Assembly (NCBI GenBank): GCA_018304465.1
Contig: JAGVWC010000006.1
Location: forward strand, 1-50,047
From: Candidatus Iainarchaeum sp.
GTDB taxonomy: Archaea > Iainarchaeota > Iainarchaeia > Iainarchaeales > JAGVWC01
DNA length: 50,047 bases
Direction of reading: 5' to 3'
Made by a program: the position numbers and the translations under genes. Position 1 is the first letter of the stretch. Every line of letters starts with the position of its first letter. Under the pieces are notes generated by a model, which was not told where the DNA came from, did no database searches, and saw nothing but the letters and a program-made list of their open reading frames with translations. This document shows positions 1 to 50,047 of the stretch, one piece after another.

Positions 1-37
1 CCCGCGGCGCGCGGGCAGAAATATTCGCCCGCTTCAT
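1..37 (-). CDS. 5' end of a gene running off the left edge (MKRANISARAPR...)
   Basis: ATG at 37 on the minus strand with an open frame to the edge; AT-rich divergent intergenic region 40-130. Confidence 0.35.
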   Translation of the reverse strand, partial: MKRANISARAPR

Positions 38-133
38 AGTACACAACCTAAAATTGATTCCAAAAATAGAGATTTTCAACTAAGCCCTTGTTTCAACCAT
101 TCTTTTTTATATCTCCTAAAACAATTCTTCTAC

Positions 134-445
134 ATGAGTACGATCGGATTCGTTTCGTTTCCAACCCGACAAGACGCCAAAGAAACAATCGCACGCCTGC
201 TTGAAAAACGCCTCATCGCGTGCGCCCAAATTGTGCCCGAAATCGAGTCCGCGTACCGCTGGAAAGGACGCATCGAAACGAACAACGAAACCCTTGTGTT
301 ACTCAAGACAAACCCGACCAAAATAAACGACGTGATCTCCGAAATCCAAAAACACCATTCGTACGAACTACCCGTCATCGAATTCATCAACGTGGACCAT
401 TCCACTCCCGCGGTCCAGCAATGGATCAACGACGAAACCAAGTGA
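134..445 (+). CDS. cutA: Divalent-cation tolerance protein CutA
   Basis: LLEKRLIACAQI, SAYRWKG, E-x-LVLLKT and HSYELP motifs; 103 aa. Confidence 0.95.
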   Translation: MSTIGFVSFPTRQDAKETIARLLEKRLIACAQIVPEIESAYRWKGRIETNNETLVLLKTNPTKINDVISEIQKHHSYELPVIEFINVDHSTPAVQQWINDETK

Positions 446-451
446 ATCTAG

Positions 452-1879
452 ATGCAATGGAAAAAACTCGCCCGCAACACCGCTTCGGCCAAAGAACCAC
501 CCAAACTGGATTACCTGTTTTACCCCAAAAACGTCGCCGTCATCGGTGCAAGCAACGAAAAAGAAAGCGTCGGATACGCAATATTCGAAAATTTCCACAA
601 AAACAAGCATAACTGGTGCGAACACGTTTTTCCCGTCAACCCAAACCACGGCGTCATTCAAAACCACAAATCCTACAAAACTGTGCTCGACATCCCCGTG
701 GACGTAGACCTCGTCGTCATCGTGGTTCCCGCCAAATTCGTTCCGCAAGTCCTCAAAGAATGCATCGAAAAAAAAGTCGAAACCGTCATCGTGATATCCG
801 CGGGTTTCTCCGAAATCGGCGAAAAAAAACTCACGGGCGAAATCGCGGCGCTCATCGCACAAAACCCGAGAACCCGCGTGGTCGGACCCAACACGTTCGG
901 CATTTACGTCGGAGACACCGGACTCAACACCACGTTTTCATCCAAACAAAAAATGAACATGCCCAAAAACGGAACCGTCGCGTTCATAAGCCAAAGCGGA
1001 GCCCTCGGCGTCACGATTCTTGACTGGGCCAGCACCCAAGAATTCGGAGTATCCAAATTCGTTTCCTACGGAAACGCCATGGACCTTGATGAAAGCGATT
1101 TTTTGGAATACCTCGGGTCAGACCCCAAAACCAAAGTCATTACCGTGTACCTCGAAGGCGTCAAACACGGACACAAATTCCTCGACATATCCAAAAAAGT
1201 CACCAAACAAAAACCCGTCATCGTGCTCAAAGGCGGGGTCACCGAACAAGCCCACGCCGCCACATTATCCCACACGGGTTCTTTGGCCGGCGCGACCCGC
1301 GTATACGAAGCGGTTTTTCGCCAAGGCGGCATCATCCAAGCCAAAACACTCCAAGAACTCTTTAATTTCGCCAAAATATTCGAAACCGAACCCCTCATGA
1401 ACGGAAACCGGGTTCAAATCATCACCAACGGCGGCGGATACGGCATTATCAGCGCCGACCGCGTGATCGAAAGCGGGCTCGAACTGGCCAAACTTTCCGA
1501 CAAAAACAAATCCAAACTAAAAAAACAATTCCCGCCCACCGTCACCATATCCAACCCCATGGACCTGGTCGGAGACGCGGACGAACACCGCTACATCGCC
1601 GCCATCCAAACCGCGTTGGCCGATCCCGGCGTCGACGCATTAATGGTGCTTGTGTTGTTTTCGATTCCCGCCATCGGCAAAGGACTCGTCACCCAATTAT
1701 CTTCAATCAAAAAAACCGCGAAAAAACCCATCGTCGTGGTCTCGACCGGAAGCCAGTTCACGGAACAAATGCGCCGCGAACTCGAAAAAAACGGAATTCC
1801 GACCTTCAAATACCCCGAAATCGCGGCCACCAGCCTCAAAGCGCTTTCAGACTACTCGGCGTTTCGGCAAGATCGTTAA
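452..1879 (+). CDS. acdA: ADP-forming acetate--CoA ligase, alpha subunit
   Basis: VAVIGAS CoA-binding start, GPN, SQSGA, SHTGSL phospho-His motif, TNGGG, NPMDL. Confidence 0.93.
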   Translation: MQWKKLARNTASAKEPPKLDYLFYPKNVAVIGASNEKESVGYAIFENFHKNKHNWCEHVFPVNPNHGVIQNHKSYKTVLDIPVDVDLVVIVVPAKFVPQVLKECIEKKVETVIVISAGFSEIGEKKLTGEIAALIAQNPRTRVVGPNTFGIYVGDTGLNTTFSSKQKMNMPKNGTVAFISQSGALGVTILDWASTQEFGVSKFVSYGNAMDLDESDFLEYLGSDPKTKVITVYLEGVKHGHKFLDISKKVTKQKPVIVLKGGVTEQAHAATLSHTGSLAGATRVYEAVFRQGGIIQAKTLQELFNFAKIFETEPLMNGNRVQIITNGGGYGIISADRVIESGLELAKLSDKNKSKLKKQFPPTVTISNPMDLVGDADEHRYIAAIQTALADPGVDALMVLVLFSIPAIGKGLVTQLSSIKKTAKKPIVVVSTGSQFTEQMRRELEKNGIPTFKYPEIAATSLKALSDYSAFRQDR

Positions 1880-3131
1880 CGGTTTGTTTCCCTTCTTTTT
1901 TCGCCTTCGATTCCATCAACGCTTCCATGGCTTTTTCGGTTTCGCCTTCGGACAACCACTCGAAAATCTGCCGCGAATCAAACGCGGAATCAAACGGGGT
2001 CTCCGACAAATTCTTGTCCAGCAACTCAAGACCCATTTCAAGCACGGAAACCTTGGATTTTTGAAACGCGCGCAACTCCGCGATTTTTTGCCGCAACGAC
2101 ACTTCCGAAAACGATTCATCCGCCGAAAAAAAAGCTTTTTCCTTGTACGGAGCGATCAATTTCGACAACTGCAAATCCGAAGACGAAAAACCCTTTCCGA
2201 TCGAACCCACCAGCTTCAACCGCACCAAGGGTTTCTGGTCAAACGATTTTGAAAACAATCCATCCAAATACCCCGTCACCCGGTTTCGAACATCCTCCAA
2301 AGACGCGTCTTCAAACGCCATTTTTTCGTAAAACACCAATCGCTGGGACGGAATCGAAAAAAACTCGAGTTTCTTGGTACCGGTATCCAACACGAAAAAA
2401 CCCTTGGGTTTTTGGCTTTCCAACCGCTTCATTTGCGTCACCACCGTCGAACCTGTCAGCAAAAAACGATTGTTTCCGAACTGCGTTTCATTCGCCCAAT
2501 GCAAATGGCCATTGACATACAAATCGAATCCCGACGGCAAATCCGAAAGCGAAATCGACACGCTCATGTCGTCTTCGGTCGGCAAAAACTCCTTGATGGA
2601 CTGATGCAACACCAACATATTGAACACGTTTGAAACCGGTGTTGGATTCCACGCTTGCAACACGTTTAACGCGACTTTTTCTGGCACGCCGCTTAAACCA
2701 TGAATCGCCACGGTTTCCACGCCGTTTGAAACCAAACAATAATTGCCATGCAAATGCACCATTTGGCCGCCGGCTTCCAATACTTCCAGCGCGTTCACCA
2801 ATCCTTTGGGCCGATGCTCGTGCGTGCCATGAATCGACACCATGGGAATCGAACCCCATGAAAACGGAATTTTCGAACCGTCCCGCAACACTTTTTCAAC
2901 CGATAAATTCGACGAAACCTTTTTTCCGATCCCGAAAAAATCAAACGCTTGTTTCCAGGCTTCCGGCGACGGCTCGTTCGAATCAAACAAATCCCCGGCC
3001 AGCAACACGAAATCCACTTTTTTTTTCAACACGCCTTCCAACGCCTGCTTGGCCTGCAAAAACGCGTCGTCGCAACGCTCGGTTCCCTCCGCAAACCCGA
3101 AATGACAATCCGAAAAAATGCCGATTCTCAC
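1836..3131 (-). CDS. mre11: Mre11/SbcD-family DNA repair nuclease
   Basis: Metallophosphoesterase motifs DCHFG, AGDLFD, GTHE, LHQ, GHLH; likely GTG start at 3131 overlapping the upstream stop (GTGA). Confidence 0.88.
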   Translation of the reverse strand: MRIGIFSDCHFGFAEGTERCDDAFLQAKQALEGVLKKKVDFVLLAGDLFDSNEPSPEAWKQAFDFFGIGKKVSSNLSVEKVLRDGSKIPFSWGSIPMVSIHGTHEHRPKGLVNALEVLEAGGQMVHLHGNYCLVSNGVETVAIHGLSGVPEKVALNVLQAWNPTPVSNVFNMLVLHQSIKEFLPTEDDMSVSISLSDLPSGFDLYVNGHLHWANETQFGNNRFLLTGSTVVTQMKRLESQKPKGFFVLDTGTKKLEFFSIPSQRLVFYEKMAFEDASLEDVRNRVTGYLDGLFSKSFDQKPLVRLKLVGSIGKGFSSSDLQLSKLIAPYKEKAFFSADESFSEVSLRQKIAELRAFQKSKVSVLEMGLELLDKNLSETPFDSAFDSRQIFEWLSEGETEKAMEALMESKAKKEGKQTVNDLAETPSSLKAL

Positions 3132-3985
3132 TTGGCCACCGCCGGCAACACTTCCTTGGGAAACCCAATCAACGGATACAACACGGGAAAACGCCAATCC
3201 GAATCCGAATACCCGAAATTCGTTTTCGCGCTCGCCAAAATATTCACGTCAGCCACCTTGGATAATTCATCCGCTTTGACAGCCGAAAACGAAGCCAAAG
3301 AATTGAATGCTTCCAACCGCTTTAACGCGGATTCGCCGGTTTTTCCCGTTTGAACTGCGACCAAATTACACCCGCGTTTTAACAACAAAAAACCCGCCAA
3401 AAAAACGTCTTCGCTTGAAGAATCCAACAACAATCCAATGCGACCCTGGCTTCCGACCGGCAATCCTTCCAATCCTTTGACCGTGGACGAATACGCCACC
3501 ACGGCTTTCGGATACACTTCCACAAAAACCGTTTTGGTCGGACCCACCAGTTTGACTTTCACGTCTTTGACCGCTTCCAAAATCCGCGAACCCGCTTCGA
3601 TTTCAATGTCCTTGCTTGAAAAGAAATGCTGACCTGAACGCGAACACCGCACGCAAAACGAATCCCCCGCTTTCAATTCGGATTTCGCGGTTAAAATCGC
3701 CAACGAAACCACGGATTCAAAATCACTTTTTTCCAACCTGGTCACCGGGGCCAATTCGTGAATCCCAAACACGCGGGACAACACCCCAATGGATTTGGAT
3801 GCATCCGAACCCGAAACAAACAACCGACCACGACCCGTCGAAATCGAATCCACCGAAACATGAGCGTTCTTTAACGCCGTTCGCATGTTTTTGACCAAAA
3901 TACCCGTAAACCGCTTTTGCACAAAATCCGACTTAATCGCGATTTCCGACGCGGTTTTCACCAAAATCAAGGATCCAGACGCCAT
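3128..3985 (-). CDS. thiI: ThiI-like THUMP-domain protein with degenerate, truncated catalytic domain
   Basis: EIAIKS N-terminus, THUMP (FCVRCSRSGQH), GLPVGSQGR; PP-loop SGGxDS replaced by DSSSED. Confidence 0.8.
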   Translation of the reverse strand: MASGSLILVKTASEIAIKSDFVQKRFTGILVKNMRTALKNAHVSVDSISTGRGRLFVSGSDASKSIGVLSRVFGIHELAPVTRLEKSDFESVVSLAILTAKSELKAGDSFCVRCSRSGQHFFSSKDIEIEAGSRILEAVKDVKVKLVGPTKTVFVEVYPKAVVAYSSTVKGLEGLPVGSQGRIGLLLDSSSEDVFLAGFLLLKRGCNLVAVQTGKTGESALKRLEAFNSLASFSAVKADELSKVADVNILASAKTNFGYSDSDWRFPVLYPLIGFPKEVLPAVAK

Positions 3986-4033
3986 AGTACAACCCAGGGC
4001 CAAAACCCATAAAAAACGATTAACGAAAAAACA

Positions 4034-4798
4034 CTACTTTTTGAGCCGCTTGGGTTTTGGAATCCGCGGACGAAAACCCACCACCGGACGATTAAAAGCG
4101 CCCAACGCGGATCTCACCACTTGTTTTCCCTCCCGAGTCAATTTGAATCCATGCGGCAGGGTTTTGCTGTAATCATGCACCAACGGATTACGATGAAAAT
4201 CAATCAACACCTTGGTCAAGGTACGCCCCGACAACGAAAAAAGCGGTTCTCCGCCAATCGCGCGAATCCGAACATCCCACGCCGAACCATCCTCCGCGCG
4301 ATTCACACCGCCTAATTCCACCCGATGAAACCCCGCGCGCTCCCAAAAACGCGCACGCGCCAACGTCACTTGTTTTTCTTCTCCACGCCGCGAAAAAAAC
4401 GGCGGCGCCACACTACGCGTTTCGGCCACCAAAAACCGCGCCGATGGTTCGGATTGCCGCAACAACGCCTCCGAATCCCGAAAAAAAGCGCTTCCGATTC
4501 CACGTCCCTGCACGGACGCGTCCACGCAAAACCCGCTCACATACACGGATTTGGATGGACGCGAAAACACGTACCACGCCCCCGCTTTCACGGCTTCAAA
4601 ACCCCCCGCGGTTCGAACCCCCAACGCCAAATACGCGCGATACTGCGGAAACGAACTGGACAAGCGATCCCGAATCGCATTCAACGCGGGCGCATGGCTT
4701 CCAAACGAACGCACCAACACCTGACCATATTGCTCCAACAACGGAGCCGGCACGGGATGATCAATATCAAACAAACGAATATCAAAATGCCCTTTCAC
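4034..4798 (-). CDS. GNAT-family acetyltransferase-like orphan with basic C-terminal tail
   Basis: Motif A VDASVQGRGIGS, motif B ARFWERAGF; tail RPRIPKPKRLKK; start uncertain (GTG 4798 or TTG 4849). Confidence 0.7.
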   Translation of the reverse strand: MKGHFDIRLFDIDHPVPAPLLEQYGQVLVRSFGSHAPALNAIRDRLSSSFPQYRAYLALGVRTAGGFEAVKAGAWYVFSRPSKSVYVSGFCVDASVQGRGIGSAFFRDSEALLRQSEPSARFLVAETRSVAPPFFSRRGEEKQVTLARARFWERAGFHRVELGGVNRAEDGSAWDVRIRAIGGEPLFSLSGRTLTKVLIDFHRNPLVHDYSKTLPHGFKLTREGKQVVRSALGAFNRPVVGFRPRIPKPKRLKK

Positions 4799-4860
4799 AC
4801 GAATACCTTCATTAATTACACCGAAATCAAATAAAAAAACACCCTTCAATCATTTCATCC

Positions 4861-5526
4861 ATGAGCACGGCCCTCGTGGAAAAAACCGCCCAAATGGTCC
4901 AAGAAAAATTCAAAAACGAATCCACCGGCCACGACTGGGAACACATTCGCAGGGTGTGGATCATGGCCCAACGGATTTGTCGCAAAGAAAAAGCCGACTT
5001 CGAAACCGTAGAACTGGCCGCGTTACTCCATGACATATCCGACTGGAAAGAAAACTACGGCAACAGTACGACCGGAGCCGACGAAGCCCGACGCTGGCTG
5101 GTGCAAAACAACGCAAATCCAATCCTTGTTGAACACGTTAGCCAAATCGTTTCGAAAATATCCTTTAAAGGCAGTCAAAAACCCGAAGACATGCCCACCC
5201 TCGAAGGAAAAATCACCCAAGACGCCGACCGATTGGAAAGCCTTGGCGCCATCGGCATCATTCGCGCAATTTCGTTTGGCGCCAGCAAAAACCGCATTTT
5301 ATACGATCCCGCGATTCCGCCCAAATCCCATCTAACCAACGAAGGATACGTCCAAAGAACCATCAACCCCAAAGACGACACCACCATCAACCACTTTTAC
5401 GAAAAACTATTACTGGTCAAAGACCGGTTACACACGCACACCGCCAAAAAAATCGCCCAACACCGCCACGAATACATCGAACAATTTTTGGAAGAATTCC
5501 TTTCTGAATGGGAAGGAAAAAAATGA
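4861..5526 (+). CDS. HD-domain phosphohydrolase (YedJ-like)
   Basis: HDWEHIRRV, LLHDISD, QDADRLESLGAIG, HFYEKLL. Confidence 0.92.
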   Translation: MSTALVEKTAQMVQEKFKNESTGHDWEHIRRVWIMAQRICRKEKADFETVELAALLHDISDWKENYGNSTTGADEARRWLVQNNANPILVEHVSQIVSKISFKGSQKPEDMPTLEGKITQDADRLESLGAIGIIRAISFGASKNRILYDPAIPPKSHLTNEGYVQRTINPKDDTTINHFYEKLLLVKDRLHTHTAKKIAQHRHEYIEQFLEEFLSEWEGKK

Positions 5527-6065
5527 CCCTCGAACTCGAACGCCGCTATTTGCCCCTCAACCTGCCCGCCGACCTGACGAAACACCCGTGGAAAGAAGTG
5601 CACGACATTTACGTTCCCCACGAAAACGGCCATCCCACGTTACGCATCCGAAAAAACGGATCCAAACACGAAATCACGCGCAAACAACCCCGCGCCGACA
5701 ATCCCTCTGAAATGAACGAAGAAACCATTCCAATCACCGAAACGGAATTCGAAACACTCAAATGCATTCCGGGACTCTCCGTTCGAAAACACCGATTTTT
5801 TTATCCGTACCGCGGAATCCAACTCGAAATCGACGTGTTTTTAGACCAACTTGACGGACTCGTCGTGGTCGAAGCCGAATTCGATTCCATCGAACAAAAA
5901 AACGCGTTTGAAATCCCGCGTTTTTGCCTCTGCGAAGTCACGGGAAAAGAATTCATCGCCGGCGGAAAAATCTGCGGAAAAAAATACTCCGATATCGCAA
6001 CTGAATTATCCAAACTCGGATACCAACCCCAAACCCACGCCCGCTTGGAGACAAAAAAACCATGA
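5523..6065 (+). CDS. CYTH (triphosphate tunnel) domain protein 1
   Basis: ELERRY, LRIRK, VRKHRF, EIDVF, VVEAEF; ATGA overlap with the HD gene. Confidence 0.88.
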   Translation: MTLELERRYLPLNLPADLTKHPWKEVHDIYVPHENGHPTLRIRKNGSKHEITRKQPRADNPSEMNEETIPITETEFETLKCIPGLSVRKHRFFYPYRGIQLEIDVFLDQLDGLVVVEAEFDSIEQKNAFEIPRFCLCEVTGKEFIAGGKICGKKYSDIATELSKLGYQPQTHARLETKKP

Positions 6066-6553
6066 AACTGGAAATCGAACGAAAATTCCTCGTCAAAAAA
6101 AAGCCGAATTTGAACGGAATCGCACCGGTTCAACAAGAACGATTCTATCTTTTCCAAGGTCAAGACATCGAACTTCGCATCCAAACCAAAAACGATTATT
6201 TCGAACTCGAACGAAAAACCAACCAAGGCGAATACTCCCGCGACAGCCAAAAACTCGCATTAAGCAAAACCGAATACGAAACCCTCAAAAAAATCGGCCA
6301 AAACAAAACCCTTCGAGACAGCTATTCGATTACAAAAAAACCCAATGTCAAACTCAAAATTTATCACGGCGCTCACGAAGGATTAATCCGCGCCGAAATC
6401 GAATTCGATTCGATTGAAGACGCCAAACGATTCCAACCATTCGACTGGATGGGAACCGAAATCACCGCAACACCGCTTGGACGTGACACCGAACTTGGAC
6501 AACTCAACCGAAACCAATTCCTAGCCGAACTCAAAAAACATCAACATAACTAA
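6062..6553 (+). CDS. CYTH domain protein 2
   Basis: EIERKFLV, LRIQ, AEIEFDS, WMGTEIT; ATGA overlap with CYTH1. Confidence 0.88.
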   Translation: MKLEIERKFLVKKKPNLNGIAPVQQERFYLFQGQDIELRIQTKNDYFELERKTNQGEYSRDSQKLALSKTEYETLKKIGQNKTLRDSYSITKKPNVKLKIYHGAHEGLIRAEIEFDSIEDAKRFQPFDWMGTEITATPLGRDTELGQLNRNQFLAELKKHQHN

Positions 6554-6617
6554 AACCACTCAAACGGATCCCCCATTCGGAAACCCTTAAAAAACCACAG
6601 TTGCCCAAAGAATACAA

Positions 6618-6720
6618 CAGCCTTTTCGTCTTTTCTTTGAAAAGACAAAAGCCTGGGGAAAAACCTTTTGCAAACAAAAGCCTCGAAAAAGTTTTTCGCC
6701 AGCCTTTTAGAAAAAGGCTG
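6618..6720. repeat. Cluster of A/T-tract palindromes (REP/MITE-like) abutting tRNA-Cys
   Basis: CAGCCTTTTCGTCTTTTC-TTT-GAAAAGACAAAAGCCTG (6618-6655) and perfect CAGCCTTTT-AGA-AAAAGGCTG (6700-6720). Confidence 0.6.
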
Positions 6721-6791
6721 CTGGTGTGGCAGAGAGGCTATGCATCCGCCTGCAGAGCGGAAGATCGGGAGTTCAAGTCTCCCCACCAGCT
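6720..6791 (+). tRNA. tRNA-Cys(GCA), intronless, CCA not encoded
   Basis: Acceptor GCTGGTG/CACCAGC, anticodon stem TCCGC/GCGGA with loop CT-GCA-GA, T-arm GGGAG-TTCAAGT-CTCCC, discriminator U. Confidence 0.97.
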
Positions 6792-6849
6792 TGTATTACT
6801 CAACTATTTGTATTACTCGTGGTTTTTTAAATAGTTATGAGTAATACAA
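6791..6849 (+). promoter_or_regulatory. Operator-like repeats around the fic promoter
   Basis: TTGTATTACTC at 6791-6801 and 6808-6818; reverse complement GAGTAATACAA at 6839-6849; TTTTTAAATA TATA-like box between. Confidence 0.6.
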
Positions 6850-6853
6850 TTGT

Positions 6854-7786
6854 ATGTCGTATTTAGCCAAATTCAAACGCGGAAAAAAGACCTATTACTA
6901 TTTAGCGGAAAACATCCGCCTCACGCCGCATAAGCGAAAACAAATCCGCCAGTACATCGGAGACCAATATCCTTCCGAAAACCGCCTTCGCGGCCTCATG
7001 GTCGAATTCGAAAAACAGGTCGAACAGGAAAAAACAAAACTGCACGGCCACCATTACCTAACCCAAATTGAAATCGAAGAAGTCGATTCAATCAATAACC
7101 AATTCTGGGAACGTTATAACGCACAGAACAAATCCGTTCAGGAACAATTCGACCAAAACTTCATCGCCGTGTTCGTCTTCAACACCAACTCAATCGAAGG
7201 ATCCACGCTCACCCCCAAAGAAGTCGAATTACTGCTGGAAGAAAACATCTCACCCAACAGACCGTTGGACGACGTGCTCGAAGCCAAGGGAGCCCAAAAA
7301 ACAATCGAATACATCAAAAATCACAACGGAGAACTAGCCGAAGAACTTATCAAACAACTCCACCAGAGGTATTTCCAGGAAACCAAACCCTACATCGCCG
7401 GGCAATACAAAACTCGACAAAACCGAATCAAAGGATCCGAATTCGATGTTACCCCACCCCACGAAGTGCCCGAACAAATGAAGCAACTAATCCAAGAATA
7501 CCATCGCCTCAAAAAAGAATTACACCCCCTTGAACTCGCGGCATGGGTTCACTGGAAATTCGTATCCATTCACCCATTTCAAGACGGAAACGGACGCATC
7601 GCACGGCTACTGATGAACCTGGTTTTGCACAAGAATCATTATGGTATGATTGACATCAAAACCAAGGAAAAACAAGCATACTTCAAAGCGCTCGAAAAAA
7701 GCAATTACGTCCAAAACGGGGCGCCGCTCGCCACCCGACTGGTCCGACGGTTCAAGAAAGAATACCAGAACGCGCTCAAAGACTAA
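6854..7786 (+). CDS. Fic-family protein (AMPylase) with N-terminal basic beta domain
   Basis: Canonical HPFQDGNGRIAR; inhibitory-helix-like TNSIEGS; N-terminus KRGKKTYYYL. Confidence 0.93.
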   Translation: MSYLAKFKRGKKTYYYLAENIRLTPHKRKQIRQYIGDQYPSENRLRGLMVEFEKQVEQEKTKLHGHHYLTQIEIEEVDSINNQFWERYNAQNKSVQEQFDQNFIAVFVFNTNSIEGSTLTPKEVELLLEENISPNRPLDDVLEAKGAQKTIEYIKNHNGELAEELIKQLHQRYFQETKPYIAGQYKTRQNRIKGSEFDVTPPHEVPEQMKQLIQEYHRLKKELHPLELAAWVHWKFVSIHPFQDGNGRIARLLMNLVLHKNHYGMIDIKTKEKQAYFKALEKSNYVQNGAPLATRLVRRFKKEYQNALKD

Positions 7787-8052
7787 CTACCACAAAAAAA
7801 TCCGGCCGACCATCGAATTCCTGCTGGACGAATACAAAGAACTCCGAAAACAATTCAAGGTGACCGCAAAAAAGTAGTGTGTGGTCACCCAAAATGCACA
7901 AAGCAGAAACTCGCCCCTTACAAAACAGAATTAAAAAGTAGGGGATAAAACCCAAAACCACTTCACACTCGTTTCTGCTTGGCACTCCTTCGTTTCAGTA
8001 CTTCAAATCCACCCCGCCGAGTATATATAGTTCTTTAGCAATGTATACCTGA

Positions 8053-8844
8053 ATGAAGACAAATTGGCTTGTTTCACTTTTAGTTCTTGAAACCATCGCA
8101 TTTGCGGCCCTTTTTTTGTCTTCTGGAAACTTCAGTTCGGTCGCTTATGCATTAGTCATCGGGATTGTTTTTTTCGCAATTGAATTTTTCAGGAAAACAT
8201 TCAAACCGCCAAAAATTTCAAGAGAAGAGTTTGAAGAACTGAACGCAAAATACAAAAAAAACGTTGACTGGATTGACATTGGTTCGATTGTTGCATTGGT
8301 AGTGGAAACGGGAATCGTTTTTTTCCTGGTGACAACCATCAAACAATATCTATTGCCGATTACACAAGGAACGGTTTTTTTCAGCAATCCGGTTGGCTTG
8401 ATTTTTTTGGGGTCTTTTCTTTTTTCGCTCGCCACAATCGGATGGATTATGGACTGGATTGTTTCAAAGCGCTTTGGAAAAAAATATTGGATTTATTATT
8501 ATCATCTTCCAAGAGCAGGATTTGATTCGAAAAAGGTTTACTCCATCATCAGCATTATTGGATTGCTAACGGGGTTTCCAGCCCTCGTTTTTGGCTTGCA
8601 GGATTACACCATTGTAACGAACGATAACGGAATAAACCTAAACGACTGGACCCGACTAACCGAAAAACACTATGGGTGGTCGGACATCGAGTCCATTCGA
8701 AGTTCAACCCAAAACGAAAAAAAGCATTATACGATTTCCTTTTCGGACGGAACAAACTGGAGCACTTCCAACGAACGATGGAATGCAGACGAAAAAAAAG
8801 TCATGGAATTTATCTCCATCCAAAGCCATCGAGAAATTGAATAA
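8053..8844 (+). CDS. Hypothetical multi-pass membrane protein with C-terminal soluble domain
   Basis: About 5 hydrophobic segments; AT-rich; TATATA box upstream. Confidence 0.75.
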   Translation: MKTNWLVSLLVLETIAFAALFLSSGNFSSVAYALVIGIVFFAIEFFRKTFKPPKISREEFEELNAKYKKNVDWIDIGSIVALVVETGIVFFLVTTIKQYLLPITQGTVFFSNPVGLIFLGSFLFSLATIGWIMDWIVSKRFGKKYWIYYYHLPRAGFDSKKVYSIISIIGLLTGFPALVFGLQDYTIVTNDNGINLNDWTRLTEKHYGWSDIESIRSSTQNEKKHYTISFSDGTNWSTSNERWNADEKKVMEFISIQSHREIE

Positions 8845-8878
8845 GAAGCATATTCCATTATTTGGCAGTGCCTGATTA

Positions 8879-10543
8879 TTATTCCCATAACCCGTTTTTG
8901 CAGGTTTTACTGTTGACCACGGTGCACGAAGAATGACAATATCCGTCCGCCAGACAATAACCCAATGGACAGCACGCATTCGATCCGGGCACTAGAAGAT
9001 CCTGCGCGCAGCCAAGACCAAGCGAATCACATTGCGAACAAGCGTTCCCCTGTTGAGGCGTATTCCCCGTAGGCGCATAAGTGATTGGAGTCGATTGACA
9101 CCTGTTGCTCGAATTGCAGGCATCCGAAGTACAAATGTCATCGTCGTTGCAGTCCGCGGTATTTTGACAACAATTCGCAATACTGGCATGTTTACAAGTA
9201 AAGTCAACGCAAGCGTCTTGCGTGCATGCATTGGAATCCCCGCATTCGTTGTCCGTTCGGCAGTTCCCGCATCCGCTCGTAAAAAACGTGCATTCTTGGC
9301 ACCGAAGCGCGCCCGGCGCAAATCCAAGCGTTTCACACGTTTTTCCTTTGAAATCAATCAAATCGCAATCTTCAGTCCCTTCTGCCACTCCGTCTCCACA
9401 AACCACGCCGCAATCCGAATCATTCTTCGAAGTACAACCCGCCGGACAGCATTCGTCGCTGTTCACGCATTGCTGCAAGGAAAGAATCGGAACCGGCAAT
9501 TCTGCGGTTTCTTCTTTTGAAGCCCGGTTTTTTCCGCAATCTTGGACTTCAAACACATAGCTTGCGGTTCCAGAACCACATTCCGTAACCTCGTTTGGGG
9601 TCAACCAATCCGGATCCGGCAACCGGTCATCTTCAACCACTGCTTTCATTGTAACTAGAGTCATTTTCCACCGTTTGCCCTCGCTGCAAGCAAAGCATTC
9701 GCCGCCAAGCTGGCTATAACTGTCCATTCGTGGAGCATTGTCCATCAGTTTTTCGGCGCACTCGTATACAATATAACCTGCGGAACCTGTCGAACCAATG
9801 CAACCCAGTAAAGAGGCGATTTGCAAAGGAGAAAGAGCGCCTGCCGTGATGGCCGTCAATGGAACTTCCAACACCGTTACGGTACACGTACCGACAGCTG
9901 CAATGATGGACCACCCCAAGTCACCTTTGTGGTCCATGATGCATCTCCAAAAGCCCCCGCCTTTTTCTTCGCAAAAACCGAATGAAAGAACATCCGGCCC
10001 CAACACATTCACCGGCACAACAGCGGTTTCACCTGCAAAAGAAATTTGTTGAACATCCGAAAAACCCAGCAAACGAAATTCTTCTCCGTTTCTTGCGATG
10101 CCCGCATTGGAGTCGAAAAAAGTGTAATGCTGCTCATCTTCAAAATAGAGGAGAAGCGATTTCGAAAAAGTCTCGAATTCAATCCGTTGCGCAAAAAGCG
10201 CTTTTCCCCGAGCGTTGGCAAGCAAAACCATTGTCACGTTGTTTCCATCCGAAAAACTTGATTTTACAGCGCCCAAAAAAGTTCCAAATCCTTTTTCTTT
10301 AGCAAAACCAAGCACAGCATACAATTCATCATCTGAATCAAATTCAAGATCAAGATCTGATTTTGAAAGCGTTCTTTGTTCCACCAGCCGCGGGTCCTTG
10401 AGCGCATTAAGCGTTCCAAGCTGTTCGTCACTTAAGCCATTGACATCAGAAGAAAAAGGATCGCCAATCGGCGGCCAAACGCACCCAAAAAGAACAACCA
10501 GTAAAAACAAACTCGCCGCGAAAAAAAACCGGGACATCCACAT
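8879..10543 (-). CDS. Secreted/lipoprotein-like Cys-rich surface protein
   Basis: Signal ending VVLFGC; CGDGVAEGTEDCD and C-x-D-x-x-x-CT-x-DAC repeats; start probably ATG 10543 or 10537. Confidence 0.8.
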   Translation of the reverse strand: MWMSRFFFAASLFLLVVLFGCVWPPIGDPFSSDVNGLSDEQLGTLNALKDPRLVEQRTLSKSDLDLEFDSDDELYAVLGFAKEKGFGTFLGAVKSSFSDGNNVTMVLLANARGKALFAQRIEFETFSKSLLLYFEDEQHYTFFDSNAGIARNGEEFRLLGFSDVQQISFAGETAVVPVNVLGPDVLSFGFCEEKGGGFWRCIMDHKGDLGWSIIAAVGTCTVTVLEVPLTAITAGALSPLQIASLLGCIGSTGSAGYIVYECAEKLMDNAPRMDSYSQLGGECFACSEGKRWKMTLVTMKAVVEDDRLPDPDWLTPNEVTECGSGTASYVFEVQDCGKNRASKEETAELPVPILSLQQCVNSDECCPAGCTSKNDSDCGVVCGDGVAEGTEDCDLIDFKGKTCETLGFAPGALRCQECTFFTSGCGNCRTDNECGDSNACTQDACVDFTCKHASIANCCQNTADCNDDDICTSDACNSSNRCQSTPITYAPTGNTPQQGNACSQCDSLGLGCAQDLLVPGSNACCPLGYCLADGYCHSSCTVVNSKTCKNGLWE

Positions 10544-10797
10544 CGTAAAGTTAATGAAATTGGTATTATTAAATGTATTTTTCGCTTTCTTCGTTAACCC
10601 ATCTAAGGCATCCGGCCAGAGGGGAATAGTAACAGCAGGGTAAAAAAGAACAATTTTTCGAATCAAGAGTCGAGCCTTCCATCCGCGTTCCTGATTCAGA
10701 ATCAATTGAAAGCAGATACGATCCGTCGCCTTTGGCGTCTAAATAGCTATGGATTTGATTGGCGGGTTTTAAAGGATTCGCTGGCAAAAATGTGTAC

Positions 10798-12384
10798 ATG
10801 TCCCTGATTGTCAAGAATCTATCCGTTTCCATCGGCAAACGCGAAATACTCAAAGATGAAAGCGTCGGAATCGCCGACGGCTCCAAAGTTGGATTAATCG
10901 GCCGAAACGGCGTTGGAAAAACCACGTTTCTCAAAGCGATCCTCGGACAAATCGATTACTCCGGCGAAATCCAGTTTCAAGGAAAAGCCGCTTATTTTTC
11001 GCAACACATCGGCTTGGACCTGGATAAAACCGTGCGGCAAACCCTAAGTGAAAAAGCGCAAACCCATCATCCGAACGCGTTCGAAGACGAATTACGCGAA
11101 ATCGAACAAAAAATGATGGATCCGACAATCCACGAAAAAAACAGCGATCAAATCAACAAACTCACGATGCGCTACGTTGAACTCCAAAACAAACGCAACG
11201 CCCATCAACCCAATCACGCGACCGGAAAAATAAAATCGGTGCTCCGAACACTCGAAGTCGACGAAGCATGGATGGACAAACCCGTGGCACTGCTTTCCAC
11301 CGGACAACGCGCCATTATCGCACTCGCCCAAGTGTTATCCGCGGACGCGGATTTATTGCTGTTAGATGAACCCACCAATCACTTGGATTTCAAGCGATTG
11401 GAAATCCTTGAAAATTATCTGCGAGAGTTCAAAGGAACCGTTCTGATGGTCACACACGACCGGTATTTTTTGGACCGCGTGTGCGACACGATATTAAAAA
11501 TCGAAAAAGGAGAATGGATCAAATACAACGGAAACTATTCCGCATACGTCAAAACGCGTCTATCCAATTTCGAAGCCCAAAAAACCGCGTTCGAAAACGA
11601 AACCAAATACCTCGCCACTGAAAAAGACAAAATTCGCCGCATCGGAAAAAGCCCGCAAAAAGTAAAACAAGGAAAATACCGCGAAAAACAACTTGAAAAA
11701 CGCGAAACCGTCGCCAAACCCGATTTGGACCAAACGCGGTTTCGCACCCATTTTGACGCCACCCCCACCAACGCCCGCATTATTTTGGAACTCAAAGACT
11801 TGACGGTCGGATACGACAAACCCCTGATTTCAGACATCACTCTACACGTCGAAGCCCATCAACGCATCATTTTGATCGGAGAAAACGGAATCGGAAAAAG
11901 CACGTTGTTCAAAACCATTGAAGGACGCCAACCCCCACTTTCCGGCCAAATCATTTGGGGAACCCACGCCAAAATCGGTTACGCCGACCAAGAACTCAAA
12001 GACTTGACCACCGACGCGACCTTATACGACGAAATCTATTCCATGCTCAAAGACATGGCCCAAACCCGGCAACACCTCTCCATGATGGGGTTCATTTCCG
12101 ACGACGAAGTATTCAAATCGATATCCAAATTATCCATGGGCGAAAAATCCCGCTTAAACCTGCTCAAAATCCTGATTGAAAAACCCAATTTGTTGTTACT
12201 GGACGAACCCACCAACCATTTGGACATCGACGCGCGCGAAATCATCGAAAACGCGTTCCTCCATTACGACGGCGCCATTTTAGCGGTTTCCCACGACCGA
12301 TACTTCATCCGAAAAATCGCGCAACGCCTGCTCAAAGTCACCAACGGAAAAATAAAAGAAATGAGCATGAACACGCCGATTTGA
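10798..12384 (+). CDS. ABC-F family ribosome-associated ATPase
   Basis: Two NBDs (GRNGVGKT, GENGIGKS; LLLDEPTNHLD twice; THDR/SHDR), arm insertion, GNYSAY linker, no TM segments. Confidence 0.92.
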   Translation: MSLIVKNLSVSIGKREILKDESVGIADGSKVGLIGRNGVGKTTFLKAILGQIDYSGEIQFQGKAAYFSQHIGLDLDKTVRQTLSEKAQTHHPNAFEDELREIEQKMMDPTIHEKNSDQINKLTMRYVELQNKRNAHQPNHATGKIKSVLRTLEVDEAWMDKPVALLSTGQRAIIALAQVLSADADLLLLDEPTNHLDFKRLEILENYLREFKGTVLMVTHDRYFLDRVCDTILKIEKGEWIKYNGNYSAYVKTRLSNFEAQKTAFENETKYLATEKDKIRRIGKSPQKVKQGKYREKQLEKRETVAKPDLDQTRFRTHFDATPTNARIILELKDLTVGYDKPLISDITLHVEAHQRIILIGENGIGKSTLFKTIEGRQPPLSGQIIWGTHAKIGYADQELKDLTTDATLYDEIYSMLKDMAQTRQHLSMMGFISDDEVFKSISKLSMGEKSRLNLLKILIEKPNLLLLDEPTNHLDIDAREIIENAFLHYDGAILAVSHDRYFIRKIAQRLLKVTNGKIKEMSMNTPI

Positions 12385-12419
12385 ATCCTGTTTTTATTCT
12401 TTTAACAAGTATTTTTCCT

Positions 12420-13418
12420 GTGAAACCCGTTTTTTATCATTTACTTGTGATCCTGGCGTTTGGCGCCTTGTTTTTCGGAACCGTTCAAGGCCACGACTTA
12501 ATCGTGGTTCACAATTCAATCGAAACCAACGAAAACGAAGTCGTCATCCAAAACGACGGGTCTTTTGCGGACACGCTCGGAGAAGATTACGAAGAACACA
12601 TCCGACAAAACCTCTTCGTGAAAAACAACCGGGAACCCTGCCCATTATCCGAATTCCGGTTCGAAGAAACTCCGATCGAATCCTTGGACATCGTGTATTC
12701 CTGCCGCGAAAACGCTTCCAACTTATCCGTTGAAGACCGCACGTTATCCAACATCGGAACCCCCGTGAACAAAATCTATGAAATCGGGGAAGGCGAAAAC
12801 AAAAAAACATTCGTCGGAGAACAAGCGATGACGTTTGAAATCCAACAAGCCCCCGAAACCGTTTTTTCCATTTTCTTCAAATACCTGATGCTCGGCCTCG
12901 AACACATCCTGTCGGGTTTGGACCACATTTTATTCATCATCGGATTCGTTCTGGCTGCCGCAAGCCTGTTTCCACTGCTTAAAAGCGTTACGGGTTTCAC
13001 GGTTTCGCACAGTGTCACATTAACCTTGGCGGCCACCGGCATCCTCGTGATTTCACCCAAAATCGTGGAACCCATTATCGCGCTGAGCATCATCGCGGTC
13101 GGACTCTTCACCCTGCTAAAAATCCAAGAAAAACAACTCAGCCGATTCTGGCTGATTTTTGGGTTCGGATTGTTTCACGGACTCGGATTCGCCGGCGCGA
13201 TTTCGGACGTCGGTTTTCCAAAAAACAACTTTATTGCCGCGTTGCTTGGATTTAACATCGGCGTCGAACTCGGACAACTCGCCGTGGTCGCCGTCGTGTA
13301 TCCGATTCTTTTTTTGGCAAGCAAATCCAAAACCCACGCCCAAACCGTCAAAACCGCAGTGGCCCTGATCGTGGTGATCAGCGGCACGTTTTGGCTGGCC
13401 ACGCGACTAATCGGATGA
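12420..13418 (+). CDS. HupE/UreJ-like membrane protein with N-terminal extracytoplasmic domain
   Basis: GLEHILSGLDHILF, FTVSHSVTL, FGLFHGLGFA, FNIGVELGQ. Confidence 0.88.
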   Translation: MKPVFYHLLVILAFGALFFGTVQGHDLIVVHNSIETNENEVVIQNDGSFADTLGEDYEEHIRQNLFVKNNREPCPLSEFRFEETPIESLDIVYSCRENASNLSVEDRTLSNIGTPVNKIYEIGEGENKKTFVGEQAMTFEIQQAPETVFSIFFKYLMLGLEHILSGLDHILFIIGFVLAAASLFPLLKSVTGFTVSHSVTLTLAATGILVISPKIVEPIIALSIIAVGLFTLLKIQEKQLSRFWLIFGFGLFHGLGFAGAISDVGFPKNNFIAALLGFNIGVELGQLAVVAVVYPILFLASKSKTHAQTVKTAVALIVVISGTFWLATRLIG

Positions 13419-13429
13419 ATCAACAAGAT

Positions 13430-14233
13430 TCACTTTGCGGCGGCCGCATACGATTGGTTCCACAACCCATGAAGAGACTTTGGAATAAACGACAACACCA
13501 CCCGTTTATCGTTTTCAATTATCTCGTTCCACGTCAGGATCCGCCCCGTGACCTTGAATTGATGTGGAAAATCCGATTTGAAGGCCACGCCTTTGGCGTC
13601 CACCAACCGTAGTTTTAAACCGTCCATCATCCAGTTGCCTTGATGCGGATGCAAATGAACCACGTCTTTTTTGTGCAAGCCCGCCAATTGCACCGCCAGT
13701 TCTTCCACGATTTTTCTTCGGATTTGCGGCGCGTACGATTCCAACGCCTGCAAAGGCGTTCCTTTCACGGCTTTGGTTATCACGAATTCGCGTCCTTTTT
13801 GAGTCATCAAAAACCCCACGGGAGTTTCAAGATACACGCGGCGACGCATCAGCTCAAGCAATACCGGAATCGATCGGCGATGCCGTCGATCCGAAGAACG
13901 ACCCAGTTTTCCGATTTTCGGAAACACTTCGGCTTCTTCTTTCACGATCACGCGATGATTTCCCGGTGTCGAAAAAACAGCTGCTCCTGGAAACCGCTGT
14001 TCCAGTTTCCATTTGGAAAGCGGAAAACCCACTTGACTTGGGCGAAAATGAATCGATTGAATCAATTCCGTTTTTTGGTTCGTGGCTCCGAAATTGTTTC
14101 GGTACACCAATTCCAATGCCCCGGGATTTTGCTTGACGGAAAAAAGCTTGCCAAACAACGGACTTGGAACCGGACGAGACACGCTTTTTTTCACCCGATT
14201 CACTAACCGCCGGACCCGCTGTTTCAAACGCAT
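13430..14233 (-). CDS. Protein-kinase-like (Kdo/RIO/Bud32-like) fold protein with atypical HLHPHQGN loop
   Basis: VIVKE, hinge VITKAVKG, LAGLHKKDVVHLHPHQGN, LVDAK; Arg-rich N-terminus. Confidence 0.72.
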   Translation of the reverse strand: MRLKQRVRRLVNRVKKSVSRPVPSPLFGKLFSVKQNPGALELVYRNNFGATNQKTELIQSIHFRPSQVGFPLSKWKLEQRFPGAAVFSTPGNHRVIVKEEAEVFPKIGKLGRSSDRRHRRSIPVLLELMRRRVYLETPVGFLMTQKGREFVITKAVKGTPLQALESYAPQIRRKIVEELAVQLAGLHKKDVVHLHPHQGNWMMDGLKLRLVDAKGVAFKSDFPHQFKVTGRILTWNEIIENDKRVVLSFIPKSLHGLWNQSYAAAAK

Positions 14234-14292
14234 ATCGAAACAAAAGCGTTTCCGCAATTAAATCCTATCGGTGCTCACAATCAAATTTTGCG

Positions 14293-16488
14293 TTACAATT
14301 TGACTTGTTTTAACAGCGACGAATTCGTGACCACGGAAACACTGCTTAACGCCATGGCGCCGCCCGCGATAATCGGCGAAAGCAAAATTCCCATGGACAA
14401 ATAAAACACGCCCGCGGCAACAGGAATCGCGACCACGTTGTAAAACAACGCCCAAAACATGTTTTGCTTGATTTTGGAAATCGTTAACCGGCTTAATTTG
14501 ATGGCTTTGGGAACATCCGTCAACTGGTTTTGCATCAACACGATGTTGCCCGTTTCCATGGCCACGTCGGTTCCGCTGCCCATCGCGATTCCGATATCAG
14601 CTTGCGCGAGCGCGGGCGCGTCATTGATTCCGTCTCCGACCATCGCGACTTTTCCTTTTTCCTGAAGCTTTTTCACGTAATTGGCCTTGTCTTGCGGCAA
14701 CACTTCGGCAAACACGTTCGAGATACCCGCCTGTGCCGCAATGGCTTTGGCGGTTCGTTCGTTGTCACCCGTGATCATGTACACGTCGATGTTGAGTTTT
14801 TGCAGTTGTGCCACCGCTTCTTTCGAAGACGACTTGATGGCGTCCGCCGCGGCAATCAAACCCAATACTTTTTTGGCATCCGACAGAATCATCACGGTTT
14901 TACCCGCTTCTTCCAGAGTTCCGAACGTGGATTTCAAATGCTCCGCGGCAATGTTGTTTCTGGCCATTAATTTTAGGTTTCCTAAGAAAAACTTTTTTCC
15001 GTTCAAATCCGCTGAAATCCCATGACCCGGCACCGCCTTGAAATTCTTCGGTGAAATCAACGAAAGATTTTGGCTGGCGGCTTTGGCGACAATCGCATCC
15101 GCCAACGGATGCTCCGATGCTTTTTCAAGACTCGCCGCGATTTTGAGGATTTCGTTTTCGCTTAATTTCGAATCGATCGAAACGATATCCGTGACTTCCG
15201 GAGCGCCTTTGGTGATGGTTCCGGTTTTGTCAAAAATAACATATTTCAATTTGTGCGCGGTTTCCAGGGCATCGCCGCCTTTGATGAGAATTCCGTGTTT
15301 GGCCCCGACTCCGGTTCCCACCATAATGGCGGTCGGCGTCGCCAACCCCAAGGCACACGGACACGCAATCACGAGCACTGCGATACTGGTGAGTAACGCG
15401 AATGCAAGACCCGCGTTCAACACGAAATACCATACGCCAAACGTGATCAAAGCGATCACGATGACCACGGGCACGAAAAACGCCGAAATTTGGTCGGCGT
15501 ACCGCTGAATCGGCGCTTTTTTGCCTTGCGCGTCTTCGATCAGCCGGATGATATGCGCCAACGTCGTGTTTTCACCGATTTTGGTGGCTTTGAAGGTAAA
15601 TGATCCATTCTTGTTGATGGTTCCGCCCACCACCGTGTCCCCGGTTTTTTTCTCAACCGGAATGCTTTCGCCCGTAATCATGGATTCGTCCACGGAAGAA
15701 TATCCGTCCGAAACGATTCCGTCCACGGGAATTCGCTCGCCGGGCTTGACCACGACAAAATCCCCGACCACGAGGCTTTCCACGGAAACCGTTTCTTCTT
15801 TTCCGTTTCGAATCACAATCGCGGTTTTTGGCGCGAGATTCATGAGTTTTTTGATGGCTTCGCTGGTACGGGTTTTCGCGATTCCTTCCAGCCACTTTCC
15901 AAGCACCACCAACGTAATGATGATCGCCGAGGTTTCAAAGTATTGCCCCGCGGCCGGATTGAACAAAATATTGTACACGCTTAACACGTACGCGGCAGTT
16001 GTTCCGACCGCAATTAATGTATCCATGTTCGCGGTCTTGTTGCGCAAAGCGGCCCAGGCACCGAGATAAAACTGTTTTCCAATGATAAACTGCACCGGAG
16101 TCGCGAGTAAAAACAACAAAAAATCCGCGAAAGGAACTTCAAATCCAAGCGGCATCAACACCATTCCGATCAAAAACGCCGGAAACGCGAACACCAAACT
16201 TAACAAAAACGTGTTTTTCATCCGGTCAAGTTCTTCTTTTTGAAGCTGGTTCTGTTTTTCAACATCCATTCCGGGATTAAATACACTCGCCTCATAGCCG
16301 CTTTTTTTCACGGCCATGATTAATTCATCGATTTTCGTTTCTTTTTCGTCAAACTCCACCATGGCTTTGGCCGTGGAATAATTGACATTGGAATCTTTGA
16401 CCCCTTGGATTTTTCGCAAGGACTTGTCAATAATAATGGCACAGCTTGCGCAATGCATTCCGGATACCTGTAACGTGACCTTGCTCAT
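14293..16488 (-). CDS. copA: Copper-translocating P1B-type ATPase
   Basis: GMHCASC, TGES, CPC, DKTGT, SEHPL, GDGIND, YN and MALSS. Confidence 0.96.
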
Positions 16489-17295
16489 TTAATTTGCCCC
16501 CGTCAATTGTTGTTTTCCCAACGGAACGAAATGAACCCAATCCAAAATAGACGCGTTCTTTTCAAGAACTCCGACCACAATGAACCGCTTGTCGAATTTT
16601 TCAAACGTGTCTCCGATTTTGGAAAAAATTTTCTCCGAGCGCATCAATTCCGATTCGCTTGCACCCAAAACCACAGGATAATACGCAACACCCGCGATTT
16701 CATGCGGTGAAAAATCCGTGAATGTTCCTTCGGCCAGTTTCGCAAAACCCGGCAATCCCGCGTTTCGATCAAGACGATAAAAAACCTTGGCCGTTTCTCC
16801 GTCCATGAGAATAAACAACCGGTTGGAGTCACCCGAAATCTTTTCGAATTCAACAGGGCTTAAAAAATGGAAATAATCCGCAGGACCATTGGTTTTCATG
16901 AGAATTCCTTCGACAGAAATCGTCAAACCAAAAAAACCATCCAATGAATCCCCGGCTTTTAGAAACAATTTTTCGGACTTCATCATGTCGGCTTCCAGTT
17001 CCCCAAGCACCATGGATCCTTTTTCAGGCAAAGGGTTTCCTTCAAACACGGAATACTTTGAAAGCGCGTTCGATTTGGCCAATGCAAACACTTTCGCGTC
17101 CCCCGCCGGCGAAAAACCGACTTTTAATTGAATTGCATCGTAAACCGCGGGATCCGAAACAGGTTCGTTCATTTCCGCATTTTGAAGTCCAAGTCCCGAT
17201 ACTCCAAAATAACCGATACTGACGACTACCAGCACTAATACGGAAAAAATAATCGGAATTTTTTCCTTCAAAATCCACTCGTGCACATTCACCAT
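16489..17295 (-). CDS. Single-TM protein with two tandem MacB-periplasmic-like repeats
   Basis: N-terminal TM; internal repeat VLG..E..MM.SEK.F.K.GD....F....V.G.L; lies within the copper operon. Confidence 0.7.
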   Translation of the reverse strand: MVNVHEWILKEKIPIIFSVLVLVVVSIGYFGVSGLGLQNAEMNEPVSDPAVYDAIQLKVGFSPAGDAKVFALAKSNALSKYSVFEGNPLPEKGSMVLGELEADMMKSEKLFLKAGDSLDGFFGLTISVEGILMKTNGPADYFHFLSPVEFEKISGDSNRLFILMDGETAKVFYRLDRNAGLPGFAKLAEGTFTDFSPHEIAGVAYYPVVLGASESELMRSEKIFSKIGDTFEKFDKRFIVVGVLEKNASILDWVHFVPLGKQQLTGAN

Positions 17296-17296
17296 T

Positions 17297-17653
17297 TTAA
17301 CCACCTTTCGCCATTGCTTTTTGGCAGGCCGCACAACCCGTGCTTTTCCCGCTTTTTTCAAAATGATCGTAGGCATCCCGAAGAATGCACCAGCAAAATT
17401 CCTGCGAAGGCCGGAACAACTTTTCCCGGCCGCGTTTTTCAAACACCACGACGCCCACTTGTTCCAGATACTTGAGTTGATGCGAAACCGCGGACAACGT
17501 CATGGACTCCCGCCCGATTACGTCATAAACTTCGTTCACGGTTTTCGGACCGGCCACGAGCGCTTTAAGCATCTTAAGACGGGTTTCGTCCGCGATCGCG
17601 GAAAAAAACCGCAGGACTTTTTTATCGATTTCGGTTGAAGATTTGGACGCCAT
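17297..17653 (-). CDS. ArsR/SmtB metalloregulator with C-terminal CxC and CxxC
   Basis: IADETRLKML, SAVSHQLKYL, FCWC...GCAAC. Confidence 0.9.
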   Translation of the reverse strand: MASKSSTEIDKKVLRFFSAIADETRLKMLKALVAGPKTVNEVYDVIGRESMTLSAVSHQLKYLEQVGVVVFEKRGREKLFRPSQEFCWCILRDAYDHFEKSGKSTGCAACQKAMAKGG

Positions 17654-17694
17654 AATAGTTGAATACTTGCTCAACCTTTTAAATATATCGAAGG

Positions 17695-19209
17695 TTAGTG
17701 ACAGCTTCCGCTGCCACCGCCTCCGCAACCGCACCCCCCGATTTTTGGAGGAGCCGCCGCGGCTTGGGCCACTTGTTGCTCCGCGGCCGCATCCAGCACG
17801 ACTTTTCCCGCGCCATCGACAGAAACGTCGTCGCGAACGATAAAAGTCCCCTGAATCATGCCCATCCAGCAACTCCAGCGCACGGTACCGGTCTTTGTCG
17901 GAGTGAATTCAATCGTTTGAAGACCCGGCTTGATACTGAAATTCAATCCGTATTCCGGCACGGTAATCGCGTTGTTACAACCGTTGATTTGTTTTCCGTT
18001 AATGATCCATTTCACGGGAACGCCTTTCTTTAGAATAAACCGATTCGGACTCCAGCCCGAATTGAGAACATCCATCCGGATTTCCTGGAAACCCGCGGAA
18101 GGACCGCCGACAATGACTCCGGTACCCGGCGGGTTATCCAACGGCAAGTCCTGAGAACCTCCAAGCAACGGGATCGAAGCCGTCGAAAAACCGTTTCCCG
18201 TCAATGCCAATCCGTTATTGACCATGAGAAGCCCCATGACCAGCACGATAACCGCCGAAAAACGCACGATGTTGTTCTGGAAACCGTGGCTTAAAAACGA
18301 GGCGAATACGCCGAACCCCAGCATCGGAATCAAGGTTCCCGCGGCAAACGCCAACAGCATCAAGGCCCCCGTGAAAACGCTTCCGGTGGTCGCCGCCAAC
18401 ACATACATGGCTTGCAGCGGACCGCACGCGATGAACAATCCATTCATCAGTCCCACCGCCAAGGGATCGCCACTGCTGTTTTTGAGCGGACCCACGCGCA
18501 GCTTATCAAACCAGCCTTGCGGCAAGCTCAATTTGCGCAGCACCGGAAAAATATTGAGGAGTTTCAATGCGAATAGTACGAGGAAAATTCCGGCCAGAAT
18601 CGCCACCGCGGCCCGAAGCTCCGGCGTGAACACCAAAAAACTTCCGATTGCGCCGAAAATCCCTCCGATCACCGAATACGAAATCAGTTTTCCGATGGCG
18701 TATTTGCTGTGAAGAGACAAATGCAATCCTTTGGGGTTTTCTTTTCGCGCCTTGGCGGTATACCCCAACACGAATCCACCGCACATTCCGATACAGTGAA
18801 AACCCGTCAGTAATCCCACCAAGAAAATCAACACGATACTGGTTTGCGCATCCAACTGCGGAATACTGATGTTAAGGGCACCGACCGTCGAAGAAACCAT
18901 CAAGTACCCGACCACCAAAAAAGCGATCGCGGTCAAGCCCAACAGAATATACATCGGACGCGCATCCGATTGTTTGGACGACGCGTCTTTGGAAGGATTT
19001 TCCGCGGAATATCCCGCTTCTTTGATCGCGGCAATGACCTGTTCTTCGGAAACCATTTGCGGATCAAACACCACTTTGGTGGTTCCGTTGGCATACGAGG
19101 CTTTCACGAAACGCACCCCGTCGATCTTTTCAACCGATTTTTCAATGATCTTTTCGCAACTGTCACACACCATGTTGCTGACTTTCAAAATGCTTTTTTT
19201 CGAATCCAT
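17695..19209 (-). CDS. HMA + DsbD_2-like TM + cupredoxin-like fusion protein
   Basis: MVCDSCE; HCIGMCGG and ACGPL; C-terminal GCNN...WSCWMGM. Confidence 0.88.
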   Translation of the reverse strand: MDSKKSILKVSNMVCDSCEKIIEKSVEKIDGVRFVKASYANGTTKVVFDPQMVSEEQVIAAIKEAGYSAENPSKDASSKQSDARPMYILLGLTAIAFLVVGYLMVSSTVGALNISIPQLDAQTSIVLIFLVGLLTGFHCIGMCGGFVLGYTAKARKENPKGLHLSLHSKYAIGKLISYSVIGGIFGAIGSFLVFTPELRAAVAILAGIFLVLFALKLLNIFPVLRKLSLPQGWFDKLRVGPLKNSSGDPLAVGLMNGLFIACGPLQAMYVLAATTGSVFTGALMLLAFAAGTLIPMLGFGVFASFLSHGFQNNIVRFSAVIVLVMGLLMVNNGLALTGNGFSTASIPLLGGSQDLPLDNPPGTGVIVGGPSAGFQEIRMDVLNSGWSPNRFILKKGVPVKWIINGKQINGCNNAITVPEYGLNFSIKPGLQTIEFTPTKTGTVRWSCWMGMIQGTFIVRDDVSVDGAGKVVLDAAAEQQVAQAAAAPPKIGGCGCGGGGSGSCH

Positions 19210-19214
19210 ACGCC

Positions 19215-19436
19215 TCACTTTTTTTCCTCAAAACGAGTGACCTTGTACCCGTCTTGTTCAATCTTTTTGACAATGTCTTCCACCCGGGTCTTTTTTTCGT
19301 CAAACCCGACGCTGACCCAGCCTTTGTCGGGATCCCCGGATACTTCCGAGATTCCGTTCAAATCCCCGACATTCATCTTGATGACCGCAATACAGCTTTT
19401 GCAATGCATTCCGGAAACCGAAAAAACCGTTTTCAC
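19215..19436 (-). CDS. copZ: Copper chaperone (HMA domain)
   Basis: GMHCKSC, 73 aa; GAGGTGA RBS before the GTG start. Confidence 0.9.
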   Translation of the reverse strand: MKTVFSVSGMHCKSCIAVIKMNVGDLNGISEVSGDPDKGWVSVGFDEKKTRVEDIVKKIEQDGYKVTRFEEKK

Positions 19437-19486
19437 TTTTTCACCTCAACGGCCGTTTTTTGGGCCATTACCATAAGACTTGGTGC

Positions 19487-19517
19487 TGAAACCATACTTA
19501 TGGTTTCATGAAACCAT
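19487..19517. promoter_or_regulatory. Overlapping palindromic operators between the cop operon and the wHTH gene
   Basis: TGAAACCATA-CT-TATGGTTTCA followed directly by TGAAACCAT. Confidence 0.7.
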
Positions 19518-19597
19518 CGATTTTGAAGCCAAAACCGTCTTTTTGAGACCCTTCCAAATCCGCGGGATTTTAAACCCTTTTTAGAGGAGAAAAGTAT

Positions 19598-20116
19598 ATG
19601 GAAGTAAAAATTGATTTTTCCAACAAGCAAACCATCAGCGGGTTCATCATCCTGCTTTCCATTATTGGGCTCGCGTTTTATCTACCGGACCTGATCCTAC
19701 AGACCAATCCCACGGTGTGCACCATAAACGGCGTGTGCGAACACGAACAGCGTCTCAACCTGCTGACCGAAATGGTACCCGTGTTTATCCTGGCAGGCAT
19801 CGTGATCGGAGCGGCAGTATTCTTTTTCATGAGCTCGCGACTGGACACCCAACAAAAAGACCTCAAAAAAGTCACGGATGCATTGGTTCAGTTTCTTGGA
19901 AAAGACGAAAAACTCGTGGTTCAAAAACTCCTTGAAAACGACGGCAAAGTGCTTCAAGCCGAAGTCAGCCACATCGAAGGCATCGGAAAACTCAAAAGCC
20001 ACCGCATTATCCAACGCTTAATGGACCGCGGCGTGATCGAACGCGAAACATACGGAAAAACAAACATCATCAAACTGAACCCAGGACTCAAAGACACCTT
20101 GCTATCCAAAAAATAG
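19598..20116 (+). CDS. Membrane-anchored winged-helix regulator-like protein
   Basis: 2 TM segments flanking a CTINGVCEH loop; C-terminal wHTH (KSHRIIQRLMDRGVIERETYGKTN). Confidence 0.82.
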   Translation: MEVKIDFSNKQTISGFIILLSIIGLAFYLPDLILQTNPTVCTINGVCEHEQRLNLLTEMVPVFILAGIVIGAAVFFFMSSRLDTQQKDLKKVTDALVQFLGKDEKLVVQKLLENDGKVLQAEVSHIEGIGKLKSHRIIQRLMDRGVIERETYGKTNIIKLNPGLKDTLLSKK

Positions 20117-20122
20117 GGCGGG

Positions 20123-20446
20123 TCACACCACCTTTTTGGATAACCCGATCTCCTTGTTTTGCAATCGCGCGACCACGATTCCTTTTTTCAAATGCGATTC
20201 CACAAGTTCCGGAACATCCGCCACAGAAACGCCTTTGTACCACACGCCATCCGGATGCACGATCACCGCGGCACCCAAATGATGCTGTTTGGTACAACCG
20301 GTTTTCGAAACCAACACCTGGTTTTCAAGCCCGGCAAGTTTCACTTGCGTTCGAAACGCTTCCAGCAATCCAAATCCGCCCAATTCACCGCAATGGCCCG
20401 GTTTTTCATTTGTACACACCAGCACATGTCGAAGAAAAAAAGCCAT
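20123..20446 (-). CDS. Thioredoxin-like [2Fe-2S] ferredoxin
   Basis: HVLVCTN...C...KTGC...VHPDGVWY..V...DV.E.VESHL. Confidence 0.88.
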   Translation of the reverse strand: MAFFLRHVLVCTNEKPGHCGELGGFGLLEAFRTQVKLAGLENQVLVSKTGCTKQHHLGAAVIVHPDGVWYKGVSVADVPELVESHLKKGIVVARLQNKEIGLSKKVV

Positions 20447-20493
20447 ACCACCAAAACCGCTTCAAACACGATTAAAATCCATCGGTCCAAACG

Positions 20494-21504
20494 TCATTTT
20501 CGTTCCGTGAACAAGATATCCGCGTTGAAAACGCCGTTGTCCGAGCGAAAAATCTGGATAAAAAACAAGGTTTTTCCATCTGCCGTCAAAGTAGGTTCTC
20601 CGACGCCAAACTTGCTTTGAACCACGATTTTTGGCGTGCTCCACGAATTGGCATCCAGCGGATCCCCGTTTTTTTCCGAAGAAAAAATCTTGACCACGCC
20701 TTCGCGATCCGAACTGAAAAACAAGGTGTTCCCGTGCAAAAACGGCTGGAAATCCAGGGAATCCGAATTAATCGGAGACGGCAGCGGCCGCGGTGGGGTC
20801 CACGTTCCGTTCAATTTGTTCGAATAAAAAATATTGTAGCTTCCAAACTCGGACGGACGCTGGCTCCAAAAAAACAGTTCCGAATCATCGAAAGAAACGA
20901 ACGGATCATCATCCCCAAACTCAGAAGACAACGCCGCGATTCCGATGGGTTCGCCCCAGTTTCCATCTTTTTTTTCAGCGAAAAAAATATCCGACTTGAC
21001 CGCGTCGCTTTTGTCCCAGAAAAAATACGCTTTGTTTTCGTTAAGCAAAAACATCCCGCCAATCGGATGCCCCAACGTGACGGGGTGCGGCACGGGTTCG
21101 CTCCAGCCCGCATCCGTTTTTTCGGACACGAACGTGTCTCCACGCACGAAATTGCCCCACGGAAATTCAACGAATGTTCCGCAGGAATGACGCGGAACCT
21201 GATTGTTATCCCATGCAAAACAACTTTTTTTCGGATCGCGGTTCGGACCCGAAATCACGATCTTGGGATACTTGAACAAATCGATGTTGGTGTACTGAAA
21301 AAACAATTGTTTTCCGTCGGAAGAAATATAAGCGCCGTCTTCCCAGCCGCTTGAATTAATCGAAACCCACTCCGGAGAAGACCAGCCCAAGGCAACGCGG
21401 GCGACATCGGCGTTTCGAACCGCGCTCCAATCGGTTTCGGACGGAGGCGATGTACAACCCGCCAAAAAAACGAACAGGACACCCAAAACCATCAAAAGAC
21501 GCAT
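20494..21504 (-). CDS. Lipoprotein-like TolB/PD40 beta-propeller protein
   Basis: LAGC lipobox; repeats P.(IV)S.DG..LFF and LFFSSDR. Confidence 0.85.
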   Translation of the reverse strand: MRLLMVLGVLFVFLAGCTSPPSETDWSAVRNADVARVALGWSSPEWVSINSSGWEDGAYISSDGKQLFFQYTNIDLFKYPKIVISGPNRDPKKSCFAWDNNQVPRHSCGTFVEFPWGNFVRGDTFVSEKTDAGWSEPVPHPVTLGHPIGGMFLLNENKAYFFWDKSDAVKSDIFFAEKKDGNWGEPIGIAALSSEFGDDDPFVSFDDSELFFWSQRPSEFGSYNIFYSNKLNGTWTPPRPLPSPINSDSLDFQPFLHGNTLFFSSDREGVVKIFSSEKNGDPLDANSWSTPKIVVQSKFGVGEPTLTADGKTLFFIQIFRSDNGVFNADILFTERK

Positions 21505-21539
21505 GAAAGAATTACCCCGACCAAAAATAGGAACCCGTT

Positions 21540-21857
21540 TTACCCTTCATTTCCCCGGACAAACACGCCCACGAACGTGCGGCAAAACTGCTGTTTGGCC
21601 AGCTTTAATTCCCGCTCTCCGCCCTTGGACAAATGATACACGATGGTTTTGCCTTTTTTTTCCTCCAAAATCAATCCCGCTTCCTTCAATTCCTTGAGCG
21701 CGGGATAAATCGTTCCGGGACTTGGACGAATCCCCTTGCGTTTTTCCATTTCGTCGGCCAGCTGCTGACCGTGCATCGCGGATTTTGACAACAAAAACAA
21801 AATCAAAAACGACAGCATGCCGCGCATGTCGCAGTGCAAGGGTTTTTCTTTGACCAT
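21540..21857 (-). CDS. PadR-family regulator
   Basis: LILFLL...MHG, PSPGTIYPALKEL, YHLSKGG. Confidence 0.9.
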   Translation of the reverse strand: MVKEKPLHCDMRGMLSFLILFLLSKSAMHGQQLADEMEKRKGIRPSPGTIYPALKELKEAGLILEEKKGKTIVYHLSKGGERELKLAKQQFCRTFVGVFVRGNEG

Positions 21858-21863
21858 ACCCTC

Positions 21864-21921
21864 TATTGGGTAACCAATATATATAAAAATACCGGAGCCA
21901 TATATATCGTATATCCGATAT
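21864..21921. promoter_or_regulatory. Palindromes in the divergent padR/small-gene promoter
   Basis: TATTGG-GTAA-CCAATA (21864-21879) and ATATCG-TATATC-CGATAT (21904-21921). Confidence 0.5.
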
Positions 21922-21938
21922 TTGGAGGAGGTTTTCCC

Positions 21939-22076
21939 ATGCACGGATGCTGTACCAGCCGAAGTTTCCTGACCAAGGACGAAAAAATCGAGATGCTCAC
22001 AGAATACAAAGAAGAACTCGAAAAAGAAGCCCAAGGCGTCGGGGAACGCATCAAAGAACTAGAGAAAGCCTCGTAA
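21939..22076 (+). CDS. Small coiled-coil protein (DUF5320-like) with N-terminal HGCC
   Basis: GGAGGAGG RBS; MHGCCTSRSFLTKDEKIEML...ERIKELEK. Confidence 0.8.
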   Translation: MHGCCTSRSFLTKDEKIEMLTEYKEELEKEAQGVGERIKELEKAS

Positions 22077-22094
22077 AGGCTTTCCTTTCTTTTT

Positions 22095-22667
22095 TTATTC
22101 CGGTTTTCGCCTGCCGGTAGGACCAAGCGAAGGATTATCAAAATCCAGTCGTTCGCGTAAATGCGCCACCACGGGGTTTTGGATCCGATAATTCGTGGAA
22201 AGCCCCGAAATCGACGAAATAAACATTTCCACACTGTCCACGTTGTTTTTCCACCGTACCTTCAAACGCTGAACAAATGCTTCAAAATCAGGCAATGTCG
22301 CGTGCAACGAAATAACCACGTTGGTTTTTCCCCCGCCTTCGCCTTGCACGAACGCGAAAACCTCCGGCAACAGCCGGACAAACTCGGTAAACTCCGAGAG
22401 TTCTTTTTGCTTGGAATAATCCATCCACCGATACAACGTAATCGCGTGCACCGTCAAACCCAGTTTTTCAAAATCCACGATGGGCTGATACCCCAGCACC
22501 ACGCCTTTTTTCTCCAATCGCTGCCGAATCTTCGCGATTCCCGGACGCGACGTATTCAATCTACGCGCGATTTCCTGATCCGAAATACGGCTGTTCTTTA
22601 AGAGCTCCACCAGCACGTGAAACTCTCTTTTTGACAATGGCTCCGAACCCAAAAAAACACTCCCCAT
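22095..22667 (-). CDS. Lrp/AsnC-family regulator
   Basis: LLKNSRISDQEIARRL...RLEKKGVV.GY..VDFEKLG. Confidence 0.88.
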   Translation of the reverse strand: MGSVFLGSEPLSKREFHVLVELLKNSRISDQEIARRLNTSRPGIAKIRQRLEKKGVVLGYQPIVDFEKLGLTVHAITLYRWMDYSKQKELSEFTEFVRLLPEVFAFVQGEGGGKTNVVISLHATLPDFEAFVQRLKVRWKNNVDSVEMFISSISGLSTNYRIQNPVVAHLRERLDFDNPSLGPTGRRKPE

Positions 22668-22867
22668 ACCACTAGTGACGAATCGATTAAAAATGGAACG
22701 AAAAAATTCCGCTACGAATGAAGAAAACCAAGAAACCCGAGGCAAAGTTTATATCAGTATAATTCGATAATATAACTCTAACAGAGGTGCAGCGGAAGGT
22801 GACACATATGAACGATGTCAGCTTGAACGCGTAAAGCAGGTTCCCCCGAAAAAACCCGCTTTTGTGT

Positions 22868-23779
22868 TCAAGAGGGGCCCTTGGGCCCCCCCTTTTTCCT
22901 AACCAATTTTCGGGCCAATGCCGCGGCACCAATCGCGCCGCCAAACGACGATAAATCCGTTTTCTCGATCATCAAACCCCGTGAAAGAGAAGGATACAAC
23001 AATTTTTTGGCTGTTTTTTTGGCCGCATTCACCAAAAACGGGGAATTGGAAAGCCCGCCCGCCAACACCACGCGATCCAAATGCAACGTGGACACGAGGT
23101 TCGCTACCCCGATTCCGACCCAATACCCGGTTTCTTCCAGCACTTTGCGCGCTTTCGTATTTCCGCCCCTGGCAAGCTCCGACACAAGCAACGGGTTAGA
23201 AACCGGCAACCCCGCGAGTTTTGCCCGGCGAACCACCGAAAGCGCATTGGCTTGGGCTTCCAAAGAACCTTTCACCCCTCCCGAATCCACAAAACCCGAA
23301 TCTGTCACCACGCACTGCCCGAACTCGGACGCGAAATTTTTTCCATGAAACAATTTTCCTTCAAAGACCAAGCCGCATCCAATCCCGGTTCCCAAAGTCA
23401 ACACCCCTAAAAAAGACGGCTTTTTTTTCGCGGTCACGAACTCGCCAAACGCCCACGCATTCGCGTCGTTTTCAACCGCCACAGGAAGCTTTAAAGACGA
23501 AAACTTTTTTCCGATCGAAAACAATCCCGGACCATACAAATTAAACGAATCCGAAACCGTTTTTTTTCGGGAGTCCACGCACCCCGCGGTTCCGATCCCG
23601 ATGGCGGACACATCCAACCGATCGCTCCAAAACCGCGTGTGATGCAACAGCATCGAAAACAACTTTGAAGAAGAATCCGGCGTGTCAAACGAAAAAAATT
23701 CGTACACCGCGTGACGCGCGTCCACCAAGCCAAGCAACGACTTGGTTCCGCCGATGTCCACGCCGACTACAAAAGACAT
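22868..23779 (-). CDS. ROK-family sugar kinase
   Basis: GVDIGGTK, ENDAN, TLGTGIG, SEFGQ; lacks the CxCG Zn motif. Confidence 0.9.
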   Translation of the reverse strand: MSFVVGVDIGGTKSLLGLVDARHAVYEFFSFDTPDSSSKLFSMLLHHTRFWSDRLDVSAIGIGTAGCVDSRKKTVSDSFNLYGPGLFSIGKKFSSLKLPVAVENDANAWAFGEFVTAKKKPSFLGVLTLGTGIGCGLVFEGKLFHGKNFASEFGQCVVTDSGFVDSGGVKGSLEAQANALSVVRRAKLAGLPVSNPLLVSELARGGNTKARKVLEETGYWVGIGVANLVSTLHLDRVVLAGGLSNSPFLVNAAKKTAKKLLYPSLSRGLMIEKTDLSSFGGAIGAAALARKLVRKKGGPKGPS

Positions 23780-25218
23780 CAGTTCCCCTTCCCTGTTTTT
23801 TCGACCAAAAACAATTCCGCAAACGCCGCCAGATGCATCGGAAGCAACAGCGATTCCGAAAGCCATTCATACAAACTGATTCGGCGAAAAACAGAGAGGT
23901 TCTTGGATTCCAGATCGATCCGCGCGGCGATCACAAACGAGCGGAGTTTTCGGATCGCCAGATACTTTTGCAGCATCACGTCCACGCCGAATTCGAACGC
24001 GGCCGACGCGGAACCCGGCTCGAACAAACCGCGGTCCGATTCAAAACTCCAAAGACAAGAACGAGCATGACGCTTCGTCCACGACACCCCGATTTTTCGA
24101 ACCAAACGATCCGACGCGCCGCAATGAAACCGATTCGGAACCAACACGATGTCCGGCGCCAAAGAATCGAGCAAACGCAACAACTTTTTCTCGTCCGCTT
24201 TTTTGGTCGACGACAATTTTTTGGATTGTTTCGAGCGCACGAACAAACAACGCAGACCCAAAGCATGACCATTGGAAAGCGCTTCTTTTTCAAGCAACCG
24301 CGTGGATTCCGTGGCGCCGCTTTCCTCCAAGACAATACCGAACACCGCGTTTTTCGGTGAAAGCGACCGGAGCAAACCCCCGCAAAACATCGAAGCGTCC
24401 GGAAGACGCGAAGACAACACCACGATTTTTTTCGTTCGCGGCAAATTAAAAAAATTCCAAAGATCCATTTCATCCGCAGGCAATCCCGAAGACGCAAAAC
24501 GGGTCAAAGATGCCGCTAAACTATCCGCGATGACCCACGCATCCGGATGACGCGACAATACGGAAGCCGGACACGCGGTGGACACCGGTCGGTCCAGCAT
24601 CGCCGACACCGCGGGCGCTTTTTCGGTTCCCGTGGCCAGCAACACGACACGCTTTGATTTTAAAATTTCGGATAATCCAAACGAAAACGCTTTTTTCGGA
24701 ACCGCTTCGATCGACGAAAAAAAACGCGCGTTATCCAAACGCGTTTTTTGCGAAAGCGACACGACGCGCACATGCGAATTCAGAAGCGATCCCGGTTCGT
24801 TAAACGCCACGTGACCGTTCTGTCCGATCCCAAGAATCGCAAGATCCACGGGAAACTCTTTTAGAAGCACGTGCATTTTCAACAATTCTTTTTCAGGATC
24901 CAGGGAATGCGGATTCCACAGCAACAGGTTTTTTTTCTGCGCGTTGATCCGCGAAAACAAATGATGATGGAAAAAAAAGTGATACGAATCCGAATACTCG
25001 GAACAATCCAAGTACTCGTCCAAATTGAAAAAAACCGCTTTGGAAAAATCCAGCTTACCTTTTTCATGCGCCCGCACCAGGCGTTTGTACAAACCCAACG
25101 GAGAAGAACCCGACGACAGCAAAAAAACCGAGGACGGCTTTTTTTTCAACTGGTCCGCCACCAAATTGAAAACAACGTCCGAAACCTGATACGCGTTCCG
25201 GCAAACGACAAACCGCAT
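23779..25218 (-). CDS. nagB: Glucosamine-6-phosphate deaminase fused to a degenerate PIG-L/LmbE-like domain
   Basis: SGSSP, FNLDEY, LGIGQNGHVAFNEP, PASVL..HP; C-terminal domain lacks HPDD. Confidence 0.87.
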   Translation of the reverse strand: MRFVVCRNAYQVSDVVFNLVADQLKKKPSSVFLLSSGSSPLGLYKRLVRAHEKGKLDFSKAVFFNLDEYLDCSEYSDSYHFFFHHHLFSRINAQKKNLLLWNPHSLDPEKELLKMHVLLKEFPVDLAILGIGQNGHVAFNEPGSLLNSHVRVVSLSQKTRLDNARFFSSIEAVPKKAFSFGLSEILKSKRVVLLATGTEKAPAVSAMLDRPVSTACPASVLSRHPDAWVIADSLAASLTRFASSGLPADEMDLWNFFNLPRTKKIVVLSSRLPDASMFCGGLLRSLSPKNAVFGIVLEESGATESTRLLEKEALSNGHALGLRCLFVRSKQSKKLSSTKKADEKKLLRLLDSLAPDIVLVPNRFHCGASDRLVRKIGVSWTKRHARSCLWSFESDRGLFEPGSASAAFEFGVDVMLQKYLAIRKLRSFVIAARIDLESKNLSVFRRISLYEWLSESLLLPMHLAAFAELFLVEKTGKGN

Positions 25219-25426
25219 AAAAAACCACTAAAAGAAGGGAATCCAAAAATAAAAGCATTGCGTATCTCCAATTTACCAAAAAACCCAAAAAAAGCCCTTC
25301 TTTTAAGCGGAATTCGACCCGACAACAGCCTCCAAGAAGAGGTTTTTTAAAGGTTTTTTCAGAGAATATAAGTATTCAAAATCGACTTTTTTGTCGTTTT
25401 AATGATTACCGATAGGAATGATGTAA

Positions 25427-26197
25427 ATGGGACTTCGACCAGCCAAGTGTTATCGCGACTCTTCCAAGATGCGCGCCTTTACCCGCTTAGCCATGAAGGT
25501 ACCCGACAAGAACTATATCGGCACCGCTCCCGGAGTCCGCACCCGACAATTTAACATGGGAAACCCCATCAAAAACTTTACCCGCATCATGGACCTTCAA
25601 ATCGGAGAAACCATGCAGATCCGCGACAACGCCATGGAAGCCGTTCGCCAGGCCATCAACCGATACATGCAAAAACACCTGGGCAAAGAAGGCTACTTCA
25701 TGAAAATCCGCGTGTACCCGCATCAAGTACTGCGCGAAAACAAACAAGCCCAAGGCGCGGGAGCCGACCGAATCCAAAAAGGAATGAGCCACCCGTACGG
25801 CCGCCCCATCGGACGCGCGATCCGCGTTCGAGAAGGACAAATCATTATCAGCCTCTTGTGTGATCCCGAAAAAATCGAACTTGCCAAAACCGGATTAATG
25901 CGCGCGGGCCCCAAACTCGGAGCCGTCGTGCACATCAAAATCGGAACCGACGTTGAACGCATCGGAACACGACCCAAAACCGTCAAAGAAGAAGCAGCGC
26001 CGACCATCGAAAAAACCGAAGCCAAAGAAGGCGAAGCCGCCGCCACCGGAAAAGAAGGCGAAAAAGGCAAAGAAGCCCCCACCGGAAAAGACGCCAAGAA
26101 ACCCGAAACCGCCGGCGGCAAAAAAGACACCGGCGGAAAAAAGGACGCCGGAGCCAAGAAAGAAGAACCCAAAAAAGACGCCAAAGGCAAAAAATAA
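25427..26197 (+). CDS. rpl10e: Ribosomal protein uL16 (L10e) with Lys/Glu-rich tail
   Basis: MGLRPAKCYR, IRDNAMEA.R, YPHQVLRENK, GADR...GM..PYGRP.G. Confidence 0.96.
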   Translation: MGLRPAKCYRDSSKMRAFTRLAMKVPDKNYIGTAPGVRTRQFNMGNPIKNFTRIMDLQIGETMQIRDNAMEAVRQAINRYMQKHLGKEGYFMKIRVYPHQVLRENKQAQGAGADRIQKGMSHPYGRPIGRAIRVREGQIIISLLCDPEKIELAKTGLMRAGPKLGAVVHIKIGTDVERIGTRPKTVKEEAAPTIEKTEAKEGEAAATGKEGEKGKEAPTGKDAKKPETAGGKKDTGGKKDAGAKKEEPKKDAKGKK

Positions 26198-26260
26198 TGC
26201 CCAAAGACTTTTCGGATTCTTTTTTCCATTTTCTATTTCACTTTTTTCGAGGTTTTTGAA

Positions 26261-27262
26261 ATCTTTGACATCGATTTAACCCCGTTGTTTGACGCCGCCC
26301 AAAAACAAAAACCAAAACTCATCGCATTACAGATCCCCGAAGGACTCAAACCCCGCGGAAACGATCTGCAAAACGAAATCGAACAAAAAACCGGGGCCCA
26401 AACCATTCTGTTCATCGACCCGATTTTCGGGGCCTGCATGCTCGCCGACGAAACCGCCAAAGCCCTCGGCGCGGATTTATTGGTTCACTTCGGACACAAC
26501 CGATTCTACAAAGAAAACATTGCCACGGTCTACATTCCCGTTCGCTACACGATCACGGAGCACGAACTCGACCAAATAACAAAAAAAATCCAAACAATTA
26601 TCGCGAAAGAAAAATTTTCTTCCATCGGACTCGTCGCCGTCATCCAAACCATTCACCACCTACCCAACATCCAACAACGCCTCGCGAAACACAAAATCAC
26701 CGCCGTCATCGGAAAAGAAAACGGGTTCATGGAAAACGGACAAATCCTCGGATGCAACTATTCCACCGCCAAACTGATTGCAAACCAAGTCGACGCGATT
26801 TTTTACATCGGAGACGGACGCTTTCACCCCGTCGGACTCGTCATCGACACGAACAAACCCGTTTACACGATCAACCCGTTCACGTTTGAAACCAAAGCCA
26901 TTTCCAACGAACGCGACCAATTCTACAAAAAACGCCTCGGTCTCATCGCCAAAAGCCAAGATGCGAAACACTTCGGAATTTTGGTCAGCACGGAAAAAGG
27001 ACAATGGGGCATCCAAAAAGCGTTGCTTGCCAAAAAGAAAATCGAACAAAGCAAAAAAACCGCGATCATTCTCGTCGGCGGACTCCTAAAACCCGAATAC
27101 ATCACCGGAATCAAAATCGACTGCCTCGTGAACACCGCGTGTCCGCGCATCGCGACCGATGATTCGAACAATTACGGAGTACCGGTTCTTTCGATCTACG
27201 AACTCGAATTCGCGCTCGGAAACAAACCCCTCGAAGAATTCCGACTCGAAAACACGCTCTGA
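26261..27262 (+). CDS. dph2: Diphthamide biosynthesis protein Dph2
   Basis: LQIPEGLK, FGAC, HFGH, GQILGC, GDGRFH, TACPRI; start codon ambiguous. Confidence 0.93.
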   Translation: MFDIDLTPLFDAAQKQKPKLIALQIPEGLKPRGNDLQNEIEQKTGAQTILFIDPIFGACMLADETAKALGADLLVHFGHNRFYKENIATVYIPVRYTITEHELDQITKKIQTIIAKEKFSSIGLVAVIQTIHHLPNIQQRLAKHKITAVIGKENGFMENGQILGCNYSTAKLIANQVDAIFYIGDGRFHPVGLVIDTNKPVYTINPFTFETKAISNERDQFYKKRLGLIAKSQDAKHFGILVSTEKGQWGIQKALLAKKKIEQSKKTAIILVGGLLKPEYITGIKIDCLVNTACPRIATDDSNNYGVPVLSIYELEFALGNKPLEEFRLENTL

Positions 27263-27298
27263 AAAAGAATTAAATAATCTCAACTGCTTTTGTAATGC

Positions 27299-27997
27299 AT
27301 GACCCAAAAACCACTGCCCAAAACCCTGGTCCAGCGGCTACGCCGAATCGTTCGAAACACCCACAAAAAAGACGGTTCCCTTAAACGCGTATACCGCGCA
27401 TTGGGCCGCATGCAAAACATCGATCATCGGCACCCCGAACGAACCCAAGACATTGCCCCACACGACACAAAATCCTGGGGCGGACGCGTTCGAAAAATGA
27501 ACGTGTCTCGAAACTATCAGCACACTTCCCTGGTTCTAAAGCGCACCCACTGGCGCGGCGCCAAACCCACCATCACGGGACTTCGACGACGCGTACGAAT
27601 TCACAACGCGCTCGCTACGACCGCAAAAGCGATTGGAAAAATCGTGTCGCGACACAATCGGCTTTTTCGGCCTCGCGCCTACCGATTACTCGTGCCCACG
27701 GCTTACGCCATCGGAAAAGACCTCGTCGCCATGCACCACGCCGAATTCGTCAATGTTGAAGAAATCGTGGGACTCCATAACGATCCATGGGACTCCATTG
27801 GAACAACGGAGCGCGGTCGGCAATTGTTTTTGCACATGGCCGAAAAAGGCGCCAACATCGACACCTTACGCCGGATATGCGAGCAAGTATACCGACGCAC
27901 AGGCATCCAGCACATGGACCTGCTGATCACCGGGTTTGAAAACAATCAATTCGTTTTGTTGCCCTTGATCGATTATTCCAAGCAGCCTAAGAAATAA
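27299..27997 (+). CDS. Arg-rich orphan protein, possibly a degenerate kinase-like fold
   Basis: 232-aa ORF between housekeeping genes; basic N-terminus; LVLK, LVAM and DLLITG...LID elements (weak). Confidence 0.6.
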   Translation: MTQKPLPKTLVQRLRRIVRNTHKKDGSLKRVYRALGRMQNIDHRHPERTQDIAPHDTKSWGGRVRKMNVSRNYQHTSLVLKRTHWRGAKPTITGLRRRVRIHNALATTAKAIGKIVSRHNRLFRPRAYRLLVPTAYAIGKDLVAMHHAEFVNVEEIVGLHNDPWDSIGTTERGRQLFLHMAEKGANIDTLRRICEQVYRRTGIQHMDLLITGFENNQFVLLPLIDYSKQPKK

Positions 27998-28038
27998 GAT
28001 GTCGAGACAAAGGAAGGAATCCGCATCACTGCAAAAAA

Positions 28039-28905
28039 TCAAAACGGAAAATAGTCATCCGGATTCTTTTTTTTCGGACGCACGATTTCGGATTCATCCG
28101 ATTCCTCGGTTTGGGTTTGCGCGTCCCCAGGTGCATCCGAAGATTCTTCCTCGGATTCTTCTTGGATTTCCTCGCTTTCCTGCACCGCGGTTCCGACAAA
28201 CGACGCGCCCCGAATCGCGGACTTGAAATTATCCATGTTGTTGGCGTTCAAAAAAATCGCTCCCACCTGGCTGCGCTTTAGAATCATGGCTGACACCAAA
28301 TCCACAGGAAAATTCTGACCTGGTTTGTGCTCGGCTTTGGACGCAAGATCGAACAATTTTTCAAACGACAACTCGCGGTACAGCCGCGCGCGCGAATTCG
28401 TCGCCGGATTCGAACTGTAAATCCCATCCGTGTTGCTTAGATTCACAAAAGTCGCGTTCAATTTTTCGGCCAGCAACGCGCCCACGGCATCCGTGGTAAA
28501 CCCCGGAACCAACCCGCCAAACACCGGGATTTTTCCCTGTTCCACCAGCGGCGTTGCTTCCTGAAACGACGTCAAAACAAACGGATGCGCCTTGTCCAAC
28601 GCGCACAAAAACAAAAACGCGTTGGCCCGCGTAATCGCGATTCCCAATTCATCCAACGCGAAATTATTGGCGTTTACTTCTCGCGCCGCCGAAATATACG
28701 ACCGAGCGATCGGTCCGCCCCCGACTACCAACGCAAATTTATACCCTTCGGAGGCCAAATTACTAATAGAAACGGCGATTTCACGAATCCTGGCCACGTT
28801 TGGCGTCGAATCCGAAAACAAGGCGCTTCCGCCCACCGAAATCACGAAAATCGAATGGTTTCCACCGTTGGCCGAAGGCACTGAAGAAGAACTCGTTTCT
28901 TCCAT
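28039..28905 (-). CDS. pyrH: Archaeal UMP kinase with acidic tail
   Basis: ISVGGS, VVGGG..AR.YI, DELGI..TRANA, PGFTTDAV, DGIY..NP. Confidence 0.93.
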   Translation of the reverse strand: MEETSSSSVPSANGGNHSIFVISVGGSALFSDSTPNVARIREIAVSISNLASEGYKFALVVGGGPIARSYISAAREVNANNFALDELGIAITRANAFLFLCALDKAHPFVLTSFQEATPLVEQGKIPVFGGLVPGFTTDAVGALLAEKLNATFVNLSNTDGIYSSNPATNSRARLYRELSFEKLFDLASKAEHKPGQNFPVDLVSAMILKRSQVGAIFLNANNMDNFKSAIRGASFVGTAVQESEEIQEESEEESSDAPGDAQTQTEESDESEIVRPKKKNPDDYFPF

Positions 28906-28989
28906 GGCCTGGTCAAACAGATTCGAAAACAAAACAATCCCGTTTTTTTTAATATTAAAAACAAGTTTGTTATATAAAAATGTGAGCGT

Positions 28990-31740
28990 ATGAAAAGCCA
29001 ATTAGAGGAAGTCAACGAAGCCGAAGTCGCGGTGTTCAAGAAAAACCTCAAAAAAATGGAACAATACCGCGGACGCGGAACCGAATTGATCAGTGTCTAC
29101 ATTCCCGAAAACGCGGACCGCGGAAGCGTCATGGGACAACTCACCGAAGAACTCTCGCAAAGCTCCAACATCAAATCCCCAAGCACCCGCAAAAACGTGC
29201 AAGGCGCGTTACGCAAAATCAGCCAGTTTCTCAAAAGCATCGATTTCAAAATTCCCGCCCGCGGCATCGTGGTGTTTGCGGGAAACGTTTCTCCCGTTGA
29301 AGGACGAAGCGATTTGCGCTTGTTCACGATTCACCCGCCCAAAGATCTTAAAACGAAATTATACTGGTGCGACTCGCAGTTCCATTTGGAACCCTTAAAA
29401 GACATGGTGAAAAGCACGGACATTTACGCCATCATCGTGCTGGACAAACGCGAAGCAACGGTCGCGGTTCTCACCGGAAAAAAATTCGACATCGTCGGAC
29501 ACTTCACCAGCATGGTCGCGGGAAAATCACGCGCCGGAGGACAATGCCTCAGCTCAGACACATTAATTCCATTGCCCGATGGCGATATCATCGAAATGAA
29601 AGACACGCATAATCCGCTCGGGGTATTGTCAGGAGACTTTGAAAAAAGCAGCATCATACCCTCGGCGGTGACCGACAAATGGGAAACCGAGAAAACGCCG
29701 CTAAAGATTGTAACGAAATATCCTCGCTTTGAGATTCAAAGCTCCAAAGACCATACTTTTTTCGTTCTTGAAAACGGAAAAGTAATTGAAAAAAAAGCAG
29801 AAAATCTGAAAGTAAAAGACCGGTTATTGTTTCCCGAAAAAATAACCATATTTGGAAAATACCAACCGCTTCAAACCCAGTTCTTTAATTCATACCAAAT
29901 ATCCAAAGCCGGAAGAGAGCTATTGATTGCCAAACGCCTTGAAAAAAAATGGGGACAAACGCAATTTGGAAAACGAATCGGAATTACGCAAACAGGAGTA
30001 TCCATTGTTGAGCGAGCAAAAAGCAATATTCGCCATGACTTGCTAATACAGTACCTGCTCGCTTTGGAGATTCCGTTCGAATCCTTTGTATATACTTATT
30101 GCACCCCGCTCCAGAATCACCGTCTTCCGCCGATATTGGACATTCCATTAGCCCAATTTATCGGATATTGGATCGGGGATGGAAACACCGAAAAAGAAAG
30201 GGTTTGTCTATCCGAGCAAGACCCGCAACTTTCGAACTACTATGCCGAGCATGCAAAAAAATTATTCAACGCCAATGTGCAAGTAAAGCACCGAAAAGAA
30301 AAAGGATATTTTGAAACCCGCATCTATGGAAAACCCATTGTGAAATTCCTTCAATCCGAGTTCCCCGAAAAACACGGCGCACTCGAATCGGAGATTCCCA
30401 AAAAAGTTTTGCGCTCTCCCGATAATGTCGTTGCCGCTTTTTTGAAGGGAATATTCGACGCGGAAGGATATGTATCCGACCGCGGGTTAGGACTCGGAAT
30501 CAACAACAAAAAGCTCGCCAAGCAACTCCAATTGGCATTACTCCGTTTCGGCATTATCACTTCAGTACATCCATATGATAACCGGCGGAATCCATATTCA
30601 AAGAACATCCGCTACACGCTTCAAACCCGGGAGACTAGATCATTAGAACTATTCCAAAAACAAATCGGCTTTTCATCCGAAGCCAAAAATAAAAAACTGA
30701 ATGCGCACATACAGAAAGGAAACACTCGAAGCGTCGTGCGCCAAATCCCCACACCCGGAAGCGAAGTTAGAAAAATTATTGAAAAAAATGGCTGGAAAAA
30801 ACAACGGTTCATTTCATCCAATATGTATCTCCAAGACCGCCGAAATATCAGTAAGCAAGCCTTCGAACGAACCATCCTGGCCAAAACAAAAACAAATCCG
30901 ACGCTGTATCAAGAAATTGAAAAAATAGCCGAACAGGAACTCATGCCAGTCGAAATTTTCCGTATCACGGGATCCGATACTCCCATTTCAATGGTGGATA
31001 TTAGCGTACAAAACCAAAACTTCGTTGCGGGGGGACTCATCGTACACAATTCGAGCGTTCGCTTCGAGCACTTGCGCGAAGAAGCCGCCAAAGACTTCTT
31101 CAAAAAAGTATCCGAAAAAACCAACCAGATTTTTTCCGATTATCAGGACAAGCTTAAAGGCCTCATCATCGGCGGACCGGGTCGCACCAAACACGAGTTT
31201 TTGGAACGCGAACTCCTCGATTACCGCTTAAAAGAAAAAATCATGGGAATCCTCGACTGCTCGTACACCGATGAAAGCGGCATCCGCGAAATCGTTCAAA
31301 AATCCGAAGATTTGCTTAAAGACGCGGAAATCACGCATGAACGCCAAATCGTCAACGAGTTCTTCGAAAAAATCGTCAAAGGCGACTTGGCGACCTATGG
31401 TCAAAAAGAAGTCGAAAACGCGTTGGATATCGGAAAAGCATCCATCCTTCTCATTTCCGAGGCATTGGAGTGGATTGTTCTCAAAAAACGCTGCGACAAA
31501 GAGGATTTCGACGAGGAAATCATCATCAAAGACCCCTTGAATTTCGATGAAAGCAAGGAAAGATGCTCAAAATGCGGCGGACCCATTGAAATATTGGAGC
31601 AAGTCGACTATGTGGATTGGATGATGGAAAAAACCAAATCCATCGGAGCCGAAACCCGCGTCATCAGCCGCGAAACCCCCGAAGGCGAAACCTTTTTCAA
31701 AGGATTCGGAGGCATCGGCGCCATTTTACGCTACAAATAA
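28990..31740 (+). CDS. prf1: Peptide chain release factor aRF1 containing an intein (spliced length 414 aa)
   Basis: GRGTELISVYIP, NIKS, YWCDS.F, GGQ|S..RF, GFGGIGAILRY. Confidence 0.96.
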   Translation: MKSQLEEVNEAEVAVFKKNLKKMEQYRGRGTELISVYIPENADRGSVMGQLTEELSQSSNIKSPSTRKNVQGALRKISQFLKSIDFKIPARGIVVFAGNVSPVEGRSDLRLFTIHPPKDLKTKLYWCDSQFHLEPLKDMVKSTDIYAIIVLDKREATVAVLTGKKFDIVGHFTSMVAGKSRAGGQCLSSDTLIPLPDGDIIEMKDTHNPLGVLSGDFEKSSIIPSAVTDKWETEKTPLKIVTKYPRFEIQSSKDHTFFVLENGKVIEKKAENLKVKDRLLFPEKITIFGKYQPLQTQFFNSYQISKAGRELLIAKRLEKKWGQTQFGKRIGITQTGVSIVERAKSNIRHDLLIQYLLALEIPFESFVYTYCTPLQNHRLPPILDIPLAQFIGYWIGDGNTEKERVCLSEQDPQLSNYYAEHAKKLFNANVQVKHRKEKGYFETRIYGKPIVKFLQSEFPEKHGALESEIPKKVLRSPDNVVAAFLKGIFDAEGYVSDRGLGLGINNKKLAKQLQLALLRFGIITSVHPYDNRRNPYSKNIRYTLQTRETRSLELFQKQIGFSSEAKNKKLNAHIQKGNTRSVVRQIPTPGSEVRKIIEKNGWKKQRFISSNMYLQDRRNISKQAFERTILAKTKTNPTLYQEIEKIAEQELMPVEIFRITGSDTPISMVDISVQNQNFVAGGLIVHNSSVRFEHLREEAAKDFFKKVSEKTNQIFSDYQDKLKGLIIGGPGRTKHEFLERELLDYRLKEKIMGILDCSYTDESGIREIVQKSEDLLKDAEITHERQIVNEFFEKIVKGDLATYGQKEVENALDIGKASILLISEALEWIVLKKRCDKEDFDEEIIIKDPLNFDESKERCSKCGGPIEILEQVDYVDWMMEKTKSIGAETRVISRETPEGETFFKGFGGIGAILRYK
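29545..31050 (+). mobile_element. Intein (502 aa) with LAGLIDADG homing endonuclease and Xre-HTH insert
   Basis: Block A CLSSDTLI, block B SKDH, LAGLIDADG motifs IGYWIGDG and LKGIFDAEG, block F MVDISV, block G IVHN/S; codon usage differs from the exteins. Confidence 0.95.
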
Positions 31741-31758
31741 CCGAACGGAAAACAAACC

Positions 31759-33012
31759 ATGACCACTGTTTTTTCAACCCAAAGCCAAGGCATCGGCGGT
31801 ACCCTCAAATACCGCTACAGCGACTTTTTAGTCGAAGAAATCCAGCCCAATGGAAAGCCCTGTGAAATCAAGCGTTTTTTTGGGGACACCGGATTGGACA
31901 ACGCCACCCCCATTCAAGCACCCGAAAAACCCCTCGACCGCGCCCAAAGCCATCTGCACTGCGACCTTGAAAAATACAACTGTGATATTCCCATGGCACT
32001 CGCGCATTTATCGCGTTTCTTACACGTCAGCAAAAAACGCGTCGGATACGCGGGACTCAAAGACAAACGCGCCATTACCTGCCAGCGCATTTCCTTATTC
32101 GATCCCGATTTAAAACAATTGGAACGCTTCCGCTCGCGCATGATGGATTTACGCAATTTTGAATGGTCCGACCAACGCATCGAAATCGGAGACCTCAGCG
32201 GAAACCGGTTCACCATCACGATCCGAAACATCGATCTTGGCCGCGACGAAATCCAAAACCGAATCAACGAATTCGAACGCCAAGCCGAAACCATCGGGGT
32301 CGCCAATTACTTTGGCGAACAACGCTTCGGCGGCATCCGACAAAATACGCATTTGGTCGGAAAACTCTTGCTCAAAGGAAAACTCGACGAAGGCATCTTG
32401 CTGTACCTGACGCACTTATCCGAAAAAGAAAGCCCTGAACTCACCGAAATCCGGAAAAAACTGGCGGCCGACCATGATTTTGGTTTTGCCCTCAAAGCGT
32501 TTCCCCAAAAATACCGGTTTGAACGCGCCATGCTCCAACACCTGCACAACAACCCCAACGATTATGCCGGCGCGCTCCAAAAACTCCCCAAACACCTGCG
32601 GTACTTGTTCACCCACGCCTGGCAATCGCATTTGTTCAATGAACTATTATCCAAACGCATGCAAAGCGGCATCGGACTCCAACCGATTCCAAAAGACAAA
32701 ATCGAAAACGGAGAAATCATGCACCCGTTGCTTGGATTCGATTCTATCCTGGACGAAGGAAAACTCGGCGCACTCGAACAAGAAGTACTAATCGAAAACG
32801 ATTTTTCCCTGCCCGAATTCAAAAGCACCAAAATCCCCGAAATCTCCTCGGCCGGAAGCCACCGGCAAATCAGCGTCAAACCAAAAAACTGGAAAACCCT
32901 CGCAATCCAAGACGACGAATATTTTCCGGGAAAACAAAAAGCCACCGTATCGTTTGAACTCGTCAAAGGAACCTATGCGACAACCGTGTTAAACGAACTG
33001 ATGAAAAACTAA
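31759..33012 (+). CDS. truD: tRNA pseudouridine(13) synthase
   Basis: DFLVEE, YAGLKDKRAITCQ, GNRFTITIR, NYFGEQRFG, F.L.KGTYAT. Confidence 0.96.
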   Translation: MTTVFSTQSQGIGGTLKYRYSDFLVEEIQPNGKPCEIKRFFGDTGLDNATPIQAPEKPLDRAQSHLHCDLEKYNCDIPMALAHLSRFLHVSKKRVGYAGLKDKRAITCQRISLFDPDLKQLERFRSRMMDLRNFEWSDQRIEIGDLSGNRFTITIRNIDLGRDEIQNRINEFERQAETIGVANYFGEQRFGGIRQNTHLVGKLLLKGKLDEGILLYLTHLSEKESPELTEIRKKLAADHDFGFALKAFPQKYRFERAMLQHLHNNPNDYAGALQKLPKHLRYLFTHAWQSHLFNELLSKRMQSGIGLQPIPKDKIENGEIMHPLLGFDSILDEGKLGALEQEVLIENDFSLPEFKSTKIPEISSAGSHRQISVKPKNWKTLAIQDDEYFPGKQKATVSFELVKGTYATTVLNELMKN

Positions 33013-33677
33013 TTTTGAAACAAAACGACTTTGTCATCACAGGACACAATGGAAAGCAACTTGTTCTGATCCGTAAGCGAACCCAACACGACATTGTTGT
33101 CGATGACAAGCGACGGCACCGCGGTAACGCCATACTGGGCCTGGATTAACGGAACCAAATCCACGTCTTCGTCCACCGCCAAAGCAAAAATCTTGACATT
33201 TGGACACTTTTCCCGCACGACTTCCAAAATTTCCCCTTGCACCTGACACTCCGCACACGGGGGATGCGTCCGATAAAAATACAACACAGACACCACGTTG
33301 GTGCGGCACTTTTGCTTTAACATCGTCGTGTACAACCAAAGTTCGATCCGGTTCAATAAGTATTTTTTCTTCAAGGAACCGTAATTTCCCAGCAAGTTCG
33401 CGTTTTCAAACGCCGCAAGCTTCGAAAAAAATAAATCCCCTTCATTCGAACGAATCGTCGCGCTTTTGTCGATGACTTCGCAAAACGCCGAGCTTTCGGA
33501 AGGATCAAACACCTGATTGTGGAAAAACAAAATCCGATTGGTTTCCGATTCCAGCGAAAGCGAATCGATTTCGCCGTTCAAAACCGAAATACGCGAATCA
33601 TCCATCAACCAAACCGTCGCAAAAACCACGGCCAAAATCGCGGCCGTGACCAACCCCGCCTGCACATACCGATTCAT
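33009..33677 (-). CDS. Membrane-anchored thioredoxin-like protein
   Basis: N-terminal TM; LYFY...CAEC; YGVTAVPSLVID. Confidence 0.8.
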   Translation of the reverse strand: MNRYVQAGLVTAAILAVVFATVWLMDDSRISVLNGEIDSLSLESETNRILFFHNQVFDPSESSAFCEVIDKSATIRSNEGDLFFSKLAAFENANLLGNYGSLKKKYLLNRIELWLYTTMLKQKCRTNVVSVLYFYRTHPPCAECQVQGEILEVVREKCPNVKIFALAVDEDVDLVPLIQAQYGVTAVPSLVIDNNVVLGSLTDQNKLLSIVSCDDKVVLFQN

Positions 33678-33678
33678 T

Positions 33679-34998
33679 TCACCACGACCGTTTGGAAGCC
33701 TTCAATTCCTTGAACAGGCTAATCGTATACACAAAAGAAATCATGAGAGGATAAAAAAAGATCGAAACCAACGCCGGCAAAAACATCGAAGCCGTCGACT
33801 TTATGTGAATCATTGAAATACTGTGCTTGAAAAAAACGTACCACACCGCAACCGCGACCACGACGAATACAGCCAAAGAATTAATCGTAAAATTCTCGAA
33901 AACAAACCGAATTAAGGGAAAATGATTCACGGACAAGGAATACTGCAACTGCAAAAACCACTGGTAAATGCCATAAAAAATCAGGCCCCAAATCACGACA
34001 AACGAAAGCAAAATCATCGAAACGAACACGGCGAGCGCGGGAAAGAAAAAACGCCCGAACTCGTTTAACGAAGGACTCAAAAACATGTTCTTGTACTTGA
34101 CCAGATTAAAAATCGTTCCACGATACCAGCGCACCCGTTGCTTATACAAACCCATTAACGTCGCGGGAACATCCGTCGGAACCTGGGTGGGACAATACTC
34201 CAACGCAAACCCGTGACTATGCAACCGCAACGCGATTTCCATGTCCTCCGTCAGATTATCCTCGTCAAACCCCTTGATGGCCACCAGCGCTTTGCGCGAA
34301 AACACCGTCAAAGGACCCGGTGCCACGTACAACCCATCCAATTGCGCCGCGACCTTGGAATAAAAACCAAAACCCGAAAAATACTCGACTTGCTGCATCC
34401 GCTGCACAAACGTTTTCGGATTCGCCACCGTAATAAACGGCGTCACGGCCCCCACGTTTTTTTTCACGAAAAAACGCGGAACACAATCCAACAAAACATT
34501 GGGATTCGGATACGTGTCCGAATCAACACACACGATCAAATCCGACTTCACCTTTTTGATCATTTGGTTCAATCCCTTGGCTTTTCCAATATTGGTCGGC
34601 TGACGAAACACTTTGACGGACTTGAATTTTTTCAAAATTTCGGCCGTATTGTCCGTGGAACCATCATCAATCACCCACACAGTGAATTTTTTGGGATAAT
34701 TCATTTTCAGAACCGCGGAAAGACACGCGCCAAGCGATTTTGCGGAATTATAACTTGGAATCAACACCGAAACCGAAGGAAAACGCTTGAGTTTCAAAGG
34801 CAGCACCACCGGCTCGTTTTGATCCGTTAAAACATAAAAAACCGTGATGTACAATCCAATGGACGCCACCAGAATATAGTACGCTTTCGAATACTCCGGA
34901 TTGAAAAAAATAAACAAAAAAATCGACGCTAAAACAACGAGCGCCACCGCGAACAACAAAATATTCCGCAATCCGATCCGCTGTTCCTGAAAAGTCAT
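33679..34998 (-). CDS. Processive GT2 glycosyltransferase (cellulose/PNAG-synthase-like)
   Basis: IPSYN, DDGSTD, GKAKGLN, VDSD, TED, QRVRW; TM segments at both ends. Confidence 0.92.
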   Translation of the reverse strand: MTFQEQRIGLRNILLFAVALVVLASIFLFIFFNPEYSKAYYILVASIGLYITVFYVLTDQNEPVVLPLKLKRFPSVSVLIPSYNSAKSLGACLSAVLKMNYPKKFTVWVIDDGSTDNTAEILKKFKSVKVFRQPTNIGKAKGLNQMIKKVKSDLIVCVDSDTYPNPNVLLDCVPRFFVKKNVGAVTPFITVANPKTFVQRMQQVEYFSGFGFYSKVAAQLDGLYVAPGPLTVFSRKALVAIKGFDEDNLTEDMEIALRLHSHGFALEYCPTQVPTDVPATLMGLYKQRVRWYRGTIFNLVKYKNMFLSPSLNEFGRFFFPALAVFVSMILLSFVVIWGLIFYGIYQWFLQLQYSLSVNHFPLIRFVFENFTINSLAVFVVVAVAVWYVFFKHSISMIHIKSTASMFLPALVSIFFYPLMISFVYTISLFKELKASKRSW

Positions 34999-35058
34999 TG
35001 CAACACGCCCACTACAACCCAATTACTTGTTTTTCGAATAAAACCCTTTGGGTGCAAC

Positions 35059-35712
35059 TTATTGCACCGATCCCGCCATTCCGTTCACGGCATCGATCAC
35101 GGACTGGGCATTTGGAAATCCGCGCGAGATCACCCAAAATGACAAGTTATTCAGGGAATCAAAATCTTTTGACTGCACCGAGACGGATCCCTTTTCGAAC
35201 ACCGCGAGGTTTTTTTCCCGCGACGGATCCGGCCACTTGATCAAAACCTTTTTTCCCGAAAAATCATTCACAAACGACAAGCATTCGTCTTTGGTCAATT
35301 CCACGTCGCGCAACACGTCCCCCATGTTCGAGCGACAACCGAGTAAAGTTCCTTTTGAATCGTGTTCGAAATACAGCATCGTGACGTTTTTCTGATTTCC
35401 GATCAACACGACGGAAAACAAATTCGCGGCATTGGCCAGATACGGATTGGCGAGGCCTTCGCCGTTACGCAACTCCACCCCCACCAAATACTGGGTGTCC
35501 GAAGAAAACAACGAAATTTCGTTTGGAATCGGACCCGAATTCGATCCCAGCATTAAAGAGGGGGTTTCTTCCACAAAACGAAACGGCTGATACGTCAAAA
35601 CCGCAACCGCGGCCACCAACATGAGAATCAAAACAACCAAAAAACCCGCGATGAACTTCCAATTCATCTTTTTTTCCGAAACGGAATTCGAAGCACTTTT
35701 CGTCACAGCCAT
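35059..35712 (-). CDS. Hypothetical single-TM protein
   Basis: N-terminal TM, 217 aa, co-oriented with GT2. Confidence 0.75.
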   Translation of the reverse strand: MAVTKSASNSVSEKKMNWKFIAGFLVVLILMLVAAVAVLTYQPFRFVEETPSLMLGSNSGPIPNEISLFSSDTQYLVGVELRNGEGLANPYLANAANLFSVVLIGNQKNVTMLYFEHDSKGTLLGCRSNMGDVLRDVELTKDECLSFVNDFSGKKVLIKWPDPSREKNLAVFEKGSVSVQSKDFDSLNNLSFWVISRGFPNAQSVIDAVNGMAGSVQ

Positions 35713-35799
35713 ATACCAAATCCCCAAAAAAACTCTTTTAAATGCCCGCTAATGACCCGCAAAACCCCAAAGAAAACGCAGATTAAGAAGATGAAAACA

Positions 35800-35846
35800 G
35801 GTTAAAAAAAAATAGAAGAAGAGAGGAGAGCCAAAACTCTCCTCTC
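35800..35846 (-). terminator. Hairpin plus U-tract after the S-layer gene
   Basis: GAGAGGAGAG-CCAAAA-CTCTCCTCTC (35821-35846), followed on the minus strand by a T-rich run. Confidence 0.8.
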
Positions 35847-35861
35847 ACGAAATTATCGGAT

Positions 35862-38727
35862 TTACTGAACGAGTGCGTCCAAGGTGTTAATAAGGTCTTG
35901 GGCTGCGCGTCCGGTATCGTCCGCAGTGTATCCGGCTACAATCATGTCGCCGTTAGGCAACTTCTCGGCCTTCATATCGCCCGACTTTGTCAACGCGTCT
36001 TGCAGCGTCGTATTGTCGGCCAATGTGAGGTTTCGAGCTAGGCTGTTGACCAGGTATCCGCCTACGATGATGACTTTTCCGGCCGGGCGAGTCACGTCGG
36101 TAAACACCAAGTTTCCTTGGAGTGGTACGACTTTCTCGTAGCTGGCGGGGGTACAGGCGCCTCCTGCGGCGCAAGTTCCAGTCACATTGGTGACGGTTAC
36201 TTTGGTTCCTGACGGGGTCGTCTGGGTTGTGTTCAAAGTCAGACCCGTCAAGTCATCTCCGCCGGTCGGCGTGGTCGTCGTGGCTGATCCACCAACGATC
36301 AAATCGATGTAGCGGCGATTCTGCGGCATAGTTGCGGTTACAACACCGTCGGCCAAAACGACTTTCGATCCCCAATCGGTGTAGGCTTGGTGGAGATAGG
36401 GTTCGTCGTTTCGCAACGACATGCTATATTCCCATGTTCCGTTGAAGTTGACGTCCGAAGAGTAGTTTGAGAGGTTCACATTCGGGAACGTCACGGTTTT
36501 GTGGGTAGCAGAGTCGATGTATACGTTCATGTCGTAGGTGCCCGTGGTGTTGTTTTCGTCGATTGCAAGCTGCGCGACAGAGAACGAATTATCCGCTGGG
36601 TTTCCGCCAATGTCCAAGACATCGGGGAAGTAGTATTGCGGATCGGTTGAGATGATTTGTCCCAATTCACCGGTGTCGGTTCCAAACAGTCGGACATGCT
36701 TGTTGTATTCCGCGGTCATGGTTTGGGCATCCAACAACAACCATACGCTCGGCGAGTAAGTCTCGTTCACGTAGAGGGCGTAGTTGTAGGTTTGGCTGTT
36801 GGCTCCTTCCAAAACGACGGGTGATGCGCGGTAAGCTAGTGGAAAGTCCACCGAGGTAGTCGGTCGAGGTTGCGCTCGTGATCGTTGCTTTGGCGAAGGT
36901 GACGTTTCCGTCGGCCAAACAGTTCAGGTGCTTGTTACCGTCGACTGCTGGGAATACGGTACATGTGTAGGCCACGTTGTTCAGATCAAGAGTCCGAGTG
37001 TAGTTTCCAACGATGGCGATCATGTTCATATCGAGTCCGCGAGCCGTGTCGAAGATCGTGTTACTATCGTCGGTCACCACATCGATTCCGTTCAGAACGT
37101 TGTTGTCCTTTCCGAGCGTGAAGTTCAGATCGGTGGTATTGGTTTTATAGTACACGGTCTTCGTGTCGAACGAAAACGAGTTTCCGCTCGCCGAAGTACT
37201 CAGGTTGATGTAGAACGGGATATTGTGTTCTGTTCCTGAGGTATCCTTGTACTTGATGTTGTTGCTTCCAACAACGATCGGGGTTGTGGATTCTTTTTCT
37301 TCCCAACCTTTGAAGTCGATGTAGGCATAGCCTTCATTCGGGTCTCCGGTTCCGGCCAAGAGCTTGACGGGATCCGTTGTCTTACCGGTCAATGATTGTC
37401 CTGGCGTTGATGGAAAGATTGGGTTTGTGGCATCCCATACTTTTCGGCTGTTTCCGATGGCAATCGACAGAAGCTTGTTGGCATCGGTCGAAGTTCCAGC
37501 GGTTCCAGTTCCTTCGCTTAGCGTTACTTTCCAGTCCCACGGACCGTTGGTATTCGAAGCGTCGTAGGGGTATCCTTTTCCGTCGTACAGGTCAACAGAC
37601 GCTGCTCCGACGTACAAGTCCACGGTTCCGGTGCTCAAGTCTTGGGTGTTGGTCACCAAAATATCGTCGAAGTAAATCGAGTCTTGGACGACATAGTTTC
37701 CTTGGGCATCCTGGAACTGCACGTAGTTCTTACGCTGAGTAGACTGGGTGTTGATGACCACTCCGTCTTCGTCGTACAGGGTGAACTTGGCCGTGTAAGA
37801 TCCACCAGATGAGGATTGTCCAATCTGGGTGAGCGTGACGGTGAGAGTTTCTCCTGCCCAAGCATAGCCTGCCTTTCCTTTTACGGTAAAGGTATCGTCT
37901 ACGCTAAAGGTCTGCTTGGCCGTATCTTCGATCAATCGAACATAGTTGATGGACGAAGTGTCGGTGTTTGCGACTTTTTGGACTACATAGCGCTTTCCAA
38001 ACAATGGAATACGTTGGTTGTCGTTCTGGTCGTCCTGAAAGTCGGTTGCTCCGGCTGTTGCTTCGTAGCGGTAGATTCCGGTTCCAAGGTCAACGGTGTA
38101 GTTAAAGTCGTTTTCTCCGTTGACGAACAAGGCCAGGTCTTTCCACTGCGTACCGGTCGTGTCGAATCGTGCATCCGCATTGATTCCGATGTATTCTTTC
38201 ATCGTAACCGTTGTATCAGATCCGTTATAGCGGAGCGTGTCCGTGGCTTCGTACAAGGACGGCAACTGCGAATGGCTCAGTTGAATCGGGCGTCCGGTCA
38301 AGGTCAATCCTTGGACAGTCGTCGATCTTCCGAATTCGTAGCGTCCGTTGGTCGTACTTCCCTGCACTGAGGTCAGATACGAGTCTTTGTACTCTTTTCC
38401 GCCTGAGACAGTCGTGCTTCCGCCGATGGTCAGGTCCACTGAGACGTTGCTTAATGTGGCATTACCGTCTCCGGCACCCGAGGTCACCGATACGGTGCGG
38501 GTTGAGAGTTGTGCTACTTTTGCCGCAATGTTTCCGGCCCAGACAAAGTCTGAGACAGCCGCATTGGTTCCGGCAACGACGCTGACGACAGGTTCTCCCT
38601 GTGCGTTGACAACATCGTCTTTGGTCAGGTTGGTGAACGCGGCGGTCACGATTGGCGCGACTGCGGTTCCCACCAAGACGGCTCCGGTTGCGATTGCAGC
38701 CAGTTTCTTGATGTTTAGTTTCTTCAT
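35862..38727 (-). CDS. S-layer protein (S_layer_N/S_layer_C type), split by a frame break near 36850
   Basis: MKKLNIKKLAAIATGAVL signal, VVAG..AA.SD...A..IA, C-terminal IIVGGYLVNSL...IVAGYTADDT..AA; GAGGTGA RBS; C-ending codon bias; ORFs 36667-38727 and 35862-36851 in different frames. Confidence 0.9.
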
Positions 38728-38766
38728 GTTTTCTTTTCACCTCACATGAAAACGATCAAAATGGAT

Positions 38767-38850
38767 CCTATATTATAGCAAGCTCCAAAAAAAGGCGGAG
38801 AATGCTAAGATACAGGCTAAAGTATTGATTGCGTCAGGGTGTTTAAATAG
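38767..38850 (-). promoter_or_regulatory. S-layer promoter and 5'-UTR hairpin
   Basis: TTTAAA box near 38842-38847; stem CCUGUAU..UAGCA..CUCC / GGAG..UGCUA..AUAUAGG at 38767-38816, with a G-U pair valid only on the minus strand. Confidence 0.65.
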
Positions 38851-39059
38851 CTTTCGATTATTGTACCAATCCCCCGGATTAAACACGGTTTACAAGGCGT
38901 TTTTTACGCTTTTACGGGAAAACGGTGTCGTGAATCAACGAACCCGAAATAGAGGTCAAAAACAAGCCATAAACGCTGAATAGAAGGAGTATTTTTCGAA
39001 GCCAAAAAAGGGCTGATCCCCAAAAAAGAACGAATCACACCCAAAACAGCCGTTTTTGG

Positions 39060-39704
39060 TTACTTTAAGAGCTTTCGGTTAAATTCTTCCAGTTCCGTAC
39101 GGTTCATGAACTTGGTCAGGGTCTCGGCATACCGATGAATCCAGAGACTCCAATCGTTTAATCCATCCTGAAAATCGTCTCCCGTAAACTCGATTTTGGA
39201 CGGAGAAAGCAATTCCACGGTCGTCGGACCATACGTATACATAAAACGAACCAGGGTTTTGAAATTTTTCAAGGATACATTCAAATCCAAATAACTCGAA
39301 TACGAATCCTCTTGTTTTAGAACCGGCGCCTGGGTGCACTCATACACCAAAAAATCCTTGTCGGCTTTGAGAATATCCGCCAAACGCGTCAATTGTTTTT
39401 GCAATACTTCCGGTTCCACGGCTTGACCTTCAATCGTTGCCCGCACCCGAAACGCGTTCTTGTCTTTTTCAGCCAATTTTTTTCGCCTCGATACCTCTTC
39501 GGCAATGTTGGTCTTTAAAGCGTATCGCGTTGGAAACCCATCCCGCTTTTCGATCAATTCCAACCGCAACATTTCCTTGATATCCGTCGAAAGCTCGTTC
39601 ATCGGAATATTCAATTGTCCCCGCAATTCATCCACGGTTTTGGCGCCATGCATTAAAAGCAACGCGATTCTCTTCTGATTCGAGGAAAAAGCCACACAAA
39701 ACAC
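39060..39704 (-). CDS. N-terminal wHTH fused to an uncharacterised archaeal domain
   Basis: HTH-like KTVDEL...L...IKEML...LIEK; C-terminal SSYLDL...F..LVRFM..YGPTTVE. Confidence 0.75.
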   Translation of the reverse strand: MFCVAFSSNQKRIALLLMHGAKTVDELRGQLNIPMNELSTDIKEMLRLELIEKRDGFPTRYALKTNIAEEVSRRKKLAEKDKNAFRVRATIEGQAVEPEVLQKQLTRLADILKADKDFLVYECTQAPVLKQEDSYSSYLDLNVSLKNFKTLVRFMYTYGPTTVELLSPSKIEFTGDDFQDGLNDWSLWIHRYAETLTKFMNRTELEEFNRKLLK

Positions 39705-39761
39705 CGATTACCAAAAACTAACTTCCAAAAGCATAATAAACAAGCGCACTATATTAAGGTA

Positions 39762-40079
39762 ATGGTTTTGGAAGACATCCCGAACATGCTGGGCGAAGCC
39801 ACGCAAACCCCCGCCGCTTCCACCGCCCAAACCCTCTTGGCCAACCAAGACCCCGTCGTACTCATTATCGGCGTCGTTCTCATCATCGCCACGGTCCTGT
39901 TATTGTTGTTTCTCAAAAAAATCCTCGTCAACAGCCTCTCCGGGCTCGTACTGTGGGCCATTGCGACATTCGTGTTTCACGTCGACCTTCCGTTTTACGC
40001 CAGCCTCATTGTTTCGCTGGTATTCGGGCCCGCGGGCATCGGCACCCTGATGATTTTACGCTTCATGGCAATCGCATGA
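39762..40079 (+). CDS. BofA-like small membrane protein
   Basis: LKKILVNSLSGL.L...DLP....IVSLVFGPAG. Confidence 0.75.
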   Translation: MVLEDIPNMLGEATQTPAASTAQTLLANQDPVVLIIGVVLIIATVLLLLFLKKILVNSLSGLVLWAIATFVFHVDLPFYASLIVSLVFGPAGIGTLMILRFMAIA

Positions 40080-40095
40080 TGAAAGGAGAAAAAAA

Positions 40096-40275
40096 TGACG
40101 GCCCGGTCCCAACCACAATGCGACTTTGTACAAGCCTTCTTTAACCGCCATCTCGGAGGACCGCCATTTCCCGGCGGATACCGTCCAAGAGAAGCCGGGC
40201 AAGCACAATATCTTGGAATGGGCGGGCTCAAAGCGGTCTTCTGTGCCCAAGCCGCTTGCAGAAACATTCTTGGCA
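40096..40275 (-). ncRNA. Candidate structured ncRNA (possibly a divergent short SRP RNA)
   Basis: GC-rich segment with several hand-folded helices, ending at a minus-strand T-tract; no convincing ORF. Confidence 0.45.
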
Positions 40276-40335
40276 TTTGTTTTGAAAAGAGTATTCGTTT
40301 GAAAGGATTTCTTTTTTACAAATGACACATTTTTT

Positions 40336-41919
40336 TTATGTGCATTGGAATTCGCCGGTGTTGGTGACTCCGCAGTTCCATGTTTGTCCGTTGGGACTGG
40401 TCATGTTTAGGTTGCCGTCTGTTCGAATGCTTGTTTTTTGTTGGATATTTAGATCGGTTGTTATTCGAACGGGTCCGTTTCCGCTGTTGATGTCAAAGCT
40501 GTTCCAGTTGTGGGCGAGGCTTCCCCATTCGTTTTTTGTGGGATAGCTTGAATGTATGAATATTGTTGGATTTGCTTGGAATCCGTGTCCGAAATTGAAT
40601 GCGGGTTGTTTTAACTCGTTTTTGTCTGCAATGAGTAGGTATCTTCCGCCTCTGTGCACTGCGCTGTAGTTGGTGTCTGCCAAGCCGATCATGACGGGAT
40701 AGTATGTATTGTTGTCTCCTGCGCCGGGTATTTGGTCGTTGTAACTGGCGCGTATGATGGGTGCGGCGGTTCCGGCGCCAAGTGCCATGGTGGCGTTGTC
40801 GTTGTACATGAAGCCGTATTCTGTTGCGGTTGATCGGAAGTATCCGGCGTAAGGTGTTCCACCGGTTAATATGTTTGTGTTGTTGTTGGGGCTTACGTAT
40901 ATGATTCCGTTTGTGCCGCTTGCGGTAATGGCGGGATATGATCCGTTTAACACTTTTAGCGCTATGTTGTTGGGTGATTGTCCGGTTATTCTTATTTGGT
41001 TTGCGTCGATTGTTCTTGCGGCATTTAGGTCTCGTCCGACATTGACATCGTTTTTTGTATAAAGGTTTCCGGTATCGTTTTCTATTTTGAACAAGGGTGT
41101 TCCATTGTTGTTTCGGATCATGAAATACTTGGTTGCCGCAGTAAGTATTTCTATTGGTGTTCCGGTTGCATTAATATAGAATGTGGGTTCGGTGGTCATA
41201 GGATAGTATCCTGGTACTGCAAGTACAAAGAGTGCCATATTGGCGATATTTCCAAAACCTAATTGTTCTAATTGGTTTACAAAAATTGAATTTGTGAATG
41301 TCCAGTCGGATCCGGTGATCGTTGCGCCGCTTAAACTACCCGTAAAATTATAGGTTCCGCTGAATGTACCCCCATTTTTTTTGATAAAATTAGTGTCGGA
41401 GTACCCGTTCCAGGTATCAACGTACATTGAATCCGCGAAGACGGTTCTTGCGTTGATATCTCGTTGGTTGGAATCCAGATTCGGTGCTAAGTAATCTGTG
41501 TTGGGTACTGCGATCATTGCCGTGTATTCGTTTTCAACTGTGCTTGTTTTTATTATTCCTGTTTCCGAAAACTTGTCAAGATATCCGTTATCATTCACGA
41601 TAAGCAAGGGAGACCCAAAAGCAGTTCCAAGAATATCGCTTAATTTGATGTTAAGCGGTTGAAAAAAGCTATTGCTTACATACCATAATATATTTCCAGT
41701 TACTGTTTCCGTTAAATTTACTCCGCCAATTTCGTCTGCTTTAAGTTGAAAAACGTTTCCTGCGGATGGCATTGTAAGCATAGCCGCATTGTTAACGTCC
41801 ACTGTTGAAAAATCTGTGTTTGCGTCCGTCGCAGGAATAACCCACACTTTTTCTCCCGTAACAGTATACCCAAACAAAACAACAAGCAAAATAAATCCAA
41901 TCAAAAAAATGTTATTCAT
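40336..41919 (-). CDS. Secreted beta-rich, tail-fibre/adhesin-like protein
   Basis: Signal peptide MNNIFLIGFILL; Asn/Thr/Gly-rich; C-terminal NMTSPNGQTWNCGVTNTGEFQCT; AT-rich with atypical strand skew. Confidence 0.75.
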   Translation of the reverse strand: MNNIFLIGFILLVVLFGYTVTGEKVWVIPATDANTDFSTVDVNNAAMLTMPSAGNVFQLKADEIGGVNLTETVTGNILWYVSNSFFQPLNIKLSDILGTAFGSPLLIVNDNGYLDKFSETGIIKTSTVENEYTAMIAVPNTDYLAPNLDSNQRDINARTVFADSMYVDTWNGYSDTNFIKKNGGTFSGTYNFTGSLSGATITGSDWTFTNSIFVNQLEQLGFGNIANMALFVLAVPGYYPMTTEPTFYINATGTPIEILTAATKYFMIRNNNGTPLFKIENDTGNLYTKNDVNVGRDLNAARTIDANQIRITGQSPNNIALKVLNGSYPAITASGTNGIIYVSPNNNTNILTGGTPYAGYFRSTATEYGFMYNDNATMALGAGTAAPIIRASYNDQIPGAGDNNTYYPVMIGLADTNYSAVHRGGRYLLIADKNELKQPAFNFGHGFQANPTIFIHSSYPTKNEWGSLAHNWNSFDINSGNGPVRITTDLNIQQKTSIRTDGNLNMTSPNGQTWNCGVTNTGEFQCT

Positions 41920-42400
41920 GGTTACACGCATACAACTTTGTTTTTCCACATAAACCAACTAAGGAAAAGTTTTTATTCAAATCCTGAACCGTTAAAACAA
42001 GCGCATCATTACAATCAAAACCCGCTAAATATTCATCCGAATACCCAAACTTGTATTTTGGTTTCCCTCCAAAAAAAAGTAATCCAATGCCCCAAATCCC
42101 AATCGTTTTGAATCTGTTTTCCGTTTGACAACAAAACCGCTTTTTGAACAGCCAACACATCGTTTTGGTTCGGTCGCTCGTTTTGCATTCCAAGAACCGC
42201 ACACCCAAAAAAAACCAAAGAACGATTCAACCAAAACCGGTTTGGATGGAATCGAATTTTCTAATCCATAAATATAATTCAAGTAATGATACGAATCCAC
42301 TCCGATTGGAAGCGGCCTTGCAAACAAAACGATTAAAGTTTCGGCAAGCAACAAACCAGTTAACAATAAAGCGTTTTTTGGAACATGCACAAACTCGGTT
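41912..42400 (-). pseudogene. Frameshifted, internally deleted STT3/AglB-like membrane glycosyltransferase remnant
   Basis: GVDSYHY N-terminal loop; NDWDLGHWI resembles WWDYG; pieces lie in different frames joined at T8 tracts (about 42071-42078 and 42207-42214). Confidence 0.55.
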
Positions 42401-42596
42401 ATTTGAACAAAATACGATTCAAGAAAGTCAAAACTTATCTTCACAATTTTACCCTTTTGAAAACCATTTCCAATTCTTTGTCATAATTTATTTTAAAAGC
42501 CACAATTTGTTGTCGGCCAAGTTTAAGTCTCCTCTGGAAATGTTTCCAAAGATTTTTGAGAGGTTTCCGCTGCTTTTTTTTCCCGATGAGACAGAT

Positions 42597-42760
42597 TCAT
42601 TGAGTCACCTTGTTTTTTTCCAAGAAACTCCATACGAATAATGCGGCCCCGCCAATTGCACAAATAACCATTAAAGTAAAAAACAATCCGCTGATGTTCC
42701 GCATTGCGTATAAGACAAGAAAAACGCTCATGAGAACCGTTGGCAATCCGGCACGATTAA
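42597..42760 (-). pseudogene. C-terminal fragment of a 2-TM membrane protein
   Basis: LPTVLMSVFLVLYAM...LFFTLMVICAIGGAALFVWSF; no credible start. Confidence 0.35.
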
Positions 42761-43133
42761 ACCAAGCAAACAACCCACGATCCGCATCACAAATGTACAA
42801 GGCACCAGGTCAAAAGTCCGAAGCCGCAAAACAGACGAAGAACGCGCCGCGACCGCCAAGAGAATAAAGCGATATGAGGAACTCAACCAAACACTCGGCG
42901 AAAACTGGAGAGTATATTTCACGAAGCGAGTGATCGATTATGCGCGTGAAAAAGGGATTCCTGTCGTTGCCGAACGACCACAACGCTTTTTCCTGTTTGG
43001 ACCCACGGTACCAGAAAGCGAATACAAGCGCCAACAACGCCAATCGCGACAAACCTACCGCAAAGCGGGGCGCACCGAACACACCGACAAAACCCGGGGA
43101 TTAAGGCCGCACAAACCACGGCAAAGAAAATAG
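42756..43133 (+). CDS. Arg/Lys-rich orphan, 5'-truncated or ATT-initiated
   Basis: Open frame from about 42714 to TAG 43133 with no ATG; host-like codon usage; basic tail RPHKPRQRK. Confidence 0.5.
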   Translation: MKPSKQPTIRITNVQGTRSKVRSRKTDEERAATAKRIKRYEELNQTLGENWRVYFTKRVIDYAREKGIPVVAERPQRFFLFGPTVPESEYKRQQRQSRQTYRKAGRTEHTDKTRGLRPHKPRQRK

Positions 43134-43171
43134 TCGGATTTTTCAAAACAATGCCTAATACTTTTTTGACC

Positions 43172-43276
43172 ATGAAATCGTACGATTGCGACCTCCAACT
43201 CCGACAGCGGCCTTTTTCAAAAAGCCCGGGGAAAACGGTGAAACCGTGAAATCGTTCGACTGCGATCTCCAACTCC
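43172..43276 (+). repeat. 31-bp diverged direct repeat of the TIGR00375 gene start flanking a palindrome
   Basis: 43172-43202 vs 43246-43276, 27/31 identical. Confidence 0.85.
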
Positions 43277-44523
43277 ACGGCCCGTACGCGGGCGGCGTAT
43301 CCAAATATCTTTCCATCCCGCTTTTGGCCGAACAATCGCGTCTCAAAGGCCTTGAAATCCTGGTCACCGGTGACATCCAACACCAAAAATGGTTCGAACA
43401 CGTCAACGCCCATTTAATCGAAAACCAAAACGGCGTGTACATGGACAAAGACGAAAAAACGTTTTTCATCATCGGCACCGAAGTTGAAGACCACCACCGC
43501 ATCCACCACCTGATTTACCTGCCCGATTTAACCGCTGCGGCGGAATTCCGCGAAAAAGTCAAACCATTCGGAATACTCGACTGCTCGATGTGCGGCCGCC
43601 CCAAACTCCGGCAATCCCCCGAACAACTCAGCCAAATCGTTTCGGACGTCGGCGGATTCATGGGTCCCGGTCACTCGTTTACGCCGTACACCGGATTATT
43701 CTCGCGCTACGACTCTGTTGCCGAAGCCTACGGCGACCAAGCCAAAAAAATCCCGTTTCTTGAACTCGGACTCTCCGCGGACACCGACATGGCCGACACG
43801 ATTTTGAGCAACCACCAATACGCGTTTCTTTCATCCTCCGACGCCCATTCAGCTTGGCCGCACCGCCTCGGACGCGAATGGAACCGCATCCGCCTCAAAG
43901 AACCCTCGTTTAAAGAACTCGAAACCGCGGTCTGGGACCGCAGCGGCGAACGCATCGAATTCAACGCGGGTTTGAATCCCCGCGAAGGAAAATACCACGC
44001 CACCGCGTGTAATCTTTGCTACACGCAATACCCCTTGCGCGACGCGATCGAATCCTTCAAAATGAAATGCCCCGCCTGCGGCGGCGACATCAAACGCGGC
44101 GTTGCCGACCGCATCAAAATGCTTTCCGACACCCCAACCGGAAAACATCCGTCGTTTCGCCCGCCCTACAAACACCAGTTGCCGCTCGCCGAAATCATCC
44201 AACTCGCGCTTTTTGCCAAAAGCCCGATGACCAAAAACGTGCAGTCCAAATGGCGCGACTACATTGACGTGTACAAAGACGAAATCAACGTGCTCATTGA
44301 CGCGCCGGAAAGCGAACTCATCGAAACCAATCCGGAAATCGGAAACAAAATCAAGGCGTTCCGAAACGGACTCGTGTACTACACGCCTGGCGGCGGCGGA
44401 AAATACGGAGAACCGCATTTGTTCGATTCCCAAAAAGAAATGGACCAATTCGTTTTAGAAGCCGGAAAACGCTCGCGCGAAAAAAACAAGTTTTCCGGAC
44501 AAAAAAGTCTGAAAGGGTTCTAA
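43246..44523 (+). CDS. TIGR00375 / EndoQ-like PHP-domain nuclease with Zn ribbon
   Basis: DLQLH, TGD..H..W, IHHLI, HSFTP, ELGLSAD, SDAHS, GKYH..AC..C...CPACG. Confidence 0.9.
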   Translation: MKSFDCDLQLHGPYAGGVSKYLSIPLLAEQSRLKGLEILVTGDIQHQKWFEHVNAHLIENQNGVYMDKDEKTFFIIGTEVEDHHRIHHLIYLPDLTAAAEFREKVKPFGILDCSMCGRPKLRQSPEQLSQIVSDVGGFMGPGHSFTPYTGLFSRYDSVAEAYGDQAKKIPFLELGLSADTDMADTILSNHQYAFLSSSDAHSAWPHRLGREWNRIRLKEPSFKELETAVWDRSGERIEFNAGLNPREGKYHATACNLCYTQYPLRDAIESFKMKCPACGGDIKRGVADRIKMLSDTPTGKHPSFRPPYKHQLPLAEIIQLALFAKSPMTKNVQSKWRDYIDVYKDEINVLIDAPESELIETNPEIGNKIKAFRNGLVYYTPGGGGKYGEPHLFDSQKEMDQFVLEAGKRSREKNKFSGQKSLKGF

Positions 44524-45232
44524 ATGCTATCACACTACACTCCAAGATCCAAACGACGAGGATCAAAAAAACCGGTCCCCGTAATCCCCTTTCGTCCTGC
44601 ACACATAACTGCAAAAGGTGTCGGACAAGTCACCTACCGCGTGTTGGATCGAAACCGCCAGCGCGGATATAGCACAACAATTCCTTTCACTAGAACCCCT
44701 GAGGAATACGAAATTATTTCCAAGCAACTGCAGCAAAATGGAGTATACGTTCCACGAATGTTGGCCAAGTCCCATATTCAGAATCGCGTTGAATTTGCTG
44801 ACGGCGGAAAAAACTTATCCCAAGTGCTTCGATCAAAAGCATGGACACACACCCCAGGAAAAAACCCAGACAAAAAAATTATTGAAAAAAATATTTCGAA
44901 TGATTGGCCGAGTTCATCAACTCGGAATCGCACACGGACATCCACACGGATATAACATCATTGTTTCAGGAAGTAAAGTCGGACTAATCGATTTCAGATT
45001 GGCAACGGCTGCGGACCCCTCGATCTGGAGGGATATGAAACGCATCCGACTATTTTTCATTCACGATCATTTCAAACTGATGAGAATAATTAGAGGCGTT
45101 AAACCAATTTTCCGGACTCGGATAGAACAAAAAGCGGTTACGCGCCAGTTGTTTTCAAGCATGATCCGGCAATACCCGTGTAGCGAGAAAATAAAAAAAG
45201 AATTAATCGATTATTGCCTAGAAAATTACTGA
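44524..45232 (+). pseudogene. Frameshifted kinase-fold protein with HGHPHGYN loop
   Basis: N-half (GVYVPRM, EFADGGKNL) and C-half (HQLGIAHGHPHGYN, LIDFR) in different frames; break near ACACACACCCC at 44845-44855. Confidence 0.7.
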
Positions 45233-45236
45233 TGGA

Positions 45237-46028
45237 TCATCGCACGTACGTCAAACCGCTCGGCGGCGTGTCGTCATCCTGCAATTCTTTTTGCTGGGCT
45301 TCGATTTCCTTGGACAACTGGTTAAACGCTTTCTCGATGTTTTTGGATTCTTTTTCAATCGCCTGCATTTTCACGGAAAACCCGAATTTTTTCACGAGCA
45401 ATTCCAGCACTTTTTTCGCGGCGCCATGATCCCCGTACACGAGATTCGCGTTGGTTTCACCCATCAAACACGCGCCTTCGATGCCTTTGGCCTTGGCCAA
45501 TCCGAGCACCAAACCCGCGGCCCCGCTGATCAATCCGTCTTGGCCGCTGGGATGACAACCCGACTTGACGAACGAATCCACCAATGTTTTTGAATTCGCG
45601 CACACGATCACGCGTGGTTCGCGCGTCAAACGCGCTTCGCCGATATTGATTCCCGCCAGGGTAAAAATCTGTTTCACGCCGAATTGTTCGGCAAACGAAA
45701 CCAACTGTTGCGAAAACTCGTAATGCTCTTCGCTTTTCGAATACCGCATGTCAAGCGCGGGCTGCACGGGTCCCGCCAAAAACAAATAATCCCGGTTCTT
45801 GAATTTTACGTAAAAAAAATCGTCCTTGATCAATTCCACCAAAGAATTATGCGTATGCACCGCCGGCGGAAACGCGTCCGAATACACTTCCGCGATCCGT
45901 TCGGCTTTCAGTTCTTTTAACAAATAATCCACGACAAGTTTGCCCACCAAACCGATGCCCGGAAGACCCGTGAACAATATCGGGTTCTTGAGTTTCTTGT
46001 TCTTGATGATTCGCATCGTCGTAACCAT
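45237..46028 (-). CDS. PAC2 proteasome-assembly-chaperone family protein
   Basis: GLPGIGLVGKL, G.ISGA.GL.LG, CLMGET. Confidence 0.9.
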   Translation of the reverse strand: MVTTMRIIKNKKLKNPILFTGLPGIGLVGKLVVDYLLKELKAERIAEVYSDAFPPAVHTHNSLVELIKDDFFYVKFKNRDYLFLAGPVQPALDMRYSKSEEHYEFSQQLVSFAEQFGVKQIFTLAGINIGEARLTREPRVIVCANSKTLVDSFVKSGCHPSGQDGLISGAAGLVLGLAKAKGIEGACLMGETNANLVYGDHGAAKKVLELLVKKFGFSVKMQAIEKESKNIEKAFNQLSKEIEAQQKELQDDDTPPSGLTYVR

Positions 46029-46033
46029 TCGTC

Positions 46034-46807
46034 TCAACGCTCCGTCTTCTGAAAACTACCTGTTCCGCCAAGCGACTCGATTTTCTTGACGCCCGCATCG
46101 GATGCCGACGAAAGCAATTTTTCGGCGGTTTTGTAATCCAACGCGAAAACGCGCAACAAATATTTTCCAGATCCCGTGTAAAACAACTCGATTTTTTCAT
46201 CCTTGGCAAAATCCTGCACGGCTTTCAACGACTGTTTGACGCGCTCCACGCCGTCACCCGTCATCGAAGACACCGCAAGCAACCCTTCGACGGATTTTTC
46301 CGGAATCTCAAAACCGGTTTTGCACAACTCCGCCAATTCATTGAGAAATTCTTTCGGAACGCCCGTTGCCGCGGACGGTCCGTCCATGGCAATGACCTGA
46401 AACGCGTCGTACAAGGATTCGTATTGCTTGATCAACGGTTCGGCCACGCTTTTCCAAACGGACTCGAACGGAATCTTTCGTTTTTCCGACAAAACCTCGA
46501 TCAGTTTTCGCGCGCGCCGACCGCGTTTCCATTCCTCGATTTTTCCGCGTTCGGTTTCGGACGAAACCTTGGTCAACGACAAATCAATCTGTCGTTTTTG
46601 AAGATTAATCGAAATGATTTTCGCGGCGCGAATCTGGTTTTCCTTGACGTGATTACGGATGTTTTTGGTCCAACGCGACGCGATCTCGGAAATATGAATA
46701 AAACCCGACAAACCGTCGTTGTCCAACAAGTCGACGAACACGCCGTAATTCAATACGCGCGACACTTTGACAACAACAATATCCCCTACATTTGGAAACG
46801 GCGCCAT
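46034..46807 (-). CDS. eif2a: Translation initiation factor aIF2 alpha
   Basis: S1 domain P..GDIVV..V....YGVFVDL...GFIHISEI, NIRNHVKE, IDLSL. Confidence 0.95.
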   Translation of the reverse strand: MAPFPNVGDIVVVKVSRVLNYGVFVDLLDNDGLSGFIHISEIASRWTKNIRNHVKENQIRAAKIISINLQKRQIDLSLTKVSSETERGKIEEWKRGRRARKLIEVLSEKRKIPFESVWKSVAEPLIKQYESLYDAFQVIAMDGPSAATGVPKEFLNELAELCKTGFEIPEKSVEGLLAVSSMTGDGVERVKQSLKAVQDFAKDEKIELFYTGSGKYLLRVFALDYKTAEKLLSSASDAGVKKIESLGGTGSFQKTER

Positions 46808-46838
46808 TTCAATAACTCCTAAAAAAGCCCGAAAAACG

Positions 46839-47408
46839 TTAATGATCCAAGAGCTCGGCCATTTTCCGGTCCAAGAACAGCTTGGCGACCTTGTTGGGCA
46901 ATTTCACGGTCTCTCCCGACGAAAACGGCCCGTATTCCTTCATATCCGTGCCGATAAACGCCGGGACTTCCTTAAGAATCTTAAGAGAAAGAGTATTTAA
47001 ACCCGCAGATTCCTTGGCCGACGACGACGCGGCCGATTTCTCGCCAAACAGCGTTCCAAGCAACGACTTGTGCTCGTTCAGCAATTCGAGCACGTCACCG
47101 AACAATTTTTGCTCCTGGCGCCCCAAATGCTCATCCATCATGTCCGACCCGTTCCGGCTCGAAACCAAGGCCAAACTCAAGATTTTTTTCTGGCGAAACA
47201 AAAAAATTTCTTCCACCATTTTTTTCAAATTCGCGAAATCACGTGCTTCTTCAAGCGAAAACTCTTTTAGCGACTTCAAATATTTTTCGCGCTCCGCCAA
47301 CACGAACTCGTTTAACGAGTTGTAAAAATCCGGATCCACGTCCACGAGGCGCGCCGTGGATTTTTCAAGACGATAAATTCTCCGGATTTCATCGTACGAC
47401 AAATTCAT
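46839..47408 (-). CDS. GINS subunit (Gins51-type)
   Basis: L..VDPDFY, R.KKI..LA, B-domain VPAFIG.D.KEYGPF..GE.V.LP; ATGA overlap with priS. Confidence 0.8.
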   Translation of the reverse strand: MNLSYDEIRRIYRLEKSTARLVDVDPDFYNSLNEFVLAEREKYLKSLKEFSLEEARDFANLKKMVEEIFLFRQKKILSLALVSSRNGSDMMDEHLGRQEQKLFGDVLELLNEHKSLLGTLFGEKSAASSSAKESAGLNTLSLKILKEVPAFIGTDMKEYGPFSSGETVKLPNKVAKLFLDRKMAELLDH

Positions 47409-48655
47409 CGCAACGCCTCTTTTAACGGCACGTGATTTTCCGCCAAAGTCGCGGCGCCATGACACAGCAAAAAAACCGCGGCGAATTCCGGCAGTTCCGT
47501 TTCCTGGTTTTCAAACGGTCCGAAAGATTCTCCTCCGATCCGGATTTTCGGGGCTCGCGACACGAACAATTTCACGGGATCGTTTCCAAACACAACGGAT
47601 TCCTCTAACGCATTAAACGAGGAAAGACTATTAAAAATAATTTTTTTGGCCAAAAGACCCGTCGAACCATGCAAAGTCTCGGGAACCCGGATAATCTTGT
47701 ACTGATCCATCGAAGTCTGGCGATCCACGGACAACCCCAAATCCGACGAAACAAACTCCAAAACGTTTTTCCAAAAAACCACGGATTTGCTCGAAACCGT
47801 CGGAAACAAGCCTTTTTGGACGCTTTCCCACACCGCGGTTTTGTCCTCGATCACCTTGTTTGCGGTCCGGATCGAAACGCTTCCGGCCACCGCCAACCGA
47901 GACGCGTCGCCTGATTCAAGCAGTTCGTGTAGCGCTTCCAGAATCTTTTTGCTCCAGCCATGCGACGAACGAAACGGCGTGCACCGCAAGGCATTGTTCG
48001 ACTCCGAAAAACCAAGCGACTGCAAATCCAGATTCGTTCCCGTGACAAAATCCAGCAATTCGACGCGCGCTTTGGCCGACAAACCCTGCACGGATTTTCC
48101 CCGCAAATGAATGTGAAACCCTTTCGAGCCCGAAAAATTAAAATCCAACCCGTCCGAAAAACCAAAATCGTTTTCGATCACGTCCACCAACCGAAACACC
48201 TGTTTTTTGACGGTTTCCAAACAATTCTCGCACACCCACTGATCCGCCGCGATTGAAGAACCGCCGCACGACGAACACGCTTCCACCACGCCGCGACCCG
48301 CGGCATGACACGACTTGCATTCCCAAAAATCGTGTTCTTGCGCGCACGGCGTCTTTAGGTCGTCCGCGTCAAACTCATACACGATATCCGAATGCAACAA
48401 TTCCTTGGCGGCCATGGGCCGGTTCGCGGGATACTGGTAAAACGCGGGAGAATACGAAACATAAAAAGGAACCTGTGAACGCAAAAACGAATTGAATTCC
48501 GCCAACGAAACAAAATTCAGATGCCGGCCGGAAATCTTTTTCCCGAAAATCCCGTAACCGAACTCCCGAAACTCCACTCCCGGCGGCTCGGAAACGTTGG
48601 TTTTTTGGTAAAACGAGCGAAAACGCTCCGTTAAAAAATCCAAATCCGAAACCAC
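47405..48655 (-). CDS. priS: DNA primase catalytic subunit with Zn-ribbon insert
   Basis: REFG, YS.A.Y..P, EFDAD, FSGSKGFH, D..IIRVPETLHGSTG; extra CxxC pairs. Confidence 0.93.
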   Translation of the reverse strand: MVSDLDFLTERFRSFYQKTNVSEPPGVEFREFGYGIFGKKISGRHLNFVSLAEFNSFLRSQVPFYVSYSPAFYQYPANRPMAAKELLHSDIVYEFDADDLKTPCAQEHDFWECKSCHAAGRGVVEACSSCGGSSIAADQWVCENCLETVKKQVFRLVDVIENDFGFSDGLDFNFSGSKGFHIHLRGKSVQGLSAKARVELLDFVTGTNLDLQSLGFSESNNALRCTPFRSSHGWSKKILEALHELLESGDASRLAVAGSVSIRTANKVIEDKTAVWESVQKGLFPTVSSKSVVFWKNVLEFVSSDLGLSVDRQTSMDQYKIIRVPETLHGSTGLLAKKIIFNSLSSFNALEESVVFGNDPVKLFVSRAPKIRIGGESFGPFENQETELPEFAAVFLLCHGAATLAENHVPLKEALR

Positions 48656-48741
48656 GTGATCCCCAAAACCATACCAAGGGTGCGGAAAAAGCTTTAAGAA
48701 AAGACCGAAAACCACTATACTTTTTGAATCCGAAAACTGGT

Positions 48742-49788
48742 TTACTCGGAAGCACTCTGGGCATCAGCGGTTTTGGCCCCTTGTTTTTGATTGCGATAAA
48801 ACTGCAGCGGATGCGTGACCGGACAATTGGCCACGCACAATTCGTACTCGCGCATTTTGGCGCAACTGGAAGGCGAATACTTGGCTTTTCCGTGACCCGC
48901 GATCCGCTCGACCTGATACCGCGTGACTTTCTCGTCAAAATTCGGCGCGCCTTTGAACGCGTCCACGATCTGATCGGTCGGCATTCCGATCGCCACCAAA
49001 AAAGTCGCGAGATTAAAACGACCCGGATGATTCACGTTTTGCCCCGCCAATAATTCGGAATAGATCTTGGCCATGCACGGCGGAAACGCGTCTTGATCCA
49101 CGGAACCCAACGACTTGAAATCGAACTCTTGGCGTTTTCGAAACGCCAGCTGTTCCTTCAGTTGACGCGAAACATCCACAAAATTTTTCGGAACGTTTTC
49201 AAGCGACACCGGAAGCGACGACGCCACGCGTTCACGCGAAAGCTCCGACAAAAACCGGCAAAAATCGTTCCGATTCAAAAAAATCGTTCCGCTATCCAGT
49301 TGCTGGTTCACCAGTTTCATGAAATCCTCGCGAAAATTCGCTTCCAAAAAATCCGTCAACGCCACTTGCGCGAAAAAACCTTGTTTCGAACTCGGATGCG
49401 CTTTCGAATTCATTTCATTGGCCAACCCCAACAAGGTTTCCTTGTTCGATTCCAGCGACAAATAAAAAAAAGTCTGGCGCGCGAACAAATCCGCGAACCG
49501 ATCGAAAAACTCCGGCTGGTTCATGGCTGACAACAAAATCTTGGCCACCGGAAACGCCTGCACGTCCGTTAACAACAAATCCGACGAACCAATCTGGCGC
49601 TCGGAAAAAAACTTTTCATACTCCGCTTTCTTGTGCGGTTTTTGGGCGAAAACAATCAACAACACCGCTTTTTTCAACACCTGGGCCGGCACCCGGTTCA
49701 ATTCAAAACCGTTCAGTTTCAAGACCTGGCGGCTCGTGGCCGAAAACGGGAACTTGGAGGCAAACCGTAATTCGTCAATCGAAAACAT
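48742..49788 (-). CDS. priL: DNA primase large subunit
   Basis: KFPF, FPPCM, H.GRF.LATFL, PNFDEKVTRYQV, Y.P.SC..M....LC...C...HPL. Confidence 0.93.
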   Translation of the reverse strand: MFSIDELRFASKFPFSATSRQVLKLNGFELNRVPAQVLKKAVLLIVFAQKPHKKAEYEKFFSERQIGSSDLLLTDVQAFPVAKILLSAMNQPEFFDRFADLFARQTFFYLSLESNKETLLGLANEMNSKAHPSSKQGFFAQVALTDFLEANFREDFMKLVNQQLDSGTIFLNRNDFCRFLSELSRERVASSLPVSLENVPKNFVDVSRQLKEQLAFRKRQEFDFKSLGSVDQDAFPPCMAKIYSELLAGQNVNHPGRFNLATFLVAIGMPTDQIVDAFKGAPNFDEKVTRYQVERIAGHGKAKYSPSSCAKMREYELCVANCPVTHPLQFYRNQKQGAKTADAQSASE

Positions 49789-49848
49789 GCTAATACAAGC
49801 GCCCAAAAAGAGTTAAAAAACACGCGACCGAACCGCCGGTAAAACACG

Positions 49849-50046
49849 TTATTTCTTGAAATACTCGAATCCGATCGCGCCCAACGCCAATAAGATCACG
49901 CCAATCGAAACCCAAAGTATGGGATCGGATTCGGAAACCGGTTTTAGTTGCTGCGAAACATTCGCACACACACCCGCTTTGCACACACTCCCCACATCAC
50001 ACGGCTCCCCCTCCGGCAACTGTCCTCCGTAACACTGATTGCGAAT
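49849..50046 (-). CDS. 3' end of a Cys-rich surface protein with C-terminal TM anchor (partial)
   Basis: ...PEGEPCDVGSVCKAGVC...LWVSIGVILLALGAIGFEYFKK*; open to the window edge. Confidence 0.75.
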   Translation of the reverse strand: MRNQCYGGQLPEGEPCDVGSVCKAGVCANVSQQLKPVSESDPILWVSIGVILLALGAIGFEYFKK

Positions 50047-50047
50047 A

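Follow-up and report, generated by a model that had tools for sequence, protein, structure and literature searches.

Few residues of the protein kinase superfamily are as constant as the aspartate of the HxD motif, and proteins that have lost it are usually classed as dead kinases on that ground. The small relatives Bud32 and RIO work as ATPase switches or phosphotransferases. According to excerpts of two sources, a pseudokinase is commonly defined by the absence of at least one of three residues, namely the β3 Lys, the HRD Asp and the DFG Asp (PMC12599244, PMC4718504), and the replacement of the β3 Lys by Arg is described as a pseudokinase trait that marks some bacterial pseudokinase families (PMC12599244). 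The change of HRD to HGX is presented, in the excerpt of PMC4718504, as a convergent pseudokinase motif, exemplified by the ROP5B/C pseudokinases, which have HGH for HRD, retain the Asn and the DFG Asp, bind ATP and are thought to be inactive.

In the window, which is the whole stretch of 50,047 nucleotides analysed here and comes from a tiny archaeon of groundwater, two genes carry a His at the position of this Asp, within a loop of the form H-x-H-P-H-x-x-N that is followed by D-x-K at the DFG equivalent. Both the loop and the DFG equivalent are conserved across sequences that are 20-40% identical. Full-text searches on the motif, on archaeal pseudokinases and Bud32, and on the DPANN kinome found no paper describing a kinase-fold family with H.HPH..N. 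Precedents exist for the fold and for the HGH substitution, but none was found for a conserved family of the type HxHPHxxN...DxK with natural Asp and Glu counterparts.

The occurrence of H.HPH..N in both genes, pointed out in a first-pass annotation of this DNA, was confirmed by a six-frame scan of 1,246,008 bases (1.25 Mb in 15 contigs, 92% complete), in which these are the sole two sites in the genome. The two proteins are also otherwise as dissimilar as had been stated, with BLASTP aligning just 27 residues about the loop at 37% identity. Loop and DFG equivalent together read HLHPHQGN...VDAK in gene 1 and HGHPHGYN...IDFR in gene 2, and the coordinates of the features are collected in Table 1. 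Gene 1 is intact, its open reading frame spanning 13430-14257 on the minus strand in the list of open reading frames; an alternative upstream start (TTG at 14257) would give 275 aa, and homologues begin aligning near the ATG. The gene 1 protein contains ...LHKKDVVHLHPHQGNWMMDGLKLRLVDAKG... and ...GLHKKDVVHLHPHQGNWMMDGLKLRLVDAKG....

Table 1. Features of the two His-loop genes in the window, with residue conservation in the family-1 alignment A4 (41 sequences)
Feature	Position	Strand	Description or basis	Conservation in A4
Gene 1	13430..14233	-	267 aa from ATG at 14233; family-1 His-loop protein of predicted kinase fold	
Gene 1, catalytic loop H193-L-H195-P196-H197-Q-G-N200	13634..13657	-	Pattern scan and profile alignment	
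Gene 1, H193			HRD His	41/41
Gene 1, H195			Catalytic Asp position	38/41; 2 Glu, 1 Ser
Gene 1, P196				36/41
Gene 1, H197			Position of catalytic-loop Lys, Thr in Bud32	34/41
Gene 1, N200			Metal-binding Asn	41/41
Gene 1, D212-A-K214	13592..13600	-	DFG equivalent, Lys two residues past Asp conserved; A4 and A5 alignments; codon of D212 at 13598-13600	
Gene 1, D212			DFG Asp	41/41
Gene 1, K214			Lys after DFG Asp	34/41
Gene 1, K98	13940..13942	-	Presumed β3 ATP-anchoring Lys; model strand 94-99; hhalign onto invariant β3 Lys of Bud32	K 24, R 12, other 5 of 41; K or R 36/41
Gene 2, N-terminal part	44524..44879	+	Frame 1; continues to stop at 44953-44955	
Gene 2, zone of required +1 frame move	44830..44879	+	Homology; runs A6 at 44859-44864 and A7 at 44872-44878	
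Gene 2, C-terminal part	44861..45232	+	Frame 2; family 2: FRMIGRVH..G..HGHPH..N..VGLIDF, YPCSE	
Gene 2, catalytic loop HGHPHGYN	44933..44956	+	Pattern scan, alignment	
Gene 2, D-F-R	44990..44998	+	DFG equivalent, D-F-K in relatives; alignment; Asp codon at 44990-44992	

The middle His of the loop, as had been proposed, is placed by the alignments on the HRD aspartate, with the metal-binding Asn and the DFG Asp retained. The A4 profile, compared with PDB sequences, sets vHgHPhekN against VHKDLKSKN of KSR1, and hhalign with the Bud32 of the phylum sets HGHPH..N against HGDLTTSN. In family 2, to which gene 2 belongs, the alignment of 13 sequences (A5) has the first His in 11/13, the middle His, the Pro and the third His in 12/13 each, and the loop Asn, the DFG Asp and the Lys after it in 13/13 each. 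The presumed β3 region of family 2 contains conserved Arg (R24 in 12/13, R26 in 11/13) and no Lys.

For both families, structure prediction gave confident models, and the protein-kinase-like fold that the first-pass annotation had named is supported. The AF2 model of gene 1, based on A4, has a mean pLDDT of 93.8 and a pTM of 0.87; in a Foldseek search of the PDB, all matches were kinases at a probability of 1.0, with human PRPK giving the best TM scores (TMq 0.48, TMt 0.57). In VIA-align, which is independent of Foldseek, the model was matched with Rio1 1zp9 (Z 13.2, 197 aligned, rmsd 3.9), WaaP 6dfl (12.8), Bud32 4ww5 (12.7), Rio2 1tqi (12.7) and APH(2'') (12.5), top scores (13.2-12.5) that are ties. 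As the window copy of family 2 is split, the intact homologue P0005 was modelled in its place with A5 (pLDDT 92.1), and it was matched with Bud32 4ww5 (Z 14.7, 193/221 aligned), WaaP (14.6), Bud32 of M. jannaschii (13.4) and Rio1 (12.6). Z scores to Rio1, WaaP and Bud32 in the two families accordingly range from 12.6 to 14.7 over 170-197 residues, and both families are, as modelled, minimal kinase folds of the Bud32/RIO/Kdo/APH kind. The model of gene 1 has an additional N-terminal helix and a long β-hairpin (residues 2-63), the glycine-rich GxGxxG loop is absent, and no RIO-specific N-terminal helices were noted in the His-loop proteins.

To see how far His is the rule at the Asp position, a profile built from gene 1 and P0002 was searched exhaustively with HMMER against 1.84 billion cluster representatives, and the hits were aligned to the A4 profile. 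Among the 58 proteins found at E <= 1e-3, the catalytic Asp is replaced by His in 42, as in both genes of the window, while 13 carry Asp, 2 Glu and 1 Ser; within the 33 best hits, His is present in 30. The 13 Asp forms are the weakest hits, all at E 1.8e-7 or weaker, ten of them being 426-574 aa long, most with two matched stretches, and most of the 13 have a loop of the form H.DLH..N or H.DLK..N. Since a His two residues past the Asp also occurs in ordinary Asp-bearing hits (HRDLHAGN, HGDLHxGN, HPDPHPGN), what sets the family apart is the Asp-to-His change alone. A word-indexed profile search for family 2 yielded 15 proteins, one of which is the window's own 110-aa fragment, with the loop variants QGNTH (P0067), HTHPN (P0072) and YYHPH (P0074). 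At 30 family-2 loci in the phylum, the loops of three of which were taken from pattern matches where the open reading frame was unreadable, the Asp position is occupied by His in 27 and by Asp in 3 (HNDPH, HNDAR, HNDCG). The Glu forms constitute a subclade (P0019, P0026, G145), and Ser (P0023/G132) and Asn (P0067) are also seen at this position; 57 of the 58 hits of the exhaustive search nevertheless have His, Asp or Glu there, as do the 30 family-2 loci of the phylum without exception. These counts bear out the earlier view that the His was selected and did not arise by sporadic decay, even though the gene 2 copy itself is frameshifted. The two outcomes named in advance as adverse to that view, the lack of a PKL fold and homologues mostly carrying HxD with His sporadic, were both checked, and neither was observed.

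The pattern search in archaea suggested for this motif was run on the phylum of the window. Across its 215 genomes, back-translated H.HPH..N gave 81 matches in 60 genomes, compared with 16 for a reversed control; at least 33 of the 81 fall under the profile matches listed, and at least 7 carry an in-frame stop and are therefore due to chance. The A5 profile of family 2 gave 31 matches in 26 of the 215 genomes at E <= 1e-15, full-length family-1 matches (E <= 1e-20) were present in 11, and up to five profile matches were found in a single genome (G002, G005). The His-loop family is thus patchy yet widespread across the phylum. A larger tally of 181 of the 215 genomes was dropped as a family count because, at E <= 1e-5, true Bud32 is also caught (for example, on contig C11 of G000). 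A DNA pattern for HGHPHxxNW, which leaves out the HLHPH of gene 1 itself, matched 69 stretches over genome contigs, about the estimated chance number, and so cannot map the range of the family; just 3 of the 69 are kinase-like in frame, all three archaeal and two labelled Iainarchaeum.

The relationships between the two families and their relatives were analysed with a tree of 88 rows (IQ-TREE, short search, LG+G4, SH-aLRT only), from which the catalytic-loop columns were left out. Rows left off comprise the fragments P0001, P0006, P0024, P0028, P0033, P0037, P0066, P0068 and P0070, ten long Asp-bearing proteins (P0038, P0047, P0050-53, P0056-58, P0062), P0063, the split gene 2, and loci L119-121, L123, L124, L133, L142 and L146. 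Five Bud32 rows form their own clade (support 95), and all remaining rows form a clade of 82 (support 96), in which Asp-bearing rows are basal; nested in it, 34 rows group in a family-2-like clade (support 98) and 44 in a family-1-like one (support 92). Gene 1 lies in a clade of 25 rows (support 98), beside P0009. At least 5 His/Asp changes are required on this tree, and their order is not settled, as there are many long branches and 40 unresolved forks. The HNDPH protein of L134 (G002), which stands in tandem with an HNHAH paralogue, pairs as sister with the HNHPH protein of L141 (SH-aLRT 98, 52% identity).

Profile comparison by hhalign relates family 1 to family 2 (probability 98.6%, E 8.9e-16, 97 columns), family 1 to Bud32 (97.9%, E 5.6e-13, 133 columns) and family 2 to Bud32 (98.0%, E 1.5e-13, 147 columns). 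A true Bud32 is encoded elsewhere in the genome of the window, on contig C11 (195.7 bits, HGDLTTSN...DFGMG), and so is a RIO, on contig C15 (196.2 bits, HADLSEYN); the view that genes 1 and 2 are mutated forms of these housekeeping proteins was therefore rejected, and the two genes are extra paralogues. No Pfam or NCBIfam model reaches its cut-off for either gene, and the most frequent weak matches among the 41 A4 members are WaaY (10) and APH (8), followed by Kdo, Pkinase and ABC1 with 4 each. The best explanation of both genes is a lineage-specific, multi-copy radiation of small Bud32/Kdo-like kinase-fold proteins, the hosts of which are DPANN archaea of the group labelled Iainarchaeum or Micrarchaeota by NCBI.

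Gene 2 does not stand as the single gene that had been drawn at 44524-45232. This stretch of 709 bases consists of two frames joined by a +1 shift and is not one open frame. Frame 1 (44524-44955, 143 aa) matches the N-terminal halves of the homologues P0003-P0005 (T.R, R.RGY, NGxYVPR, F..GGK), and frame 2, which belongs to the open reading frame 44618-45232, matches the C-terminal halves. As the homologues are single open reading frames of 221-262 aa, a +1 move between about 44830 and 44879 is required. The protein contains ...VHQLGIAHGHPHGYNIIVSGSKVGLIDFRLA... and ...RVHQLGIAHGHPHGYNIIVSGSKVGLIDFRLA.... Logan contigs of four public runs from three studies (X1, X3, X6, X7) were compared over 44400-45268 or 44400-45300 and are identical to the window, with 0 other letters and 0 gaps; the frameshift is consequently probably real in the DNA and not an error of a single assembly. 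The window DNA may itself derive from X1 and X3, X6 and X7 look like one data set, and a shared sequencing artefact could also account for the frameshift. Being frameshifted, the window copy may be decaying; unless the A runs allow the frame to be restored, it has probably become a pseudogene recently.

The surroundings of the two genes were also compared with those of their relatives. The neighbours of gene 1 are a HupE/UreJ permease at 12381-13418 and, on the other side, a copper-type P-type ATPase at 14293-16488; an HMA-DsbD protein lies farther along. This metal-gene setting would fit a His-rich site and is suggestive. No Pfam neighbour, however, is shared among the flanking open reading frames of nine loci related to gene 1; only L045 has an adjoining membrane protein of the DsbD_2/SfLAP type, the neighbours at the others being unrelated, and a link of gene 1 to metal transport is therefore unsupported and was dropped. 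Gene 2 starts one base past the stop of a 445-aa gene of the TIGR00375 family (321.1 bits; cut-off 326.6), and tblastn against the 30 family-2 loci, with about 1.5 kb of flank each, matched this neighbour in the window alone. As the neighbourhoods are not conserved, no pathway can be named for the His-loop family. One relative (L029) is fused to HEAT repeats (PF13646, E 1.7e-6).

With regard to function, the reading preferred here, which is held tentatively and at somewhat less than even confidence, is that these proteins are Mg-nucleotide-binding enzymes, either slow ATPases or phosphotransferases, with the His as base. The Mg-nucleotide site may well be in use, because neither the loop Asn nor the DFG Asp varies and the β3 residue is mostly basic; the Asp position may still act as an acid or base, because His, Asp and Glu swap between close relatives, and the residues found there are mostly ones with that ability, which fits. 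The Mg-nucleotide would be held by the basic β3 residue, the loop Asn and the DFG Asp, and the His at the Asp position would serve as a general base, activating water or an acceptor hydroxyl, so that, like Bud32 and RIO, the proteins could function as slow ATPase switches or as phosphotransferases. Counted against His as a base are the missing GxGxxG loop, the standing of HGH as a pseudokinase motif in the excerpt of PMC4718504, the Ser and Asn forms noted above, and the broken state of gene 2 in this genome.

Nearly as likely is a nucleotide-binding pseudokinase that binds ATP and metal, transfers no phosphate and would, by analogy with ROP5, act as a conformational switch or as a scaffold. 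Lacking the HRD Asp, both genes encode pseudokinases in the operational sense of the definition excerpted from PMC12599244 and PMC4718504; ROP5B/C, as characterized in the latter excerpt, combine HGH with a kept Asn and DFG Asp, ATP binding and presumed inactivity. Arg at β3, found in 12/41 of family 1 and as the only such residue throughout family 2, favours the pseudokinase and weighs against His as a base, and the HEAT repeats of L029, a protein-binding module, likewise favour the pseudokinase. The loop, on the other hand, is very tightly kept (H195 38/41, P196 36/41, N200 and D212 41/41), and most variants trade His for Asp or Glu and not for Asn or Gly, a pattern that fits chemistry, although a conserved binding site would be compatible with both observations.

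A more far-reaching form of the preferred reading, with His acting in catalysis, may be considered and is judged rather unlikely: a whole kinase-fold family would have changed Asp to His and yet be active, the His acting as base or as transient phospho-acceptor, and H197 and the Lys after the DFG Asp would complete a rebuilt site. A different chemistry at the His cluster is improbable; in this case H195 and H197, with D212 or N200, would bind a transition metal, form a phospho-His or support nucleotidyl transfer. The cluster does pack three His into five residues, two of the three occupying phosphate-facing kinase positions, and gene 1 does lie between a metal permease and a copper ATPase, but that neighbourhood is not kept at the nine related loci (L045 being the sole partial case), H197 is the least conserved of the three His (34/41), a His at Asp+2 is ordinary in Asp-bearing relatives, and no SelO- or SidJ-like feature was seen in either protein. 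Decaying kinase genes without function, which the frameshifted gene 2 with its identical sequence in contigs of four runs might suggest, are very improbable and are already contradicted at the family level, since gene 1 and its homologues are intact, the motif is kept over about 40 clusters at 50% identity in two deeply split families, and, the frameshift aside, neither half of gene 2 is interrupted by a stop.

Purifying selection clearly acts on the His that replaces the Asp of HxD in the His-loop family, the metal ligands are unchanged, and close relatives still carry Asp or Glu; whether His can do the work of Asp in a kinase fold can therefore be tested directly with this family. If an active His family is indeed present, it would represent an alternative, naturally occurring and conserved route to phosphoryl transfer in this fold, and the Asp, Glu and His forms in close paralogues would provide a ready-made comparison set. 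In the alternative outcome, HGH would be the mark of a non-catalytic state that senses nucleotides, with separate origins in archaea and in Toxoplasma ROP5. In addition, a multi-copy, unannotated family is added to the small genomes of DPANN archaea, in which most lineage-specific genes have no assigned role.

Comparison with described systems places the two genes closest to small kinases of several kinds. Bud32/PRPK, the kinase/ATPase subunit of KEOPS (TIGR03724; 4ww5, 3en9, 8k20), shares with both genes a small two-lobed fold without an activation segment, its structures giving Z scores of 12.7 with gene 1 and of 14.7, 13.4 and 13.3 with family 2. TIGR03724 is also the best NCBIfam match of both genes, yet at 22.8 and 35 bits against a cut-off of 125 bits, and both families differ from Bud32 in having HxHPHxxN in place of HGDLTTSN and DxK in place of DFGLG. 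RIO (PF01163; 1zp9, 1tqi) is likewise a small atypical kinase or ATPase, and the best structural match of gene 1 is to Rio1 (Z 13.2); in Pfam, gene 2 scores 17.9 against the RIO cut-off of 22 and gene 1 has no match, and, unlike genes 1 and 2, the genome's own RIO retains Asp in HADLSEYN.

The Kdo/WaaP/InaA kinases (PF06293) are similarly near, with WaaP 6dfl at Z 12.8 to gene 1 and 14.6 to family 2, and the ESM Atlas clusters nearest to gene 1 are bacterial WaaY, Kdo and InaA (score 0.97, TM about 0.6). Matches to their Pfam models stay under the gathering cut-offs, both for gene 1 (WaaY, PF06176, 17.3 vs 20.3) and for gene 2 (Kdo, PF06293, 18.3 vs 21.3; WaaY, PF06176, 15.9 vs 20.3), and at E <= 0.01 WaaY is matched by 10/41 and Kdo by 4/41 of the A4 members. 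In contrast to Kdo, WaaP and WaaY, His replaces the catalytic Asp in both genes. Those proteins are lipopolysaccharide kinases, whereas the archaeal hosts of the His-loop family are not known to have lipopolysaccharide.

The Asp-bearing kinases with H.D.H..N, which are the weakest hits of the exhaustive search and whose rows are basal to the His-loop clade on the tree, have the Asp+2 His in common with the family. As described in the excerpt of PMC4718504, Toxoplasma ROP5 shares with it the Asp-to-His change after H-G and the kept Asn and DFG Asp, and it differs in being a eukaryotic ROPK with a full-size kinase domain and without P-H after the His, a comparison made by description and not by sequence. 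The likeness to ROP5 is convergent and not homologous at the family level.

Variation at the position of the catalytic-loop motif H.HPH..N that corresponds to the HRD Asp of kinases extends beyond His among the relatives of the two His-loop genes. Within family 1, the subclade comprising the homologous proteins P0019 and P0026, L045/L017 (loci of genome G145) and P0023/L043 (genome G132) is well supported (SH-aLRT 99) in the tree built without the catalytic-loop columns, and the loop of its members reads either HLE(P/A)S..N, where Glu replaces the Asp, or HTSVTPNN, where Ser does. The tandem family-2-like genes of locus L134, separated by 38 bases, constitute a natural His/Asp pair. A different architecture, in which HEAT repeats follow the His-loop kinase domain, is found at L029, whose loop and flanking residues are identical to those of L101, a locus from an Iainarchaeum MAG. 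The features of the window and of the related loci are compiled below.

Genes in the window and at related loci
Feature	Location	Strand	Details
Fic/DOC domain protein	window 6854-7786	+	PF02661, E 7.9e-27
HupE/UreJ permease	window 12381-13418		metal-handling cluster
P-type ATPase with HMA domain	window 14293-16488		metal-handling cluster
Unassigned ORF, 317 aa	window 16489-17442		metal-handling cluster
HMA-DsbD_2 membrane protein	window 17695-19218		metal-handling cluster
TIGR00375-family protein, 445 aa	window 43186-44523	+	321.1 bits, slightly below cut-off 326.6
Housekeeping block	window 45237-49806	-	PAC2 proteasome-assembly family, aIF2 alpha, DNA primase small and large subunits
Tandem family-2-like genes	L134 (G002:C144) 633-1343, 1381-2067		first HNHAH, second HNDPH
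Fusion protein, 490 aa	L029 (G079:C60) 1099-2571		HGHPHLGNW; HEAT repeats PF13646, E 1.7e-6
Replication factor C gene split by intein with LAGLIDADG domain	L046 (G182:C6) 7528-10404		Intein_splicing, LAGLIDADG_3, Rep_fac_C (Pfam)
PemK/MazF-type toxin gene	L044 4759-5148		<2 kb from family-1 gene
PemK/MazF-type toxin gene	L049 2230-2703		<2 kb from family-1 gene

Gene 1, the family-1 member of the window, is surrounded by a metal-handling cluster (12381-19218). Of the nine loci compared, two have a PemK/MazF-type toxin gene less than 2 kb from their family-1 member, too few to claim a link.

No Pfam family was assigned to the 445-aa protein encoded upstream of gene 2, the frameshifted family-2 gene; its TIGR00375 family is, we presume, endonuclease Q, and the ATG of gene 2 directly abuts its stop codon.

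Follow-up and report, generated by a model that had tools for sequence, protein, structure and literature searches.

The closest described relatives of the element reported here are TliVMA and PhoVMA, the Thermococcales VMA-b inteins (7qss, 7qsu, 7qst; Beyer et al. 2022, PMC8966425), which reside in the P-loop of V-ATPase subunit A and combine a Hint splicing domain with a LAGLIDADG endonuclease and a helical accessory domain placed ahead of the C-terminal Hint half. Passages of that paper describe an accessory domain at the matching position in TliVMA, PhoVMA, PI-PfuI and PI-TkoII, tie the helix-turn-helix (HTH)-like accessory domains of TliVMA and PI-TkoII to homing-site cleavage and state that the DNA recognition region of PI-SceI contacts DNA. 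PI-PfuI (1dq3), PI-TkoII (2cw7) and PI-SceI (1vde, 1lws) are class-1 inteins too, each with a LAGLIDADG endonuclease of the two-motif type and further DNA-binding modules. The Novikova 2016 survey (PMC4760082) states that inteins are few among the core components of translation.

Here, we describe an insert in the archaeal release factor aRF1, found in the window (the whole 50,047-nucleotide stretch of Candidatus Iainarchaeum sp. DNA that was analyzed). The insert is very probably a canonical class-1 selfish intein with an intact LAGLIDADG endonuclease, lodged between Gln185 and the serine of the GGQS sequence in the only aRF1 of this archaeon. The host protein thus differs from the V-ATPase subunit of TliVMA and PhoVMA and from the RNR, DNA polymerase and VMA1 hosts of PI-PfuI, PI-TkoII and PI-SceI, whose accessory modules also differ from those of the aRF1 insert in fold and position.

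Host gene and insertion junctions

The interrupted gene encodes an archaeal class-I release factor. Pfam matched all three eRF1 domains in the 916-aa precursor (eRF1_1, E 5.7e-12; eRF1_2, E 1e-30; eRF1_3, E 9.8e-23), and the protein carries the usual aRF1/eRF1 motifs NIKS, YxCxxxF (as YWCDSQF) and a single GGQ. The eRF1_2 match is broken into two stretches by the insert, and its first 41 profile positions stop at the junction. Script-based placement assigned precursor residues 186–687 to the intein, with the junctions VAGKSRAGGQ↓CLSSDT... on the N side and ...GGLIVHN↓SSVRFEHL on the C side (arrows mark the boundaries), and the joined exteins form a contiguous 414-aa aRF1 with GGQS once the intein is removed (Table 1). 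A preliminary description of this DNA had proposed a homing-endonuclease intein directly after GGQ and a 414-aa aRF1 upon its removal, and the Pfam matches, the alignment and the structural model all agree with that proposal.

Table 1. Positions of the aRF1 precursor gene, its exteins and the modules of the intein within the window.
Feature	Position	Strand	Basis
aRF1 precursor gene, host of the intein	28990..31740	+	ORF call, 916 aa plus stop; Pfam eRF1_1, eRF1_2, eRF1_3
N-extein, aRF1 residues 1–185, ending in the catalytic GGQ	28990..29544	+	eRF1_1 at 18–140
Class-1 intein, 502 aa, Cys1...His-Asn then Ser+1	29545..31050	+	Pfam, alignment, AlphaFold, Foldseek
N-half of Hint splicing domain, intein residues 1–119	29545..29901	+	Block A Cys1, block B Ser67-x-x-His70; beta strands 7–119 in model
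Xre/Cro-C1-type HTH module, intein residues 121–185, five helices	29905..30099	+	Between N-Hint half and endonuclease; HTH_3 and Foldseek
LAGLIDADG homing endonuclease domain, intein residues ~195–400	30127..30744	+	LAGLIDADG_3, two stretches
Helical accessory domain, intein residues 405–462	30757..30930	+	Between endonuclease and C-Hint half; helices in AlphaFold model
C-half of Hint domain, intein residues 466–502	30940..31050	+	Block F Asp485, block G His501-Asn502; strands 466–501 in model
C-extein, 229 aa plus stop, beginning with Ser+1 of GGQS	31051..31740	+	Remainder of eRF1 domain 2, plus domain 3

Metagenome contigs from four public runs cross both junctions without any difference or joint. 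Two of the runs, X6 and X7, carry no flag as a possible source, although they look like a single data set deposited twice. An intein-less allele did not appear among the contigs of the four runs, which says little about polymorphism in the present population since rare variants are dropped from contigs. The preliminary description had also pointed to a distinct codon usage in the insert. The GC3 of the intein (0.448) is indeed lower than that of both exteins (0.62 and 0.59), but the deviation is modest against the 37 other ORFs of the window (mean 0.560, sd 0.069; z = -1.63), several of which are equally low.

Splicing, endonuclease and helix-turn-helix modules

The Pfam Intein_splicing profile covered precursor residues 212–687 (E 2e-15), and LAGLIDADG_3 matched in two stretches (E 1.9e-20). 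An AlphaFold (AF2) model of the intein reached a pLDDT of 96.1 and a pTM of 0.93, and the best Foldseek matches to it were 7qss, 1dq3 and 2cw7 (E 8e-25 to 3e-21), with lower TM-scores for PI-SceI (0.41–0.48). TliVMA 7qss was the closest match both in sequence (E 5.7e-12, phmmer against the PDB) and in fold (E 8e-25, TM 0.64/0.74), with 15–17% identity in the structural alignment. Foldseek also matched I-DmoI and I-Tsp061I (TM on target 0.6–0.73), and by these matches and those to intein endonucleases, the nuclease core has the alpha-beta-beta-alpha-beta-beta-alpha fold. Each of the two LAGLIDADG helices ends in a catalytic acidic residue, Asp212 in motif 1 (...FIGYWIGDGN) and Glu307 in motif 2 (...FLKGIFDAEGY).

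Residue conservation was examined in 92 aligned inteins, comprising the query and 91 homologues. The splicing residues Cys1, Ser67, His70, Asp485, His501 and Asn502 are invariant (92/92), and so is Ser+1. Among the endonuclease residues, Asp212 and Lys381 are present in all 92 sequences, while position 307 is glutamate in 88 and aspartate in four. The block B consensus in class-1 inteins is T-x-x-H; here it reads Ser67-Lys-Asp-His70, with serine in place of the usual threonine in all 92 inteins, and since both the serine and the histidine are invariant, we regard this as a conservative Ser-for-Thr variant. The insert thus combines the features of a class-1 intein, namely Cys1, block B, a terminal His-Asn followed by Ser+1, the Hint fold and an in-frame position within the host protein.

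On the basis of these residues, splicing is predicted to follow the class-1 route. The 916-aa precursor would be translated as a whole, after which the two Hint halves would fold together. Cys1 would carry out an N-S acyl shift at the Gln-Cys bond, the resulting thioester would be attacked by Ser+1, cyclization of Asn502, aided by His501, would free the intein, and an O-N shift would restore a normal peptide bond, giving the 414-aa aRF1 with its GGQS loop intact. The freed intein would be a site-specific DNase that recognizes and then cuts the uninterrupted ...AGGQ↓SS/A.RFE... coding sequence, with the HTH module and the helical domain ahead of the C-Hint half providing extra DNA contacts, and the intein would then be copied into the cut site through recombinational repair.

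The same data bear on whether the element is decayed, that is, no longer able to splice or home, or is not truly located in aRF1 and arose during assembly. Resident inteins often have an inactive endonuclease, and PhoVMA is described as inactive in a passage of Beyer et al. (PMC8966425). However, the reading frame is open across all 916 codons, the splicing and nuclease residues are all intact and conserved, and a non-splicing insert would be lethal, aRF1 being the sole copy. An origin in assembly is opposed by the contigs of several runs that cross both junctions and by the occurrence of the same junctions in the 120 relatives listed. A dead or artefactual insert is therefore almost certainly the wrong reading.

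The module between the N-terminal Hint half and the endonuclease sets the aRF1 intein apart from TliVMA and PhoVMA, in which an unstructured loop of 28–32 residues links these two parts according to a passage of the same paper (PMC8966425), whereas a folded Xre-type HTH of ~65–80 residues is found here. On the full-length protein, HTH_3 scored 20.6 bits, below its cut-off of 23 bits; on excised intein residues 110–195 alone, it passed with 25.0 bits (E 1.9e-5). The module, modeled separately with a pLDDT of 89, matched C.BclI (2b5a; 32% identity, rmsd 2.1), P22 c2, 434 repressor, SinR and C.Esp1396I in Foldseek, with a best E of 2e-3. It shares with these Xre/Cro-C1 HTH_3 proteins a five-helix fold (TM 0.6–0.8 on target, rmsd 1.2–2.4, at most 32% identity), but they are free-standing dimeric regulators, whereas the HTH here is nested in an intein. 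Both the paired LAGLIDADG motifs and the Xre-type HTH insert that the preliminary description had noticed were thereby recovered by profile and structure searches. The module is retained in 76 of the 91 aligned homologues and is absent as a clean block from the other 15, which keep the remainder. HTH_3 was also detected in 54 of 55 rows of the intein alignment, a figure that does not represent prevalence, as these rows were chosen from the HTH-bearing size class.

The resemblance to regulators raises the possibility that the free HTH-LAGLIDADG intein has been co-opted as a transcription regulator, in the manner of WhiA and released in a fixed ratio to aRF1. The genuine Xre/C-protein HTH fold, with restriction-modification controller proteins and phage repressors as its best structural matches, is consistent with such a role, as are the retention of the module in most homologues and the presence of WhiA (3hyi, 8dy9) among the weaker Foldseek matches to the whole intein. 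However, the catalytic acidic residues of both LAGLIDADG motifs are retained in the aligned inteins, whereas WhiA, a LAGLIDADG-plus-HTH regulator, is not known to keep the catalytic Asp and Glu. The homologues that lack the HTH yet keep all else, together with the patchy distribution of the intein described below, also disfavor a host function, as does the link of HTH-like accessory domains to homing-site cleavage in TliVMA and PI-TkoII given in passages of PMC8966425. Co-option is thus very improbable. Within a canonical homing intein, the HTH module would most likely serve as an auxiliary reader of the target site.

Occupied and empty aRF1 sites in related archaea

In a MAFFT alignment of the query and the 120 database relatives listed, GGQ↓C and HN↓S occupy identical columns in all 121 rows, and every one of these relatives is an aRF1 with both junctions. 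Their source organisms are named Diapherotrites/Iainarchaeum, Woese-, Pace-, Aenigm- and Nanoarchaeota, and some JGI records already bear the label 'peptide subunit release factor 1 (eRF1)/intein/homing endonuclease'. The aRF1 GGQ↓S inteins of public DPANN assemblies (such as P0003; P0004, 'Candidatus Diapherotrites archaeon'; and P0014, 'Candidatus ainarchaeum sp.') have the host protein, junctions and four-module architecture in common with the intein described here, and the six nearest relatives among the matches listed show 57–64% intein identity. The differences lie in sequence divergence, in the HTH-less forms and in the mini-intein that some relatives carry. A close homologue of the intein was found in 38 of 200 sampled phylum-mates. 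Any suggestion that the element is unique therefore falls away: it is an ordinary selfish intein, already frequent in related archaea, and public DPANN data contain many copies of the aRF1 allele, with full-length, HTH-less and mini versions among them.

Empty sites are nonetheless numerous. Among 40 relatives, the site is occupied by an intein in seven, in one case (G027) a 144-aa mini-intein, while 30 have an empty site and three could not be judged. All three genomes of the same family are empty, as illustrated by G002, which reads AGGQSSVRFEHLREE across the insertion site, and the intein-free aRF1 ORFs of relatives measure 406–459 aa where uncut. In the sample of 200 phylum-mates, presence and absence are mixed even within genera (for example 4/7, 3/6, 3/11, 2/17 and 1/19). 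The empty sites and this variation within genera lend indirect support to the predicted mobility of the element. The preliminary description had argued that the invariant GGQ makes a nearly undeletable homing target; this is ordinary intein theory, and with so many empty sites the aRF1 position is vacant more often than occupied.

In order to compare the histories of intein and extein, 13 of the 121 rows were removed as partial or duplicate, and trees were built from 39 of the 108 full-length rows, made up of all 23 with an extein identity of at least 0.49 and 16 hand-picked others. FastTree distances for the intein and the extein gave a Spearman coefficient of 0.47, hinting at decoupling. A well-supported intein clade of seven was not rejected by the extein data (p-AU 0.344), and monophyly of the host groups was rejected at a borderline level by the intein data (p-AU 0.048). 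As these AU tests are weak, we do not claim horizontal transfer from tree incongruence, and vertical descent with many losses may account for the pattern within the phylum.

Literature searches, covering listings and the openings of abstracts, returned no paper describing an aRF1 or eRF1 intein. The main text of Novikova 2016 (PMC4760082) makes no mention of a release factor, eRF1, aRF1 or termination, and a term look-up of release factor and eRF1 in PMC10710043 was likewise empty; the supplementary tables of either paper may list the site. These results accord with the earlier view that the GGQ of aRF1 does not count among the classic intein sites. With this finding, the known hosts of inteins come to include a translation-termination factor, interrupted at its catalytic GGQ loop, and there is a further instance of inteins targeting the most conserved active-site codons, while it leaves the understanding of termination or splicing unchanged. 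With its full-length, HTH-less and mini versions, the site offers a convenient natural series for the homing cycle and for the gain and loss of accessory DNA-binding modules, and the endonuclease, whose predicted target is long and highly conserved, holds some interest as a scaffold for meganucleases.

Termination and the inteins of the genome

In the 92%-complete genome, aRF1 is the sole GGQ-bearing class-I release factor found. The one paralogue, a Pelota-like protein of 358 aa, lacks both GGQ and NIKS, and a search of the same genome for a bacterial RF-1 domain returned none. As the insert interrupts the loop that has to reach the peptidyl-transferase center, the precursor should be inactive, and splicing would therefore be obligatory and most likely constitutive. 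With no second GGQ-bearing factor found, the proposal that termination depends on splicing is soundly drawn.

The preliminary description went further and suggested that conditional splicing, responding to redox state, metal or temperature, could tune the amount of active aRF1 and thereby stop-codon readthrough across the cell. Termination would feel any change in splicing rate, aRF1 being single-copy; the intein occupies the catalytic loop; and other archaeal inteins show conditional protein splicing, a RadA example cited in PMC4760082 reportedly among them. However, the cysteine pattern of redox-conditional inteins is lacking. Cys1 is the only conserved cysteine in the 92 aligned inteins, and there is no conserved second cysteine to trap it, Cys186 and Cys221 of the query being cysteine in only 35/92 and 14/92 rows, respectively. 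Within five residues of the junction, cysteine occurs in the N flank of one of 91 homologues and in the C flank of none, and the +1 residue is serine. On these data, the redox switch is rejected. A regulatory intein is also opposed by the intein-free aRF1 on which 30 of 40 relatives run, all three genomes of the same family among them, by the variable presence of the intein inside genera and by endonuclease residues kept as expected for a mobile element and not for a domesticated switch. Taken together, a regulatory role of the intein is very unlikely. A combined scheme, in which the splicing rate sets the active aRF1 pool in intein-rich DPANN archaea and the freed HTH intein acts as a DNA-binding regulator at a 1:1 ratio, would have stress that slows splicing lead to a global rise in stop-codon readthrough or ribosome stalling; we consider it highly unlikely.

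Finally, the genome as a whole also speaks against a regulatory role for this copy. Hint-domain matches were found in 13 ORFs, aRF1 included. One of them is a multi-Hint protein that is not obviously an intein, and the 11 further ORFs encode RNR, MCM, SRP54, RFC, RtcB, HerA, two T2SSE-type ATPases, an integrase and others. The aRF1 intein is one among about 14 inteins of the genome, and they share a like composition signature, with GC3 below that of the exteins also in all nine of the other inteins measured.

The aRF1 intein and its splice junctions

Script-derived boundaries place the intein directly after the catalytic GGQ (precursor residues 183-185), in exact agreement with the 29545..31050, 502-aa assignment of the preliminary description. 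The junctions read VAGKSRAGGQ/CLSSDT on the N side and GGLIVHN/SSVRFEHL on the C side, and the N- and C-exteins, the aRF1 parts before and after the intein, total 414 aa. Pfam matched eRF1_1 at precursor residues 18-140, eRF1_2 in two stretches broken by the insert, and eRF1_3, whereas the intein itself was recognized by Intein_splicing over residues 212-687, a Hint profile match that bears out the earlier assignment. The host protein contains NIKS, YWCDSQF (YxCxxxF) and one GGQ only. Distinct codon usage had also been proposed and was recovered in modest form, with a GC3 of 0.448 in the intein versus 0.62 and 0.59 in the exteins; relative to the 37 remaining ORFs of the window (mean 0.560, sd 0.069), the intein value has z = -1.63.

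The 2-kb stretch 29300-31300 occurs in groundwater and soil metagenomes (11 public runs listed). As to whether sequence spans the junctions, contigs of four runs examined (X1, X3, X6 and X7) cover both, with zero differences and no joints. A single 19.8-kb contig of X3 spans the whole stretch, X1 has two overlapping contigs, and contigs of X6 and X7 lie over 29300-29745 and 30837-31300. X1 and X3 are a possible source of the window DNA; X6 and X7, not flagged as source, appear to be duplicate filings of a single data set. In the window's genome (G000; 15 contigs totalling 1.25 Mb, 92% complete), no GGQ factor other than aRF1 was found, the sole other eRF1-fold ORF encodes a 358-aa Pelota-like protein with neither GGQ nor NIKS, and RF-1 domains were not detected. 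A dead element or an artefact is extremely improbable, as the reading frame is open, key residues are conserved, the host is single-copy and essential, and contigs span the junctions. The best reading, and a highly probable one, is a selfish homing intein of the canonical type, whose splicing would be constitutive and would rebuild the GGQS loop of aRF1.

In aRF1 domain 3 (residues about 800-840, window 31390-31500), eRF1_3 covers 135 residues compared to a 106-position profile. The extra stretch carries C-x(n)-CxxC (KKRCDKED...RCSKCGG), and 4 of the 55 family members scanned had a Zn_ribbon_8 match; this stretch may therefore be a small zinc-binding insert.

Features of the aRF1 intein and Hint-bearing ORFs of G000
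Feature	Position	Strand	Description (basis)
aRF1 precursor ORF	28990..31740	+	916 aa, single long ORF
Intein	29545-31050; Cys186 to Asn687	+	502 aa (script); intein residues below are numbered from its Cys1
N-Hint half	intein 1-119		beta-rich (AlphaFold2)
HTH module	intein 121-185		five helices (AlphaFold2)
LAGLIDADG core	intein about 195-400		alpha/beta (AlphaFold2)
Second helical domain	intein 405-462		(AlphaFold2)
C-Hint half	intein 466-502		beta-rich (AlphaFold2)
RNR			two inteins (Pfam)
MCM			at least two inteins (Pfam)
SRP54	L015		unusual intein host (Pfam)
RFC small subunit			intein host (Pfam)
RtcB	L022		unusual intein host (Pfam)
HerA-like helicase			intein host (Pfam)
Two T2SSE-type ATPases	one at L017:780-4511 (G000:C8)	- (L017)	intein hosts; L017 intein also with HTH_3, E 1.4e-6 (Pfam)
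AAA_23/SMC-like protein			intein host (Pfam)
Tyrosine recombinase, Phage_integrase family	L023		unusual intein host (Pfam)
ORF without host Pfam match			intein-bearing (Pfam)
Multi-Hint protein with Tim44-like domain	L024:238-2808 (G000:C15)	-	857 aa (Pfam)

Distribution and empty sites

A database query with precursor residues 150-720 gave 197 matches among 8000 scored candidates. Among the 120 matches listed, every relative had eRF1 and intein Pfam domains, and the named sources were Diapherotrites/Iainarchaeum, Aenigm-, Woese-, Pace- and Nanoarchaeota. In a MAFFT alignment of the query with these relatives, GGQ/C and HN/S occurred in 121/121 rows, so that the search for other aRF1 inteins after GGQ returned the same junctions in all 120. 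The suggestion that this is not a classic intein site agrees with a literature search covering article listings and main texts, which found no paper on an intein at the aRF1 GGQ site. The allele is already abundant in public sequence data, and several JGI records are labelled 'peptide subunit release factor 1 (eRF1)/intein/homing endonuclease'.

Seven of 40 relatives of the window's genome carry an intein at this site: full-length in G034, G035 and G038, shorter in G005, G026 and G036, and a 144-aa mini-intein at the identical site in G027 (GGQ/CLVPDS...VVHN/SSHRF; locus L008, G027:C1:135367-139209), a genome of the same taxonomic order as the window's. The clade thus contains full-length, HTH-less and mini versions side by side. 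In 30 relatives the site is empty and the extein halves adjoin; these ORFs measure about 406-459 aa, or less when truncated by a contig end. Three relatives gave no call, G008 and G029 being fragments and G014 having no match. All three same-family genomes are intein-free at the site. One of them, G002, reads AGGQSSVRFEHLREE across it, with nucleotide identity to the window flanks of 26/30 (left) and 22/30 (right). Among 200 sampled phylum-mates, 38 had one close intein homologue at E <= 1e-45. Each homologue lies within a single ORF (840-951 aa if uncut by a contig end; four of 512-673 aa), and the count misses mini-inteins and distant forms. Presence varied within genera, at 4/7, 3/6, 3/11, 2/17, 1/19, 4/6 and 2/7.

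The nearest inteins (57-64% identity) reside in hosts whose exteins are not nearest, and several hosts with closer exteins have inteins no more alike than those of other phyla. Comparison of intein and extein trees, proposed in the preliminary description, gave a mixed outcome on a 39-row subset. The query intein falls in a clade of seven (SH-aLRT 100) absent from the extein tree, but the extein data do not reject this clade (p-AU 0.344), and host-group monophyly, imposed on the intein alignment, is rejected no more than borderline (p-AU 0.048). We therefore limit the claim to a patchy distribution with empty sites; horizontal transfer is not proven.

Fold, conserved residues and the HTH module

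The AlphaFold2 model of the intein, built on the 92-row alignment described below, had a mean pLDDT of 96.1 and pTM of 0.93. Its top Foldseek matches in the PDB were solved endonuclease inteins, TliVMA (7qss; E 8.1e-25, TM 0.64/0.74), PI-PfuI (1dq3), PI-TkoII (2cw7), PhoVMA (7qst) and PI-SceI, followed by the free LAGLIDADG enzymes I-DmoI and I-Tsp061I and by WhiA; a PDB sequence search agreed (7qss, 5.7e-12). In an alignment of 92 rows (query and 91 of the 120 listed relatives, leaving out 29 partial or near-duplicate rows), C1, S67, H70, D212, K381, D485, H501 and N502 were invariant, position 307 was E in 88 and D in 4, and block B was S-x-x-H, not T-x-x-H, throughout. The class-1 splicing residues and both endonuclease catalytic acids are therefore present, under family-wide constraint. 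The two LAGLIDADG motifs described previously correspond to two stretches of LAGLIDADG_3 (Pfam), with an acidic residue kept at positions 212 and 307 across the family.

For the earlier idea that conditional splicing could tune readthrough, nothing positive was found: Cys1 is the only conserved cysteine, the extein flanks essentially lack cysteine, the endonuclease is conserved and most relatives manage without the intein, making this reading very unlikely.

The proposed Xre-HTH insert was substantiated. HTH_3 scored 20.6 bits in the whole precursor, below the cut-off of 23, but 25.0 bits (E 1.9e-5) on excised intein residues 110-195. Modelled separately (pLDDT 89.3), the module matched Xre/Cro-C1 proteins throughout, including C.BclI (2b5a; 32% identity, rmsd 2.1), P22 c2, 434 repressor, SinR, C.Esp1396I and HipB. 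No match had an E value better than 2e-3, as is common for domains this small. The HTH is a discrete block, with query residues about 112-195 absent in 15 of 91 aligned homologues that keep the rest. A freed, HTH-bearing intein co-opted as a regulator is also very unlikely, given these clean HTH-less variants and the retained endonuclease catalytic residues.

According to Beyer et al. 2022 (PMC8966425), TliVMA, PhoVMA, PI-PfuI and PI-TkoII carry 'accessory domains' that lie between endonuclease and C-Hint half; the HTH-like ones of TliVMA and PI-TkoII affect which DNA sites get cut, and in VMA inteins an unstructured linker of 28-32 residues joins N-Hint half and endonuclease. Compared with those inteins, the aRF1 intein has the usual accessory domain (405-462) and additionally a folded Xre HTH at the position occupied by a loop in the VMA inteins. 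We infer that this HTH could be a second target-site reader.

Other inteins and the genomic neighborhood

Pfam identified 25 Intein_splicing matches in 13 ORFs of G000; the Hint-bearing loci L013-L024 lie on contigs C6, C8, C11, C13 and C15. With boundaries approximated from Pfam coordinates, GC3 was below that of the respective exteins in 9/9 other inteins measured (0.36-0.51 versus 0.53-0.64). HTH_3 of the L017 intein sits after the LAGLIDADG domain; Xre-type HTHs therefore recur at different positions in inteins of this genome. The L024 protein, with N-terminal Hint_2, PT-HINT and Hint-module matches and a C-terminal Tim44-like domain, does not obviously represent an intein inserted in a host gene and could be a secreted or polymorphic protein that undergoes Hint processing.

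aRF1 lies among common archaeal housekeeping genes (L10e, Dph2, amino-acid kinase, TruD, aIF2-alpha, GINS, primase). Taken at its longest, the divergent amino-acid-kinase ORF (28042-29001, minus strand) overlaps the aRF1 start (28990, plus strand) by 12 nt. Because its Pfam match begins only at residue 51, this gene probably starts at a more internal codon, and a short spacer likely separates the divergent pair. About 11 consecutive ORFs without Pfam match at E <= 1e-6 occupy window 35062-45229, several of them with low GC3 (0.38-0.47, at 40339-42638 and 44618-45229); the region could be variable or of foreign origin. More low-GC3 ORFs (0.37-0.47) without Pfam match lie at 5851-6414, 8053-10705 and 16492-17442, and a Fic/DOC protein (6854-7783) adjoins such ORFs.
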